A stretch of DNA of 63,899 bases, counting the filler, from Folioceros fuciformis (Eukaryota), in NCBI GenBank assembly GCA_049999805.1. It is 5 parts of 5 records of this genome, joined end to end, with 100 filler letters (N's around TTAATTAATTAA, not from the genome) between each part and the next. Parts side by side here need not be neighbours in the genome. Positions count along the whole stretch, not along the records: positions 1 to 20,685 come from JBNGIO010006330.1; 4 more parts are not named here. One strand, given 5' to 3'. Below, piece by piece: positions 1 through 63,899 of this stretch (within the stretch, counting starts at the first letter, position 1; each line of letters starts with the position of its first letter). The translations under genes and the position numbers were made by a program. The notes below the pieces were generated by a model. It saw only the letters and a program-made list of their open reading frames with translations. It had not been told where the DNA came from and ran no database searches.

Positions 1-3000
1 AGACATTAGCATAGAAGAAGTCTATCAACTCCACTCTGAAGTATCCTCTACAAGTTGGTAAATCAAAAGCTCTGTAAATTTGAACAATAGGTCCTTTATG
101 TTTGATGAAGAAGATGTTTAAAGCCTTGGAATAACTATAGGGGAGATCATTACAACGATAGCCACTTGTATCAAGAGAATAGCTCCTTCCATGGCCCCTC
201 TCATCAGGGTACCTGTTGCGGTTGTCTTCCACATTGTTGTTAGATATCCTTGACAACCTCTCTAACCTAGGAATGATCATTTTGGAAAAAAGGTACCTTG
301 TGTTCAATTTTAGAGAGCTTTGTATTTACTAATTTATTGAGGGAGGCTTCAGAAGCAAGTTGCTAAGATTCTTCCATGATGATATCTTCAACTTGCTTGT
401 TAGCCTCATCAGCTAATCTAGATTTGGCTTAAGCTAGACGAAAAGAATCCACCCAATACTTCATGCAATCCTGGAAAGAAGCAACTAACTTGGGAATGTG
501 AAGATGAATATATATCTCCATGCACATTCCTGAAAACTCAAGAAAGTAAGGAGTAGTTCGAACCTCATGAAAAGCCTCGTTAAAAGAAGAGGACAAACGA
601 GAGAAAAGGGAATCAAGCTTATTCTCCCAAGTAGTAAGATGAGAACCCTATCTCTCTATCAAAATTTTCCATGAGATTCTTAAGGTAGGAGGGTTGCAAG
701 CATACATAAGGGTTTGCCATTAGGCAAGATGAGAAGTAAGAACATAGTCAATGAGCAAGGAGGAGTTTCATCGGGGCAACGTTAAGACAGTCAAGAAACT
801 CGTTATAATAGGGGCTCCAAGTTAACTCAACAACTAAGTTCTAAGTAGACAAGGAGGAGAACAAGGGCCCAATATTGTTAGACCTAGGATTAAACCTGAC
901 AATAGTAGGAGGATAAGCATTTTGAGCAAATGTGGAAAGTTTGTGTCATAGTTCTTCTATCCAAACATGCTTCCTAGAAGAAGGAAAGGGATCAGACCAC
1001 CATGTCGTAAGAGAGGAAAGAGTAAAAAGACTCACATAACAATATAGAAGTAGAAAAGACTTAATCAACAAAAAACAAGTAGAAAAGGGACCGCATGATC
1101 GTATATATGAGAAAAGAATGTGTACCAAAAAATGAGAGATGGACAATAGAAAGGGTTTGAAAGGGTCAAGAAGGGGGTGTATTGCTGAAGCCTCATGATG
1201 AGATGACACAAAAGTAAAGGGAAAAGAAAACCCAAATTAGTTTACGACAATACAAGGTCACCAATGAGAAAGTCTTTCATACAAATGGTGTCACCTAGCA
1301 CTGCATATATAGGCTGAGCAAGAGCCTAAGGTTCGATCAATCAAAGTGCATTGTACCCCGATGAGATATTTCTAGAATAAAACTAAGAAAATCTGTAAAT
1401 TATTTGAAATAATTCTAAAGTATTGTAGAGAAGATGCTCAAAAAAAGTTATAATCGGTTAAGTTTGGCTCTCACCAACAACTTACTTAGTTTCTTAAAAT
1501 TATGTGAACAAATTATCAGTTTCGAAACGAAGGTCCATCATATTTTTTTCTTTTGTTCGCATTATATATTCTTTAGCATACTTTTCTTCAAAAGTATTCA
1601 TATGTTTAGTTATCTACCAATGCACAAGCAAAAATGGATATATTGTATGGATATGTTGTTGCTACTAGCAACTACGTGCACCCTACTAGGACAACTTTTG
1701 CAATCCAAAAATAAGGTCTTATAGGGAGGAGAGATGGCTCCTCATGTCTACAAGGTTTCATGCCCACTATCAATGTCTTCCTTGTACATGTTGTCACCCA
1801 TGCCAATTGAAACCATTAGGGCCTTTTTTCCACCCTAGCCATGAGGACTTCAACTTTCGCTTACCCTCAAGTCATAGTAACGATTATTGTTAAGAAATGC
1901 AAGAAGTTGATTCACAAAACTGAAAAAATGGTTTGTATACTTACCCCCTTCAAATATTATCGTGTTACTCCTCTGAGCTCCACAGACCCTTAAGAATCTC
2001 GTCGCCTCATTGTTGGCTTGCATCAGTTTGCGCACAACAAGGTCATCTCCCTTTTCCACTTCTTGCCAAAGATGCTTTATCTGGTCGTAAACTTCTTTCT
2101 TTGCAAGGAGTGACATGTTCACCTAGAAGTTATATCTGTTGAGTTGATGTCGACCGAAGCGAGGTGCTAGGTGAAGATGTAAACTAATCGGATGGTCTTG
2201 CAATTAGTTGTTTACAAGAAACCTAAACCTTTTCTACTTCTCTATCGTTGCATGCGGCCCCTCTATTTTATCATTGTTCTTGTCTTCTTGTCTCATGGCT
2301 GGGCCCAATCCCTCTTTTGGGAAGAGTGTTCAAATTGAATAAATTCTTGTTAAACCTTTAGCTTTTGCTCATGATAGTCGTCCCCTTGCTTTGATCAATT
2401 TTAACCATGGGTCTAGTAGCATGAAACCCCCTATCCTCCCCCCTTGTCCTACCTTCAGTTTTTAAACAAACTTCTTCTTTTGGTTCTCCTTGTACTTAGC
2501 TCATGGATAAGATTTAAAAGGAGCTTCATGAATTCTCTACTAAAGAGTTCCAAGAAATTTCAAATCATGTTCATAATGCTAACACTTACATGGACAAATA
2601 TCCAAACTCAAGGGGAATGAGCTTCCTCATTCCCTTGAAACTCCTACCTTCTCACATCAATTATTTTCTCACTCCTTATCTCATCGAGTGGCACTCTTAT
2701 ATGGATGCTTGCGTTCTCTCCTGCCATTAGAACCCCAAGAAGATTCTCATTGATCTTAAGGTCTCTTAGAATGAGCTTGATTCCTTTCTTACTCGTCTAT
2801 CCTCCCATTTCAAGGAGGTTTTCCGTGTTTCCCCTCTCTTCCTTTGATGCGCTTGGAAATATTTCAGTATTCACACTCCCAAGCCCATAGTTGCTTTTAG
2901 AGATTGCATAAACCTTAGCTGGTTTCCCTTCCACTAGCTCCAGCCAAAACCAAACCAACTCATTTGGCAAAGAAGCATGCGAAAGACATTAGCATAGAAG

Positions 3001-3223
3001 AAGTCTATCAACTCCACTCTGAAGTATCCTTTACAAATTGTAAGAGGACGACAATATTAATCAGAATCCTTTTCTTGGCGAAAAAAAGTATCCTCTACAA
3101 GTCCGTACATCAAAAGGTCTGTAAATTTGAATAATAGGTCCTTTATATTTGATGAAGAAGATGTTTAAAGCCTTGGATTAACTACAGGGGAGATCATTAC
3201 AACAATAGCCACTAGTATCAAAC
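1..3223 (-). mobile_element. Highly degenerate putative LINE (non-LTR retrotransposon) remnants
   Basis: Minus-strand translation of ~1780-2210 gives QDHPISLHL (like the APE endonuclease SDHxPI motif), then NMSLL...IKHLW and a W..GDNMYK segment resembling the post-endonuclease region of L1-type ORF2. A mostly open minus frame at ~1-700 (..TCRGYFRVEL..) could be ORF1-like. Many stops. Bases ~1-173 recur at ~2984-3223. Confidence 0.35.
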
Positions 3224-3325
3224 AAAATAGCTCAGGTAAGCTCTTAAGCTCTCGAATACTGTTGTTGAGAAAATCTTAAGCTCTTCAATACCGTTGTTAA
3301 GAATAGCTCAGGTAAGCTTGTTGAG

Positions 3326-3540
3326 GAGCCTACCTTCACACCCTCAGGATGCCTAACTCTTTGAACTTGAGCCTACCTTCACACCCTCATGATGCCTAAC
3401 TCTTTGAAGTTGAGCCTACCTTCACACCCTCATGATGCCTAACTCTTTGAAGTTGAGCCTACCTTCACACCCTCAGGATGCCTAACTCTTTGAACTTGAG
3501 CCTACCTTCACACCCTTAGGATGCCTAACTATTTGAGCTT
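3326..3540. repeat. Minisatellite, 5 x 43 bp (GAGCCTACCTTCACACCCTCAGGATGCCTAACTCTTTGAACTT)
   Basis: Units start at 3326, 3369, 3412, 3455 and 3498; only a few substitutions per copy; no unique spacers. Confidence 0.95.
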
Positions 3541-4454
3541 TCATACATTGATAATCCAAGTTTCATATGTTGATAATCTTAAGTTTAATTGTTACAAGAA
3601 TATAGTCAATTTATGTCCACTCTTAACATTTGTGTCACAATTGTATGCCATGATAATATGTGTACACACATACACGAACAGTGTAATGAAGCCATAGGTA
3701 TCCATGATGTCATAACATAGCAAAAGCTCAACCTCCTTTTGCAATCTACTCACAAGCAACTTAGCCCTTCATTTTAACCTACTCACAATATATTCTAGTA
3801 ATTAGACAAGAGAACAACCTGCCAAAAGAGTAAGAAATGAAAAGAGACCTGCGATATCGAGCGACTCCCCTTCCTGGTCAACATGGGAGGTTGAACATCA
3901 CCAGACTAGGTCGGGGAGCCGTTTCAGAAACAATTCCTAACTGAAAGAATTTTTTTTTAAAATGACGGCATACATTTCGACAGGAACGACCCGTGTCTCA
4001 TGGTGTCATGTTTTCCTCCTTCGTGGAAAACAAAGACATTCGTTGCCGTTTCGGTTTCCACACTCGATCTTTCCACAACGTGTTCCTGAAAGTTCCGTGT
4101 GTCCCTCGTGACGGAAGCTCCAGGGAGTTGTAGACCTGGATGCACAGTCAATGGTTTGCCGTGCAGCTTATGCACTCTGTTTACTCCTACAGAATGATGA
4201 ACCACACCGCATGTGGAAAAGGAACATTCCTTGCAGGAGACAAATCGTTTCCGCACTAACACAACGGCTGCTGCCTACCGGAAACTCCGCCCTCGAGTGA
4301 TCGGGCAATCCAGCAGCTTCCCGACCAGCATACGATGCGCTTTCGCGCCTGCAGTCCCACGACGTCTTAGTCAAGAACAACTGCTTGCTCACGCGAACGG
4401 GTTGGTTTCCTGTTCACAAATATGGGTTGGTCTACTGTTCACAACAGTGAGGCA

Positions 4455-5933
4455 CTACAAGTCAAACAGAACCCAGATAAGCGACAACAAAGCGACAGTG
4501 GTAGCTCCCGTGGTTAGGATCTTCTGCCCCTTGCCTGAAACCGGAAGTTGAAGAACGGGTGTAGGTGCAGGGGGAGGCGGGGGAGGGAGCAATGCTAAGT
4601 CTGCTCCAGAGCACACGTTGAGTCCTAGCACCAAAGCCGTTCCACCCAGGGTCGGCGGGTAGCACAATCCAGCATTTTGGGAGAGAGCAAGGTTGTTCCC
4701 CAGTCGCAATACAAACTCCAAAGTGAAGGGCAGAGGGCCAGTCAGGTTGTTCGAGCTGATGTTCAGCTTTTGGAGCTGAGATAGATCTCCTAAGGTTGGA
4801 GGAATGGCACCTGTGAAGTTGTTGCCGTCCAACGCCATGTACCTCACACTTGAGAGGTTACCGATGGATGCAGGAATATCTCCCGTGAAGCCTGCCTGTG
4901 ATAGGTCCAAGGCGGCGAGGCTCTTCAGTCCGGACCAGATGCTGTTCGGCAGAGGTACCTGCATACGGTTTCTGCGCAGCACGAGGTCCTGCAAGCTTGA
5001 GAGGGCTGTAAAAGCCTCTGGAATTCCACCGCTGAGGCTATTCGCACTGAGGTCTAGCAGAACCAAGGCGCCGAGCCCGCTGAGAGCCTCCGGAATCTGG
5101 CCTTGAAGGTTGTTGCCCGACAGGTCCAGCATCTGAAGATCGCGAAGCCTGCCAAGCTCAGAGGGGATGGTACCTTGGAAGCTGTTCTTGCTGAAATCTA
5201 GCAAAACCAAGCTCTTCAGGTTGCCAAGGCTGGGAGGAATGGTCCCTGAGAAATTGTTGTTGTATACCTCTAACTGAAAAAGGTTAGACAAGCTTCCAAG
5301 TTCCGTAGGAAGTCTACCCTGAAGACCGTTCTGAATCAAGATCAGGCGCTGCAGACCTCTAATGCTGCTGATCTGAGGAGGGAGCTTTCCAATCAAAGTG
5401 GGATTTCTCTGGAAGGACAGGACTCTGAGGTTGGAGAGCCTAGAAATGTTGGAAGGGATAACAGCAGATGCATTGACAAAACAAGAAAGAAATTGAAGAT
5501 TGGTGAGATGTACGAGGTTGAACAGAGAAGGATGTATATAAGCTCTGCCCCCGCAGATGATGTTCGTCGAGAGGTCGGACGTGGAGCCCAACTCCAACGA
5601 TGTCACATAGTAGGTTCCGTTGATAGGATTACAGGAGATTCCCGTGGGCCCATAACAAGGATCAGGATAATACTTAGGCCAGTCATACTCATCGTTCACA
5701 GCTTTCCAAACATCAAACACGGCTTTCACCTCCAGATCTGTCAAGGTTGGGGCGAAGTAGTCATCAGCTGGACCGGCTGCTGGAGAGGCAGATGGAGAAG
5801 GGGGGAACGACGACTCCGGGGCTATCAGTCCATGCGATCTACAACTAAAACAGAGAAGAATCCACCAAACCACACTGAGAAAACGGGGTACTGGGTTTGA
5901 GAAACACGCGACATTTGAGAGCTCCTTGCACAT
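4455..5933 (-). CDS. Intronless LRR receptor-like protein, PII-2/RLP29-like (no kinase domain)
   Basis: First ATG at 5933. N-terminal hydrophobic stretch, cap DWPKYYPDPC..GISC, about 10 plant extracellular LRRs (LxxLxLsxNxLxGxIP), C-cap NAGLC, Pro-rich linker, terminal hydrophobic segment with no cytoplasmic tail. Confidence 0.88.
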   Translation of the reverse strand: MCKELSNVACFSNPVPRFLSVVWWILLCFSCRSHGLIAPESSFPPSPSASPAAGPADDYFAPTLTDLEVKAVFDVWKAVNDEYDWPKYYPDPCYGPTGISCNPINGTYYVTSLELGSTSDLSTNIICGGRAYIHPSLFNLVHLTNLQFLSCFVNASAVIPSNISRLSNLRVLSFQRNPTLIGKLPPQISSIRGLQRLILIQNGLQGRLPTELGSLSNLFQLEVYNNNFSGTIPPSLGNLKSLVLLDFSKNSFQGTIPSELGRLRDLQMLDLSGNNLQGQIPEALSGLGALVLLDLSANSLSGGIPEAFTALSSLQDLVLRRNRMQVPLPNSIWSGLKSLAALDLSQAGFTGDIPASIGNLSSVRYMALDGNNFTGAIPPTLGDLSQLQKLNISSNNLTGPLPFTLEFVLRLGNNLALSQNAGLCYPPTLGGTALVLGLNVCSGADLALLPPPPPPAPTPVLQLPVSGKGQKILTTGATTVALLSLIWVLFDL

Positions 5934-7429
5934 GTTGAGATCGCTGGACGAAAGCACACTGTCAGAACCCAACCGAACAACGAAGACCACAAATGCACAT
6001 TCCCAGCGGGAACAAATCAAAACTGAAGCACACAGCACGGCGGGGCGGGCTCACGTTTTTGGACAACTGACGGGGAGCTGCGCTGTAGCACGTCGCGGAG
6101 GAAACTGTCAGTTCAGGTACTGAGATTCCAACCTCCAAGACGACGCAAGACTGACTTAGCGAGAGCAAATTCCTGCATCGCTGTGAAAGCGAGAGACCTT
6201 CGGCTGCGCTGGACGAGCAGATAGACGAAAGCCGAAGACAACGCCTTCACTAGCTCAGAATCTTCTCTCCGCCATGGGAATCCAGTCAGCAAAGCAGGAA
6301 CGCCTGGGAAAAATTTCTGCACACGGAAACTTCAAGAAAGAAGACTGCAGCCACTGGCCTTCCGACGGGGAGCCCCGACGTGCACGCCTGAAGCGCAAGA
6401 CAAAGGCTTCAACTGTCTGCAAGGGAAGGAATTGGCGAGGCCCCAGAACGCAGCGGACTCGCAGACAGACAAAATCGAGCTGGGAGTCCCAGCAGAACCC
6501 ATTCCGGGCGAATCCGCGTCCCCCCCTCACTCGCTCCGGCAAAGCAGACACCAATTCCTCAACCGAGAACTTGCTCCTTCCCGACTCCTCACAGCAGCAA
6601 CCAATGCCACGAGGCGTTCAAAAATCTAGGGGCTCCAGAGCGCTTGCAGCGAGAAGCTGCCGGCAGCCCCGGCCCCCAAACCCATCTCTGACAGGCAGAC
6701 TTAAAGACAAGGCAGCAGCTGGTTTTTGGGACAGCGGCGAGGAGCAGGCAGTGGTCGAAGAGAGCAGTGAACAGTGAGACGTGAGAGAAATGGAGGAGGC
6801 TGAGCAATGATGAGAAGTGGCGCGGGGCTCTAGAGAAGAAGTGGCTCAACACAGGGGAAATGAAAGCGGAGGGCAGGCGTACCCGACAGCCGCGGGAGGC
6901 CGAAAGCAACCACAGCGCACCACACGGCGAAACGGGCGCAACTCGGCGCCCCATCGAGTCCCGCGACGGGCCGGAGTGGCGCAAAGTACTTAAACTCCAA
7001 CGCTCACGCATAGAAGGTGGCCCCTGTGTACGACACCAGGCAGACGACATGCTTACAGGATACAAAGTATCATGTTTGTGCAACCACCAGAGCAGCCAGT
7101 TGAGCGTCGGCGACAGTGGGCGGTACATTAGCACCCCTGAAATCTATGTATTAAGTCAATAGCTGCATAATTGTTGTGCAAGGACTGGTGCAACGCCAGT
7201 GATGGTGGCAGGCTGCTCCTTACATGGTACCCACTGACTGCAGTAAGGAAGGAAAGAAAAACTGTGCGCAGTGAAATGCCGGGGGGCTATAAAACGCACT
7301 ACAGCTGGCCTGGACATGCGAGCAACCTGCATACGGGCCAATGATATGAAGGCAGCAATTGCAAAGGGGAGCTTCGCTGCCACTGGCTTGATGGGGGAAA
7401 CATTTAACAAAACAAAACCTGCGGTAAGC

Positions 7430-7456
7430 GGAGGAGGAGGAGGAGGAGGAGGAGGA
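7430..7456. repeat. (GGA)n microsatellite, about 9 units
   Basis: Read directly from the sequence. Confidence 0.9.
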
Positions 7457-10400
7457 GTTGGAGGAAACGAGGTAGGAACTATGATCCCTGATGATGAAGC
7501 ATAATGGAACTTGTAGCATGATGGGCCTATAAGCTCTCCCACTCATGCACTCTGAGCACGTCCCTGCCCTCATAATGCGCTGCATCACCCACTGTCCTGC
7601 CACACTTCCCCCCGAGGTGAATGTGCAAGGGGATGCAGTAATGTACTTAGTTACCTGGGCTGGCACTGGACGCATGCGGAATGGATGTTGCCTTGCTCCA
7701 TCGAGCCTGTTGTCTTGAGCTGTTAAGGTCACGGGAAAGGGAGAAGCTTCAGTAAGCTTTGTGGTAGCCAGCCGTTGCAGTTGCTGTTGCCTGGTTTGGA
7801 CTGGCCTGCCTCTCTGACTGCTCATGCGCCACGACAGTAGTTTATTGTTATGGTTGACTAGGTAGTGGCCCACAAATCTGCACCAAAACGTGAGACAAAA
7901 CAAGCAAAGGAGGGAAAGGGAGGAACAAGCACGGAGATAAGGTAAAGGTAGTACGCAGCGACATCGGCCATCCATCCATCGTCCTTTCTCACGATCCACA
8001 CGAGTGCTGAAGGTGATCCTAATCATGTCCGCTAATGCCACGTCTGTTGAGGCAAAACTAGATTAATGGTGAACGTGGCCTCCCAGGTTGAGGTTGTGGC
8101 ATTAGGCCTGCCCACCCCCGCCCGTGGGAGAGACCGCGGTTTAATGCACTCGACCTTCCACCTCTTAAGAGAAGATTCCACAGAAACGGGTGCTTTCTCA
8201 CATTGATTGATGAAGTGCTGGCTGATGCGGGTTGCCGCCCTAGATGAGGACATTCCATCTCGTTGCGGGTCCATATTCTGTGTCTTTCTCGGTAGCCCCG
8301 TCATCCCGGAGACCGACAGCCAACAGCAACAGTTGCGCAATCTTCCCTCTAGGGCAGTGCCTAACAGATCTGATTTCTGCAAAGGAATGATGTGGTAACA
8401 GGTCTAAACCACCCCACTGACAAATCTCAGTGGCTGTCACAAACACAGACAACTTGGGAACTTGAAGCTGGCGGAGGCCGGAAAGCCTGCCATGGCCAGT
8501 CCTGCCCGCGGCCTGGTCACCAGGCTTGCCTGCTTCACGCATCCAGACAGCCTGATTTGCCAGCCAACCTCTGCAACGGAGTGCGAAAGAAAGCCTGTAG
8601 CGGTGCGGACACAACACATCCACACCATGTCATGAATAATTTAAGCACAGACTGCGACGCACACACGCCGGTTGTGCCCGTCGCAGAACTCTGCTTGCAT
8701 GTACCACTCGCCATGACAGAAGCTCAACTCGTGCGCAAACAGACAGCGAAATTTTGTTGCTACGCAGCTGTCCAGGGTTCCGACGCAGATGAGCACACAG
8801 AGAAGGAAGATCCTAACCTCGCAACAGAAATCCTGACCTCAGAACCTCAAAATTCCCGCGCCTCTATCTTCATCTTTCCTCCCGCTAGCTCCCATCGCCA
8901 GGGCTGGCACTCGGTACAACCGGCATCGACAAGAGCTGGACAGCGGATTCCAAGAATTCATGTTTTCGTTAACATTGATCCCGATTCCCGAACTTACCGT
9001 GCCGATGTACATACGTCTTGAACAGTGAAACGCACAACGCTGACAGTGGAGCTGGCTGGCAAGATGGTGGCTGGCAAGATGGCATTCCGTTCGCTCGTGG
9101 GAAGAGGGAGTGGGAAATGTGGGGATCGCAGTAAGTAGAGTACAATGATTGTAGGAACTGACACAAGCAGCAACTACAGATAGGAAAAGGCTCGGCTCGG
9201 CCCGGCCCAGTTCCAGGGTCCAAGTGCGGGACCCCGGGCATCATCATCGGGAATGAAACATGCGGCTCTCCTTCTTCCCGTTGCGGTCTCTGCATAACGG
9301 ACATGGCCTGGCCTGGCCTGCCCGACTGATGAATGTCCACCTGCATGCCATCACCTGTCCGCCATTGAATGAGTGTCCGCATGCTAGAATGTACATCCTG
9401 GACGTAGGTATGCTTCTGGTGAGCCCCGTTTGCAGCAGAGGCCACGGGTAACCGTGCGCCGTGCGGCGATGGCGTTGCCTGCCCTGCCCAGCGCCAGTCC
9501 CCAACCCCGTTACGAATGCCTCGCGAGTAGGTCTGCGTGTATGTACCAGGCGATGGAAATGATATGATATTCGAGTATTGTATTGTAGGGCTGGAAGTGC
9601 AGTGAATCAATGCGAGATATGGTAGGGCCGTGGCTCCGCCATTCAATTTCATGTAGCCCTGATTTATGGCCGGCCAGCGTCACAGGTGGCCGAGTCTCCG
9701 CAAGTCATCCCGGACTGCCAATGCGATCGCCCGCGTGCTGTACCTCGGCCCTTGAATTATCCACATATCTGCCCTCCTTTCAACTTTTCGTGCTGCTTTC
9801 CGGGGTCCTTTGTTTCGGGAAGGTTCAGGGTCGGATACGTAACGGGATTTCATGTTGGATAAATTATCTTTTGTCCGAAATTGCTGCGTACGAAGAATTT
9901 ATAGGGGACGGCTAGGGAGTCCCAAGTTGGGACACCACGCGTGGTCACCAACTCGTGAACTTGCAACCCATAAAACACAATGAAATGATTTGAGTACTCG
10001 AGGGGATGAACCATCTTCAAGTGTATTCCATGAGGACCTCGACATTGAGAATTGCCTAGAATCGCTCTCTATTGCAGCCATATCAACACAGATTTTGTGG
10101 ATAGATCACTACTTTTGTGGTGCATGGTGTCCACTTTGTTTTGGTTTTGTTCAACATTGTTTGTTTCGTCCATGTTATACTCCTTTCTATCAATACCTTA
10201 GGCCGCCCAACAAGTGCTTCAAGGGCATATGGGTGACTAGCAACCATTGTGGCTTTTGCAAGTGCTTGTCATGCTAGGCAACAAAGAGTTAGGAGGACAA
10301 CTATTGCCATTCATTACAATGACCCATGACGTTAGCCACTCATTGCCCTTTTGCTGCATTGCAGTTGGGATGTGAACCCATTTTGTTACTGGAGGCCTGA

Positions 10401-11944
10401 ATGTCGAGTGCTGTCAAAGCTTGATGTCATCCACGACTCAAGTCCCTAGTAAGCATGGAGGCATAATATAGCACTAAAGATTAGACTTTTCTGAGTACTT
10501 TATCTAAAGATAATTAAGTGCTTCTTAAAAAAGTATTGATCATTTTTTTGTTTAAAATAAGTTATAAATATGGAATCTAGACATTAAATATAATTATGCT
10601 ACAACCTTGAATTTCCAACGCAAGGATTGTGCGACTTGTAAGCGCTACATGACACGCTGCTTTCATTTGGGCAGAAAGGAAAATAACTTGACTTTCGTCC
10701 CTTTTCTAATAGCAGGAAAACGCAACAGTTTGCAAATACCTTGAACTCGTTTCAGACCTATCGCATGGCTGTAGGTCTGTTTGCCCTAGCGCCAGTTGAC
10801 TATGGCCACGACTAGGACAAATTAATCAACAGATCCAATCTATTTGTTGAGAGCATAATGACATGTCATAAATTATGTCATATTGAAGAAGGTAGAAAAT
10901 AATGTACAAAAGAATTGCACTTGAGGTTCTCCTCTACCCGCGTGAAAAGAGAGACATACAAGACAATAATTTTTCCAAGAAGAAAAACTTGCATATCCCT
11001 CAATAATATGTTCTTCTTCCAAGCACCTTCACTTTGGAATACCGATACGGTCACGTGTTCTTTCATAGAAAGTTTTGTCTGGCTATATATGGTACCATCT
11101 ACAGTTTTTAACACACTACTACAATAATATTAAAAAAATTTAAACGGTTAAAAATTATAGACTGTAAAAATATATGGTAACTTTTTATGAAAGAACATTG
11201 CACTACTACTCACAAACTTGGTCGTGTTAGTAGTAGGGCACTATTTAGGCCACGATACGGACAAATTTGCACCTGTCATAAGATTTTGTTTTTGACACGT
11301 CTAAGTTAGTCAGTTTATCACTTTATCTTTCGTTAGGGCTTAGGGTTGGACATCCATAATGGATGTGCCAAGTTCCCAGCGAACCTTGCAACGAGCAGCC
11401 TTTTCATGTTCCCTCAACACTTATGCACAGCTCTGACTGTCCCTTGGATGCTATTTCATTCATTTACCACACCACAAGCCATTGAAGGGGACGTTCCTTT
11501 AGTGCATTCCTATCTATCGTCAAACGAGTGCTTGCATTCTATTCATATTGAAGAGAAGAAGGGCACATCCCCATCTACTCGTTCTCCTCTATCTCCACAC
11601 CTAAAGGGTTCCTCCATACAAGTATCGACATTCACACCTAAAACAGATTGCACTAGTTGAGCGGGGGATAAAATTCCCACCTTTATTTCACAACCCACGA
11701 GGACAAGCCAAAGCTAAAGCAAGACAAATGAGCTCCTTAGCTTCCAGAGCTTCATTGGCCACGTGTTGAAGGAAACGAGGAGGAGGCTGGCAAGCATAAA
11801 TTGCTCCATACCGGTAGGGTGTGGAGCAGTTTACGCATGAACGCTTCCTCCTCCTCAGTGATCTTCCCATGATGTATGTGTTTTCTACATTTTTGGCATG
11901 TGTGTCTAAGCCCTAACTTTAAAAATCACAGTGTGATGCCAACC

Positions 11945-12224
11945 GTGAAAAAAAGAAATAAATCACGATGTGTCACACCAACCCTAAAAGAGAAACAGTT
12001 GTGTCCCCATCGATCCACAAGCCCTATACACTATGAACAAAAAAGTTGGTGTGTGTTGAGGTGGGCTCAATGACATAGCCATGCCAATCCAAAAAATGAA
12101 ACGAAGTGTGTTACACCAACCCTAAAAGAGAAACGGTTGTGTCCCCATCAGTCCACAAAGCCCCATACACTGTAAACAAAAAAAACTAGTGTGCGCTCAT
12201 GTGGGCTCAATGAGGTGGCCATGT
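11945..12224. repeat. Diverged tandem duplication, ~140-bp unit x2
   Basis: CACCAACCCTAAAAGAGAAAC.GTTGTGTCCCCATC...GTGGGCTCAATGA occurs twice in tandem. Confidence 0.85.
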
Positions 12225-13906
12225 ACGTATGTAGGAGATTTCTTGAGTATATTGTACAAAGTATGTATCTGAGAAAAAAAAGATGAGTATCAGTATTCCA
12301 TACACATGCCATCCTCATAGATCAAAGAATCATGGCTATGATCCCACGATACAAAACACACAACTCACTATGCTCTATGGAATACCGGTATGGTCAAGGT
12401 GCCTTTCATATAATGTTTTGCTCCTCCCTAGACGATCCAACTGTCTAGACATCACAAACCTGCGCACATCAGTAGTCAGCAACCATTTGGGCATCTCGAT
12501 AAAGACAACGAAATGTATACTAGGGACATAAGTTTTTGTTTTTGACACGTCTTTGTCACTCTATCACATATAATGTTTTTTAGGGTTTACGATTCCCTAC
12601 AAACCCAGCCACATTCAGTACTAAGGAAGATCGCACAGGGATGTCACTGACCACTCACTTTCCCACACCCCTAGTCCCTTAGGGTGTTATGTGCGAAGCT
12701 GAAGTGGATGTCCCTTGCAGCTATGTTGTCTATCTCCACAACACGCTGCGTTTAGGGTTTTAGGGTTGGAGTAAAGGAGATGCCCCCTTCGTGCCTTCCC
12801 ATGTATTGCCACACAACTTACTACAAGTAGATCTCCCCTTCCGCACGTTCTCCTCCCATGTCCGCACCTTCAACATTCCCTTCGTATAACCACCAACATT
12901 CACACTTGAAATGCATAGCCATAGGGTACGAAGGAATGAAATCCCCATCTTTATTCCAAAGCCCATGAGGGCCAAATGTACAAAGCGTTTCACCTAAAAT
13001 TGTTCATGCCCCTTACCCACTAGGTAGACACTTCTCTATTATAGAGAGCAAAGGAGGCAAATGCCCCTCCATGCCCACGAAGCGGCCTCCTCCTCCATCC
13101 AAGGCTATAGGTAGGACTCCAGGGGCTCTAGTGTGCTCTTACACTCTCTACACAATGTTATAAAGGCCAATTGCAAGCGGTACATATCAAGGAGGTAGTC
13201 CATACCCTCAAAATCTTTGACATATGCGTTGTCGCGGGTGATCTGCAGTGCCTGTAGAAACCACATAAGCGGTTTGTGTTATCAACATCACCACCTACAA
13301 TCAGCACAACGTACAATCCTAGAACTACAATGTGGAGGCAACTGCAAGTTGCATTTCCAAACGCAACCACAGCGTTTTGCATGTCCATCTGCAGCAACAA
13401 CCTAAAACACACAATGGACCTCCAAAGTGCAAGCACACACTATATACACAAGGTACAACCACACCTTACACACTCACTATGCACCATAAGTCTGTTGCCT
13501 CAATCCCCACCCTTAGTTATGAACCACAACCACAACTGCAAGAACATGTTTAAACCATAGTCTGCAACTACACTTAGCCTTGCCATGTTCACTTCCAATG
13601 TGCAATTTGAATATGCAATTCCAGTCTGTACCTATGACCTGCAAGGACAACCAATAACTACAATCTGCAACCACGATTCCTTCCCATACTCTGGAACTAC
13701 ATCGTGCAACCATTATTGGCAATTACATTATGCAATTACAACTTGGTTTACGGTTTAGAACTACACATGGGCACATTCAATATACCAACCTGCAATGTCT
13801 ATTCACACTACACAAGTAGGGAAGGTCATGAATATGTGCACCTACAATGAGATTAAGAACGTTCATGCCGATCCAACAGGCAATAGTTTCAGGTGGCGAG
13901 CATGAA

Positions 13907-14082
13907 GGGGGCGAAGGCTAGCATATATAAACGTTGGCAATTCAAGCTCCAAGCATCTTGTTGTGAATGCCGTGGACAAGAGAGGAGGCCCGAGAGGCTA
14001 GCATGCATAAACATTGGCAATTCAAGTTCTAAGCATCTCGTTGTGAACGCCATGACTAGAGGGAAGGCCCGAGAGGCTAGCA
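13907..14082. repeat. Tandem repeat, ~80-bp unit x ~2.2
   Basis: AGGCTAGCAT..ATAAAC.TTGGCAATTCAAG.T..AAGCATCT.GTTGTGAA.GCC repeated; AGGCTAGC recurs a third time. Confidence 0.85.
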
Positions 14083-15139
14083 ACCCTACATGCTTGACAC
14101 CTTGGAGGTGTGGAGTACTTGATCCGTGAAACCCTACTGAATGCTAAACCCCATGATGTTTCCTATCTTTGTGTATAACTTTAAAGACTATATGGCACCT
14201 TGATCTTTAATGATCAGGGTGTGGGAACCCTTAAAAAACAAAGGGATGTGTTGGTATCGGTCCACATGCCCCATATAGTGATAAGACAAAAAGTCTGTCT
14301 ACGGTGCAAAGGCAGGCAGGCCCTATGATGTGGCGATGTTGAGTACAGGAATATGAAGTAAGTATGAGAGAAAAATAACATGAGTGTGTGGGCCATATCT
14401 TATTCCATAACGTTCATACCAACATAGCAGTATTAAAATAATGATTAATGTGTAGAGTATCAATACAAAAAGATATATAAGATCCAAGGGTGTGACTCTT
14501 GCGAAGCGTTATTGGTCACAATGAAAGCAATGAGCGCACGAGTCTCGAGGTGCCTGGCCATGCTCCCATGCCATAAACGGCCATATTACTTAATGGCTCA
14601 TTCCCAACGGGCAACCCATTCTCGACGGTGCTGGCACGGGACTGTGAGCGTTGCGCAACAATGCAATACCACAGCATACCACCGGTATTGTGTATACATA
14701 CATAGTTTTACACGATCAACGGTTTTCCGGCCGCATGTGTGTGCAGATTTCAAACTAAGCTCTCTTCTCTCTCCCGACTTTTCACTCTTCGGCTCTCGAA
14801 GGCGTGCATTTGTGTTCAGTCTAATACCTATGTTTCTAGAGCTTGTGACAATGACAGAGTTTCAAGCGCCATTGCCTTGAAGTTCATCTGAAGAGCAATC
14901 TTGTTAAGTAGAGTATAGACGACAAGCGAGAGGCAACTTTGAAGACTCAACCATTTAAATTGAGTTCAGTAGCATAATGAAGGTTGATTTGCAGAGTGTT
15001 GTTCCTCAATTGTTGGACAAGGAACCTATGCAACTTTGAAGACTCAACCATTTGAATTGAGTTCAGTAGCATGATGAAGGTTGATTTGCAGAGTGTTGTT
15101 GCTCAATTGTTGGAAGAGGAGCCTATGCAACTTAGTAAG

Positions 15140-15412
15140 ATACCCGTTCGGGTAGTTGTTGTTGGTTTCGATATCGGCTCACATGTATACCGTGGGTGTA
15201 GCGAATGTATGACAGGAATGGCACCAAATGGCTAGTGCAGAAAGTGCAAATTGCACACAACTAGTCCTATCTAGTACCGGCTTTGATTATTAATTGAAGA
15301 TAAAAGATGCCAAGCATGGGCAACGACATTCATTGCTGGCAAGGATTTCACTCATCTCACCCCTCAGGAATTCAGTGTGAAGCAACTACAAGGCCAGGCC
15401 CTGGTGTATTGG
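15140..15412 (+). pseudogene. RPA70 C-terminal-like OB-fold/zinc-ribbon ORF inside the MULE, three in-frame stops
   Basis: Manual translation: IPVRVVVVGFDIGSHVYRGCSECMTGMAPNG*CRKCKLHTTSPI*YRL*LLIEDKRCQAWATTFIAGKDFTHLTPQEF. This matches the YxxCxxC..CxxC..YrL.l.i.D....w.t.F pattern of Rep_fac-A_C. Confidence 0.65.
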
Positions 15413-15746
15413 AGCCAACAAGTGCCTTTGGCTCTGCCTGAAGTCCTTTGCTCATGCTTGTCGGTGGTAGTGACAAATCATTATTGACTTGCTACCCACT
15501 CTGCAACTTATGGTGATTTTTATGCTTCCTGCATTGTAGGCTTTGCCATGTGGTGGTTGTTGTAAGTTAATATACTGTTCCTAAATGCAATCCCACGGTC
15601 TCTTCCTATGGTTGGAATCACACGGTATTTCATGTATCACGAAGCACATGCAACCAGTTTCAAACTTGTGTGTGTAAATTGGAACTCAAATGTGTGGGAT
15701 GCACATTACATTCAACAGAAGATTAATCCCGTGATGCACTAGCCAT

Positions 15747-17257
15747 CTAGACAAACGTGGCTCGCTTTTGTCTAGGAGGTACCTTCCACCCCCTTGCCCT
15801 ACTCTCCCAAAATGGGAGCTTTTGTTTCAAGCTGTTATCCTTGTCACTAGTATTAGCTACCTCAAGCAATAAAGAAAGTTGACTGCTTCCTTCGGTTTTC
15901 ACACCTAGGCCTTCCAATTGCCTAATCAATTGTTGCAGCATTGCACTTGCATGACGCTGTATAAAGGAGTATTTGTCCACCACAACACTTAACTAGCCCC
16001 AAAGTCACTCCAATGTTTGTGACTCTTGGCCCCTTGCACCTACAGTTCCTGAAAATTCACAGGACACTTGCATAGGGAGTACTTGTGATGTTGTGATGTA
16101 TCCACCTGTTGGCTCCAAGGATGCTCGCCACAATTGTTGTCTTGTCGAGCAAGGTTAGATTGGGCTGGCATATGTCGCTGTTAAGTTTTCTGGTAGCAAT
16201 TTTACAGTTTTTGCAACTAAACGCTTAGTTGGAACTACTTTGTCTAAAAGCAACATCACCTTCAATAGGTGCTTGCACATGAAGCCCTTGGCCCCTTTTT
16301 TGCAATTGCACTAGCCCCACGGTGTACTAGCCCCACTCATAACATACTCTTTGAGTCTCCTAGATTCTTCACTTGTGACATAAGCAAAATGATATGTGGA
16401 TGCCATAGATGATAGGAAAACATGATTGTCTAGAATGTCAAATGCTTTATGCAAAGCACTTCAAACTAGTTGCTCATGCTTACTATTTTGGATAATACCA
16501 ACGGTTTTGCACTGAGCTGCATATTAGAAATGACGATTTACTTCCTCAAACAAGATGTATAGTGACTAGTCGAGTCGCATGCTTGGCATGGTTTTCTTGG
16601 ATAACAAGCACCTATACTTCATATGCTTGTGGTACACTTCAATTGAAGAGTTGCAATCCTAGCTTGCATGGGGCGCGGTTCTCACAGCTTTTATCCATTG
16701 GTCCATGTTAGGACCCCATTCTTCCTTGAAATACTGCTGAATGTTCGAAGGTCTCATAAAAGGCATGCATCCGCAATTTTCCTACTTCAACGTCCAGCCT
16801 ATGAGGAGTGTCCATATACATCAAGCGCTTACATAATGGCATGTCTCGTGGATGAGTCTTTAACCTTCTTCAACAATTGACGTAACTATGCTGTGCGAAT
16901 GTGCCACAAACAAAGAAACACCATGATGAATGAGCCGAACACAGTTTTGATAGCATTTATTTCAGCCTGACTATTGGACAATATCCAACCCTGTGGCTTG
17001 GCTTTGCTTGTGATGATCCATGCCGCGAGGATACGATTGCAGTGCTCATCGAACACTAAGAGAGTAAAGAGCTGGAATTTCCACTTAATCGTCCCAAATG
17101 TGGCATCCATTGCTATCATGGAGCTGTGGCCATACATCACCATAGCTTGTATCTGGAATTCAGTTTGGATACTAAGCATGAAGTCCACACCCTGCTGGTC
17201 TACACCCGGCTGTGGAAAGAAAACATGTTGCTGGTGGATGGCCATCCACATCTTCAC
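15747..17257 (-). pseudogene. MULE transposase remnant (MULE DDE domain plus SWIM zinc finger)
   Basis: ..YGHSSMIAMDATFGTIKWKFQLFTLLVFDEH...VFLCLWHI (16886-17257); SWIM motif CNCKKGAKGFMCKH at ~16269-16310; stops and frameshifts. Confidence 0.85.
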
Positions 17258-18213
17258 ACTAAACCCTAAACCCGGCGGTGTGTGGTCATGTTATGCGAGC
17301 ATCCCTAAACCCTAAACCCCTGTTCTAGAGGATCTATTTGCCGTCCTTCGCAAGCGATGTCTGGATTAAGGAGACACGGTCATCATGGACGCCCTACTTA
17401 TGTCGTAACGGAAAAGATCACTTATGCAAATCTTCGGGAGAGAGAAGGGAGCTCCATTTGAAATTTGCACATTCCATTGTTCTCCCGCCAGCCAGTCTCA
17501 TCGTGTATTACTATGTATGTATCTCATCGTGTATTACTATGTATGTATATACAATACCCGTGGTATGCTGCACAATATTGCGTGGTCCCGCAACGCTCAC
17601 CGTCCCGCACCAGCGCCGTGGGGAATGGGTCACCCGGCATGCGGGCATGGCCAGGCACCTCGAGACTCGGGACTCGTGCGCTCATTACTTTCACCGATAG
17701 CGCCTGCGGTCACTCTTTATGAAGGGATACAACCCTAACTATTAAATAAATGGCAAGTAATGAATCTCTAATAAATTAACAGAGTAGATATTCCATGCAG
17801 AATGTCATTTGGGAAGCGGGCCGTAGGTAAACATTGTCCATGCACCATGGGCTGACAAGTGACATAATGGCGCCTGGGTATGTTATTACCTGAGAGGTGG
17901 TGACGACACGTTTGCCGGGCTGGGGAGCTAGAACGGTCTCGGCCGTTTAATGCTGACGTCTCCCCGCCCTGACCTCCTAGTAGTAGCCGCAGCAGGAGGA
18001 GTTTGTCAGCGGTTTACTGATATGTGCCATTCCTTGAGTTCCTAACGGCAGGACTAGTTAAATTTGTCAGCCGTAGGCCCCTATACTGTCCTTAAGAGCC
18101 TGTTCAATGCCGACGGTGATGGACGATCAAACACACCAGTCTACTCCGCAAGCTGCTGCCCGGAAAGGTAAGATGCTCGCAGAACAAGACGTTGTGCTGT
18201 CGCAGAAAATGTG

Positions 18214-20509
18214 TTACTTCGGTAGGCTCTGCAACTTTCCGGTACATCCCTCTGACACGCCTGGAGTAATTCTAGACTTGACTAGCTTCTCGAACTCCAG
18301 CTCGCTGAGACGAATTAGATTCTTAGCCGAGTCAAATGTTGTGAGTCGAATGCTGCAGCCACACACACTCGAAATCATTTCTCAAACAGGGCGCGAAGGA
18401 ATGGAGAACTCGCATCGCCTCGACACGTACCAGTTGTTAGGTAGATTTTTCAAGGCATTTGGGACAAATCCCCTATACAAGCCACCAATACCGTCCCTCT
18501 TCACTATACCTGAAACGTGTCACCACAAAAGCTCAAGCGCTGCCTGCTGTCGCTGGCAAAGACGAAAGCCGTTAAGGTTCGAGGACACGCACCAGGTATG
18601 GCATCAAGGACGCCTGAAAATGGTGAACCCTTCATTTGCATCTGTCTCCGCACAGTATCTAATGGGTAACAGATTGTTGTTGCAAGAGTTGCAGAGACAA
18701 AAGCAGTGGCAAATGCTGCAACCGGCTCCTTTCTAACATCTTCTGGAAGCGATTTCTTGATCCTGTGAAGGACAGGAGGTTTGCAGTTAAGCCATCCGTC
18801 TTGAGTGTTGCAAAGAGAAGCCTACAAAAAGACTGTCCAAACATGGGGGAAGCTTACAGGTCAAATATGCAGAAGTTCAGAGCTATGTAAGGAGCTATTC
18901 CAAGAAGAGATGGCCCCAAACCTCTGTAGAACGATAACAGCCCCTCTTCTTTGGCCATCAGTATTGCAACCTGCAGAATATAAGGCCTGCTCAGCTCATC
19001 CAAAAGTCAACAACAGGACCAACAAACGCCGTCAAAACGTAACTGCATACCTGCGTCATTGTTTTTGTTCCCGGATCCACAGCCATACGAAATCGCAGGG
19101 TATCCAAGGGATATGTCACCTGCTTATCAAAACCAGTGCAAGAGATCAAACAACCATAGACCAGTATGCAGGAAACTCCATAGGTTTCATTGTCGAGGGA
19201 TACCGACCAGGGTCGAAGTCATGCCCGCGCAAGCTCCAGCTGCTAATCGGCCAAGCACAGACAACTCTGTACCGTTCCCTTTGAAAACCTTCTGCGGAAT
19301 GACCATGAATCAGAATGTGAATGTTGGCTCCCTTTGGAATCTTTCACAGCCTGATGTATTCCATGAAGTGAACGTGTTTAGTACGTGCAGGTCAGGAGAC
19401 AACCTTGTAGACTTCATATGAGAAAAGTTGCACAGCACTGTATGGCACTATCCTAATAACCTGCACACACGCAAGGCGCATCCTTACAGACAGGTCCAAG
19501 AAGCGCTACATTAAATCAACACATTCAAAACAATCTGATCACCCACCTGGGGAAGATTGCCTTTCCAGTATCCTCGTACTCCCTCCTCTGCTCCGATCTT
19601 CATTACAGCCTGCCAAGGATTTAACTCTCATGAGAAAAACGATGCCCAGGAAGAACAAGGGAGCTCCTTGGCTTGCTAGGGTTTCTGATGCACAGTCACC
19701 TCAAAAAGCGGAATGCCACCCTTGGCCCCCATCTTAGCTCCACCAACCTGCAGTTAGACTTGCATCAGCACTCACCACTAAAGTCAGCAAGACACAGAGC
19801 TCCAGGTCGAACTGAACCACAAGGCAGACTCATTCACCTGCATGAGAATTTTGACTCTGTCAAGCGGAGCGGTCAGAGACTTGGCAACAGCCCCAGCAAA
19901 TGCCCCCGCAGCGAATAACAGAAAATCCTTCCGGGCCCAGCACACACCCAGCAGCGGACGCTTGAGGACCTCAGCTACAGTAGGAGGTCGCTGCACACTG
20001 CTACTTTCCTCTTCCTTCTCCACCTTCTCCACCTTTTCCGCTTCTCGGCGGGTTTCTTTCTGCGAGTCGGCTGGCTGAAGCAATCTCCTGCTCGCCGCCC
20101 ACTCAACCTGCGGCAGAGCAGAGGAACTGGACACAAGCCGCACTCCACGAACTAGTCCACTGGATCTGCGCCAGGCCCTACATTCCCTGCCCTTGCGAGC
20201 TCCACAACTTCCCCTTCCTTCTAGCCACTGAGAGCAATTCTGAACTAAATTTGCGTTGGTGGCGAGTCCAGATAAATCCACATCACCCCTCCAACTGCAA
20301 GATGCCAGACCTTCTTGAAGCTCAAATCCTGTCCGCACGGCAAATGGCAACGTCAACGATTGGAACAACCCTTCCAAAGCATTAGCACCGTCCCATTCCG
20401 CATGCTTCAGATCCCTTCCACCAGCCAAGACCCGGCGGGACCCCCCCTCTGCAAGTTCAGAATTAGTGTTTCCATCGTTGCCTCTGATCGGATGTGAGGA
20501 AGCTGCCAT
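18214..20509 (-). CDS. TAAC: Mitochondrial-carrier-family thylakoid/envelope ADP,ATP carrier (multi-exon, long N-terminal extension)
   Basis: Exons read FAAGAFAGAVAKSLTAPLDRVKILMQ, AVMKIGAEEGVRGYWKGNLPQ, ... IRLTTFDSAKNLI..PK*. ATG at 20509, stop at 18214; splice sites checked are GT-AG. Confidence 0.88.
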
Positions 20510-20685
20510 GGAGCGGCTTCGGTTGCAGATGAGACGCTTCACATTAAGGTGTGATTCTCCCTTTCGAACTTGCTGCTTTCATTCAGTGGTCAGTCTCCCA
20601 AGGAAAACAACGAAGCACCTCAACGGATCCAACTGTGGACCGGGTTGATGAGCCCACTTAGCAGACAGTTGGGTCCTACACACGT

Positions 20686-20785
20686 NNNNNNNNNNNNNNN
20701 NNNNNNNNNNNNNNNNNNNNNNNNNNNNNTTAATTAATTAANNNNNNNNNNNNNNNNNNNNNNNNNNNNNNNNNNNNNNNNNNNN
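20686..20785. other. Assembly gap with artificial TTAATTAATTAA spacer (also 52040-52139, 57342-57441, 61713-61812; plain N gap at 24451-24550)
   Basis: The same 12-mer is centred in N runs four times and gives stops in all six frames. Confidence 0.95.
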
Positions 20786-20978
20786 GTATATATATATATA
20801 GATATATATGCAAGTACAATTGGAATGACTCTTCATTGCAAAAGATGGAGGTATCTTGCTTGCAAAAAAAAATCAAAAAAATAGAAATCTCAAATCAATA
20901 TTGAATATTTTTTGGAATTTTACAAGTTTAGTCACAATAACTCACATTTGATTGCATTTACTGAAGAGACAAATATTG

Positions 20979-21473
20979 ATGTTTCTCCAAATGAATGTAA
21001 TGAAATCTATGGTTATTGTTATGTTATATTGCGTCGGGGTAATGGGTGAACCTAATAGTATACCAATACTTTGGAATTGTGCAAGTAGTGCTCTAACAAC
21101 GACGGACACTTACAATCAATATCTTGAAGTAGCTATGGCATCACTTAGTGCAGAAGGGTTCCAGCGATGGGGACAATGGGAGCAAGCGTCGTTTAACTCT
21201 GCAATTCGTCGAACTAGATTTCAAAATTTCGTAGGTATGTCATACGAAAACATGTGTGTTGTGATATTGTACTATAGAGGTGGATGTAGGTATTCATCTC
21301 TATGTTCAAGCGCTTCTTTATGTAAGGAATGTCTTGATCTACTTAGTATTCAGCTCATAAATGAATTATGTCATGGAAGAAGAAGAGGAAGTGTGTATGC
21401 CCCGGATTGCTTTGTTCGGTATTCAAATGATTTTATGTCAAACGATGAGCGTATTTGGCCTTTCCTTGACTAA
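20979..21473 (+). CDS. Secreted single-DUF26 (ginkbilobin-2-like) cysteine-rich protein, paralog 1
   Basis: First ATG at 20979, signal-like hydrophobic N-terminus, then WNC..YNQYLEVAMASL...YYRGGCRYSSLCSSASLCKECLD..LCHGRRRGSVYAPDCFVRYS. Intronless. Confidence 0.75.
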   Translation: MFLQMNVMKSMVIVMLYCVGVMGEPNSIPILWNCASSALTTTDTYNQYLEVAMASLSAEGFQRWGQWEQASFNSAIRRTRFQNFVGMSYENMCVVILYYRGGCRYSSLCSSASLCKECLDLLSIQLINELCHGRRRGSVYAPDCFVRYSNDFMSNDERIWPFLD

Positions 21474-22645
21474 CATGGAACTATTTACTTTATAATAAAA
21501 ACTATTCATTGAAACTTGTTGATGCTAGTATGTACTTTGCTAGATAGAAATAAAGAGAGTAAGAAACTCGTCGATGCCTTATTGTAGGGAAGGAGATATA
21601 CGAAAGGAGCTTTATATGCACACTTACAAGTAGTGACTGCGAGGGAAAGGACAACCATCTCTCACAATGATCTCTCTCTTTTCAAATCTTAACATACTTT
21701 TATGGAACTGTGGAAATGACTACCTATAAGTAAATTAGTTTGTTATAAGTAGAGAGATGGAATTAGGGGTGTTAACAAAACCACATGTTAGGGCTAGCTT
21801 TTCAACATGCCCACAAAGCATATCTTCAAAGCTCTTGACACCAACTTGTTTGTTTGTGGTGTAATCTTATCTCAGTTTCACATTCAACTCTCTAGTTTCA
21901 ACAAGAATATAGCCCCTCGTGGGAGATGGGTTCTAAGCTTCTTATTCCCTAGACTCGTGTTGGAAGATTTTCCTTGTTGCATCATGGATGTTCAAAGTTC
22001 ATTGTTGTTCATTCGTCGTCCTCCATCTCATACTAGTGCAAAATATTTAGCATTTTGGTTCACTTATGGTCGAATTTACAGGCCTGCCTTTCCTTTTTCG
22101 AATGATTATAGTACTACAATTTGAGCACTTTCTTTCCTTCTCATGTCCAGGATAAACAGACATAGGCAAAAAGGGGTTTGATTGACAATTAACAAGTAGT
22201 ACACAAATGCACAATTTTATACAAGAGGCTAGGATTAAAATTATTCTGTTTACTATTTTTATTAAATATTCTGTTTATCAGTTCGATTTAATATGTTTTT
22301 CTCATTTCTCGTCTTTCAAACTTAGTGTGAATATATTTTAAGTTAATTTAAATATTATGATATATTCTTACTACATCAATCATTGTTCAACAAAATGTAA
22401 GAATAATATTACTTTTTTAGACATAGACATATTAGTTTATTAAAAATATGATTTATAATTTACATAATGGATGGAGGTTTAAGTTCCTTGCTTTGTTTGA
22501 ACTTTATTCCACAAAGCAGTAGTGGAGTCTTCACAGAAACACTGTCCATATGACTCAAGTATGAAGTTACATAGAAGAAAATTCAATTGTTAGATAACTT
22601 TCAATGAATTCAACCAGTCTAGCAACACCAAGCTAACCATACTTA

Positions 22646-23164
22646 ATGTTTGTGCAAGAAAATTTGATGAGGCTTATTATTACTATTCTTATTATTATGT
22701 TATCTTTCGAAATGGCAATGAGTGAAGCAGACAGCATACCATATACATGGTATTGTGGAAATGGTGTTACATCTCGAACAACAGAAAAGTATGATGAATA
22801 TCTTGAGATAGCCATGGCAACACTCGGCACAGAAGGATTCCAGAGGTGGGGACAATGGGAGAGGTCACAATTGTACCCGGATGTACTTCGAACTAGATTT
22901 GAAAATTACCTAACAATGTCATCTAGAGAAATGGACGTGTGTGTTGTGGTGGTGTATTACAAAGCAGGATGTAGGTATTCACCTTCGTGTTCAAGTCCAT
23001 CGTTGTGTAAAGAATGTCTTGACACTTTGAGCTATGATCTCATCACTAATTTATGTTTTAAAAGCACAAAAGGAAATGCTTATGCCCTTGACTGTTTCGT
23101 ACGTTATTCAGATAGGTACATAGAAGGTGATGCTTTGAGGTTTTGGCCTCATGTCCCTTCATAA
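22646..23164 (+). CDS. Secreted single-DUF26 (ginkbilobin-2-like) cysteine-rich protein, paralog 2
   Basis: Signal-like N-terminus; aligns end to end with paralog 1 (EGFQRWGQWE, CKECLD, DCFVRYS); all 8 mature-region Cys conserved. Confidence 0.78.
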   Translation: MFVQENLMRLIITILIIMLSFEMAMSEADSIPYTWYCGNGVTSRTTEKYDEYLEIAMATLGTEGFQRWGQWERSQLYPDVLRTRFENYLTMSSREMDVCVVVVYYKAGCRYSPSCSSPSLCKECLDTLSYDLITNLCFKSTKGNAYALDCFVRYSDRYIEGDALRFWPHVPS

Positions 23165-24002
23165 AACTGAGAAAACTGGCATGATTTACAAAATTTAATA
23201 ACATTAAGTGCCTTATATTAGTTAAATATATGAGTAAAATATCATAAATAGTATCACAAAATAATTAAACAAAACTGAGGAGTTCAAACGATGAGACTGC
23301 TAAAATATATTGCTATCGTAGTCTTCTATGTATATGAACTACTCGGGTTGAAGTACCTCGAGAATTGTTAGATATGCCTTAAGCTGATGCTTAAGCGCTA
23401 TTCCATGTGTATTGATTGCTTGACGAACAAACGACCTCACCGACGATATCACAGATTTTCACCGTCGCAGCCTCTGCAAGTATTTGTTGCCGAATTCGAC
23501 GTGGTTGGGTGGTGACAGCGACGAGTTTGGTGACCTCGATCCATGTCCTCGGCAACGGCAGAAGCGAGAGGCGCCCTCGCTACGACCTGCTCCGTTCACT
23601 CCGTCACACTAGCCTGAATCGCAGGGTCCTTTAGGGACGACACTATGACACGAAGGGTGGTACTTAAGATCAGCAAGCACCGGAACATACCTCCTTTCCA
23701 CTCTCTCCATCTCCCACTATCCACAATACAGTGTGATCAAAATCTCTTCGGTGACAAGGACAACAAGAAGATGCAGTGATTTACATGAGCAGGGGTTCTA
23801 CGAGTACCGCAACCCTAACATCACGAGAGGCAACAAAAATGAGGGAGTCGTCACCGGGTGCATGTTCGAGGGGCATCCCCTAAATTCAGCCCACGGCCGG
23901 ATGCCCTCGTCTCTAAATTGTTCAGAGTACAAACGCACACGACAGGCTGCCAGCAGTGCTACCATTCACCAACTCTAGGCCAGGGGAAACGATCTGCAAG
24001 CT

Positions 24003-24581
24003 TCACGTCATGTTGTTGGACGTCACCTGCAGCATGGCCAGGTCAGTTTGCAAACTCGCACAACACGTCATGAACCAGCTCTCCAATCGCGACATCACTA
24101 TCGTCCAAAGATGCAAGAACAGGACGGCAATCGTGGAGTGGACACGATAGGGCACGCAGAGAATGACCTTGAGGCACTGGGTCTGGCATCGGCGCATGCA
24201 GATGTCGTTCCAGTTCGGGAGGTGGTGCGCATTGGCACAGACGGAGGAGGCGCAGGCGTCGGTGCAGGCATCCACCTCAGAAACGCCGCAGACAGTGACG
24301 CAGGTATCAGGAGTAGGGTCTTTGGAGAAGGCCCCCACTCGGTTCAGCATCCTCTTGGACGTGCACACCCGCTCGCACACGAAGGCGTCGTTGTCGCCTT
24401 TGGAATCCCTCCCGCGCAGCTGCTCTTCCTCCCGCCCCCGCGTGTTCTTCNNNNNNNNNNNNNNNNNNNNNNNNNNNNNNNNNNNNNNNNNNNNNNNNNN
24501 NNNNNNNNNNNNNNNNNNNNNNNNNNNNNNNNNNNNNNNNNNNNNNNNNNCCGCCACCGCTCCCCACCACCAATCCACCAT
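24003..24581 (-). CDS. At5g64816-like small Cys-rich conserved plant protein (contains a gap; 3' end uncertain)
   Basis: MVDWWW.. and FVCERVCTSKRMLNRVGAFSKDPTPDTCVTVCGVSEVDACTDAC..VC..H.PNWNDICMRRCQTQCLK match this family. Recognisable homology ends near 24170, where an intron may start. Confidence 0.85.
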   Translation of the reverse strand: MVDWWWGAVAXXXXXXXXXXXXXXXXXXXXXXXXXXXXXXXXXXKNTRGREEEQLRGRDSKGDNDAFVCERVCTSKRMLNRVGAFSKDPTPDTCVTVCGVSEVDACTDACASSVCANAHHLPNWNDICMRRCQTQCLKVILCVPYRVHSTIAVLFLHLWTIVMSRLESWFMTCCASLQTDLAMLQVTSNNMT

Positions 24582-25308
24582 GCCTGAGCCAGTTCTCTTG
24601 CGCCAACTTTCCCTCCTCTCCTCTCTTCAACCCTAATACGTCTCCTTCAACAACGAGCTCCGACAACCGTTGATCCCACACTGTTCCTGTCCCACGGGAT
24701 CTAAGTTCCTAGACGAGTGGGGAAGGCGCGCTGGCGTTTTGAACACGCCGATGCCATGAGCATCAGGAAAACGTACTGCTGCTCCTTCACATCGCTCTCT
24801 TTCTTCTTGCTTATTCCAGCTTCAGTGCTTCACTGGAAATGGACTGGCAGTGCAAACTCAAAGTCACCTGTTACCCTCGTCACCTTCGGACTGGAGCTCG
24901 TGGCGGCAATGCAAGACCTGTGCTTCCTCGAACCGCGCTGCGCTCCTGTCCCACAATGAACAACCGGGAGCCAAGAGCGCCCCTTCCCCGCTGAAACACA
25001 TCGCTGGGAAGATTTCCCCTAATAGCTTAAAATCTGATTGGATTGGACACGGGTACTGTACTATGGTACAACTGCACGCAAGTTTTTCGAGCCTGCTGTG
25101 CTGCGCATTGGAACCGGAAAACGACGGAGATCCTCACGCTCTGGTGAAGATATCAGAGGCCCTATCCTACGTCCTCGCAAGCCAACTTTCCTAGCACTGT
25201 TGACATCACCTGTGTCCACGTCACTGCAGTAATCCACTGTCAGCGAAGCACTGGGATCAGGACCCTATCACCAACAGGTCAGGATATGCAATTGCTGCAC
25301 CAATCCAG

Positions 25309-27088
25309 TCACTGCTCCAGAATGGAAGACGCTGCAGTGGGCAACTCCTCGGTGCTTCTTTCCAGTACCACCTCGTTGTTGGGCGAAGCACCATCCACCA
25401 CTGCACTTGCTCGTTTCTGTTTCTTGCCCCTCCCCAGCCAACCAGTTATGGTGGGATGAGTTGCTAACTGGATAACGACATTGCGGGCCACCTCGATGGC
25501 CTGACGAGTTGATTCTGCAGCACCTAGGACAGCGGGCTTCACCACGGCTACAGGATATCGTGCTTGTTCTTGCAACATGGCTGTCATGCGGATAAGTGTT
25601 TTATCAGGAATGACTCCACAAACTCACCCACTACAAGTTGAGAACGAAGAGAACACACCGAAGGACTCAACAACGGGGCTGTAGAGAGCATACCAAAAGT
25701 CTGGGAAGCAGCAATCACACCCATACGGCGAATTCCAATTTCAGCAGCATGGACAGCTCTAGCTGAGCTTCGTACGCCGTCTGATATCTCATGACTGCAA
25801 GCCATCAGCAGACGCAGGTTTAATCACAGTTCACCTGACTGAGTGTGCACTCCTCCATCGTCCAATGCACACTAACTAGACAACCTGCTGGACAACACTA
25901 TCTGCGTCTGCAAAAGAGAAAGACACTTCTCAACTATTGTGAACTGGGCAGAGATATAGCTGACAAGGCTGAAGTTCAACCCATTGATCTGCCGCGGTCG
26001 GAACATGAGTATAAAAGTCTAGCAAGTTAATTACCTCAAGTCATTGAGTTCCAACGTCAAGTCACTGATTTCCATCCCAGAAAGCCTGATAGCTGCCATC
26101 GTTGGAGGTAACTCCTCACGAGCAACATCCGCTAGCTTCTCCATGGCAATAGCTGCCCGCCTCATTGACTGCAAGAGAGACACACGGCTGTTCTTGCATT
26201 TTGTACAAAACAGAACCTTCAATACAGGTCACAACAGCGAACAACTAATAGCAGCAGTGCTGATCAAGCACATGAGTACACAACCTGAAAAGCCTACGAA
26301 AACAGACTTACATTCAGAGTTGGAATTGCCGTGAACAGGAGAGCGGAGAGAGCACCCGTTGTCTGCACAACACAAAGTTACCACAAGATGAGCCCAAACG
26401 ATCAGGAGGAGTTATGGCGTCGTCTGGCATCCGAGTCCGTTGAAAAGGAAGCAGTCGTCGTACTCACTGTCAGGGTCACATCAAATCGGCACCAAAACAT
26501 GGATAAATGCTGGAAACACATGATGCACGACCAAGGGAACTGCAACCATGCACTCACACCTGTAACGCATCATACCGTGCAAGCGATGAAGCCAAGCAGA
26601 AAGAAGGCTTGATCAAGAGGCCCAAGTTGAGCAAATCGCAAGGTCGAGGGGACCACGGAAGGCACTGTTTCTGTTGATGTCCCATAAACAGGTGATTGCT
26701 GTTCGAATAATCTGTCGACCTTTACAGGAGTAACACTTCCAGATTCCTGACCTGGTTGCCTCACAAGAGGACTTTTCGGTGTGGCAGTTCCTCCAAGAAA
26801 TTTTCGGGGGCTAGCTTCGCTACGAGGGACAAAAATGCAGTAGCTTGGCCGTTTTGCCTTGGGCCATCGCTTGAACTCCACTTGTCCTCTCTTTCTTTGA
26901 GATCCTATTTCCCTTGTGAGCTGGCTAAACACTGGAACCAGTTGCGTATTACTCCTACGTGACTGAGCCTTCCTACCACATTGAAAAATCACCAGCACGG
27001 AGCTGCCTCCACCACAAGGAACGAACCCGTGCCGGTGCAGCTCACAGGGAGACGACGAGGAGAGAGGCTTAAGGTAGGATATCTGCAT
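25309..27088 (-). CDS. At1g08530/At5g09995-like membrane protein with probable plastid transit peptide (multi-exon)
   Basis: Exons DQAFFLLGFIACT / SMRRAAIAMEKLADVAREELPPTMAAIRLSGMEISDLTLELNDL / SHEISDGVRSSARAVHAAEIGIRRMG / AMLQEQARYPV. Last exon boundary uncertain. Confidence 0.75.
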
Positions 27089-28257
27089 GGTCACCTGCTG
27101 CCAGATCAAATCAGTCTCATGGTTCCCACTTCTATCGCGTTCCAGCTGTGCCGCCGCTCCCAACACTAAGCACAGTACACTAGAGCTACACGGACACCGC
27201 GGCCGCAATGCCTGCAGGCTCTCCCCAAATGCTAACCGTCACCGACCCCCTCAGACTGCCTCGTCCGGCACCAATCCCCCTCTCGGCTGCAAATCTGTAT
27301 CTTATCGGATGCGTCGTATTTCGATTCTTGAACAGACAAGCAATCAAGCACCAGTCCAGTCGCGCAGCTACAAGCAAGCCCCGGAGAAGTCGGCTTCTTC
27401 CCTCCACAATTCTCACAGAATTCCCCGCCCCTGGATAGCCATCTCCCAAGAGTGCATCCAAACCGCGGCCTCCTCAAATACCTATTTCTAACCAACCGAC
27501 AGGCCGTCCCTCGGTACAATGAACCAACGGCTCCCGCGCCACACAGCCGCGCACACCTCCCTTCCCGACCGCTTCCCAATCCACACCGGCTCCGAAAAAT
27601 TGAGGCAGCCGCAGGAGGCAAGGCTTCACGGAACAAGCACGGCGCGCGGGCAGCGATTCACGATCCGATCCGCCAACGCGTCGTGAATCCGCGCCTCCCT
27701 CTCCTTCCTAGTCATGCACATCCGTTTCCACAGTGGCCGGAGTCCCGCAATTGGTGATCGCCTGCTGGTGGCGCGCGGAAGATTCCACAGGCCGGGTACG
27801 TTTCCACCGTGACCAGCTTCCAGGGCACGGTAGGCATGGAAGGCGAGGCGGGCGCACTTTCTTGTTATCAAATGGCCTCAGCCATTTCCCACGCATTTGT
27901 GAGCGATAGCCTCTCCCCGCGGGCCGCCCCGCTCGTTTGAATAGCTTTGCTTATGCGCTTTGCTTTCGCAGAATTCAACCAATTTTGCGCACGGCAAGCC
28001 GGTTGACGCCGATTGCTCCCGGCACGCGTCATCCAATTCGGGTGCAGAATATGTGGTCTCCTTGCCAATACCCGACAAGCTCACGTCACTCGTCACACGC
28101 CACCCCATATGTGTTGACGTGTTTGCGAGCCGGGCCAAGTCATCATCCGATTCTGCTGCCAACTTGCTTCCCGGACACATACATACATACCATATATATA
28201 TAGGTATGTATGTATATTACTTTATTACTATATAAATATATATATCAATCAGCTGAC

Positions 28258-28680
28258 AAATATTGTCCAGACCAGAATGACCGAGCACACTGTCCAGACC
28301 CGAATGGGCACACTATCCAAACCTGAATGAGCGTGCATATTGTCTAGACTTCAATGAGCGGGCACACTATCCAAACTTGAATGAACGTGCACACTGTCCA
28401 AACCTGAATGAGCGTGCACATTGTCCAGACTTCAATAAGCGGGCACACTGTCCAAACCTGAATGAGCAGGCACACTATGCAGACCTAAATGAGCGGGCAT
28501 AATATGCAGACCTCAATGAGCGGGCATAGTGTCCAAACCGGAATGAGGGGGCACACTATGCAGACCTGAATGAGCGTGCACACTGTCTAGACCTTACACT
28601 ATGCAGACCTGAATGAGCGTGCACACTATCTAGACCCTAACGAGTAGGCACACTCTCCATACCTAAATTAGCGGGCACAT
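28258..28680. repeat. 27-bp minisatellite, about 15 copies (GCACACTGTCCAAACCTGAATGAGCGG)
   Basis: Units at 28308, 28335 and onward with period 27; reduced to about 2 copies in the downstream repeat (~34200-34250). Confidence 0.92.
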
Positions 28681-30001
28681 AGTGATTACCAGGGTGACCC
28701 TTTCAACACACTCACTCATTGCTGCACACCTACAATCTCTTTGACGACTCATAATCTCATACGCCTGAAAGGCTTTTTGTAATGCTAAAGTAACACGATG
28801 CCTTTGGCTCTTAGACACATTTGCCATGAATGAACCCGTTGATTCCTCAACACAAGAAAGACCGCTAACATCATTGTGGTGGCAAGGCTAGCTGGCATGC
28901 CAATTGTCCCTACTAGAAACTATGAAATTAGGCTCACACCTCTCTTACCCCAAGAGATAAATACACAAGCATGGGATGCCTTGCTCCATTGCTGGCTCAG
29001 ATCCCCTTGTCTCTACCTCACACAGCCATGACTCAACAGGTACTTGACCTTGCAATCTGTCTGGTAATGCTTCTTGTTGTTCTTACTAGCTTGGTGTCTT
29101 CTAGTTTGCAGCTAGCTTGGCACCTGCATCCACCTGACATCCAGAACTGGAAATCCAGGCTTATGATCCATGACAAGTGCTAATGAAGGCAAGGTGAAGG
29201 TCCAGCACACCACTAGAATATAGGCTAGTTTGTCACCAACTGCAAATCCACACTTGCACACATGGTGAGACTATGTCAAGCTAGATGATTTGGTTGCTTG
29301 TTTGATGGCATTGTTAAGGACTGATCTTGTCTTGTCAATCTCCCGAGCTGAACATTCGTTGACCTGCTGATTGGTTGCTAAGCACATTTACAAGTCCTTG
29401 GAAAAGGCTAATGACAAATCAAAGCCTAATGATTTGTATCAATTATACCATATACACACTTGTTGGTGTTGCTCAGCAGAAATCGACTAATCTTAATGTT
29501 TGTTCACTCCTCAGGATGACAACACCACATGGGCACCTAAGATGGTCAGACTTGTTTATCCAGGAAACTCCTCTGGAATCGTGCCCTCTCCTCCATCAAA
29601 GGTCAGGACTTTCATGACTTGGTCATTCACTTTAATCGAGAAACCACAAAGGATAGCAATGTGGATGGCAATGCCCCCCAATTATTGGACATATTAATTG
29701 TGGATGAATGGCTTAAGCTGTTTTCGGCCTACCTTAGCAAACTCATTGACGGGCTTGCCAAGCTTTGCACTATCCACGAGCTACTTCCCCAAATGATCAA
29801 GAACGATGAGCTTAATACCTTTGCTATAAAAAAACTTCGACCGGACATATCCAAAACACTTGGTGCTCATTACTCTACTTGTTCTGAACTGCCTACCAAT
29901 GATACCTTTGCAGATAGTAGCTTCAACCACCTGCTTATGGCTCGAACAGTAGCACAGTCCAGACAGCTGCAAGAGTTGTTGACCAGCACTAGACATGCAT
30001 A

Positions 30002-33000
30002 GACACATGAGTCTTAGACAACTCTTCAGCAACAATCCCCGGTTCCAATCATCCCTCCTCGGGATTTGGAAGTCAAACTTGCAAAGTGGGGACACAAGTC
30101 GTGGGTTTCATCGACTAATACTTTCCTTGCTCCCTTGAGTGTTCGTTTCTGGCAAATAGTGAGATTAGTGAGACTGACCTTGATCAAATTCATGCCTATG
30201 CCTTGAATGGTAAGCTTTCTCTTAGTACTAGCATCCAAATGGTTGAAGGGAAAAGCATCAACAAATTTGATGTTATTCCAGCTTGCCCCAACCACCAACC
30301 TAAAGCAACACACTGTAAGAAGGCCTTACTCACGGGCAACAAGCGGCTTGACAAACACCTACACTTGTTGCACCTTTGGAATTGGAATACACTGTTCTTG
30401 AAATGCCTCTATCAAGACATTGGCCTTAACAAACGGGAAGGCGTCGAAAAATGCGCTGTTAGTGTCCTCTAGTTCGATTAGGCAATTTGGTACATGATGA
30501 ACCACCTTGACATGTTTTTTCCTGAGCATGATATCTTATCTCTGCGCTGGAATGCCTTCTTGTTACTGCTTAACCTGCCAGCCAACAAAACAATAGTCAG
30601 AGCCCACATCGAGTTTATGTTCATTCGAAAGTGGATGCTCAAAGCAGCAAGGAAGATGGCCCAGAATCCTAAACAGGCTCTACTCCCTAAGCCGCCCGAC
30701 TCGGAAACTGCTAAATACATTGAGATGTTGCTGAAGCCTGTAGCATTCTTTGAGGAGGTAGCAAAACTAGAATTCCAGAAGGCCAATCTACCTCACCCCT
30801 CGTACAAAAAAACTCAGGATGCTTTTGGTGCCGAGACGATCCGTGTTTCTGGAAAACGTGGGAGAAACCAGCAAAATTTGACCCCGTACGGGCGTGGCCA
30901 CCATTTCTTCTCACCACGAGGTCAGCCTCCTCTTATCCCGTCCCTCTCCCGAGGAACCAATAGCCCCAACTCCATGGTCATGGTTGCTAGCTCTGGTGGC
31001 ACAAATGATGCGAACGCTTCTAGACAGCCCTCTGTCACATCTAGCCGTACTATTCATTGTTATGACGTGACATTTGGAGGACGAGATTTGTCAAACAAAT
31101 GGTAGATTTGAATTGGGCCTATGCTTCATGATATCCTGTGTTCTTGGGTAGATCTGGAGCTGGATGCAATTGAAGAATGTGGAGTTGTGGTAGATGTTTT
31201 AGGTTTATGATCACTTGGACCATGATTCCGACAGCGAGACGCACTTGGGTTTATCCACGTGATGTATTGCAATCGATTCCTTGAATGGATTTTGATTCAC
31301 AAATTATGCACCCACATCCTTGAGCAGTGCGGCCCAGTTGTGCTCGAAGGCTTTGGTAGGGTAGTGATCGGCTGGCGCTACCTCGGCAACCTCAAAAATT
31401 TGGTGTACAAGCCTAAGCAAGTGTTTACATGCTTCCCAGTTGCAGACAAAACGTTTATGTCTGTATGCCAGTGTATGCACTTGAAACGGTTTCAACATTT
31501 TCTGGATCTCGGCATGCTGGGCTCAAAACCCACCACAAGCCAAGACTAGTTGCATGTTCAAACAACGAATTGTTCCATTGTTCATTACAAGCAGCTACAC
31601 CAGGCACTAGAGAAGGGATTGAGCCACATTCCCTTTCGCCCTACTGCACTGCAACCTGTAGTTGAATCCATTCTAGATGGATTCCTGGCGCTCATCCAGA
31701 TTTTGCGCCGACTAGGCCATCTCTTACTTGACAACTGGATTTCAAGGACATGCAAAGCCCTTACGGACTTATGCAGGAGGCAACTGAAAGCAACTACTCA
31801 GAAACATCAGTTTCAACAAATTCACGAACAAGCTACTCACAATGATGCTTGTGCCCTTGATGAGCTTTCTTGGCTTCTAGAACACCTATATGTGGCGGGA
31901 CTGAACAAAGCGGCAAACACGGCTTGCTTCGTGTGCATAGCACACCTTCGCCACCAAGCGCTTATTCAACTCTCATGTCCTAATTTTGTCACAATGGATA
32001 TTGCACCTTCCGAGTTGGTTATGCAATTACAATTCGCAATTGATAGCCGACTACCTGAAGTGGCTATCAATCTAGAGTTGTAGCTCCCCTTTCTTATGGC
32101 TACATACAATCAACATAAAGGGAAGTAGCGATGGTTGACAAATGCCCGTGATTGTTGTTTTTCTGTCATTGCGGATCTTCTAACTGCTTTCTCTAACGCT
32201 ATCTTCTTACAGCCAAAAGACTAGGCTGCTAAGAAACAAGGGGCATACACATAGTTTTTGCAAGTTGACACATCTTTGTACTGGATTGCCCAATCTACAA
32301 TCAATGTTGCCCTTAACCTACCAGCAATAGCTACAAATATCTTCGTCGATGACATTGCACGCGGCTATGAGACTATCCCTACATAGGGAACGGATGCGCT
32401 ATCAACTGCCATCTAAGCATGTACCAAGATCTTCTTTTGCCAAGTCCAAGAGGGACATAAACTCGACCACAAGCTCTTTGAGAAGTTTGAACACAACCAG
32501 GTGAAATTCTCCACCACGGGTTGGGCTACTCATGCACCTAGACACTCGGCTACAGCTACTTGGACTGAGTTTACTATTGAGAGATTATTTGAGCTACACC
32601 TTTGGCTCATGAGCTCTTGCTTTGTATAGTTTGGTGACCAGGTATAGCATCAACACTTAGTAATCCCCATGGGATTCTCGTGTAGTATTGCTTGGTGCAA
32701 CTTGTACTTCTTCCACTACAAGGCTAATTTCATCCGACGCCTGTCCGTACTAGGATGTACGGATATCATGGCTTGTTTCACCCATGCCTGTAGGTACATG
32801 GATGATCTCCGCTGGTTTAACAGCAGCCCCACGTACGGATGACTGTCCCTTTTAGATTTACCCTCTGGACATCGTGGCAATTGAGCCTAATATTGGGGCT
32901 TTCACCATGGATAGTAAAGGACAGCAAGTGGGCACTAATGCTCATTTTCTGTCATTCCAATTCCACATCTAGAATACCAATACCAGACAGTACTCCTTCC

Positions 33001-33323
33001 AGAAGTTTGATAAACGCAAAGCTCTCCCGTTTAAGGTGGCACAATTCATCCATCTCAATTCTAACCGGGCTGTCTCACAGGTGTACAAGACCATCCTTTC
33101 CTAAGTGTTCATCCTCTGATATATTTGCAGCGAGACAAATGAAACTATGAGCGAGCTAATGGACTTGGTGTTCATGTTCACAGCCAATGGCTTTAAGAAA
33201 TGTGACTTGCTAGCAACTATACACAAATTTTTGGAGCGTACTACACTGCCCTCCTTCAATGTGCCTCAGGAAGACATTATAGGGCTCTTCAAGGAGGAAC
33301 TTTTGTGTGTCAACTCATTGTGA
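30002..33323 (+). pseudogene. PLE reverse transcriptase ORF remnant
   Basis: One frame from 30002 to ~32840 with scattered stops: CQC..HVQTTNCSIV..LHQALEKGLSH; HLYVAGLNKAANTACFVC (DKA/DKG-like motif); LPFLMATYNQHK..RWL; IFVDDIARGYETIP; IPMGFSCS..CNLYFFHY; RYMDD (YMDD at 32795-32806). After a frameshift: KFDKRKALPF..NSNR..YICS..NGF. Confidence 0.85.
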
Positions 33324-35743
33324 GTTGTTGTTTACCAAAATCCCTTGAGCTACGCTCTGGTTTTGAAGTTTTGTCCTTGATGGTGCGGCATAGCTCTTCT
33401 TGCCAAGGGATTGCGAAGTGCATTCATCCTTATTCGGGAGAACGTTTCAGTTACACCGGTATGGTGGTGGGTCATACATACATACCAAAGCATCATGTAC
33501 ACTTGGTTGCCAACTAGCGGGCTGGGGCATGGCTTCAATTTTTTAAGGCCGTGTATTGATGGAATCATCGCTTCAAATTTTTTAAGGCTGTGCGTTGATG
33601 GAATTGACAGCTCCTTAGATGCTAAGAGGCTGTTGACTTACTTTGCCACCAAGTTATAGCCAGTAAGAAGTAAGAAGAACTATGTCGGGTGATGCATTCC
33701 TTGTGCAACACCCTTGTTTTTGGGATCTGTACCTCCATGATAGCTTGTCTTAACTTTTCCTCTTCTTATACCTAGAACAGCTTGGTGGTCCTTCACTCTA
33801 AGCTTGTATCCCCTCCCCCTCCTATTGATCCCCTAACCCTCTCCTTAGTTGACTGCCTCCTACCTTGGTGCCTTTGGGAAGACTGCTTACTACTACATGG
33901 CTCAGCAAGTGAGTTTGCCTGCATATTCCTTTGAAATTTATTCTACAAATTACGGGTATGTATGTATATTATTTTATTACTATAAAATAAATACATATTA
34001 CTATACAATAAATACATATCATCGAGTTGACAAATATTGTTTAGACTAGAATGAGTGGGCATATTCCTTTGAAATTTATTCTACACATTATCGTTTGGTT
34101 GGAGGAGTTGCTCTTGTCGTACATACATACATACCATAGGTATGTACGTATGTTACTTTATTACTATACAATAAATACATATAATGAACTGACAAATACT
34201 GTCTAGACCTATTGGGCACACTCTCCATACTTGAATGAGTGGGCACGCAATGATTAATAGGGTGACTTTTTCAGGTACTTACTCATTCATTGGTGCACGC
34301 CTACAATGTCTTTGATGACTCATAATCTCATATCATATGGCTAAAAGGCTTTTTGTAATGCTAAACTAACAAGATGCCTTTGGCCCTTAGACATTGATTG
34401 AAAGCCCTTACACGTTGATTGAAAGCCCACCTACATCATTGTAGTGGCAAGGCTAGCCGGCATACCAATTGTCCCTACTAGAAACCACGAAATTAGGCTC
34501 ACACCTCTCTTACCCCCCAACATATAAATACACAAGCATGGAATGCCTTGCTCCATTGCTGGCTCAGATCCCCTTGTCTCTACCTCATACTACCATGACT
34601 CAATAGGTACTTGACCTAGCAGTCTGTCTGCTAATGCTTCTTGTTGTTCTTACTCGTTGGGCATCTTCTAGTTTGCAGCTAGCTTGGCACCTAGATCCAC
34701 CTGACATCCACAACTAGAAATCTAGGCTTATGATCCCTGACAGGTGCTGATGAAGGCAAGGTGAAGGTCCAGCACACCACTAGAATGTAGGCTAGTTTGT
34801 CACCAGCTGCAACGAGCTGAACATTTCGTTGAGCTGCTGATTGATTGCTAAACACATTTGCAAGTCCTTGGAAAAGGCTAATGACAAATCTTGATGATTT
34901 GCATAAATGATAACATGTACACACACGTGTACTCATGTCCTCGCGCCATCGCGCTACATACATATTATTTAGAATGTCATTTCTTCTCCTTCGCAATAAG
35001 AAACGGTAATCATTGGGCTTGAGGATGTTCGTCCTTAGTCCCAAATCATGATTTATTTCCCCCCTACGGATAGATAGATGATTTCTCATCTTATTTTTCT
35101 AAAATAAATAAAAACTACAACGATATTTTGATAATTGACGAACTTGAACCGCCCTCGTGGAACTCGTTGGAGATAGGGAGGCACTTGCTCTAGCTCTGGG
35201 ACGCGGTCGTATGAAAAATCAATAGTGTAGTCAAGAATTTTGATAAAATACTCGTCAAGAATTTTTATGTCTTTGTACTCGAAAAACTGATGCCTCGCCC
35301 GGCGGTTTTCCCTGCGGGTTGTCTTGAGGTGGAGGAGGCCTTGTGCTTGTTGTGGCGGGGAGGTTGGAGACGGAGACCCTAGCGGAGCACCGTGGCGAGG
35401 AAAGTAGCCAGCTAGGTAGGGGCATAACTTTGGGAAAAGGTATCGTGTTCCTGTGATGTTATGTCAATGTAAAGGTAGAGAGTGGAGTTAAGAAATGTGT
35501 ACATTCGTTAGTGACCTGAAGTGGGGTTTTTTCTTTTCAGTCCGTGTCTCCCTGTCGCGGGGTCGGAGTGAGGGCCAACAGCTTTGATGATCGCCGGGGG
35601 AAATGCTGGAGGGCAGGGCAGAGCAGAGCAGAGGCTTGGTTGCCGCGGCGCTGAGATTTGAATCACGGGCTGCGGGAGGTGCATCTCTGGCGGCGGTGGC
35701 TAGCAAGTGAAGGGGTCGTGCTGGTGGTCGGGCGCATCGCACA

Positions 35744-37967
35744 ATGAGGATATTGCCTTTGTTGCCCCTGGTGGCGGTGGCCACGGTGGTGCTCTGCTTG
35801 CTGGCGTTCCAGGTGGATGGATCTATTCACGTGTATAAGGATGCCAAGTTCGTCAAAATGCCCAAGGCTGGGAACACGTACTTGTTCCACGGCGGCAGCG
35901 AGGGTCTTTACAGATCCAAGCCGAGGGAAGGGTCATCTAACGGCGTATCCAACGGCAAGTCTTACATAAGGTGCTTCCTAACTGTGCTGTGTTGTGGTGC
36001 ACTAGGCTGACATTGGTCTCTGAGGTCGCCCCTTCTTGTTGCGTGGTTTGGTAGATCGGTGTGGCCGGGTCCGGTGGAAAGGACCCTGGCAGGAGCAGGG
36101 GATTGGGCTCGTTCGTTTTGCGGAAGCTGCATGTTTGGGAGGCCGAGGCAGCTGTCCCGTGCTCGCAACGGTTATAGCTGCTGACTCACTTCGCGTTGTG
36201 TATGCTCAGATTGCGGAGTGGCCTGGAGTTCAGGAGAAGGCCGGAGATGGCTGGGACGTACAGTGCGACCGAATTCTCGACAGGGCTTGTAGAAGCAGTT
36301 ATTTTTGAGGTCGGGGACATGGATAAGATCGGGGATACCTTCGAGGTGGGCCAGCGCTCGCTTTGCTGTACTCCTGATTTGGCCAAGGAGGGGACCTGCC
36401 AGGTTGGATCCGTGATCGTGCGTCCGTCAGAGGGCTGGCCGCATGTTTCTCAGATTCACTTCGGCTCCAATAAGAATTCGACTAAATTAATGTCTGAGGA
36501 ATACATCGAGATCCCCAGGACGGGTTTCTACACCCTGTACTTCGTTGCGTGTGACAGCAAGCTGGATGGACTGGTCATTTCGGGCCAGACAGATTGGAAG
36601 AATCCTAATGGATATCTGCCTGGGAGGATGTCACCATTTCTCACCTTCTATGGTTTCATGTCAGTGGCATATGTGCTCCTGGGAGTCGTCTGGTTTTTCC
36701 AGTATGTGCGCTTCTGGAAGGATATCTTGCAGCTCCAGAATTGTATCACAGTAGTCATTGCTCTAGGCATGTGCGAGATGTCCATGTGGTACTTCGAGTA
36801 TGTCAACTTCAACATAACTGGATACCGGCCTGTTGGTATCACCTTGTGGGCTGTAACCCTCGGGGCTGTCAAAAAGACTGTTTCTCGTCTGCTCATTTTA
36901 GTGGTCTCCATGGGCTATGGGGTTGTGCGACCAACTCTTGGTGGGCTGACCTCCAAGGTCATCTTGTTGGGAGGCACATACTTTTTAGCTGCAGAGTCTT
37001 TGGATGTCGTGGAGAACGTTGGAACTATTAACGACCTGTCTGGGAAGGCTAGGCTGTTTTTAGTACTTCCTGTTGCTGTCCTGGATGCATTTTTCATTCT
37101 ATGGATCTTCACATCACTCTCAAGGACTTTGGAAAAGCTTCAGGTTTGATAGTATCACCAAGCGAGTGCACTTTGCCACAGATTGTTCAATTGTACATGA
37201 CGACACATGATGTAATTATGTCCGCGTTGCTGGGCTTGCCGTTTACATTGTTTGTCCTGTTGCAGGCGAGGAGGAGGTATGCCAAGCTTGAGTTGTATCG
37301 GAAATTCACAAATTCGCTTGCTGTTGCTGTAGTGATTGCAGTAGCCTGGATAGGGTATGAGGTAAAGATCGTCTCTTTTGTTGTCTGCTGCAATTTCCTT
37401 CCTCTGGTTCATGACTGAAAGATTTGGTGTGCTGCTGTGCAGTTGTACTTCAAAGCTACGGATCCCTACAGCCAGCGCTGGAGAAGTGCCTGGATAATCT
37501 CCGCGTTTTGGAATATTTTGACGTTTGTGCTTCTCGGTATTATCTGTGCTCTCTGGGCACCTTCTCAGAATGCAACCAGGTAAGTATTGCCCTTGCTCTC
37601 TGTGTCCCCTCTAGCTAGGGCTGAATGAAGTATTTGCAAGTACCCCTTCACTGAAAGTGTGCATCTTCTGGCTGACTCGAATGTTCTTTTACCAGTGTTT
37701 TCGAAAGCTCTGGTTGTGCTCGGACTCGCTGACAGGATGGGATGGTCGTGTGGTTGGTGGTTTCTGTGCTTCCCTAGGTATGCCTTCTCAGAGGATGTGG
37801 CTGAGGACTTCGATGAGGAGGAAGCTGTGGCATTGGCACCTACGAACTCATCGAAGGTTGCTGAGGCTGATAACTTCGGAGCCAATGGAGAGAAGAAGGA
37901 GAAAAAATCCGTCAACACTGACGTATTCAGTCTTGAGGATGATCCCGAGGAGGATAAGAGAGAGTAG
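35744..37967 (+). CDS. Lung seven-transmembrane receptor family protein (TMEM87/GPR107-like), multi-exon
   Basis: Signal peptide plus SIHVY; CCTPDLAKEGTC; WKNPNGYLPG; LQNCITVVIALGMCEM; LILVVSMGYGVVRPTLGG; KLELYRKFTNSL; LWAPSQN..RYAFS; acidic tail ending EEDKRE*. Confidence 0.93.
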
Positions 37968-38763
37968 GCAATACATTCTGCAGCTTAGTGCAACGTATAT
38001 ATTCTGCTCCGTAATCCTCTGGGAGGAACATTCTTCTATCGGCGAGTGACCATCGGAGGTGCAAGACGGTGTTCCCTCCAAATATAGGTTAAGCATTTGG
38101 GATGACGGGATCATCCGAGGTAGGGCTTTATGTTTATCCTGGTATACAGGATTGATGTCCTCGTAGAATATCTATTTTCAAGGAAGCGGGCTCCTGGATT
38201 GTCTTTGTCCCGACTAGAGGCATTGAGAAAGGTTTTGTGCTCCTTGAGGCAGTAGTGATCTATCGGATGAAGATTTCTTCCCTCGTAGTTTGTGTGACAC
38301 ACCTGTTATTCGATGTGTGCTCCCTCCCCGTCTGCTTTTCTTGCATTCTGGTTCCTTCGCCACTGGGCACTAACCTGGTTAACCCAACCATCTGTTCTCT
38401 TCGCGTCGTCCCGCATTATTGTCGGTGGGAGTGTCAGGTGAAGGCCATGGCATGAGTGATGAGCCTGGCATCCGATCCGAAATATCCACCTTTTCGTGAG
38501 GCGGGGGCAGGGGGTCAGATGATTCTTATAAGGCTAGGCAAGCGTGCGGGGACCGTCGGCCATGTGGCTTACAGTTCTCTAGGATAATGCAGCAGTTTCT
38601 TACCATTATCGTGCAGGCTGACGAACGTGATGGCGAAAATGTTGCGCCGCACATTCAGGGCGGGTCCGACATATCACATTGCGAAGTGCCATGCTAGCCT
38701 GAGTGGCTGTCCAATGCCAGACTGTTTCACCGTAGACTCATCCACGATAAATTGGCGTAGGCC

Positions 38764-40462
38764 ATGGCCACTATGCACTCTACCTCATTTGGATCGTCTG
38801 CGGCAGGGCGTTGCTTTCTCGGTATTGTTTTTGCTTTTACAACGCACATTTCCGTTCCCTGCTTGTCTCTCTCCTGCGGCATGCTGGCTGTTCAGGGGGT
38901 TGGAACTTGTACTTGCGGTGATGGCCTTTCCCTGCAGCAGTGGATTTCAATTGAGGCTCGATTTGCATGTCTTTCTCATGCGAGGAAAGAACTTGTTCAT
39001 ATGGCAGGATGTTCGCAGCCTAAGAAACAGTCACTTCAGGTGGCCAGGTTTCTCAATTCTTGGCCGCGCAGGTTGCATAAGTCTTCCTTCCTCGCTTTTG
39101 GAAGTGGTAGCCTTTTCCGCCAACCGAATCGAATTTCAAGACCCAAAGCACCTTACAGACTAGAAGTGCGAGCTGCGCGGATGGAATCCAAAGCTGTGCC
39201 TCTGACGTCTAGGGCACCGGAATTTGAGGTGGATTAGACTTCGCTCTTCTTGTCTGGCTCAATTGTATCTCGTAGGTGTGCTTTGATCAGTGACACGGAA
39301 CGGGCCATGCAGCTCGAAGAGCCTCTGACGCAGAAAGTGTGGACACTTGAAGATTTTGAAGCATACCCAGCCTTGCTGGTAGGCTTTCCAATCACATTTC
39401 GGTAGCCGTCTGTGGTAAATTATTGTTCCTGGTCATGCGTGAAAATGGCTTACGAAGGCGGTGGTCTCTACAGGTCATGTTCATTTGCAACCACTGCCCT
39501 TTTGTTGTGCACTTGAAAGAAGACCTTGTGAAATTCGCCAATGAGTACATCCCTGTGCGTGTCCTAACCTTTTGCACACTGCCCCAATCTGCATCTGCCA
39601 GTATGACTAGTCTTAAACCGATTGTGGCTTTTGTGGTGCAGAAGAGCTTGGCTGTGGTCGCCATCTCCTCCAATTCTGTGAAGACGCATCCTCAGGTGGG
39701 ACACCGTCTCGTGTCTGCCACATGTCCAAGCACTTTCATCTTTTTGCTGTATTTTGAATATAGGGTTGCCTGGGTGTGTGTACTTCAGGATGGTCCAGAG
39801 TTGATGGCTCAGGAAGCGACACAGTACAAGTACCCCTTTCCCTACCTATACGATAAGGTACGTTTGCTTCTCGAAACGAGACTTGCAGAGCAAACCTGTG
39901 CTTATCCCATTTAAGTACGATCGTGCACTGAGACAATTCCCTGTGGTTTGCAGACTCAAGAAGTTGCAAAAGCCTATGGAGCTGTCTGTACTCCTGATTT
40001 CTTCCTATACAAGAAGGTAGTGTGAAAGGTGGTGATTGGATCGATGGCGCACATTGTTTTTGTGGCCTTTCACCCACGAGTGAAAGATGATTGGCAGGAT
40101 GGAAGACGGCCCTTCGAACTCGCCTACCATGGACGCTTTGATGATTCACGGCCAAGAAGCAGCATACCAATTACTGGCAGGTGATGACTCCGTCTCCATT
40201 CCCAACCTGGCTTGATATGGTACATACTTTAAGGCGTATCCTGCTCTGTTTGCCCTTTACAGAGATTTGAGAGGCGCAGTGGACTGTGTGCTCTCGGGCC
40301 GACCTGTACATATTGCTCAAAATCCCAGGTAAGGAATTTCGACACAGGCTTGAGTTGTCTGGTAAATTTGCACTTGAAGCAGATTGGGCAGCTTAAGATG
40401 ATTAATTCGTCGCGTGGATGTTCTGCAGCATCGGGTGCAGTATCAAGTGGGAGCCCTACTAG
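38764..40462 (+). CDS. Thioredoxin-superfamily AhpC/TSA-type redoxin (At1g21350-like), probable plastid transit peptide
   Basis: Spliced exons: RAPEFE/LEEPLTQKVWTLEDF/VMFICNHCPFV/VVAISSNSVKTHPQ/DGPELM..YPFPYLYD/TQEVAKAYGAVCTPDFFL/YHGRFDDSRP/SIGCSIKWEPY*. Confidence 0.9.
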
Positions 40463-40676
40463 GTTCACCCGCAGGCCGCAACTCCGCGTCAGAAGGGACC
40501 GTGACAAAGCGACGCAGGATCGTCGCTCAAAAACTCACTTGCATCAACCAGTAACTTTGAGGAACTTTGAGTAATTTTGAGAAGAAGACAGGGTAATTGA
40601 GATTTATGGATAGCTGTAAAATTGGTACAGTACAAGACAATATAAACTGGCAGTATTCATCTGAGAACAGGAATCT

Positions 40677-42556
40677 TCAGGAGGTCGGGAGTAGACGCCA
40701 CGATTTATACGAGGACTCTGCCTCTCCTGCACGCATTACTCACGCATGTGTAAGAATTGAATCGAGGAGAGGAAAAAGTAAGGTCATTTCCTGACTGTTA
40801 CCTTTGAAAGAAGGGGACCATTGTGCAGGAACATTGAGGTCCGATTCAACTGCTGCTTTTGCAGCAGCTATGCCGCAGCTCACAGCTTCTAGGACGTGAC
40901 CAGGGCTTTCCGTGAGGACAGAGAGAGCACCGGCCACCAAGCAGTCCCCAGCTCCACTCAAGCTGACAACAGAAGCTGGCAGAGCAGGGAAATGGTACAA
41001 GAAAACTTGTCCTGCACGCCATCCCGGAGGAAGGCTGCGGAGAGGGCGCAAAGTGCAGAGAACTGCACCGTGATGACCCAAGGTTAAGACAACATACTGC
41101 ACGCCTTCAGTCAGCACAGCTCTGATGGCGTGCTGCAGTTCATACATAACAGACTCTACCCTACTGTGAAAAGAAAGCACTGAGTCGCGAGGATGCTTTT
41201 GCGCATCAGAACTGAGAGCTTCAGCCATGGCCACTAGTTCAACCTCATTGGGAGACACGTATGTCATCTGCCAAGCGGTCGACCATGGGTCAGCTACAAA
41301 ACCCAACAAAGGCTCCACCTTCCCAGGGCAACAACGAGGACCAATTCCCAAGCTCCGGTGGGAACTCACATATTTGAGAAGCTTTGCAGCCCGAGTGCAT
41401 TTTGCCACTGACACCGGTTCAAACCAGACAGGAACATTTGCCTCGTACGCCACTGCACAGCCCAAGCTCAAGATATCAGCAGGATGAGCAGTGCATGCAC
41501 AAATGATGAACACAAGTGGTCCTTCAAGGTCTTACTCCTGCAAGTGACTTCCAGAGTCTCTGGAAAAAGATTGGCATCTACCATCACTATCGAAGCAGAC
41601 TTTATGTCCCCAGAAAACTTTCGTATCCATGCTGGAGTGAGGTGTTTCTCCTGAAGCCGAGCACCATGAGCAACGCTTGAGCAGAACAGCCATCAGGCAA
41701 AGTTGAAATTCATGCTCTGCAAGCTCTGAAGGAAGGAACTTACAACTGTCTGCACGTCTGCCACAGCCGCTTGTAATTCCCCTTGCCTGTCAAACACGGC
41801 AGACACAACGGGTGTCGAAGCTCCTGCATATCTGCAAATTCCTGCACCACCCTTCCCCCCCCCCCACCCCCCACCCCATTTCAGAGATATGCCACTCCCT
41901 GCGTTCCAAACCCACTCTGCAGAGAGAGAGACTTCAGTGCACGTGCATTACCGTCCACCGACAGCCCAAGTGACCTCCAATGAGCGACAAGCTCATCCCC
42001 TGCACCCAACTCCCATCAACACACACACATTCTGCACCCAGGGTTACAAGAACGAGTAAAACCCTCCCCTGTCTGACCGCACACCTGCCATGTCCTCCCC
42101 AACCACACTGATAAGAAGGGGCTTAGAATTCAGCCGAGCCATACACTCCGCAACGTTCCTCCCAACTCCACCCCGGTGATACAGCACCTGCGCAAGGGCA
42201 CCGTCCAGTCAGCCTGCCCTGCAGCTCTCCCTTGACAACAGTGAAAAATCTCTTGCATGCTCACCCGGCCAGGTGTTGTGGTGCCAGGTAACAGCTGGCC
42301 AGAACCAGGCTTAGCGTGTATGTCCAGAACCATAGCCCCGACCACCACGGGAATCCTTGGTTCCAGCTGCAGCCCATCCGCGCCCTCGATGGCCTGCAGT
42401 TGCAGCTGTCACTCTCATTGTCATAGGGATGTCGCTCGTCATAGACATGCATAAATTCAGCAGGCCCCGAGGGCTCCCTCTCACCGTGCACTTCGAGGGT
42501 GAAGCTGACGTGCAAAGGTGGCGTGCGATCACGCTTACCCGCTTGCTACTGCCCAT
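40677..42556 (-). CDS. PUKI: PfkB-family pseudouridine kinase (multi-exon)
   Basis: PVVVGAMVLDIHAKP..GTTTPG/..GGVGRNVAEC; MVDANL; VWFEPVSVAK; SPNEVEL; VLTLGHHG; SLSGAGDCLVAG (PfkB signature). Confidence 0.85.
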
Positions 42557-43748
42557 CGTGTCCTGAAAGCATGCCTGCACAAAGCCATCCCTCTGTGACC
42601 ACGGTTTTGAAATCGGGAAGTTAGAATAACCCATAGTTTTGGGATAACGTGTACCACCTGCTATATATTCGCAGTTATTATTCGAATTGTTGGCCTTCCT
42701 GTTCAAGCCTTGGTTCCGTGTGCTCCTGCCCCGGGGCTTTGGTAGGGCGGCGTGGGCATCCTGACAACTGTTACCCCTGTGGGCGGTGCTCCTTGTGGCT
42801 GACTAACTTTAGTCATCTTGACGGATCAGGGGTAGATATTCTTGAAAGTCAACCTTCCGCAAAGTGGGAGAATGCAGTGGAAATCCACCTGTTAGGGTGT
42901 GAGCTAGGGAGTTCAAGCTCCCGTCTGAAAAGATGACCTCTGGTAAGAGTCTTCGAAGTGGAGTTAAGGGCCCTTACCCTCCCGAGGGTTCCCTCGAAGT
43001 CGTCTCTATTGGACGTGTAGCCCAAGGATGCATACCTGCAAAGTAAACCCGACCCTGAGGCAAGAGAATCCGACCAAGACGATGGAAATGCCACTCTTAC
43101 TTTTGATGTCGTAAGAGAGGCTGCCAGTAGCACGGCGCACACTGCCTGGCACCCTTTGGAAGTCAGTTTGGCAGTCACTGGTCGCATTTTTGACGACTGG
43201 TTTAGAGCTGTTCGGGAGAGGCAGTCACTGGTGGCATCGTCGACAACTGGTATATTGCGGCACTGCGGGAGAGGTTTCGTGACCTGCTGGTGCTGTCAAG
43301 ACATTACCCCATATTGCCGCGATATGGTACTTGCTGTATTATATTTAGAGGTTTCTCACATTTGCAATTGGCCCTCCTCTTGAAGTCCGGGTGTATGGAG
43401 AGTGTCTGTACTGGGCGCTCCCCGCGAGCTGGATCAACGCCAGCTCGTTACGTGGGCACATGTCTGCGGTTTCGTCGGAAATCAGAAAACCTACAAGGTC
43501 ACTAATTTCCGCGGAGTTAACCCCCAATTCCGGATCGATTCGGATTCATCGCGGCCAGCGATGTCGCGGGGCACATCTTCGCACATCGCGAAGGGTGATG
43601 CACCCTGGACAGTGGAAGGGCCACCCCCACTCACAATCAATTTTGGACGATGAAACACTCTAGCTTTATTCCTTTGAAAAGGCAGACTGCCTGTGGCATC
43701 TCGGTAGGTACATATATTGGCGCTTCGCAGACAATTTCAGGCGATGGG

Positions 43749-43833
43749 CAAGTTCTGGTTTGCGCTTGAGCGAATTTGGGGAAAGGTCAAGTTCTGGTTT
43801 GCGCTTGAGCGAATTTGGGGAAAGGTCAAGTTC
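43749..43833. repeat. Perfect 39-bp tandem duplication
   Basis: CAAGTTCTGGTTTGCGCTTGAGCGAATTTGGGGAAAGGT x2 plus a partial third CAAGTTC. Confidence 0.92.
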
Positions 43834-44979
43834 CAGATTCCACCAAACCGACTGACACTGGGAAAAAGTACCTCCACATTTACAACCGTGGCTGATGCCT
43901 GCAGTTGGAATCGATCTACCAAATTATAAGGGCAGAGATACATCCCCCCTAGTGCGTAAGCAACAAATATTATTACTAATATTCGCACAGAAAGCAACAG
44001 ATATTGGCAAAATATTAGTAACTGACATGATTCCCTCGCTGTACAGTCTCTCCACATGTTGTTACACTCAATCGCTTAACTCTCTGAGCAGCCTCCTGAT
44101 GTTGTTAGACTCAACCGGTAAGCTGTCCGAGTCTGGATGCTTTAGGGCAGCACAACGGCACCCACCTATGAAACCCGTTTGGATGCATGTGGAGGTCAAA
44201 CGGTGGCTTCGAATGAGACCTTGCCCCTTAAATCTCGTGTAAGATCTTGTCTGGCAGTGATCGGAGTCGAATTACTGGCCAAGTGGCAGTGGTGCAGAGC
44301 ACTTCGAGAATGCACGGGGCAGCGGAGATAGTAAGCTCATGTAAGCTCCTCAGCTCACTGGCATCTTCTGTATGCAGTTCTGCTAGCCTTCCTGGAAAAT
44401 TCTGAGCGCACTCAGTCCCCGTGAAATTCGTCTCGATTCTTCACTCCCACTTTCTCTGAGTTGAGAGGCAGCTCTCAGAGCTGAGACTATAGCTCGCCAG
44501 TGGAACAATAGATAGCAGTCCATCGGAACGTCACACTGTCCCATCTTCACATTTGCGACACGTCAAGATACTTCCCCGCCCACTAACCATGACTGCGACA
44601 CCACATCATTGACCGTGTCCCGGCATGCACAGTCCCGACGACGCGGTGGCACACCTGGAGACGGCTCTCGCCTCCTTGCGAGTGTAGTTTTGCTCGTCTT
44701 TGAGAGGCTATTTGGGGGCTCTATCAACACAGGCTGCTCTGAATGCCTTGCCGCTCAGTCGCTCAACCATCAGCAACAAACTGCATGCCGCTCTTGCCCG
44801 TTCAGGAAAGGCCCTCAGGCCCTTTGACAGGACTGAACTCATTCCTTGCTCGCTTGTTCTCCGCATCAAGAAACCAGCCTGAAACGTCTGCTGCGGTTGC
44901 GCAACTGGACCCCGAAACCAGCCAATCAACACAGGCACTTAACTCTGTTCACTTCTACTCAGCGCGGCGGTCCAGGACA

Positions 44980-46130
44980 AGGACATGTCTCCTGGTCCTG
45001 CTCCTGTGGAAGCAACTGTCCTGCGCCGCCGGGCCAACCATGCCCCCGCTAGCGTTGCTCCCCGTTCCCACCGCCAGGCAGCTCAGGTTCCGGCGCCGGG
45101 AGATGGCCATGTTCCTGCACTTCGGGATGAACACCTTCACGGACTCCGAGGTCGGGAGCGGGGAGGAGGACCCACGGACCTTCAATCCTCCTCCCGGCGT
45201 GGACCCGGACACAGTGGGTGCGCACCGCCAAGAACGCTGGCTTCCACATACCATTGGTGATCTTTACGGCCAAACACCACGACGGCTTCTGCCTCTGGCC
45301 CATGGGCTTCTCCAACCACTCGGTGCAGCACTCCCCGTGGGAGGCGGGACGCGGCGGCCTGGTACGCCTGGTGGCAGACGCGGCCAGGTGCCACGGTCTC
45401 GCACTAGGGCTCTACCTCTCCCCCGGGACCGGCACGACACGAGAGGAGCTAAGCGGAGCCACGGGCCGATCAATGGTCCATGATCAACCGCTCCAGCCTC
45501 GCCATCGGAGCGGCGGACGGGGAATACCTCATCGTCGGGGACGAAGACGGCACCGACTGGGCTCTCTCGAGCGCAATGTGTCCCTCAGGCTCGGCTGGTT
45601 CTGGCAAGTCGGCCGAAGCCCCAAGCCGCTCCCCGCCCTTCTCTCCATGTACTACAAGTCGGTGGGACGGAACTGCGGGCTGGTCCTCAACGTGCCTCCC
45701 AACAAGCACGGGGTCTTGCGCAAGGACGACGTCCGTGCCGTCCAGGAGCTGGGATCCGCCGTCCGCTCCATCTTCGCCTCCAATCTTGCTGCTTCAGTTA
45801 ACGCCACCGCCTACATCGCGAGGCCGGGGCTTCAATTCCAGTCCGAGCAGGTGCTGACGGAGGACCTCGCAACCTACTGGGCTGCGGACGTGCCCTCCTC
45901 TGCTGGATCTGTACTTGAGCTCCAGTTGGCCTTGGCCAAGTTCTTCAATGTCGCCGTGATCCAAGAGCCCGTGGCTTTGGGCCAGCCCGTGAAGCGCTTC
46001 CGCATCCGGGTTAGGGCTGATGTGAGCGACGCCAGTTGGACCACGCCGTCTGCTACCAGAGCCTGGTGATGTTCCCGGTCTTGGAAGCAAAGCTCGTCCA
46101 GCTAACTATCGAGGAAGCCCGGGGCTGCCC
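44980..46130 (+). pseudogene. GH29 alpha-L-fucosidase (AtFUC1-like) pseudogene
   Basis: PVPTARQL..EMAMFLHFGMNTFTDSE; TAKHHDGFCLWP; GLYLSP/DRH; VSLRLGWFW; YYKSVGRNCGLVLNVPPN. Frameshifts near 45211, 45425 and 45570; catalytic core missing. Confidence 0.88.
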
Positions 46131-47368
46131 CTCAATGGGGTACCTGGATCGTGAGCCGTGACGACGTTGCTGGACACTCTGCATTGTCATGATGTCCCTT
46201 CAGGATGATGAAACTGATGAAGCGGACGAGTCTTCGTCAGTAGTTGTTAGAAAAAACGCTTGCTATTCCTACGTCATCGTGATCTGAACACGAAAACGAT
46301 GTCACGATGGGATAACAGGGACACAAGGGTTGCATGTAACACTTGCCGGTTTAGGTTTCGGGCAGCGCACACCTGGTTACATTGGTGGCGGGAGCAGGGA
46401 GGGCGACCACGACCGCGCACCGGCAGCAGTCGGTAGGAGGCTGGAAGGCGACAACATGTACATTGTCAGCAGGAGCCTGTACGAGATGTCTCAGGAGCTA
46501 GTGATGGAAGGGAGCCTTGGAGAAGGAGATGACCGCTGCGTCATAGACGCGATATACAACGTACCGCAACAGGCAACAGCTGACGTCCCACTAGACGCTA
46601 ACAAGTAAAACGACAGTCATTGAGAAGATGGATCAAGCGACAGTAGCTGCCTGTTGTCGGGGAGTCGACCTCAGCGAAACTGCGAAACTGGTAGGTGAGC
46701 GGGCAAACATCACAGGAGCTGGCAGCTGCAGCTCCGATTGAATGTTCCACATTTTACGAGACCTGCTGGCCACGCTGATGCGAGGGAAGCTTCACGCAAC
46801 AGCCGTGGATTTGGTTTCCATAACCAAATGTGGATAGTAGAGAGCTTCTTCTCCTGTGTCCATGGCTGCTGATGACACCGAACGCAAGACAGCGAGACCT
46901 CAACAGTGTTGCAACCTCCATCCCTGTCCCGGAAGGTCCCGATGCACACGAGGGCCAACGCCGTTTGCGTGTCCTCCCCCTCTTGGCTCGCCGTCTCAGC
47001 CACAGTGCAAGATGTGAGACATAAATCCGAGCTTGCCGCTACTGTGCTGACGCTGATCCACAACTCCTTCCGCCGCATCCTGCAGCCCTATGTAAGCCCG
47101 GTACGTATGCTGGAACTGCCAGAGCACTCCGCTATCGGAAGCATTGCTCAGACCGGTACACCTGCAACTCGAGTTTTTAGGTTGCGTGCATGAGCGTGTG
47201 GATTGTGAGCCACCAGATCTTGGCCATCCAAATTAATCCATTCCCGCCATAGCTGGAGGTCGCATCATCGAGAGCCGGGGATACAACCACTCGCTAAGAA
47301 CTCGGTCGCATCGCATAGGATTGGAGAAGATCAGGCTCGCTTCCGGGAAATTCATCAAGAAACTCTCG

Positions 47369-48982
47369 ATGAAGATTATCGAGCTGCTGCGCCTGCTGCT
47401 GCCGCTTTTCCTGGCGTGGTGCGCGCCCGGGGCTGGGCAGGGGGGCAGCTGGGAGCTGCTTGTGGAAAATGCGGGGATCTCGTCCATGCACACAACGGTG
47501 ACGAGGTTCGGGAACGTGGTGATGCTGGACCGCACCGACGTCGGGGCGTCGCAAATCCAGCTTCCGGCGGGCGTGTGCCGGGACAACCCTAACGATCAGT
47601 CGCTTCAGCACGACTGCACGGCGCACTCGGTGCTCTTCTCCCCGGGCGCCAACAACGCCATCCGGCCGCTCTTCGTCTACACCGACACATGGTGCTCGTC
47701 GGGGCAGTTCTTCGCAGACGGGACCCTCTGGCAGACGGGCGGGGACAACGACGGTCTGAACCGCGTGCGCACCTTCACCCCGTGCGCGGATGGCGGCAAC
47801 TGCGACTGGCAGGAGCGGGACGACGTCTACCTGCAGGACGGCCGCTGGTACGCCTCCAACCAGCTGCTACCGGACGGGACGCAGATCGTGGTGGGCGGCC
47901 GCTCGGTGTCGACGCTGGAGTACATTCCGGCCAACGGGCGCGGCAAGGTGTATGTGGATCTCCTCCAGCGCTCCCAGGACTCGCAGTCCGACAACATGTA
48001 CCCTTACGTGCACCTCCTCCCCAACGGCCAGCTCTTCATCTTCGCCAACCAGGACTCCATCATCTACGACTGGACCTCCGACACCGTGGTCCGCGACCTC
48101 CCGACGCTGCAGGGCGGCCCCCGGAATTATCCTTCGGCGGGATCCTCCGTGCTCCTGCCACTGGTGGCCAGCAACGGCTTCTGGGATGCGCAGGTGGTGG
48201 TGTGCGGGGGCGCGGCCTCCGGCGCTTACTCCAACCCGTCGGCACAGCTCCCGGCCGACGACTCCTGTGGGCGTATCTCCCCGCTGGCCACCGACCCGGA
48301 GTGGGAGATGGACACGATGCCCATCCGTCGAACCATGGGCGACATGGTCCTCCTCCCCACACGGGACGTGCTCATCATCAACGGCGCCGTGACGGGATCG
48401 CAGGGTTGGGAGAACGCGCAGAACCCGGCACTCACTCCTGTACTGTACCAGCCGAGCGCGCCTCTAGGATCGCGCTTCTCCACGCTCACCGACGCCACCG
48501 TCCCGCGGCTCTACCACTCCACGGCAAACCTGCTTCCCGATGGCCGGGTCCTGATCGCCGGCTCCAACCCCCACCAGTACTACACGTTCAACGTCCAGTT
48601 TTCCACCGAGCTCCGCGTGGAGGCCTTCTCCCCCGACTACCTGGATGGTCGCCACGCGGGTGCCAAACCCTACATCGCCTACGCCCCGGACCATGTCGGG
48701 TACGGAGCCATCTTCACAGTGCTTTTCACCACTGGCTCCGGGGCCGCGCCGGCCAGCATCGAGGTGAACCTCATGAGCGCGCCCTTCGCCACGCATTCCT
48801 TCTCCATGGGCCAGCGCCTGCTGCATCTCGAGGTCGGCGACCCCCGGCCCGGTGATGGCGGCAGCTTCTTGGTCGACGCCACCTCGCCGCCCAACGCCAA
48901 CATCGCCCCGTCCACCTACTACATGCTCTTCGTGGTGGGAGACGGAGTGCCGAGCACTGCGGTCTGGATTCACATGGCATAA
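47369..48982 (+). CDS. GLOX: Secreted glyoxal/aldehyde oxidase (copper radical oxidase, AA5-like), intronless
   Basis: ATG at 47369 with signal peptide; GISSMH; DCTAHS; TDTWCSSG (Cys); RWYASN (Tyr); PRLYHS (Tyr-His); IAGSNP; FATHSFSMGQR (His). Cofactor and copper-ligand positions are present. Confidence 0.94.
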   Translation: MKIIELLRLLLPLFLAWCAPGAGQGGSWELLVENAGISSMHTTVTRFGNVVMLDRTDVGASQIQLPAGVCRDNPNDQSLQHDCTAHSVLFSPGANNAIRPLFVYTDTWCSSGQFFADGTLWQTGGDNDGLNRVRTFTPCADGGNCDWQERDDVYLQDGRWYASNQLLPDGTQIVVGGRSVSTLEYIPANGRGKVYVDLLQRSQDSQSDNMYPYVHLLPNGQLFIFANQDSIIYDWTSDTVVRDLPTLQGGPRNYPSAGSSVLLPLVASNGFWDAQVVVCGGAASGAYSNPSAQLPADDSCGRISPLATDPEWEMDTMPIRRTMGDMVLLPTRDVLIINGAVTGSQGWENAQNPALTPVLYQPSAPLGSRFSTLTDATVPRLYHSTANLLPDGRVLIAGSNPHQYYTFNVQFSTELRVEAFSPDYLDGRHAGAKPYIAYAPDHVGYGAIFTVLFTTGSGAAPASIEVNLMSAPFATHSFSMGQRLLHLEVGDPRPGDGGSFLVDATSPPNANIAPSTYYMLFVVGDGVPSTAVWIHMA

Positions 48983-49156
48983 CCCCAGCTTCTCGTTGCA
49001 GTCTCATGGTAAAAGGCTCAAACCCGTAGTGTGTAAGCCGCCTTCGGTGGTGGTAGCCAGAAATTTATCTACAATTCGTATCATACCTTGATTACTATCT
49101 ACGCACCTAGTCTAATTGGATTGAATGATAATCAAGCACGGATTTGCGAGAACGTG

Positions 49157-51215
49157 CTATCCGAAATTTGTAAGAACCTTGCGGGTGAAATGATCGCCGT
49201 ACACCACAGGGACCAGGCTAGGGTCCTTCCCCTTCTCACCCACGCAGCAGAAGTCCAGAGGTTCCACAAGAGCGTCGAAATTGGGCTGCCATGAGCACAA
49301 TTTGTACAGCAGATACGAATGGTGTTTGTGTGAGGAACAGCAGTGGCTAGGTAGTTGCTTACCTCGTAGAAGAAGGGGACAGATACCCGGTATTTGGTGT
49401 TGGCGTTCATTACGCGGTGTACGGTTGAACGATATAGTCCATTGCTCCAGATCTAAGTATCACCACACCATAGGTTACCTGTATTGGTAAAACAGAAGTG
49501 CACCGACTTCGAAACTATGACGGGATATGGGGAGCTTACCTTGAGCATGTCACCAATGTTGACAACGAACGTTCCTGGTATAGGATGAGCCCACACCCAC
49601 TCGCCATCTTGGGTCTTCACCTGTGGGATACTGGAGTTGGTGTTGCTCGGGACGTGGTGTAGCTGCGTGAAGACTGGAAGAACAGAGGACGACATACCTG
49701 GAGTGCTGACAAATCCGTGTCCTGGTTGACTAGAGTGAGCAAGCCTGCGGCCAACCATTCAGCTACTGAGGTATGAGGTGGGTTCTTCTTAGAAAGAACC
49801 AGACAAAACGGAAAGGAATGGCCACAGTACCGTAATCGGTGTGCTCCCCACTGTTATCGTGCCCCCACCCCATCCGGCAACAAGCACCACAGGATGCTGG
49901 TTAGTGATTGACTACGTACATAGGCTACAGCAAAGCTCTTCAGTATCAACTCTGTAAAGTAGTTAGGCGCACAGAAAGTAGACCAGCCAATCTCAGCATC
50001 GTCGTGCTCAACAGGTTTGTGAGCCGGGGGATAGCCGATCACCCTTAAGATCCAAAAGGGATCTCCTCCTCTTTCACCTTCGAACGCGTCTTTAGGGCCG
50101 CCCAGTGCAAGAGCTATGCCCTGCATGATTTTCCTTCCCAGCTCTGCTCAACAACAGTGAGTGTGCCATCAGTTTAGAATACCTCTACTACTACTGCGGC
50201 TCGTTTCCACCTTTCGAAGGTGTCGATACGACCTTTCAGTTTAGTCAGATACTCTTCCACGACGGGTCGAAATGAGGCTGGCTGATCCGGCCTGGTCGGG
50301 ACACACGAACCACACAGGTACAGGAGTTAGCTCACAAATTTAGCCTTGCAGCCGTGGACCGTAACTCGCCATGTTGGAGGCACATGCTGACCACTGATTA
50401 GAACCGTAACAGGGATGTTGAGGTGTGGAAGCAGAGACGTGAGGCACCAGCTCCCTGAAAAACTGCAAGCCATGGCCAACAGGTTACAGCACATAACAGC
50501 CGCTGGTGCTTTAGGAGAAGTGGATACACTTTTCACACCAAATCCGCAATCCGCAATCCCTGGAAGGCACTCACATCAACAGCCTCGTGAAAGTCAGGCT
50601 GCCCCTTGGTGATGTTCTCCCCCAGTTTCTGGTAACCCCTGGCTTCATTCCAGCCAACACAAAAGCACGCTGACGCTCAGCAAATCTCACAACAGAAGCA
50701 TCCATGCCCGCTGCCAGTCTATAACTCCCACTCACGTCACCTGTAAAAGGTAGAACTGCTCATCTTGATACAAAACTTGTCTTCCTCAGGAAACCCGAAA
50801 AAGGCTCTACTCAAATCCAGAACCCTTTGCATCAACTCCGTGGAAATCCCATGTCCTTTCTGACCACCACAGACAGGAAGGGGACAAGGATCAAGATCCA
50901 ACGCCCCTCCGCACACCCGAAAACCCCCAGCTGACTTAGCCCATACCACGTAGAAAAACCCAATTCTCCTGCACGCCTCATCCAGCTGCTTCACAACTGC
51001 TCTCACTTCCGCGTCTCCCTCCACACACGAATCCCCCAACTTCCCAACCAATGGGCTCACATCTGCGGGCAGACACACGACGGTAAAAAGCCCAAAAAGG
51101 CCACAACCCGATTCCCACCACGGCCACACCGCCACGACAACAGCAAGCAAACGACCAAGCTGGCCACAACGGCACCGGTTTTACCGATCACGGGGATGAC
51201 TTCTCCCATTCCCAT
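49157..51215 (-). CDS. 2-oxoglutarate/Fe(II) dioxygenase, Din11/At3g50210-like (multi-exon)
   Basis: MGMGEVIPVI/DVSPLV..LDEACRRIGFFYV/KGHGIS/GYQKLGENITKGQPDFHEAVD/..DPFWILRVIGYP/GEHTDYG/VVNIGDMLK/IWSNGLYRSTVHRV..RVSVPFFYE/PNFD..KVLTNFG*. HxD..H and RxS motifs intact. Confidence 0.9.
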
Positions 51216-52139
51216 CCCCCAGCTCAATCAATCGTCCTCGGAGGTCAAAAGTGGTGCAGTCTGACGCTCTCTCGCCTACCACATGTGACTGAAGAGCCTG
51301 TACGATCCGATCAGCGTCTGGGCCGTGACTGCACCCTGCTCGCCCGGTCGAATCCCCCACGCCATAACTGCGAGGGCCCACGGTCCTCGTTCCAGAAGCC
51401 CGTTAGAAAACGGGGCGATTAAGTGTGTGCTTGGCTTACGTACACCAAACATTCGCCGACTGCCATGGCCAGAGGAGCAGCATGCTCTCTCCTCGTGGTG
51501 GAGAGGAGAGAAGATGTCGTGCGTCCACATCCTCTCTCAATGCGAAACCCGTCACCGGCCCAAGTCCCTGGCGCCAGGCTGACACAAATATCATCAGATA
51601 TGTGTTGTACCCCAAACACACATACAACATCCACCCTGATGGGCAAGCGAAAGATCCCCGAAATGTGGCCCATGAGGCGGGCAAGTCAATGCAGGTGGGC
51701 CAGTTTGGAACTTTCTTGATGTTACTGGGCACAAAGAGCAGCCCGACGTGTCCCGGTGCCACCGTGTCGTGTCCAGGCAGGGGACACGAGTGTCATTAAG
51801 ATATTACTATATTCCCCCAAAATTGTAATGCGGCCAACCTCCCACCTCCAGCGCACACACATGCTTCGTTTGAATTCCCTTCCCTGCGTCTTTCCCGGTC
51901 GTTCGGCTGCAGATATGACGATGATACCCGGCGACCGGGAAACCGGGACCACCGGCTGTTGCTGATGCATTGGCAGCGCCTTTTTTTGGCACTGCCTCTC
52001 ATCGTCTCGCCTCGCCTGGCCTCGCCTCGCATTGCGTTGNNNNNNNNNNNNNNNNNNNNNNNNNNNNNNNNNNNNNNNNNNNNTTAATTAATTAANNNNN
52101 NNNNNNNNNNNNNNNNNNNNNNNNNNNNNNNNNNNNNNN

Positions 52140-53831
52140 AATGGTTACGTTCACCTGCAAGTCGTTTTCTGCAGGTTTCCCAAGAGTGATTCGTCATACC
52201 ACAGTGGCCACATGGTGGTCTTGGTCTGCCACCAGGTGCATTCTGCGGTCTAAAACCTCCTCGAGCTCCTCTGCCTCCTCTCGCGAAGCCTCCTCGAGCT
52301 CCTTGGCCACGGCCTCGACCAGGTTTGTTTAACGACAATGCCTGGTTATTGGAGTACAGTGCTCTGTCACTGGTCAAATTAGTGTTTGCAATCCTTTTTC
52401 GGGACTCTTCAGTCAACATGGCCGCAATCACCCTATTGACGGTGATGGGTCATACCTCCTGCAAACTATGAACTACACCTGTCCATGAGTCAGGTAGCGT
52501 AGTCAGCAGGATGACTGCTACAAGTTCTTCAGGCAAATCGAAACCAGCAGAGATGAATTTGGCTCTCCAGTTTCGAAATTCAAGGACATGTTTGTCCACT
52601 GTATCCGCCTCCGACATTTTGAGTCCTGCAAATTGTTTAAGAACATAGGTCTGCAGCATCAAATCCCTCGAGTCATAGACTTCATTTACTTGCTGCCAAT
52701 ATTGTGCAGCGGTCTGTGCACCTTGAAAAACCTCAATATGGGTGCTCTTCACACTCAGCTGGAGAAGAGTTCTCGCTGTTTGATCGGATTCTTCCCAAAC
52801 AGCAAGTGCATCAGGTGCTGCAGGCTTTGGGATGATTGCAGGAGGTGTGCCAAGGCCTCCCACATATCCCCAGAGCCTGCGAGACTTGAGGATCTCCACC
52901 ATGTGGTCCCTCTAGACGTGGAAGTTGGTTCCATCGAACTTATCTTCCTTGGCAATATTTGGTGCAAGGGTCTGCTGAAAAGGTACATTGGTAGCCATCT
53001 TGGGACTTTTAGTATATATGTAGTATGCTAATGTACTAAGGACGCGCTTGGCTGCAGGTGTGCTGGCTCTCTCGCAAATAGGACGCAAAGATACCCGTGC
53101 AGGATAGCATAGAGATCGACTTCAGTCGAGGGCAGGTATACATTGAAACTGCTTCGACCTGGAAGTCTCATCGCTCTCAGAGGAGGTCAGTAACATCGAA
53201 CTTACTAAAGTCGTACTCGTCCAGCGCCTCGTAGTCTTGGATGACATTGTGCGCCATCAGCAAAAGCATAAGCGAGACCCGAATCCACACTTGCTGCCAG
53301 CGCGTAGGCGCAAGCGATCGTTGATATGTTTCTTCCCTTTCGTCAATCCAATTTTGAAGCTCCTGAAGCCGCCTTGCTCTTCTCGCTAATCTTTCTTGCT
53401 TGCACTGTCCAGGCATGGTTGGCACACGGATAATTCCTTCATGAGCATTCTCGCAGGCAAGGTGCCTAAAGTCATTTGCTCGCAAAAGAATTCCCTACAC
53501 GCTGCTGTTACCCGTCCAGATTTCCAAGAAGCAAAGAGTTTAGAAAATGAGAACGATGCGACTTTTAAAGCTTCACGCGCGCTGTGTGCACAAAAAATGC
53601 ACACAGCCGATCCAGGTTGCTCGTGCACTGAGAGTTAACGCACGACATGGATCGTCGCCAGCTCTGATACCATGACATGTTCGCGTGAGCGTAGAGAAGT
53701 GATTAGATTAGATTGAGCGTCACAGGACATGTCTTGTGAACTTGACTAGGCGACGGTTATTAGTTGTAACCGTCACCTAATCCTCTAACCTTAACCTGAA
53801 CTAATAAAAGGTAATTAAATATGACCTGTCA
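52140..53831 (-). mobile_element. Ty1/copia element 5' part: 159-bp LTR, PBS, leader, degenerate gag; truncated by gap
   Basis: LTR at 53673-53831 bounded by TGACA...TGTCA. gag from ATG 52998 (KFDGTNF..*..LWGYV; LKMSEADTVDKH; LLTTLPDSW; zinc knuckle CGHCGMTNHSWETC) with two in-frame stops. Confidence 0.88.
53661..53672 (-). promoter_or_regulatory. Primer-binding site for initiator tRNA-Met
   Basis: Minus strand reads TGGTATCAGAGC immediately after the LTR end ...TGTCA. Confidence 0.92.
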
Positions 53832-56800
53832 GCAGCCAGGCCACTTGCCCAGAGGCCGCCTGCACTTGCTGGGTCGGTGCTTGGCCAAGTCCGGCCAATC
53901 AACCTCTGCTAGCCGATTGCCTGTCCAGATGCACATCCCCTGCAGCCACCCCTGCTAGCCGATCAGCCAGGCCGCCTTTTCACCACGATCCAGGCCAGCC
54001 TGCCCTGGCTGCCTGGATCCTGCCATCCCGCACTGCCGACCCCTGCTCGAGATCCTGTAGCCAAGCCAACGCCCGGCTTCTGAATTCAGCCCCGGCCTGC
54101 CATGCTTGGAGTGTCCTACTGGCCAGGATTTGGCCAAGCCTAGCTCAACCCGCTAGGCCTGCCGATCGATCCTGCCCGCCTCCTGGATCTAGCAGCCTTG
54201 CCTGGCTGCCTGCTCCTTAACGAGCTGCTCCTGGGCCAGCCACCGGCCAGGATTTCCCCCCGGCTTGGACTTCCCCCAGCTGGCCGCTTGCCTCCGGCTA
54301 GGGGGCCACCTGAGCCCGCTGGCCAGCCGCTTCAGCCACTACTGCCAGCCGCCTGGCCAGCCTGCTGGATTTGCCTACCAGCCAGGAAGCCTTCCCTGGA
54401 TCCAGCCACCTGCAGCCGCTGCAGCCCCTGTCTTGCCCAGCCTCAACCAACCGACCGGCCCTGCTAGCCCGATAGCCGGGCTGCTCTTGGCTCGGCCATC
54501 CTCCAAGCCGCCTGTCGGCCGGCCTGGCCTCCCGGATCTGGCCAGCTAGCCCGCAAGGCTGCCTGCTGTCTGCTTGCAGCTGGGGTGGGCTGGGCTGCTG
54601 GCTAGACTCCATCCGCCACCTCCATTCAGCAGACCCCCCCTGCTAGACCTCAACCGCCAGGGCGGCCTGTGCAGCCTGCCATACCACCCGCCAGGCCGTC
54701 TGCCCTCCTAGACCTGGCCAGGCAGCCCGCCTGCTGGGCTGCCTACTACTGGGCCGGGCTGGGCTGCTGGCTAGGCTCCTCAGTAGCCAACCAGCCAACC
54801 AACCGGCCCTTGGCCTTCTCATGGCTCCAGCCTTGCTTAGATCCACCCCAACCAGTCCGCTGGATCCTGCCGGGCCTTAGCCCGAATCTAGCTCCTAGCC
54901 TGCGCCGACACGGCCTGCTTCAGTCCCGCCCTAGCCTGCCATGCCCCGGCGCGCCCTGCCTGTCTGCCCTCAGCAGCCAGGCCACTGCTGGCCCGGCCAC
55001 CCGCCAGACCGCCTGCAAGCCGATCTGGCCCCGCTGCCTCGGCTTGGCTACCTGCCTGGGTTTTCCTACTAGCCAGCCGGCAAGGCCAGCCTACCTAGCC
55101 CGCATGGCTTGGATTCTCCCCTGGCCAGGCTCCCCTTGGCCAGCCGGCCGCCACCAGACGACTGCCTGGCTGCTTCTCAGCAGCCGGCCGCTGCTGGACA
55201 GGCCCTGCCTGGCTGCCGTCCGACCAGCCTGGCCACCGCCTGCCTCCAGCCGCAACCAGCCCTCTGCCAGGCCACCTGCCAAGCCGGCCAGGCCTGGTGC
55301 CACCTCTGGCTTGCCTGCACCGCTGGCCCGCCTGCTGCTGCCTGAGATCTGGCCAGGCCGTTGCCTAGATTTGCCTCAGCCCGTCCACCAGTCAGCCAGG
55401 TCGCCTCCCGAACCCACCTAGCCCGTCGGCCTGTTGGATCCAACCCTGCCCTGCAGCCCCATCTGCTGGGTTGGATGCTGCCTGCACTGCTGAGCCGCCT
55501 GCCTTCCACAGCGGCCGTGCCAGCCGCCGCAGCCCCCTCGTGGCCGATTCGCCCAGGCCGCCCACCTGCCTGGCCTGCGCCGGGCTGGACTAGCCGCAAC
55601 CAACCTGCAAGCCGCTTGCAACCTGGCCAATTGATCAGCCGGCCCGCCTACCTGGCTCTCAAATTAGCCAGCCAACCTGGATCAACCGCCTGGACCCAAC
55701 CTCCAACTACACCTAGCCACAATCGCGAGAGCAGTACCTTGCTCCCTGGCTGGTCTGCCTGGCCGCCGTCTAGCTCTGGCCTGCCTAGTTTAGTTTTGCC
55801 TCTACCGATCCGGTCCGGCTGCTAACAAGCCTGGTTCGCCTGGCCCTGATCCGGGCTACTTGCCATCCTGTCGGGCTAGCTGGCCTGAACCCTCTCCAAT
55901 CCAGCTTGCGCGGCCCACGCCTGGTGTCCCCACAGCCTAGTCTCCTCCTTCTCCTCGCCACAATTGCTTGCCATTCCTTCCGAACTGCTGCACTACTCTA
56001 CCTTCCGGCTAGCCATCCTTGTGCACTACCTGCACGTTCCATGGAACCCCACTCACAGATCTAGGGTTCTACAAAGATCTGGACACCCTATCTCCAGGAC
56101 TCGTCACCCTTCAACCACAAGCACCACCCGGGCCTTAACCGTCCTACTTAGCTCAATTCCCTATCAACTCTGCCCAAGTATTCAACCACAATTAAAAAAA
56201 AACAAATACTGTCATTTTTCTAGGGGTCTATCTACTATGTGAACTCCACATCACCTTAGCCAGCATGCAAAGAGGTCAGCCATTGCGGATTCGGCCACAC
56301 GGATCTCGGTAGTCTAGGGATCCACCTCGTCCCCCTAATGGCAAGGGGGATCAAGCCCTTTGTTAGTCTCACACTGGATCAGCCACTCTAATCCGGTAGC
56401 TTGCACACAAGGCCAAGGGGAATCACACCGTAAGACTACCCCCTCCTCAATGGCAAGTCTGGCCTCTTATACTACCTTGGCCCAAACCTCCATCTCTGTC
56501 TACTAGGGTTAGCCTCATTCAACCGCCCAAAACCCTAAACCCTAATCTTTCTCTAACCTAAGCCACCCCTAACTTTGACCTAAACCTAACTCTGACCTAA
56601 ATCTAGCTTTGACCTAATCCTAACCCTAACTCTGACCTAACCTTAATCCGACCTAATCCTAACCCCGACCTTAGCCGAACCTAACTCTAACCTAATCCTA
56701 ACCCTAATTGCCCGCTACCCCTTGGACACTGTTGGTTGCCCCTACCAATAATCATTAGTGCCTCTCAAAACTCTCCTCTCCTCTATCAGGCTTTCCGCAT

Positions 56801-57341
56801 GGATGGGGCAGTTTGCAGGTCCCTCAACCTGTCTCATCTTTGTCTGCACGCATTCTCATAGAGGGTTGCACCACCGACCATTGTCCAGGCCACCGTGGCC
56901 TTCCTGCCCAGAGCCAAACTCAAGCTGCTTTCCATCCACCTTGTTTCTGAATCTCCAACTTCCAACCCCACCTCCTTGATCCAATCTTTAGGGGGCTGGT
57001 GCCCGGCGGCTGAGGTTGGCCCCTTTGCACATTAGCCAGCCGCCATCTGCGCGACCACCTTGCCGACTAGTTCTCCTAGCTGCCAGCTCCCGCCGCCCAC
57101 TTGGATCCAAGCCGGATCCAACCCCTGTAGCCTGGCTACTTCTGCCATGATTTAGCCAGCCCGTCGACTAGCCACAATCCAACCACCCGCCTTGCTGCCT
57201 GGATCCACCATCTGGTAGCAAATGAGGGTCACTCTCTCCACTGACTTTCCCTGTCTTCGCTTCCAGTCTCGGCGGAAATGTTTCAGTGAGAACATCTTAT
57301 TCAGCGATGGAGACTGCCCACTTTGATCTTTGCTGCTGCAA
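53832..57341. repeat. C-rich, strand-skewed low-complexity tract of unknown origin
   Basis: Dense CCAGCC/GCCTG/GGCC/CTAG/GATCC motifs, strongest at 53832-55930; no credible ORF. Confidence 0.7.
56530..56707. repeat. Degenerate telomere-like array (CCCTAAA/CCCTAA/CCTAAT/GACCTAA variants)
   Basis: AAACCCTAAACCCTAA followed by many 5-7-bp CCTAA-core units. Confidence 0.75.
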
Positions 57342-57584
57342 NNNNNNNNNNNNNNNNNNNNNNNNNNNNNNNNNNNNNNNNNNNNTTAATTAATTAANNN
57401 NNNNNNNNNNNNNNNNNNNNNNNNNNNNNNNNNNNNNNNNNGATTGCTTGTGTCGTTACAAAACGAGCATTTGAATAAGACTAACGCTTCTAAACATTGC
57501 ATACCTGAAGTAGGCACAATGAGCAATGAGAGGAGACCTGCCGAACCTGAATTTGTGCCGGCAGTTTCCCAAGCACTTCCTTGA

Positions 57585-60500
57585 ATGCAGTTTCATGGAA
57601 GTGATGCTGTCTCAGAATTAATTGACCAGTCACTCGAAGAAGATTCTCTGAGCGGGATAGCATCTTTGTTCGGCATGGGTGACGAAGCCAACAACTTTGA
57701 TGCAGATCGTCGCCCTGAAGATCGACCTGATCGAAGAGACAGCAACATAAGTGTTTCAGTGAAACTGATAAAAAATATGCAGCCTGTTCGTTTCGAGTTC
57801 AAGGAGAAAGACAGGCTTACAAGTGGTGCTAATTATGATGTCTGGAAGTTGAGAATGAAGGGAATTCTGATGGAGCTTTCTCTGTGGGGGCATGTTTCTG
57901 GCGATGTCCCACACCCGTTTGATGACCCTATGCAGCTTCCAGGACAGCGGTCAGAGGACCAAGAAATGTGGGATCTCCTGGACATCCGGGCACAAAGTGC
58001 AATCAGGCTCGGCTTGGTTGAGGAGATGGTCACTGCCACATCAGCTGCAACAACATCCAAAGAGATGTGGGATCACCTGAGTATGGTGTATCATGGCAAA
58101 GATATGATGACAAAGATGTCAGCCAGCACTAAGTACTACAGTTTGAAAATGCGTGAAGGAGAACCTCTGGACCAATTTATTGGGAAGTTCCGAGTTGCGC
58201 GTCTCAAGTTGAAGCAGTCTGGCACTCGAGTGAAGGAGTCAGAGGCGTGTATGAGGCTCCTTTCAGCTCTTCCTGCAAGTTACATCAATTTTGTCACCAG
58301 CCAAAATGCAGTATTACGTCTGGCACAACAACTTGCACTGGTTTCAAATCTGAACGAGGATGAAATTCCAACTCTGAATGTGAATGAACTCATAGGAGCT
58401 CTAATGATGGAAGAGGTTAGCAGGCAGACCTTATCTGCTGCTAAGCCACCTAGGGGGCAGGCATTGTTTGCAGCCCGGCCTAAGGGGCCACGAAAAGCAC
58501 CTGGAAAGCCTTTCAAGTCTAAGGGTTTCGGGTCAGCTCCATCAGGTGAGGCATCAACAAGCAAGAAGAGACAAGGCAACTGCAACTGGTGCGGATTGCC
58601 TAATCACTGGGAGAGAGATTGCAGAAAGAAGAAGAATGGCGAACCCAGACGGGTACCTGCTCCTGAGGCCAATACTGTGGCCAAGAAGGAGAAGTCGACG
58701 CCGTCTGTGCTGATGGTTCGAGCATCCCCCTTCTCTGAGGCCTCTCCCCCTCCAAAACAGTCAAGGCCTCAGTCAGCACATGTCAAAAATTCACCTACTA
58801 TCCTAACAGTCTGTCTGTCCGCAACAGAGTCTCACACACCAAGTTGGTTTATAGATTCAGGGGCAACTGCCCACATTTGTCATGACAGGTTTGCTTTCTC
58901 TCAATACATTCTCCACTCTGAGTCACAAAATGTCCTGCTAGGGGACGACAGTGAGCTGCAGATTAGAGGTGTGGGTAGTGTCACCTTGAGGTTGGAAAAT
59001 GGCAGCACCTTGGTCCTGAACAGTGTACTTCACGTTCTTGCAATCACAAAAAACCTGGTGTCAGTGTGTCAACTTGTGCGCAGCAGAGAGATAGAGGTGT
59101 CCTTCAAGAGGTCTATGTGCGAGATCAAGCAGTCTGGCAAGCCCATTGCTACAGGTCACTTATCTAATGATCTGTTTCTCTTGAATGTCTCCAGTCTTCC
59201 CGTACCATCAGCACAGCTGGCAGGGGTCAGCCCCAGTGTCTCTGACTCAGATGTCACCAGAATCTGGCACATGCGCTTGGGACATCCAAACCCACGCAAG
59301 TTGAAAGACATGAGTACAAAGGACATCTACACAGATGGAGTACCGACAAAACTCACGTCTTTACCTTTTTGCGAAGCATGTGTATTTGGGAAGCATCACA
59401 AAACAGCCTTTCCAAAGGGAGGAGGCACTCGCGCAGCTGAAGCCTTGCAGCTGGTGCATGCAGATCTGTGCGGGCCAGTCTCTACACCCTCGTTTGGAGG
59501 AGGGATTTATTTCTTGACTTTCATTGATGACTACAGCCGCTTTGGTCATGTATATGTTCTCAAACACAAAAGTGATGCATTTGCATGCTTTAAACAGTAC
59601 AAGACCATGGTGGAGAGACAGACCTGTAAGAAACTGCTTTGCCTGCGTACGGATAATGGAGGAGAATTCGACTCTGAAGCATTTAACTCATACTGCAGTG
59701 ATCTGGGCATCTTGAGGCAGTATACAGTGCCGTACAGTTCATCTCAGAATGGAGTGGCTGAACGCAGAAATCGGTCTGCACAAGACATTGCCAGAACATT
59801 ACTTAAGCAGGCACATTTGCCCTTAGCATACTGGGGAGAAGCGATTTACACAGCAAATTATCTTTATAATCGCTTACCTTGCAAAGCTCTTCAAGGAAAA
59901 ACCCCGTATGAAGCATGGTGCGGGAGGAAACCGTCTGTGCAACATCTTCGCACTTTTGGCTCACCAGCCTACGCACATATTCCAAAGGAGAAGTTAGCTC
60001 ACTCAAAACTGTCAGACCGTGCCAAGAAGTTGATTTTTATTGGATACACTGATGGCATTAAGGCATACAAGCTCTTCGATCCTCAAAGTCGAAGTGCACA
60101 ATATGCTAGGAGCGTAGTCTTCGACGAAGTCAGCCTGCTTTCACCCATGCATGACTCGTCAGCACCAGACCAGGCAGAGGAGGAATACCTGGAGTTCTCT
60201 GAGGCCCCTGGACATTTCAATGCTGACGTGAGGGGCCAGCTGTCTCAATTTGATCAATCCAATAGTAGCATATCCATGGATGTCGAAGATGACTCGGCCA
60301 CCATTGATGTCTCAGACGATCTCCTAGCTGACCTGGATGCACGAGCAGATATGAATGTGCAAGAAGTGCAACCTGAGCCTGTAGTGGAGCAAGCTGCCTC
60401 CACATCCCGGTATCCATCTCGGAACCGGTCAGCACCTGTCCAGTTTGACCCCAGTTACTGGACCAGGCACAGTCACACTGACTGGTCTACAGGCAAAACG

Positions 60501-61712
60501 GTGGAATCCATGCCAGCTACAGTGGGGGAGTCTGACCATGAAGAAGGCGGGAATAATGACACACTTGGTGACGTGTCGCTGCTGGCCACATTACAATCTG
60601 GTGTCCCGGATTTCTCAGTCCGCAAAGAAGTTGAGCACGCCCTGGCAGTTGCACTAGTGGATCCTCGGGACCCGTTAACAATGAAGGAGGCCTATTCTGG
60701 TCCTGACTCAAGCAAGTGGAAACAAGCAGTGAAGGAAGAGTACGACTCCCTCATCAAAAATCGGACATGGTCCTTGCAGCCTCTGCCATCAAACAGGAGA
60801 GCAATTTCCTGTAAGTGGGTGTTTAAAACAAAATATAAGGCAGACGGCTCAATTGAAAGATACAAAGCACGCCTCGTGGTTCGGGGATTTTCACAAAAAC
60901 CTGGCGAAGACTACTTTGAAACTTTTGCCCCTGTGATCAAGTTCCCAACCTTACGTATGGTACTTGCAGTCGCTGCACACTGTGACCTTGACTTGCAGCA
61001 GATGGACGTCCGCACCGCATTCCTCAATGGCCAGCTGGAGGAAGAAATCTACATGTCTCAACCGGAAGGCTACATCCAGAAAGGTAAGGAGAATTTAGTG
61101 TGCAAACTTCACAAAACATTGTATGGGCTGAAGCAAAGCCCTAGAGCCTGGCACACACGTCTGGATGGATTTCTAGTCAACAAATGCGGTTTTCAAACAT
61201 CAGCTGCGGACACAAACCTGTATATACTCAGGAAAGGAGGAGCATATCTGATGCTCCTGGTGTATGTCGACGACCTGGTCATGGCGGGGACACCTGGTCC
61301 AGGGAGCTTGATAGGCATGGTCAAAAATCTGCTGAAGGCTGAGTTCGACATGACAGACATTGGGGAACTTACCTGGTGCCTTGGAGTCGAGATAAAACGT
61401 GACAGGAAGAATAGGGTTCTCACCCTGTCACAGCGCAAGTATATCCTCGACAGCCTAGCAAAGTTCAACCTGGCAGAAGCACATGCAGCTGCAACACCTT
61501 TGACTACTGGCATCAAGCTCACGAGGGACCAGGCTGCCAGCACAGCAGAGGAGGTCAGTGACATGGCCAAAGTGCCGTACAAACAAGCAGTAGGAACTTT
61601 GATTTTTCTTACCTGTCTGACGCGAATGGATATAGCTTTCCCTGTTCGTCTTGTCTCCCAATTTCTGGCACATTTCGGGAGCGTGCACTGGACCCAGGTA
61701 AAGAGAATTTTC
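57585..61712 (+). mobile_element. Ty1/copia gag-pol, uninterrupted ORF (>1370 aa), cut by a gap before RNase H
   Basis: gag (NYDVWKLRM..LWGHV), CNWCGLPNHWERDC knuckle, protease WFIDSGAT, integrase WHMRLGH..CEAC/IDDYSR/RTDNGGEF/QNGVAER, RT KARLVVRGFSQ..LYGLKQSPRAW..YVDD. The order PR-IN-RT is diagnostic of copia. Confidence 0.97.
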
Positions 61713-61812
61713 NNNNNNNNNNNNNNNNNNNNNNNNNNNNNNNNNNNNNNNNNNNNTTAATTAATTAANNNNNNNNNNNNNNNNNNNNNNNNNNNNNNNN
61801 NNNNNNNNNNNN

Positions 61813-63899
61813 GTTGTCGAGAAACAGGGTCAATAAGTTTATATGCTTTGACTGTCTCGCTGTAGCCCACGAAGATGAGACGTTTGGAGCGGTTGTCTAA
61901 CTTACGCCTCTTGTCTGCAGGAATATAGGCAAAGGCCTTAGAGCCAAAAATTCGGAGATGGAGAAGGCTCGGTTTACGATGCCAAAGCAGCTCAAAAGGT
62001 GTCTTGGAGACTAAAGAGCTGGTTGGTAAGCGGTTTTAAATATAGGTAGAGGTAACCACAGCCTCTGCCCAATAAGGTGAGGAGAGACCAGACCAAAGCA
62101 GCATTGCTCGTGTCATGCCCATTAGTGTTTGGTTTTTACGTTCAGCAACACCATTTTGTTGCTGTGTGCAAGGAACAATAAACTGGTGTGCAATTCCCTG
62201 TTCTGTGAAGAGGTCTTCAAAAGACTGATTTACAAACTCTGTCCCGTTATCAGATCTGAAGATCTTAAGGAGACAGCCTGTTTGGCGCTGCACTGTGGTC
62301 AACCAGTCTTGAAATAAGGGGAAAGTGTCGTTCTTTCTTTTCATAGGGAAAGTCCAGGTGTACCTTGTGTAGTCGTCTGTGATGGTGAAGTAATAATCTG
62401 CCCCTCCAAGTGAGGAAACCTGGAGGCAACCAGAAATATCAGCATGTACCAGTTCCAGGGGTGTGGTTGCTCTGTGAGCTGGTCCAGTAGGAAATGGCTG
62501 TTCCTTCTTCTTAGCCAGGGCACAAGTCTCACAAAGAGGGAGCTCTTTCAAACATGTTGGAATGGGCTCTCTGTAGTAGTCACTCTTACTAAGGGAGGAC
62601 AGAACCTTGCGATTTAGATGACCAAGCCTAGCATGCCATAGAATAGACTGCTGCTTAGCCGAAAGGGTTCCTACACTTGTAGAGTTGACTTCTTGTTTGC
62701 TTCCTGGAAGACAGGTGAAGTCCAGACGATACAAGTCATTCTCAGGCAGAGCCCTAAAGACACATATGGAAGGGGAGTCTATCCGAGAGAAACAGCAGTA
62801 ATGCTCGTGAGCTGTTAGCTGGAAAATCTTGAGCTGAAAAAGTTTGCTGAGAGACAGCAAATTCTTGGCCATGCTTGGAACATACAGGACGTCTGGAAGA
62901 GCAAGCGTAGACCCATCACTTAGCCTAAATGTGCAGGACCCCTGTCCTAGAATTCATAGGCTAGTGCTATTCCGTTCATCTCCCAAGTAGACTCTGTCTA
63001 CACTAGAGGAGGGGGTCAATGTCGTGAAGAGGGATTCCTCACGACATATATGGGCAGTAGCCCCAGAGTCCAAATACCAGGCTGCCTTGTCACCTGTGAG
63101 AGTGGACAGGCATATGGTTAGAATTTTAACCACCGGTTTGTTGGAATCTGCAGGTCTATCTTGAACAACAGAACTAGCAGAAGGACGAGGAGTCTTGCGA
63201 GGCTCCCCGGCCTTCTTCTTCCTGCATTCATTGGCCCAATGACCAGGTTTGCCACACCAATTGCAGCTTCCAGGACGTTTTGTTGAAGGACCTGCGTGAT
63301 TGCGTTGCCCTTCGTTTCTATTTCCCTGTTGTGAATTCTGTATCTTTGTTTTATCCTTATGTGCCCCTCTGCCACGGAATGCAGTAAGCACTTTGTCAGC
63401 TTTGGCTTTCCTAGTCCCTGACATGAGCCTGCTCTGCTCTTCCTGGAAGAGGGCACCTATAACCTCGTCTAAGGTAATAGTAATTTGTCTCCCAGCAGCA
63501 CCGGCAGCTATAGCCTGTCGGATGGGGACATTGTGGGCAAATACAAAAGTCTGGTAACTTGGTGGCAGGCTGGTGAGCAACTGAGCAATCACGTCCACCT
63601 CATCCATCACTGTACCAAGGGAAGTAAGTTGTGCTCGAAGATGTCTAAGTTTGCTGGTGTGAGCAAGAACTTTGTCACCCTCTCGCATCTTAAGTCCATA
63701 GAATTCTGTGCATAATGCACATAGTGTAAGGACATTACTGACTTTGTACTGGCTCTCTAACTGGGACCAAATTTCACTAGCCTTGGTTAGAAATTCTATA
63801 GGAGGAATGAGATCCTCTATCAGGCCAGAAACAAGAAGGGCTATACCTATGGTGTTTGCATGAGCCCACTTATCCTTATCTGCTTGAATGGCAGTTGCA
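61813..63899 (-). mobile_element. Ty1/copia gag-protease-integrase, degenerate, runs off the window
   Basis: A single frame from the window edge: LKMREGDKV, CNWCGKPGHWANEC, WYLDSGATAHIC, WHARLGH..CETC, TDDYTR, RSDNGTEF, QNGVAERKN. In-frame stops at 62954 and 62036. Confidence 0.95.

Follow-up and report, generated by a model that had tools for sequence, protein, structure and literature searches.

A decayed reading frame resembling part of replication protein A (RPA) faces the remains of a transposase inside a Mutator-like element (MULE) of Folioceros fuciformis, which raises the question of whether this frame was once a working gene of the element or a sequence that the element transported. 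Maize MuDR has two convergent genes, the transposase gene mudrA and the accessory gene mudrB, each driven from a terminal inverted repeat (TIR), and a preliminary description of the locus had proposed a comparable two-gene family with an RPA-type second gene. In the window analysed (the whole stretch of DNA, 63.9 kb), we found that positions 14501-17708 are a dead 3.2-kb Mutator-like element with TIRs, a putative target-site duplication (TSD), and a transposase remnant. The left TIR occupies 14501..14777 (plus strand) and the right TIR 17434..17708 (minus strand); both arms are ~275 bp long with indels counted, in keeping with the long-TIR criterion of the MULE superfamily and with the ~280-bp repeats described earlier. 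The arms are complementary in three collinear, inverted block pairs that are 81-87% alike, i.e., an outer pair (14522-14572/17636-17693; 82.8% over 58 bp), a middle pair (14608-14716/17526-17636; 81.1% over 111 bp), and an inner pair (14740-14777/17434-17471; 86.8% over 38 bp). An insertion of 36 bp sets the left arm apart from the right one, which contains an exact tandem duplication of 26 bp (17496-17547), and no further copies of the arms were found within the window.

Directly adjoining the arms, a 9-bp direct repeat was identified (GTGACTCTT at 14492..14500 and GTCACTCTT at 17709..17717, equal at 8 of 9 bases); MULE duplications measure 8-11 bp. Since this repeat touches both arms, the ends of the element were placed at 14501-17708; the span of 14490..17715 given previously did hold the element, with ends that had to be moved. 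By our own arithmetic, the 3600 end pairs tried would yield ~0.4 repeats of this quality (8 of 9) through chance alone, so that the candidate TSD is plausible, if unproven. The element resembles MuDR in its long TIRs, in the candidate target duplication of 9 bp, and in having two frames that run from the TIRs toward each other.

On the minus strand, the MULE/SWIM transposase anticipated for this locus was confirmed at 16200..17275 by tblastn with plant SWIM-domain proteins and by Pfam, though frameshifted and ridden with stops. All eight query proteins aligned (best combined E = 5.9e-38), with residues ~250-445 at 17275-16856 and ~442-647 at 16760-16200, in two frames; the remnant corresponds to residues ~250-630 of relatives of ~690 aa, and its ~358 codons are broken by six or more in-frame stops and by one or more frameshifts. 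The Pfam MULE profile matched with an E of 2.8e-4 and 21.7 bits, below its gathering score of 27.6, and the SWIM profile with an E of 0.0096 and 15.9 bits (cut-off 19.6). Together with a SWIM motif, CNCKKGAKGFMCKH, at ~16250-16310, whose CxC...CxH aligns with the SWIM of protein P0005, these matches indicate that the element carries a predicted MULE-type DDE transposase domain and a SWIM zinc finger, which in many MULE families follows the catalytic core.

The closest relatives of the remnant are 14 angiosperm SWIM-domain proteins of ~690 aa (P0005-P0018), 32-48% identical to it over the MULE core, and their strong conservation among distant plants is what would be expected of domesticated genes. 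The element differs from them at the first catalytic position, where 9/9 aligned relatives carry His and the element Asp. Asp62, Asp81, and the Glu of IEVYH, which we take to be the DDE triad, are all kept in the remnant, and their retention, with Asp at the first position where the relatives carry His, favours descent from a real transposase. The relatives further differ in having ~250 N-terminal residues that are missing from the element: residues 1 to ~250 have no counterpart, with only ~170 bp separating the homologous region from the TIR. The plant-type telomere motif (CCCTAAA), seen by direct reading in two short runs at 17259..17320, occupies the expected place of the missing 5' part of the gene. 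At the other end, the C-terminal ~60 residues of the relatives showed no homology in the spacer separating the two 3' ends (15488..16199), which matched no Pfam family in six frames. A complete transposase gene, as an autonomous two-gene MULE would have, is absent here.

Convergent with the transposase and reading inward from the left TIR, a plus-strand pseudogene of 138 codons was located at 15071..15487, opening with a possible ATG and closing with a terminal TGA at 15485. The peptide string that had been quoted (VYRGCSEC..CRKC..YRL.LLIED..AWATTF) is present in one plus-strand frame, including the CxxC...CxxC ribbon, and the three stops attributed to decay were found as TAG at 15233-15235, TAG at 15272-15274, and TGA at 15284-15286. 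The start of the frame had been set too far upstream at 14830: the interval 14828-15055 has seven further stops in the same frame. A 97-bp unit occurs twice in tandem at 14933..15126 on the plus strand, the copies being 94% alike, so that the 5' leader is present in duplicate together with some 20 initial codons of the frame.

The frame probably encodes the C-terminal, zinc-ribbon OB domain of RPA70 (DBD-C), an assignment drawn from sub-threshold or indirect matches. Rep_fac-A_C (PF08646) was Pfam's sole match to it (E 0.044 and 0.021; 14 and 15.1 bits, beneath the gathering cut-off of 28.5 bits); the match was lost when the same frame was scanned in a longer context of 474 residues, and a six-frame Pfam scan of 14778-16201 gave no family. 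Of the RPA-like claim, the Cys4 ribbon was verified, and the profile match exists below Pfam's cut-off. A library-wide search of 1.84 billion representatives returned two proteins at E<=0.001, P0019 and P0020. The higher-ranked P0019, a bacterial repeat protein, was rejected as spurious. P0020 matched the frame at E 9.5e-4 library-wide and 3e-11 pairwise, in an alignment that spans all four Cys and in which the start of the frame coincides with that of P0020. The ESM Atlas classes P0020 as Rep_fac-A_C, 22 of its 30 nearest Atlas clusters being Rep_fac-A_C families, and structure matches of the Atlas's own model (TM 0.58-0.64) are the sole support for an OB fold. P0020 itself had no Pfam match at E<=10, its relatives amounted to P0020 alone at near lengths and none among longer proteins, and its cluster has one member; it is an orphan rather than a typical RPA70 of a host.

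Against the PDB, a profile built from the frame and P0020 gave a single match, the RPA70 DBD-C chain 4gnx_C (residues 292-364; E 0.68), which falls at the zinc-ribbon region, and the CSEC...CRKC of the frame aligns with the four Cys of both P0020 and 4gnx_C. Phmmer with the 221-residue read-through against the PDB produced no match at E<=10; AlphaFold2 models of the fragment with P0020 (pLDDT 29.5) and of P0020 with the fragment (pLDDT 30.0) were unusable; and a metagenome scan with the RPA-like alignment yielded 438 pattern matches, none of which was confirmed. A chance resemblance to RPA in a Cys-rich stretch of junk DNA would fit the low Pfam bit scores relative to the cut-off, the empty 474-residue scan, the ranking of a spurious protein above P0020, the failure of P0020 to match Pfam, and the uninformative structure models. 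Even so, searches of three different libraries agree on one domain and on the same four cysteines, the pairwise E-value against P0020 is 3e-11, and the frame stays in register over its 138 codons, interrupted by single-codon stops only, which leaves coincidence as a quite improbable explanation.

With respect to known proteins, the domain family is the one found in plant Helitron RPA-like genes and in Streptophyta DUF223/Rep_fac-A_C proteins, as judged from the top Pfam match and the Atlas placement of P0020. However, the DUF223/Rep_fac-A_C proteins differ from the single DBD-C-like domain found here, which is accompanied by neither DUF223 nor REPA_OB_2, and the frame is too divergent from them and from the Helitron RPA-like proteins for a direct HMMER link. 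The piece could have come from another element, e.g., as a Helitron fragment inserted or patched in during gap repair and then inherited by descendants. RPA-like genes are described as standard cargo of plant Helitrons in two reports (PMC9033089, PMC7385966), and ~700 bp downstream of the frame have no assignment. Nevertheless, no Rep/helicase remnant occurs in any frame of the element, which thus lacks the RepHel of plant Helitrons, and the check for a Helitron terminus inside it found no perfect-stem GC hairpin with CTRR on either strand, a weak test in decayed DNA. We consider that such an origin has little chance of being correct.

The relation of the frame to the element was further addressed through a second copy, present in sequencing contigs of the same organism (runs X1 and X2), ~87-90% alike, and extending over the RPA-like part as well as that of the transposase; the segment is accordingly not unique to one copy, a point that the preliminary description had marked for checking. 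The second copy covers 14746-15004, 15400-15475, and 15675-16733, with 73 differences plus 12 gaps in 576 bp, 32 differences in 321 bp, and 55 in 505 bp, and its RPA-like frame is disrupted by deletions, one of 19 bp and one of 1 bp. It gives no cover of the TIRs or of the right flank at >=80% likeness, which has no bearing either way. Among 79 metagenome loci with relatives of the transposase, none had an RPA-like neighbour (tblastn best E 4.0; two-sequence HMM best E 5.1); most of these loci are probably host genes, so that the missing neighbours count little against a two-gene family.

If the frame were what decay has left of a second gene in a two-gene MULE family, the left TIR would have driven expression of a small zinc-ribbon OB protein, much as for mudrB. 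The protein would have assisted transposition, either by binding single-stranded DNA where the donor or target is gapped or by docking onto host RPA32/RPA14 or onto the transposase. Such a family would account for the convergent layout, in which both frames run from a TIR toward the interior; for a complete domain whose candidate start codon lies where its orphan relative begins; for an arrangement common to both copies; and for the strong divergence from host-type RPA, which is usual for fast-evolving genes of transposable elements. Moreover, MULE accessory proteins are diverse and lineage-specific, and Table S6 of PMC12973397 records a single active cluster whose accessory protein is of the RPA OB type. 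Yet both genes are dead in the present copy, the RPA-like part of the second copy is also broken, the frame-breaking indels are not the same in the two, and a single capture could account for both; the absence of RPA-like neighbours at the 79 loci adds little. In comparison with MuDR, an RPA70 DBD-C-like OB domain takes the place of MURB as the second frame, both frames are dead, and the transposase lacks the N-terminal region that, according to section 2.3 of PMC12973397, binds MURB in MuDR. Taken together, we regard a two-gene family as rather unlikely. The fuller proposal, that a plant Mutator lineage recruited a stand-alone RPA70 DBD-C-like protein as an accessory expressed from the TIR opposite the transposase, a functional MURB analogue linking cut-and-paste transposition to single-stranded DNA handling or to the host RPA complex, is doubtful.

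The more economical reading is that the RPA-like gene was an acquired passenger in a dead, non-autonomous MULE, with no part in transposition. We give this interpretation an even chance of being right, and such an ordinary, carried passenger is at least as likely as a true accessory gene. Sequence capture is described as routine for MULEs in PMC6446971, and RPA-type OB domains are only singletons among active plant MULEs in a 2025 survey, whose Table S6 has a REPA_OB_2 accessory in 1 of 1846 clusters (PMC12973397). As in Pack-MULEs and other MULEs with acquired host sequence, a non-transposase coding piece lies between the TIRs in more than one copy. Pack-MULEs, in contrast, have lost the transposase, of which this element kept a remnant, and the piece here spans an entire domain, has a possible start codon of its own, and showed no close parent in library searches. 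Since no parent gene was found, capture is assumed rather than demonstrated. In addition, an intronless, complete domain that has a possible ATG and is oriented inward from a TIR resembles a small gene more closely than a fragment captured at random. Further points that weigh against a passenger are that its only detectable sequence relative is an orphan, that the arrangement is kept in the second copy, and that the RPA assignment is sub-threshold.

Under the passenger interpretation, the element, which lies in gene-rich surroundings within a plant-like genome, would have an ancestor that moved by cut-and-paste, a DDE/SWIM MULE transposase acting on the long TIRs and generating a 9-bp target duplication (a mode taken from the family). 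Of the transposase, nothing beyond the catalytic core and the SWIM finger is left in the present copy, and tail to tail with this remnant lies a small single-domain gene putatively homologous to the RPA70 zinc-ribbon OB domain. This gene may have been acquired from the large pool of RPA-like genes associated with transposable elements in plants, then carried along as the element multiplied, and would have decayed neutrally with the rest of it. The three stops in 138 codons of the RPA-like frame, and at least six stops plus a frameshift in the transposase, point to neutral decay of both.

According to PMC6446971, accessory genes of MULEs are few and poorly understood, the named examples being MURB, VANB/VANC, and MutB. 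Our literature search found no paper on Mutator-like elements with RPA70, and none that linked these elements to replication protein A by title or abstract. If an RPA-type, single-stranded DNA-binding accessory gene did exist in this group, it would suggest that single-stranded DNA has to be handled at some step of Mutator transposition, and the association would echo the behaviour of Helitrons. The present copy is a fossil that serves chiefly as a pointer, since the TIR and the RPA-like frame may both be used as genome probes.

The element at positions 14501-17708 of the window is a decayed Mutator-like element (MULE) in which a truncated transposase and a second, likewise decayed frame converge, a layout common to at least two copies; its terminal inverted repeats (TIRs), minus-strand transposase and opposed frame bear out the preliminary description of a MULE with convergent genes. 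Three collinear inverted blocks between 14.5 and 17.7 kb constitute the long TIRs, pairing 14522-14572 with 17636-17693 (82.8% over 58 bp), 14608-14716 with 17526-17636 (81.1% over 111 bp), and 14740-14777 with 17434-17471 (86.8% over 38 bp), and no further sequence resembling the arms was found elsewhere in the window. A 36-bp insertion in the left TIR and a perfect 26-bp tandem duplication in the right one set the two arms apart. When a target duplication was sought across 60 x 60 possible element ends, one repeat abutted the arms, a 9-bp direct repeat (GTGACTCTT, 14492-14500; GTCACTCTT, 17709-17717; 8 of 9 match) that sets the element bounds at 3208 bp. It is a plausible candidate target-site duplication, not a proven one, since by our own arithmetic about 0.4 matches of 8 of 9 are expected by chance in this space.

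The longest minus-strand frame (16889-17290, 134 codons) matched 14 plant proteins of 569-814 residues (E 3.5e-15 to 3.3e-10; identity 32-48%), named as SWIM-type domain proteins. By tblastn, eight of eight relatives aligned alike, with residues ~250-445 on 17275-16856 and residues ~442-647 on 16760-16200 in a different frame (best combined E 5.9e-38), and Pfam detected MULE (E 2.8e-4) and SWIM (E 0.0096) domains, both under gathering scores. In the alignment to one relative, P0005, the first block holds one stop and the second five, and the two blocks are separated by a frameshift and a gap of 23 residues. No counterpart of the relatives' first ~250 residues was found in the element, where ~170 bp are left before the right TIR. 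The plant telomere motif CCCTAAA occurs in two short runs (17259-17320) just inside this TIR, at the expected site of the transposase 5' end; these could be repair-event filler or telobox-like promoter motifs.

Furthermore, the remnant keeps Asp62, Asp81, and the Glu in IEVYH, which we take to be the DDE motif positions of MULEs, and their retention suggests descent from a working transposase. In contrast to the Asp at the first catalytic position of the element, the angiosperm proteins carry His (9 of 9 aligned relatives). Since these 14 relatives (P0005-P0018) are also highly conserved across distant angiosperms (Aristolochia, Papaver, Cornus, Citrus, Dillenia, Oxalis), they look domesticated, and the comparison of sequences suggests that the ~690-aa angiosperm SWIM proteins may be a domesticated MULE transposase family.

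The convergent plus-strand frame is a single reading frame that opens with a possible ATG at 15071 and closes with a TGA at 15485, with internal stops at 15233 (TAG), 15272 (TAG), and 15284 (TGA), each of which a single transition in a sense codon could produce, in line with the proposed transition decay. The start initially placed at 14830 is untenable, because the same frame upstream of 15056 has seven stops in 76 codons. The leader and the initial ~20 codons are present twice, within a 97-bp unit repeated in tandem at 14933-15126 (94% alike); 97 is not divisible by three, which puts the first copy out of frame.

An RPA-like ssDNA-binding gene had been proposed here, and the sole Pfam match of the frame was indeed Rep_fac-A_C (E 0.044 in a 221-residue reading, E 0.021 in a 144-residue reading; profile positions 5-73 of 146), but its 14-15.1 bits lie under the cut-off of 28.5, and the match is fragile, being lost when the frame was scanned within 474 residues. 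The frame has only one domain, and neither DUF223, REPA_OB_2 nor another Pfam family was detected in any frame of 14778-16201. A HMMER search of 1.84 billion representatives returned two proteins at E<=0.001; one, a bacterial MBG/CHU_C repeat protein, was rejected as spurious. The other, P0020 (188 residues, from an 831-bp metagenome contig), shares 34% identity over 90 residues (pairwise E 3e-11) with four of four cysteines aligned, and the matching domain begins at its own first methionine. Pfam gave no match to P0020 at E<=10 and a word-index search no further relatives; in the ESM Atlas it falls among the Rep_fac-A_C clusters of Streptophyta (22 of 30 hits; score 0.96), with structure matches at TM 0.58-0.64 over the Rep_fac-A_C part. 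A two-sequence profile matched a single PDB chain at E<=10, 4gnx_C (also 4gop; residues 292-364, E 0.68, cysteines aligned), deposited as 'putative uncharacterized protein' and presumably the large RPA subunit of Ustilago maydis. The predicted structure models (pLDDT 29.5 and 30.0) were unusable. Judged from sequence, the frame is very likely RPA70 DBD-C-like.

Contigs of X1 and X2, two DNA runs of one sample of the same organism, contain the exact element sequence plus a second form, with 73 differences and 12 gaps in 576 bp over 15675-16256, 32 differences in 321 bp over 16228-16549, 55 in 505 bp over 16228-16733, and at least 22 over about 14746-15004; a second-form contig also lacks 19 bp (15401-15419) and 1 bp (15475), both inside the RPA-like frame. 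Pieces at least 99% alike to the window numbered 19/50 in X1 and 16/41 in X2, and those under 90% alike 27/50 and 23/41. In bins 14705 to 17383 the summed depths approximate exact plus variant form, and the right flank has the exact contig only; therefore, a minimum of one additional copy, 87-90% alike, lies elsewhere, and the segment is not confined to a single copy. The other copy carries both the RPA-like and transposase parts, with the RPA-like frame broken differently. Contigs of the second form did not cover the TIRs, which counts neither for nor against TIRs in the other copy. In contigs of a further run, X4 (14000-18200), nearly all differences from the window are C>T (84) or G>A (213), a pattern that resembles bisulfite-converted DNA; many element cytosines are apparently unconverted, which would be consistent with methylation of the transposon.

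The sequence of the window is plant-like (eukaryotic), and genes around the element encode LRR, mitochondrial carrier, GOST seven-transmembrane, PfkB kinase, fucosidase, and glyoxal oxidase proteins (Pfam). Long uninterrupted frames for glyoxal oxidase (47237-48982, plus strand; 581 codons, Pfam E 1e-101), the GOST protein (36178-37149, plus strand), and the LRR protein (4455-6050, minus strand), the last on the element's own record, place the MULE in a gene-rich region, a common location for MULEs. A tandem array of an ~80-bp unit (13915-14082; 87-90% alike, repeat families D2 and D4) lies close to the left end of the element, and read depth at 14141-14281 is 3-4x that of neighbouring bins; the insertion site is thus bordered by another repeat family. 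The window also holds an apparently intact Copia polyprotein (gag, integrase, RVT_2; 57585-61760, plus strand, 1391 codons) beside an integrase fragment, in inverted orientation, of a second Copia (62036-62953, minus strand). Paired 44-N blocks (57342-57441, 61713-61812) flank this polyprotein, and similar pairs occur at 20686-20785 and 52040-52139.

A metagenome scan with the RPA-like alignment gave 438 pattern matches and no confirmed relatives, and one with the transposase alignment gave 79 loci (783 kb in total), none of which held RPA-like sequence by tblastn (best E 4.0) or a small HMM (best E 5.1). Host SWIM genes probably account for the majority of the loci, so the result carries little weight for the element's own family. 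The literature search found no paper joining 'Mutator-like' with 'RPA70', and titles, abstracts, and passages of PMC7385966 held no link between 'Mutator-like' and 'replication protein A'; in their relevant passages, reviews assign RPA to Helitrons only (PMC9033089, PMC7385966). In the tabulated entries of a 2025 survey of active plant MULEs (PMC12973397), REPA_OB_2 is listed for one of 1846 clusters as an accessory protein and also occurs in a single predicted transposase, tRNA_anti-codon OB appears twice, and 'Rep_fac' has no entry; RPA-type domains in MULEs are thus already tabulated there as rare singletons, without discussion in the accompanying passages.

We give about an even chance to the RPA-like frame being a carried passenger, which would have been acquired as foreign coding sequence, because such acquisition is habitual for MULEs according to passages of PMC6446971. 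As for the nested Helitron fragment earlier named as a counter-explanation, no Helitron-type hairpin plus CTRR was detected inside the element. The rate of decay is similar in the RPA-like and transposase frames, and frame-breaking indels distinguish the two copies. Of the preliminary interpretation, the MULE stands and the convergent frame is probably RPA DBD-C-like, but a role for it as a transposition gene is the less likely reading. A true accessory gene would agree with a whole domain that has its own possible start, with a sole relative that is an orphan (P0020) sharing the same start point, and, by analogy, with MuDR, where mudrB holds the corresponding position; a simple origin from an autonomous two-gene element through a single internal deletion is at odds with both 3' ends being kept and the transposase 5' end lost. 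In brief, with the passenger reading preferred, the element is a MULE with extra coding sequence, a known phenomenon, and a new type of accessory gene has a minority chance.

What the first reader, a model, noticed from the sequence alone, without database searches (positions are those of the whole stretch)
28177..34930. Penelope-like retroelement with Naiad/Chlamys-type RT, long unknown N-terminus and no visible endonuclease
Seen: about 950 codons in one frame (30002-~32840), broken only by stops. They carry CxC..HVxT, NKAANT..VC, LP..HK..R, D....YETIP, IPMG..NLY and RYMDD motifs; a thumb-like FDKR..LPF..SN follows a frameshift. Long direct repeats flank the unit. Known: these motifs typify Penelope-like elements, which are patchy in land plants (conifer Dryads, Selaginella); Naiad/Chlamys elements place GIY-YIG N-terminal to RT. 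I find no GIY-YIG on either side, only a GLNKREG at ~30422. More than 450 codons upstream of the CxC motif are unassignable, and further ORF remnants reach back to ~28830. Inference: a poorly described, possibly endonuclease-less or differently equipped plant PLE lineage, inserted between two divergently transcribed host genes.
Basis: partly seen in the sequence, partly recalled or inferred. Interest (0 to 1): 0.75.

Follow-up and report, generated by a model that had tools for sequence, protein, structure and literature searches.

The report
Dead endonuclease-less Penelope-like retrotransposon (PLE-X type)
This is one old, broken copy of a rare plant retrotransposon whose reverse transcriptase resembles telomerase and which has no DNA-cutting enzyme; the type was already described in 2021, so it is a new member of a known kind.

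Summary
Window 28177-34926 is a single decayed retroelement. Direct repeats (28177-29459 and 34121-34924/6, about 85% identical) flank two coding regions. The first is a 500-codon region (29586-31102). The second is a reverse transcriptase (31232-33320). Together they carry 17 in-frame stops and 2 frameshifts.

Intact relatives give tblastn E-values down to 3e-114. An AlphaFold model of a relative matches telomerase (TERT) in PDB ranks 1-14. No GIY-YIG or other nuclease domain appears in six frames, in 150 representatives or in 120 profile hits.

The "unassignable" N-terminus is assignable. It is the N-terminal extension with the CxC-X(n)-C / WFDHAxWY motif that Craig et al. 2021 (PMC8557442) describe for EN-less "PLE-X" families of Chara and Selaginella, with BlastP hits noted in mosses. 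The window RT aligns to a Selaginella PLE-X1 gene model (32% identity, E=7e-65) and to a Ceratodon (moss) record (42%).

Differences from published PLE-X:
- no hammerhead ribozyme found
- a 13-residue motif spacer
- the extension ends at a stop shared with its closest relative, so it may be a separate ORF1
- an interstitial location, with both repeat copies ending in ACACAC

Verdict: new member of a known kind, inactive, moderate-to-low interest.

The parts
28177..29459 (+). Upstream pseudo-LTR: a 5'-truncated partial tandem copy of the element's 3' end
   Evidence: blastn against 34121-34924 in three collinear pieces of 75-85% identity; alignment A1 at 87% mean column identity; repeat families D3-D11
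28177..28217 (+). Palindromic hairpin (ACAT)3ACC-AT-rich-GGT(ATGT)n at the 5' edge of the repeat; the counterpart is at 34121-34153
   Evidence: RNA fold of the spans holding it (28171-28225 and 34115-34160): -17.0 and -16.9 kcal/mol, z -3.2 and -3.0. It is the source of the spurious miRNA-model hits
28262..28684 (+). 27-nt tandem array, about 15 units, expanded in the left repeat only
   Evidence: TRF rows: period 27, 12.4 copies at 28264-28594 plus 3.1 copies at 28596-28679; families D1 and D2. The right copy keeps only the last unit or so
29246..29343 (+). About 98 bp present in the left repeat and absent from the right one
   Evidence: Gap between the blastn pieces and in alignment A1, columns 617-714
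29460..29585 (+). Start of the full-length unit and 5' leader, before coding homology begins
   Evidence: Repeat homology ends at 29458/29459 (...TATACACAC). The first tblastn match starts at 29586
29586..30155 (+). N-terminal extension / ORF1, first part (frame 3), 2 in-frame stops
   Evidence: tblastn of P0093, P0123 and P0124 residues about 1-222; stop count
30164..31102 (+). N-terminal extension / ORF1, second part (frame 2), 2 in-frame stops. It ends at TAG 31103-31105, where the closest relative P0021 also ends
   Evidence: tblastn P0021: 52% identity, E=3.6e-84, residues 5-252 of 252; phmmer 54% identity; alignment A2
30398..30526 (+). PLE-X signature motif CxC-X13-C ... (W)FDxAIWYMMNHL..FFP. 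The second Cys is Tyr in this copy, and two stops lie inside the motif
   Evidence: Alignment A2/A4: nearly invariant W294 N295 C303 C305 C313 W319 W325. By eye, the same motif is in PLE-X1/2_cBra, PLE-X1_sMoe and PLE-X1_sTam in the supplement of PMC8557442. Coordinates
31103..31231 (+). Spacer between the extension and the RT: 43 codons in the same frame with 4 stops. It could be an intron, a readthrough or reinitiation zone, or decay
   Evidence: Craig et al. infer an intron at this junction in Selaginella
31232..32827 (+). Reverse transcriptase: N-terminal PLE-specific part plus fingers and palm (frame 2), 9 in-frame stops
   Evidence: tblastn P0003 E=3e-114 and P0004 E=5e-110; 32% identity, E=7e-65 to the Selaginella PLE-X1 gene model P0265; 42% to Ceratodon P0257
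31463..31492 (+). CxC motif (VCQC), diagnostic of Naiad/Chlamys
   Evidence: invariant C108 and C110 in alignment A3; described in PMC8557442
31898..31936 (+). DKA-type motif, here GLNKAANTACFVC (D changed to N in this copy)
   Evidence: invariant D252 and K253, nearly invariant A254 in relatives
32342..32809 (+). RT motif A (FVDDIARGYETIP, 32342-32380), a 106-residue start-to-start A-to-B interval (IFD-like), motif B (VIPMGFSCS, 32660-32707), motif C (RYMDD, 32789-32809)
   Evidence: invariant D405, Q502, G505, D552 and D553 in A3
32829..33320 (+). RT thumb and C-terminal domain after a +1 frameshift (frame 3), 4 in-frame stops. Relatives end here, with no room for a C-terminal endonuclease
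   Evidence: tblastn second pieces for P0003, P0004, P0019, P0020 and P0027
33321..34120 (+). Unique part of the 3' untranslated region, with local duplications (33921-34061 versus 34059-34199)
   Evidence: Families D8, D11 and D12
34121..34926 (+). Downstream repeat, which is the 3' end of the full-length unit; it terminates in ...GTACACACAC

Best explanation
Window 28177-34926 is one ancient, inactivated insertion of an endonuclease-lacking Penelope-like retrotransposon of the PLE-X type. PLE-X is the EN-less subgroup that Craig et al. 2021 place inside the Chlamys clade.

Anatomy (shown). A 5'-truncated partial copy of the element's 3' end (28177-29459) sits head-to-tail in front of a full-length unit (29460-34926). 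This gives pseudo-LTRs. The unit encodes an extension/ORF1 of about 500 residues with a Cys-rich CxC-X13-C/WFDH motif. It then encodes a reverse transcriptase of about 700 residues with the CxC and DKA motifs and a long fingers insertion. The RT has a telomerase-like fold and no nuclease domain.

How it most likely worked (inferred from the family, not shown here). Transcription starts in the upstream repeat. The extension and the RT are made either as one spliced protein or as two products. The RT copies its own RNA by target-primed reverse transcription, using a DNA 3'-OH that it does not cut itself. Priming may be helped by pairing between a CA-rich RNA 3' end and CA/TG-like DNA, since both repeat copies end in ACACAC. 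Template switching onto a second RNA, or an abortive first copy, creates the partial tandem. Its 5' edge falls at a stable hairpin.

The copy is dead. It has 17 in-frame stops in coding sequence and 2 frameshifts. A conserved Cys is changed to Tyr and the DKA Asp is changed to Asn. The repeats differ by about 15%.
For: RT identity and family:
- phmmer against 1.84 billion representatives gave 512 hits at E<=1e-3, the best at 9e-97.
- 16 word-index hits of about 720 aa show 29-42% identity.
- 10 of the 11 of those I scanned carry a weak, sub-threshold RVT_1 match.
- The AF2 model of relative P0004 has pLDDT 93.5 and pTM 0.90. Its Foldseek PDB ranks 1-14 are all TERT (E 1.5e-9 to 7e-6). Group II intron RT, DRT2, Prp8 and viral RdRps follow. 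No LINE or LTR RT appears in the ranks listed.

No endonuclease:
- 0 of 6 reading frames.
- 0 of 150 listed representatives (35, 115).
- 0 of 120 listed profile hits by precomputed Pfam.
- Relatives end right after the thumb.

PLE-X membership:
- P0265 (SELMODRAFT_425932) begins with the same residues as the PLE-X1_sMoe protein printed in the supplement.
- P0265 aligns to the window RT at 32% identity over 533 residues, E=7e-65.
- The extension motif matches by eye the four PLE-X proteins printed in the supplement.
- The fused proteins P0039 and P0022 carry extension and RT in the same order as the window.
- In a 37-row ML tree, the window RT joins a clade containing the Ceratodon record (SH-aLRT 84). 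That group sits next to the Selaginella plus Chara-like clade (96) within a node of 87.

Other:
- pLTRs. Hairpin at the truncation point.
- CA-type terminus; File S1 lists (CA)n for PLE-X1_cBra.
Against: - No hammerhead ribozyme was found, whereas Craig et al. report canonical HHRs in three of the four PLE-X families (PLE-X1_cBra, PLE-X1_sMoe and PLE-X1_sTam; none is listed for PLE-X2_cBra). Rfam scans at E<=1 over 27000-36000 and at E<=10 over both repeats gave none. My own descriptor search, allowing one core mismatch, gave 0 hits, against 0-1 hits per shuffle in 20 shuffles. Decay could hide it.
- The motif spacer is 13 residues here and in P0021, outside the published X1-8.
- The tree has no named Coprina, Athena, Naiad, EN+ Chlamys or TERT rows. 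Placement inside Chlamys therefore rests on the paper, not on my own phylogeny. The window's own node has only 84% SH-aLRT, and its end branch is long (1.31).
- The window's own RT gets no Pfam hit. The profile-to-PDB sequence search was not significant (DRT2 0.05, TERT 0.4).
- No target-site duplication is evident at the flanks.
- The transposition mechanism is entirely inferred. Only one copy could be examined.
Confidence: 0.85

Rival explanations
1. It is a Coprina/Athena-type EN-less PLE, the telomere-attaching kind, stranded at an interstitial site.
For: It lacks an endonuclease. Feature-based Atlas neighbours of the RT include Rotifera clusters, and the top neighbour of the extension is a Basidiomycota cluster. 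These are leads only; recognition for the extension was 1369, below the 2300 mark. I could not place named Coprina or Athena sequences in a tree.
Against: There are no telomeric repeats in or next to the element: 0 CCCTAAA or TTTAGGG within 28000-35100, and only single CCCTAA hexamers. No HHR was found. The CxC motif and the extension motif are described as Naiad/Chlamys and PLE-X features. The RT shows direct similarity to the Selaginella PLE-X1 gene model. Genes lie on at least the right side, so the locus is not a chromosome end within this window.
Confidence: 0.06
2. It is an ordinary EN+ Chlamys/Naiad element whose N-terminal GIY-YIG domain has decayed or been deleted in this one copy.
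For: The copy is heavily mutated. Pfam's GIY-YIG model can miss divergent PLE nucleases.
Against: The sequence upstream of the CxC motif is not anonymous debris. It is homologous, with tblastn E down to 4e-84, to a conserved protein of about 500 aa. That protein's model is mostly helical, with no match to any PDB or BFVD fold, and has no Pfam family. Intact RT relatives start about 100 residues before the CxC motif and have no nuclease.
Confidence: 0.03
3. It is an LTR-type or DIRS-type retrotransposon, or a LARD-like derivative, because it is framed by long direct repeats.
For: Direct repeats of 0.8-1.3 kb frame a 5.5-kb body.
Against: There is no protease, RNase H, integrase, tyrosine recombinase or gag domain in six frames. 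The RT fold is closest to TERT, not to LTR-element RTs. The left repeat begins at a point that is internal to the right-hand 3' region, and repeat homology ends exactly at the unit's 3' terminus, as expected for a partial tandem.
Confidence: 0.02
4. It is a pseudogene of a domesticated host RT gene (rvt-like, or a TERT paralogue) rather than a mobile element.
For: It is a single copy in this window and has a TERT-like fold.
Against: It is flanked by a tandem partial copy of its own 3' end. Hundreds of diverged relatives sit on short contigs of element size. The family is published as a transposon, with targeted rDNA insertions in Selaginella.
Confidence: 0.01

Closest known systems
PLE-X families (PLE-X1_cBra and PLE-X2_cBra of Chara braunii; PLE-X1_sMoe and PLE-X1_sTam of Selaginella), the EN-less subgroup of Chlamys PLEs (Craig, Yushenova, Rodriguez and Arkhipova 2021, PMC8557442; read: section 9, passages, supplementary File S1/S2 rows and printed protein text)
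   Same: No endonuclease. CxC motif before the RT. DKA-type motif. Long spacing between RT motifs A and B. An upstream extension carrying W-N..RPY..CxC..C..W(F/L)D..WY..N/H..(F/W)P. Size of 5.5 kb against 5.2-7.4 kb. Tandem repeats inside the element. A CA-type terminus against the (CA)n preference of PLE-X1_cBra. 32% identity (E=7e-65) to a Selaginella PLE-X1 gene model.
   Different: No hammerhead ribozyme detected. The spacer of the Cys motif is 13 residues, against 1-8. The extension ends at a stop shared with its closest relative P0021, so it may be a separate ORF1 in this lineage. The element is not in 28S rDNA. The RT branches with a moss-containing clade, not inside the Selaginella/Chara clade.
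Chlamys and Naiad N-terminal-EN+ PLEs (same paper)
   Same: CxC motif, DKA/DK motif, IFD-like insertion, pLTRs, internal tandem repeats, CA-type microsatellite association, and usually no HHR.
   Different: They carry an N-terminal GIY-YIG nuclease. This element and all relatives examined do not.
Athena and Coprina EN-less PLEs (Gladyshev and Arkhipova 2007; paper not held, known here only through the introduction of PMC8557442 and a review)
   Same: PLE RT without an endonuclease.
   Different: Those elements sit at telomeres and carry reverse-complement telomeric repeats next to an HHR. Here there are no telomeric repeats and no HHR, and the element sits in a gene-bearing interstitial context.
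Telomerase reverse transcriptase (TERT)
   Same: It is the best structural match of the family's RT model: ranks 1-14 in the PDB, E down to 1.5e-9.
   Different: TM-scores are only 0.3-0.4. The family has no TEN or TRBD-type N-terminus by sequence. It is multi-copy and flanked by its own repeats. Sequence-level similarity is not significant.

Membership tests
Penelope-like elements (general) | RT whose closest relatives are telomerase RTs rather than LINE or LTR RTs | tested here: met
   Foldseek PDB ranks 1-14 are all TERT, and no LINE or LTR RT appears in the listed ranks. This is fold similarity for relative P0004, not a phylogeny.
Penelope-like elements (general) | Pseudo-LTRs produced by partial tandem insertion | tested here: met
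   The left repeat 28177-29459 equals the last 0.8 kb of the unit (34121-34924) and abuts the unit's 5' end.
Penelope-like elements (general) | GIY-YIG endonuclease (EN+ clades only) | tested here: not met
   0 of 6 frames; 0 of 150 representatives; 0 of 120 profile hits.
Naiad/Chlamys clade | CxC motif upstream of the RT core | tested here: met
   VCQC at 31463-31474; both Cys invariant in 27 relatives.
Naiad/Chlamys clade | DKG motif modified to DKA/DK | tested here: met
   Relatives have invariant D-K and nearly invariant A. The window copy reads NKA at 31904-31912, a D-to-N change in a dead copy.
Naiad/Chlamys clade | Insertion-in-fingers domain between RT3(A) and RT4(B), longer than in canonical PLEs | tested here: inconclusive
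   106 residues from the start of motif A to the start of motif B in the window. The region aligns to the A-to-B' span of human TERT only at E=0.4. No canonical PLE was available for a length comparison.
Naiad/Chlamys clade | N-terminal GIY-YIG endonuclease | tested here: not met
   See above. The upstream region is a different, conserved protein.
PLE-X subgroup | N-terminal extension with a CxCX1-8C motif, joined to the RT across a presumed intron | tested here: met
   The motif region 30398-30526 aligns to relatives and, by eye, to the four published PLE-X proteins. Deviations: the spacer is 13 residues, and the second Cys is Tyr in this copy. The intron was not tested. The extension ends at a stop shared with P0021.
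PLE-X subgroup | Sequence relationship to a published PLE-X element | tested here: met
   32% identity over 533 residues, E=7e-65, to P0265, whose first residues equal those printed for PLE-X1_sMoe. It is the neighbouring clade in the tree.
PLE-X subgroup | Canonical hammerhead ribozyme | tested here: not met
   None in the Rfam scans or in my own descriptor searches. Decay of this copy cannot be excluded.
PLE-X subgroup | Targeted insertion (28S rDNA in Selaginella; (CA)n in Chara) | tested here: inconclusive
   The element is not in rDNA: no rRNA match in the Rfam scan of 27000-36000. Both repeat copies end in ACACAC, but one locus cannot show a preference.
Athena/Coprina | Reverse-complement telomeric repeats at the 3' end, and a telomeric location | tested here: not met
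   No telomeric heptamers in 28000-35100. A gene lies 0.8 kb downstream. The chromosomal position of the window is unknown.

The most novel reading that the evidence does not exclude
In this lineage, which includes a moss record, the PLE-X 'N-terminal extension' may be a free-standing ORF1 of about 500 residues. Its fold is mostly helical with a small Cys/His-bearing beta element and has no counterpart in the PDB or BFVD. It ends at a conserved stop and is co-encoded with a separately started RT. This protein, rather than a nuclease, would be what lets an endonuclease-less PLE insert at interstitial CA-type sites. It might do so by binding the target DNA or by capturing free 3'-OH ends.

Leads:
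- The stop is shared with P0021.
- Five pairs of RT and ORF1 database proteins report identical longest-contig lengths: 5703, 4148, 4437, 4402 and 4316 bp. This suggests that both are called as separate ORFs on the same element-sized contigs.
Probability: 0.15. Interest if true: 0.65.

Novelty: new member of a known kind. Interest (0 to 1): 0.3.

Why it matters
EN-less PLEs that insert away from telomeres are a real puzzle. Craig et al. state that it remains to be seen how PLE-X elements integrate without an identified endonuclease. This locus does not answer that, because the copy is dead.

It does add four things:
- The PLE-X architecture occurs interstitially, with pseudo-LTRs, in a plant-like genome. 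The window also holds LRR, glyoxal oxidase, GOST and Copia genes.
- The family is large in public data: 512 representative clusters at E<=1e-3. None of the 150 listed representatives or 120 listed profile hits carries a nuclease.
- The extension is a conserved protein with an unassigned fold.
- The RT models confidently as a telomerase-like enzyme.

For genome annotation, it explains a 6.7-kb stretch that standard domain scans leave blank.

Tried and rejected
- Pfam on the window's own read-through frames found nothing.
- Rfam hammerhead models found nothing at E<=1 or E<=10. The only hits were spurious miRNA, CRISPR-DR, RUF4 and lncRNA rows caused by the AT-rich palindrome.
- My own hammerhead regex and descriptor found only one CTGATGA (34747) with no helix II, and 0 descriptor hits.
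- Sequence-profile searches of the PDB were not significant for the RT. The extension gave 0 hits at E<=10.
- Fold search of the extension model (pLDDT 71.7, pTM 0.69) gave best E=0.4 in the PDB and 0.08 in BFVD, with TM about 0.1. No fold could be assigned.
- The Atlas rows for flexuous-virus coat proteins (0.86-0.89) were therefore not supported.
- A GT..AG intron (31102 to 31202) that would join the extension to the RT was checked by eye. It does not restore the RT frame in this copy, so I dropped it.
- GLNKREG as a GIY-YIG remnant was rejected.
- No telomeric repeat association was found.
- Another copy in the window was sought and not found.
- Gladyshev and Arkhipova 2007 and Lin et al. 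2016 are not held. Comparison with Coprina/Athena and with conifer EN(-) PLEs therefore rests on what other papers say.
No genomic copies of this family could be fetched.
- The printed PLE-X sequences in the supplement were compared by eye only and were not entered into any tool.

Full report
**Observation**

Reading frame 2 from 29999 to 32842 gives 948 codons interrupted by 18 stops but by no frameshift. The thumb-like FDKR..LPF..SNR follows in another frame. The unit is framed by direct repeats: 28177-29459 and 34121-34924. They match in three collinear blastn pieces of 75-85% identity, with 87% mean column identity over the main block. Both repeats begin with (ACAT)3, which occurs nowhere else in the window.

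The left repeat is longer for two reasons. A 27-nt unit is amplified to about 15 copies at 28262-28684. About 98 bp at 29246-29343 are missing from the right copy.

**Is it real coding sequence?**

The window's own broken frames get no Pfam hit, but database searches leave no doubt.
- phmmer against 1.84 billion representatives returned 512 proteins at E<=1e-3, with the best at 9e-97.
- The word-index search returned 16 proteins, mostly of about 720 aa and 29-42% identical to the RT part.
- Of the 11 of those that I scanned, 10 have a weak RVT_1 match, all below Pfam's cut-off.

tblastn of intact relatives back onto the window defines the anatomy.
- The upstream protein maps to 29586-30155 (frame 3) and 30164-31102 (frame 2).
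- The RT maps to 31232-32827 (frame 2) and 32829-33320 (frame 3).
- These segments hold 2, 2, 9 and 4 in-frame stops, and there are two frameshifts.
- No second copy exists in the window.

**What kind of RT**

An AlphaFold model of relative P0004, built with 27 aligned relatives, is confident (pLDDT 93.5, pTM 0.90). Its 14 best PDB matches are all telomerase RTs (E 1.5e-9 to 7e-6). Group II intron RT, DRT2, Prp8 and viral RdRps follow. No LINE or LTR-element RT appears among the ranks listed. Sequence-profile search of the PDB was not significant.

A phylogeny with named PLE clades and TERT could not be run, because no reference sequences are available as stored records.

**No endonuclease**

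No GIY-YIG or other nuclease, integrase or RNase H domain appears in the following.
- Any of six read-through frames of 28000-35100 at E<=1.
- Any of the 150 listed representatives: 35 at E<=0.01 and 115 at E<=0.001. The kinase, WD40, HSP70 and RNase H rows there belong to long chimeric gene models.
- The precomputed Pfam column of the 120 listed profile hits.

Intact relatives end shortly after the thumb and begin about 100 residues before the CxC motif.

**The 'unknown N-terminus'**

Residues about 50-370 of the read-through have their own set of relatives. P0021 is 54% identical, and about 20 further listed hits cover this region, many of them about 500 aa long. A profile of 19 of them finds 134 more. 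None has a Pfam family.

Their most conserved block reads LWN..RPYLRCxC-x(7-13)-C..G...WFDHAxWYMINHL..FFP. The window has this block at 30398-30526, with a Cys-to-Tyr change and two stops.

The AF2 model of P0093 is moderately confident (pLDDT 71.7, pTM 0.69). It is largely helical with a few short strands around the Cys block. It matches nothing in the PDB (best E 0.4) or BFVD (best E 0.08).

**Literature**

Craig, Yushenova, Rodriguez and Arkhipova 2021 (PMC8557442) describe exactly this. I read section 9, passages elsewhere, and rows and printed proteins of the supplement. [quoted passage not shown] The proteins keep the CxC motif and lack the GIY-YIG endonuclease. [quoted passage not shown] They have canonical hammerheads, and they insert genome-wide (Chara, (CA)n for PLE-X1_cBra) or into 28S rDNA (Selaginella).

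The supplement's printed PLE-X proteins show, by eye, the same extension block and the same RT motifs (MCQC, GLNHI, DKAANTPTFVC) as the window.

The profile search brought in three named records.
- Two are from Selaginella moellendorffii. One of them, P0265 (SELMODRAFT_425932), starts with the same residues as the printed PLE-X1_sMoe protein. It aligns to the window RT at 32% identity over 533 residues, E=7e-65.
- The third is from the moss Ceratodon purpureus and is 42% identical to the window RT over 243 residues.

I built a quick ML tree of the window RT plus 36 relatives that I picked by hand from about 290 hits. It has no named outgroups and is midpoint-rooted for drawing only. The window joins, at SH-aLRT 84, a 15-row clade that contains the Ceratodon record. 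The Selaginella plus Chara-like plus P0022 clade (96) is its neighbour inside a node of 87. The window's end branch is long (1.31), as expected for a pseudogene.

**Where it departs from published PLE-X**

1. No hammerhead ribozyme was found by Rfam at permissive thresholds or by my own descriptor search allowing one core mismatch (0 hits, against 0-1 hits per shuffle in 20 shuffles). Decay may be the reason.
2. The Cys-motif spacer is 13 residues.
3. The extension ends at TAG 31103-31105, exactly where P0021 ends. The RT follows in the same frame after 43 codons with 4 stops. Five RT/extension pairs of database proteins report identical longest-contig lengths. This hints at two ORFs on one element-sized contig. 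It is a lead only and was not verified.
4. The element is interstitial. A GOST-family gene starts about 0.8 kb downstream.

**Mechanism**

Shown here are the architecture, the telomerase-like RT fold of the family, the absence of a nuclease, the partial-tandem repeats and the decay.

The rest is inferred from what is established for PLEs (PMC8557442). Transcription is initiated in the upstream repeat. Target-primed reverse transcription then uses a 3'-OH that the element does not make itself.

Both repeat copies end in ACACAC (29453-29458 and 34918-34926). This fits the CA-type microsatellite association reported for many Chlamys and for PLE-X1_cBra, and it suggests annealing of a CA-rich RNA 3' end to the target.

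The 5' edge of the upstream partial copy coincides with a stable palindromic hairpin (-17 kcal/mol, z about -3). That is a plausible place for reverse transcription to stop. The (ACAT)3 is therefore part of the element, not the target.

If the two repeats were made in one event, their divergence of about 15% marks an old insertion.

**Verdict**

The claim of a poorly described or differently equipped lineage is only partly right, because the type has been published since 2021. This copy is a dead, divergent member of it, probably of the moss-type branch that the paper only mentions through BlastP hits. The open question of how these elements integrate remains open. The conserved extension protein with no assignable fold is the part worth further work.

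**Not checked**

- Cluster membership and accessions could not be read (one search was unavailable).
- Gladyshev and Arkhipova 2007 and Lin et al. 2016 are not held.
- The left-hand host gene was not verified.

Noticed in passing
window 57585-61760 (+) and 62036-63898 (-): An uninterrupted 1391-codon Copia-type polyprotein ORF (gag, protease-like barrel, integrase, RVT_2) looks potentially intact. Next to it, on the opposite strand, is a second Copia element split into two ORFs that runs off the window end.
   Followed up: partly
window 28262-28684: A 27-nt tandem array (consensus TGTCCAGACCTGAATGAGCGGGCACAC) is expanded to about 15 units in the left pseudo-LTR only. The right copy keeps about one unit, so the array grew or shrank after the two copies formed.
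   Followed up: partly
window 28177-28217 and 34121-34153: A near-perfect palindrome marks the 5' edge of both repeat copies. It produces spurious hits to several miRNA covariance models, all far below their thresholds.
   Followed up: yes
window 17303-17316: (CCCTAAA)2, the only tandem plant-type telomere-like repeat in the window. It is far from the element and is probably a short interstitial, telobox-like motif.
   Followed up: no
window 4455-6050 (-), 19784-20578 (-), 36178-37149 (+), 40740-41531 (-), 45131-46069 (+), 47237-48982 (+): Host gene fragments with Pfam matches: LRR protein, mitochondrial carrier, GOST seven-transmembrane protein, PfkB kinase, alpha-L-fucosidase, and a 581-codon single-exon glyoxal oxidase. 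The set looks plant-like. The organism was not determined.
   Followed up: partly
database proteins P0004/P0280, P0007/P0123, P0013/P0316, P0208/P0272, P0197/P0303: RT and extension/ORF1 proteins report identical longest-contig lengths (5703, 4148, 4437, 4402 and 4316 bp). This suggests that intact two-ORF elements exist on single short contigs. The contigs could not be fetched.
   Followed up: no
database proteins P0280 and P0210: Two family members carry source names that are evidently mis-assigned: 'cellobiose-specific phosphotransferase system component IIA' and 'uncharacterized protein YuzB'. This is a reminder that automatic names on this family are unreliable.
   Followed up: no
window 33921-34199: Local duplications inside the 3' untranslated region, just before and overlapping the start of the right repeat (33921-33952 versus 34059-34090 at 97%; 33955-34046 versus 34139-34208 at 88-91%). 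The region around the truncation point is itself partly tandem.
   Followed up: partly
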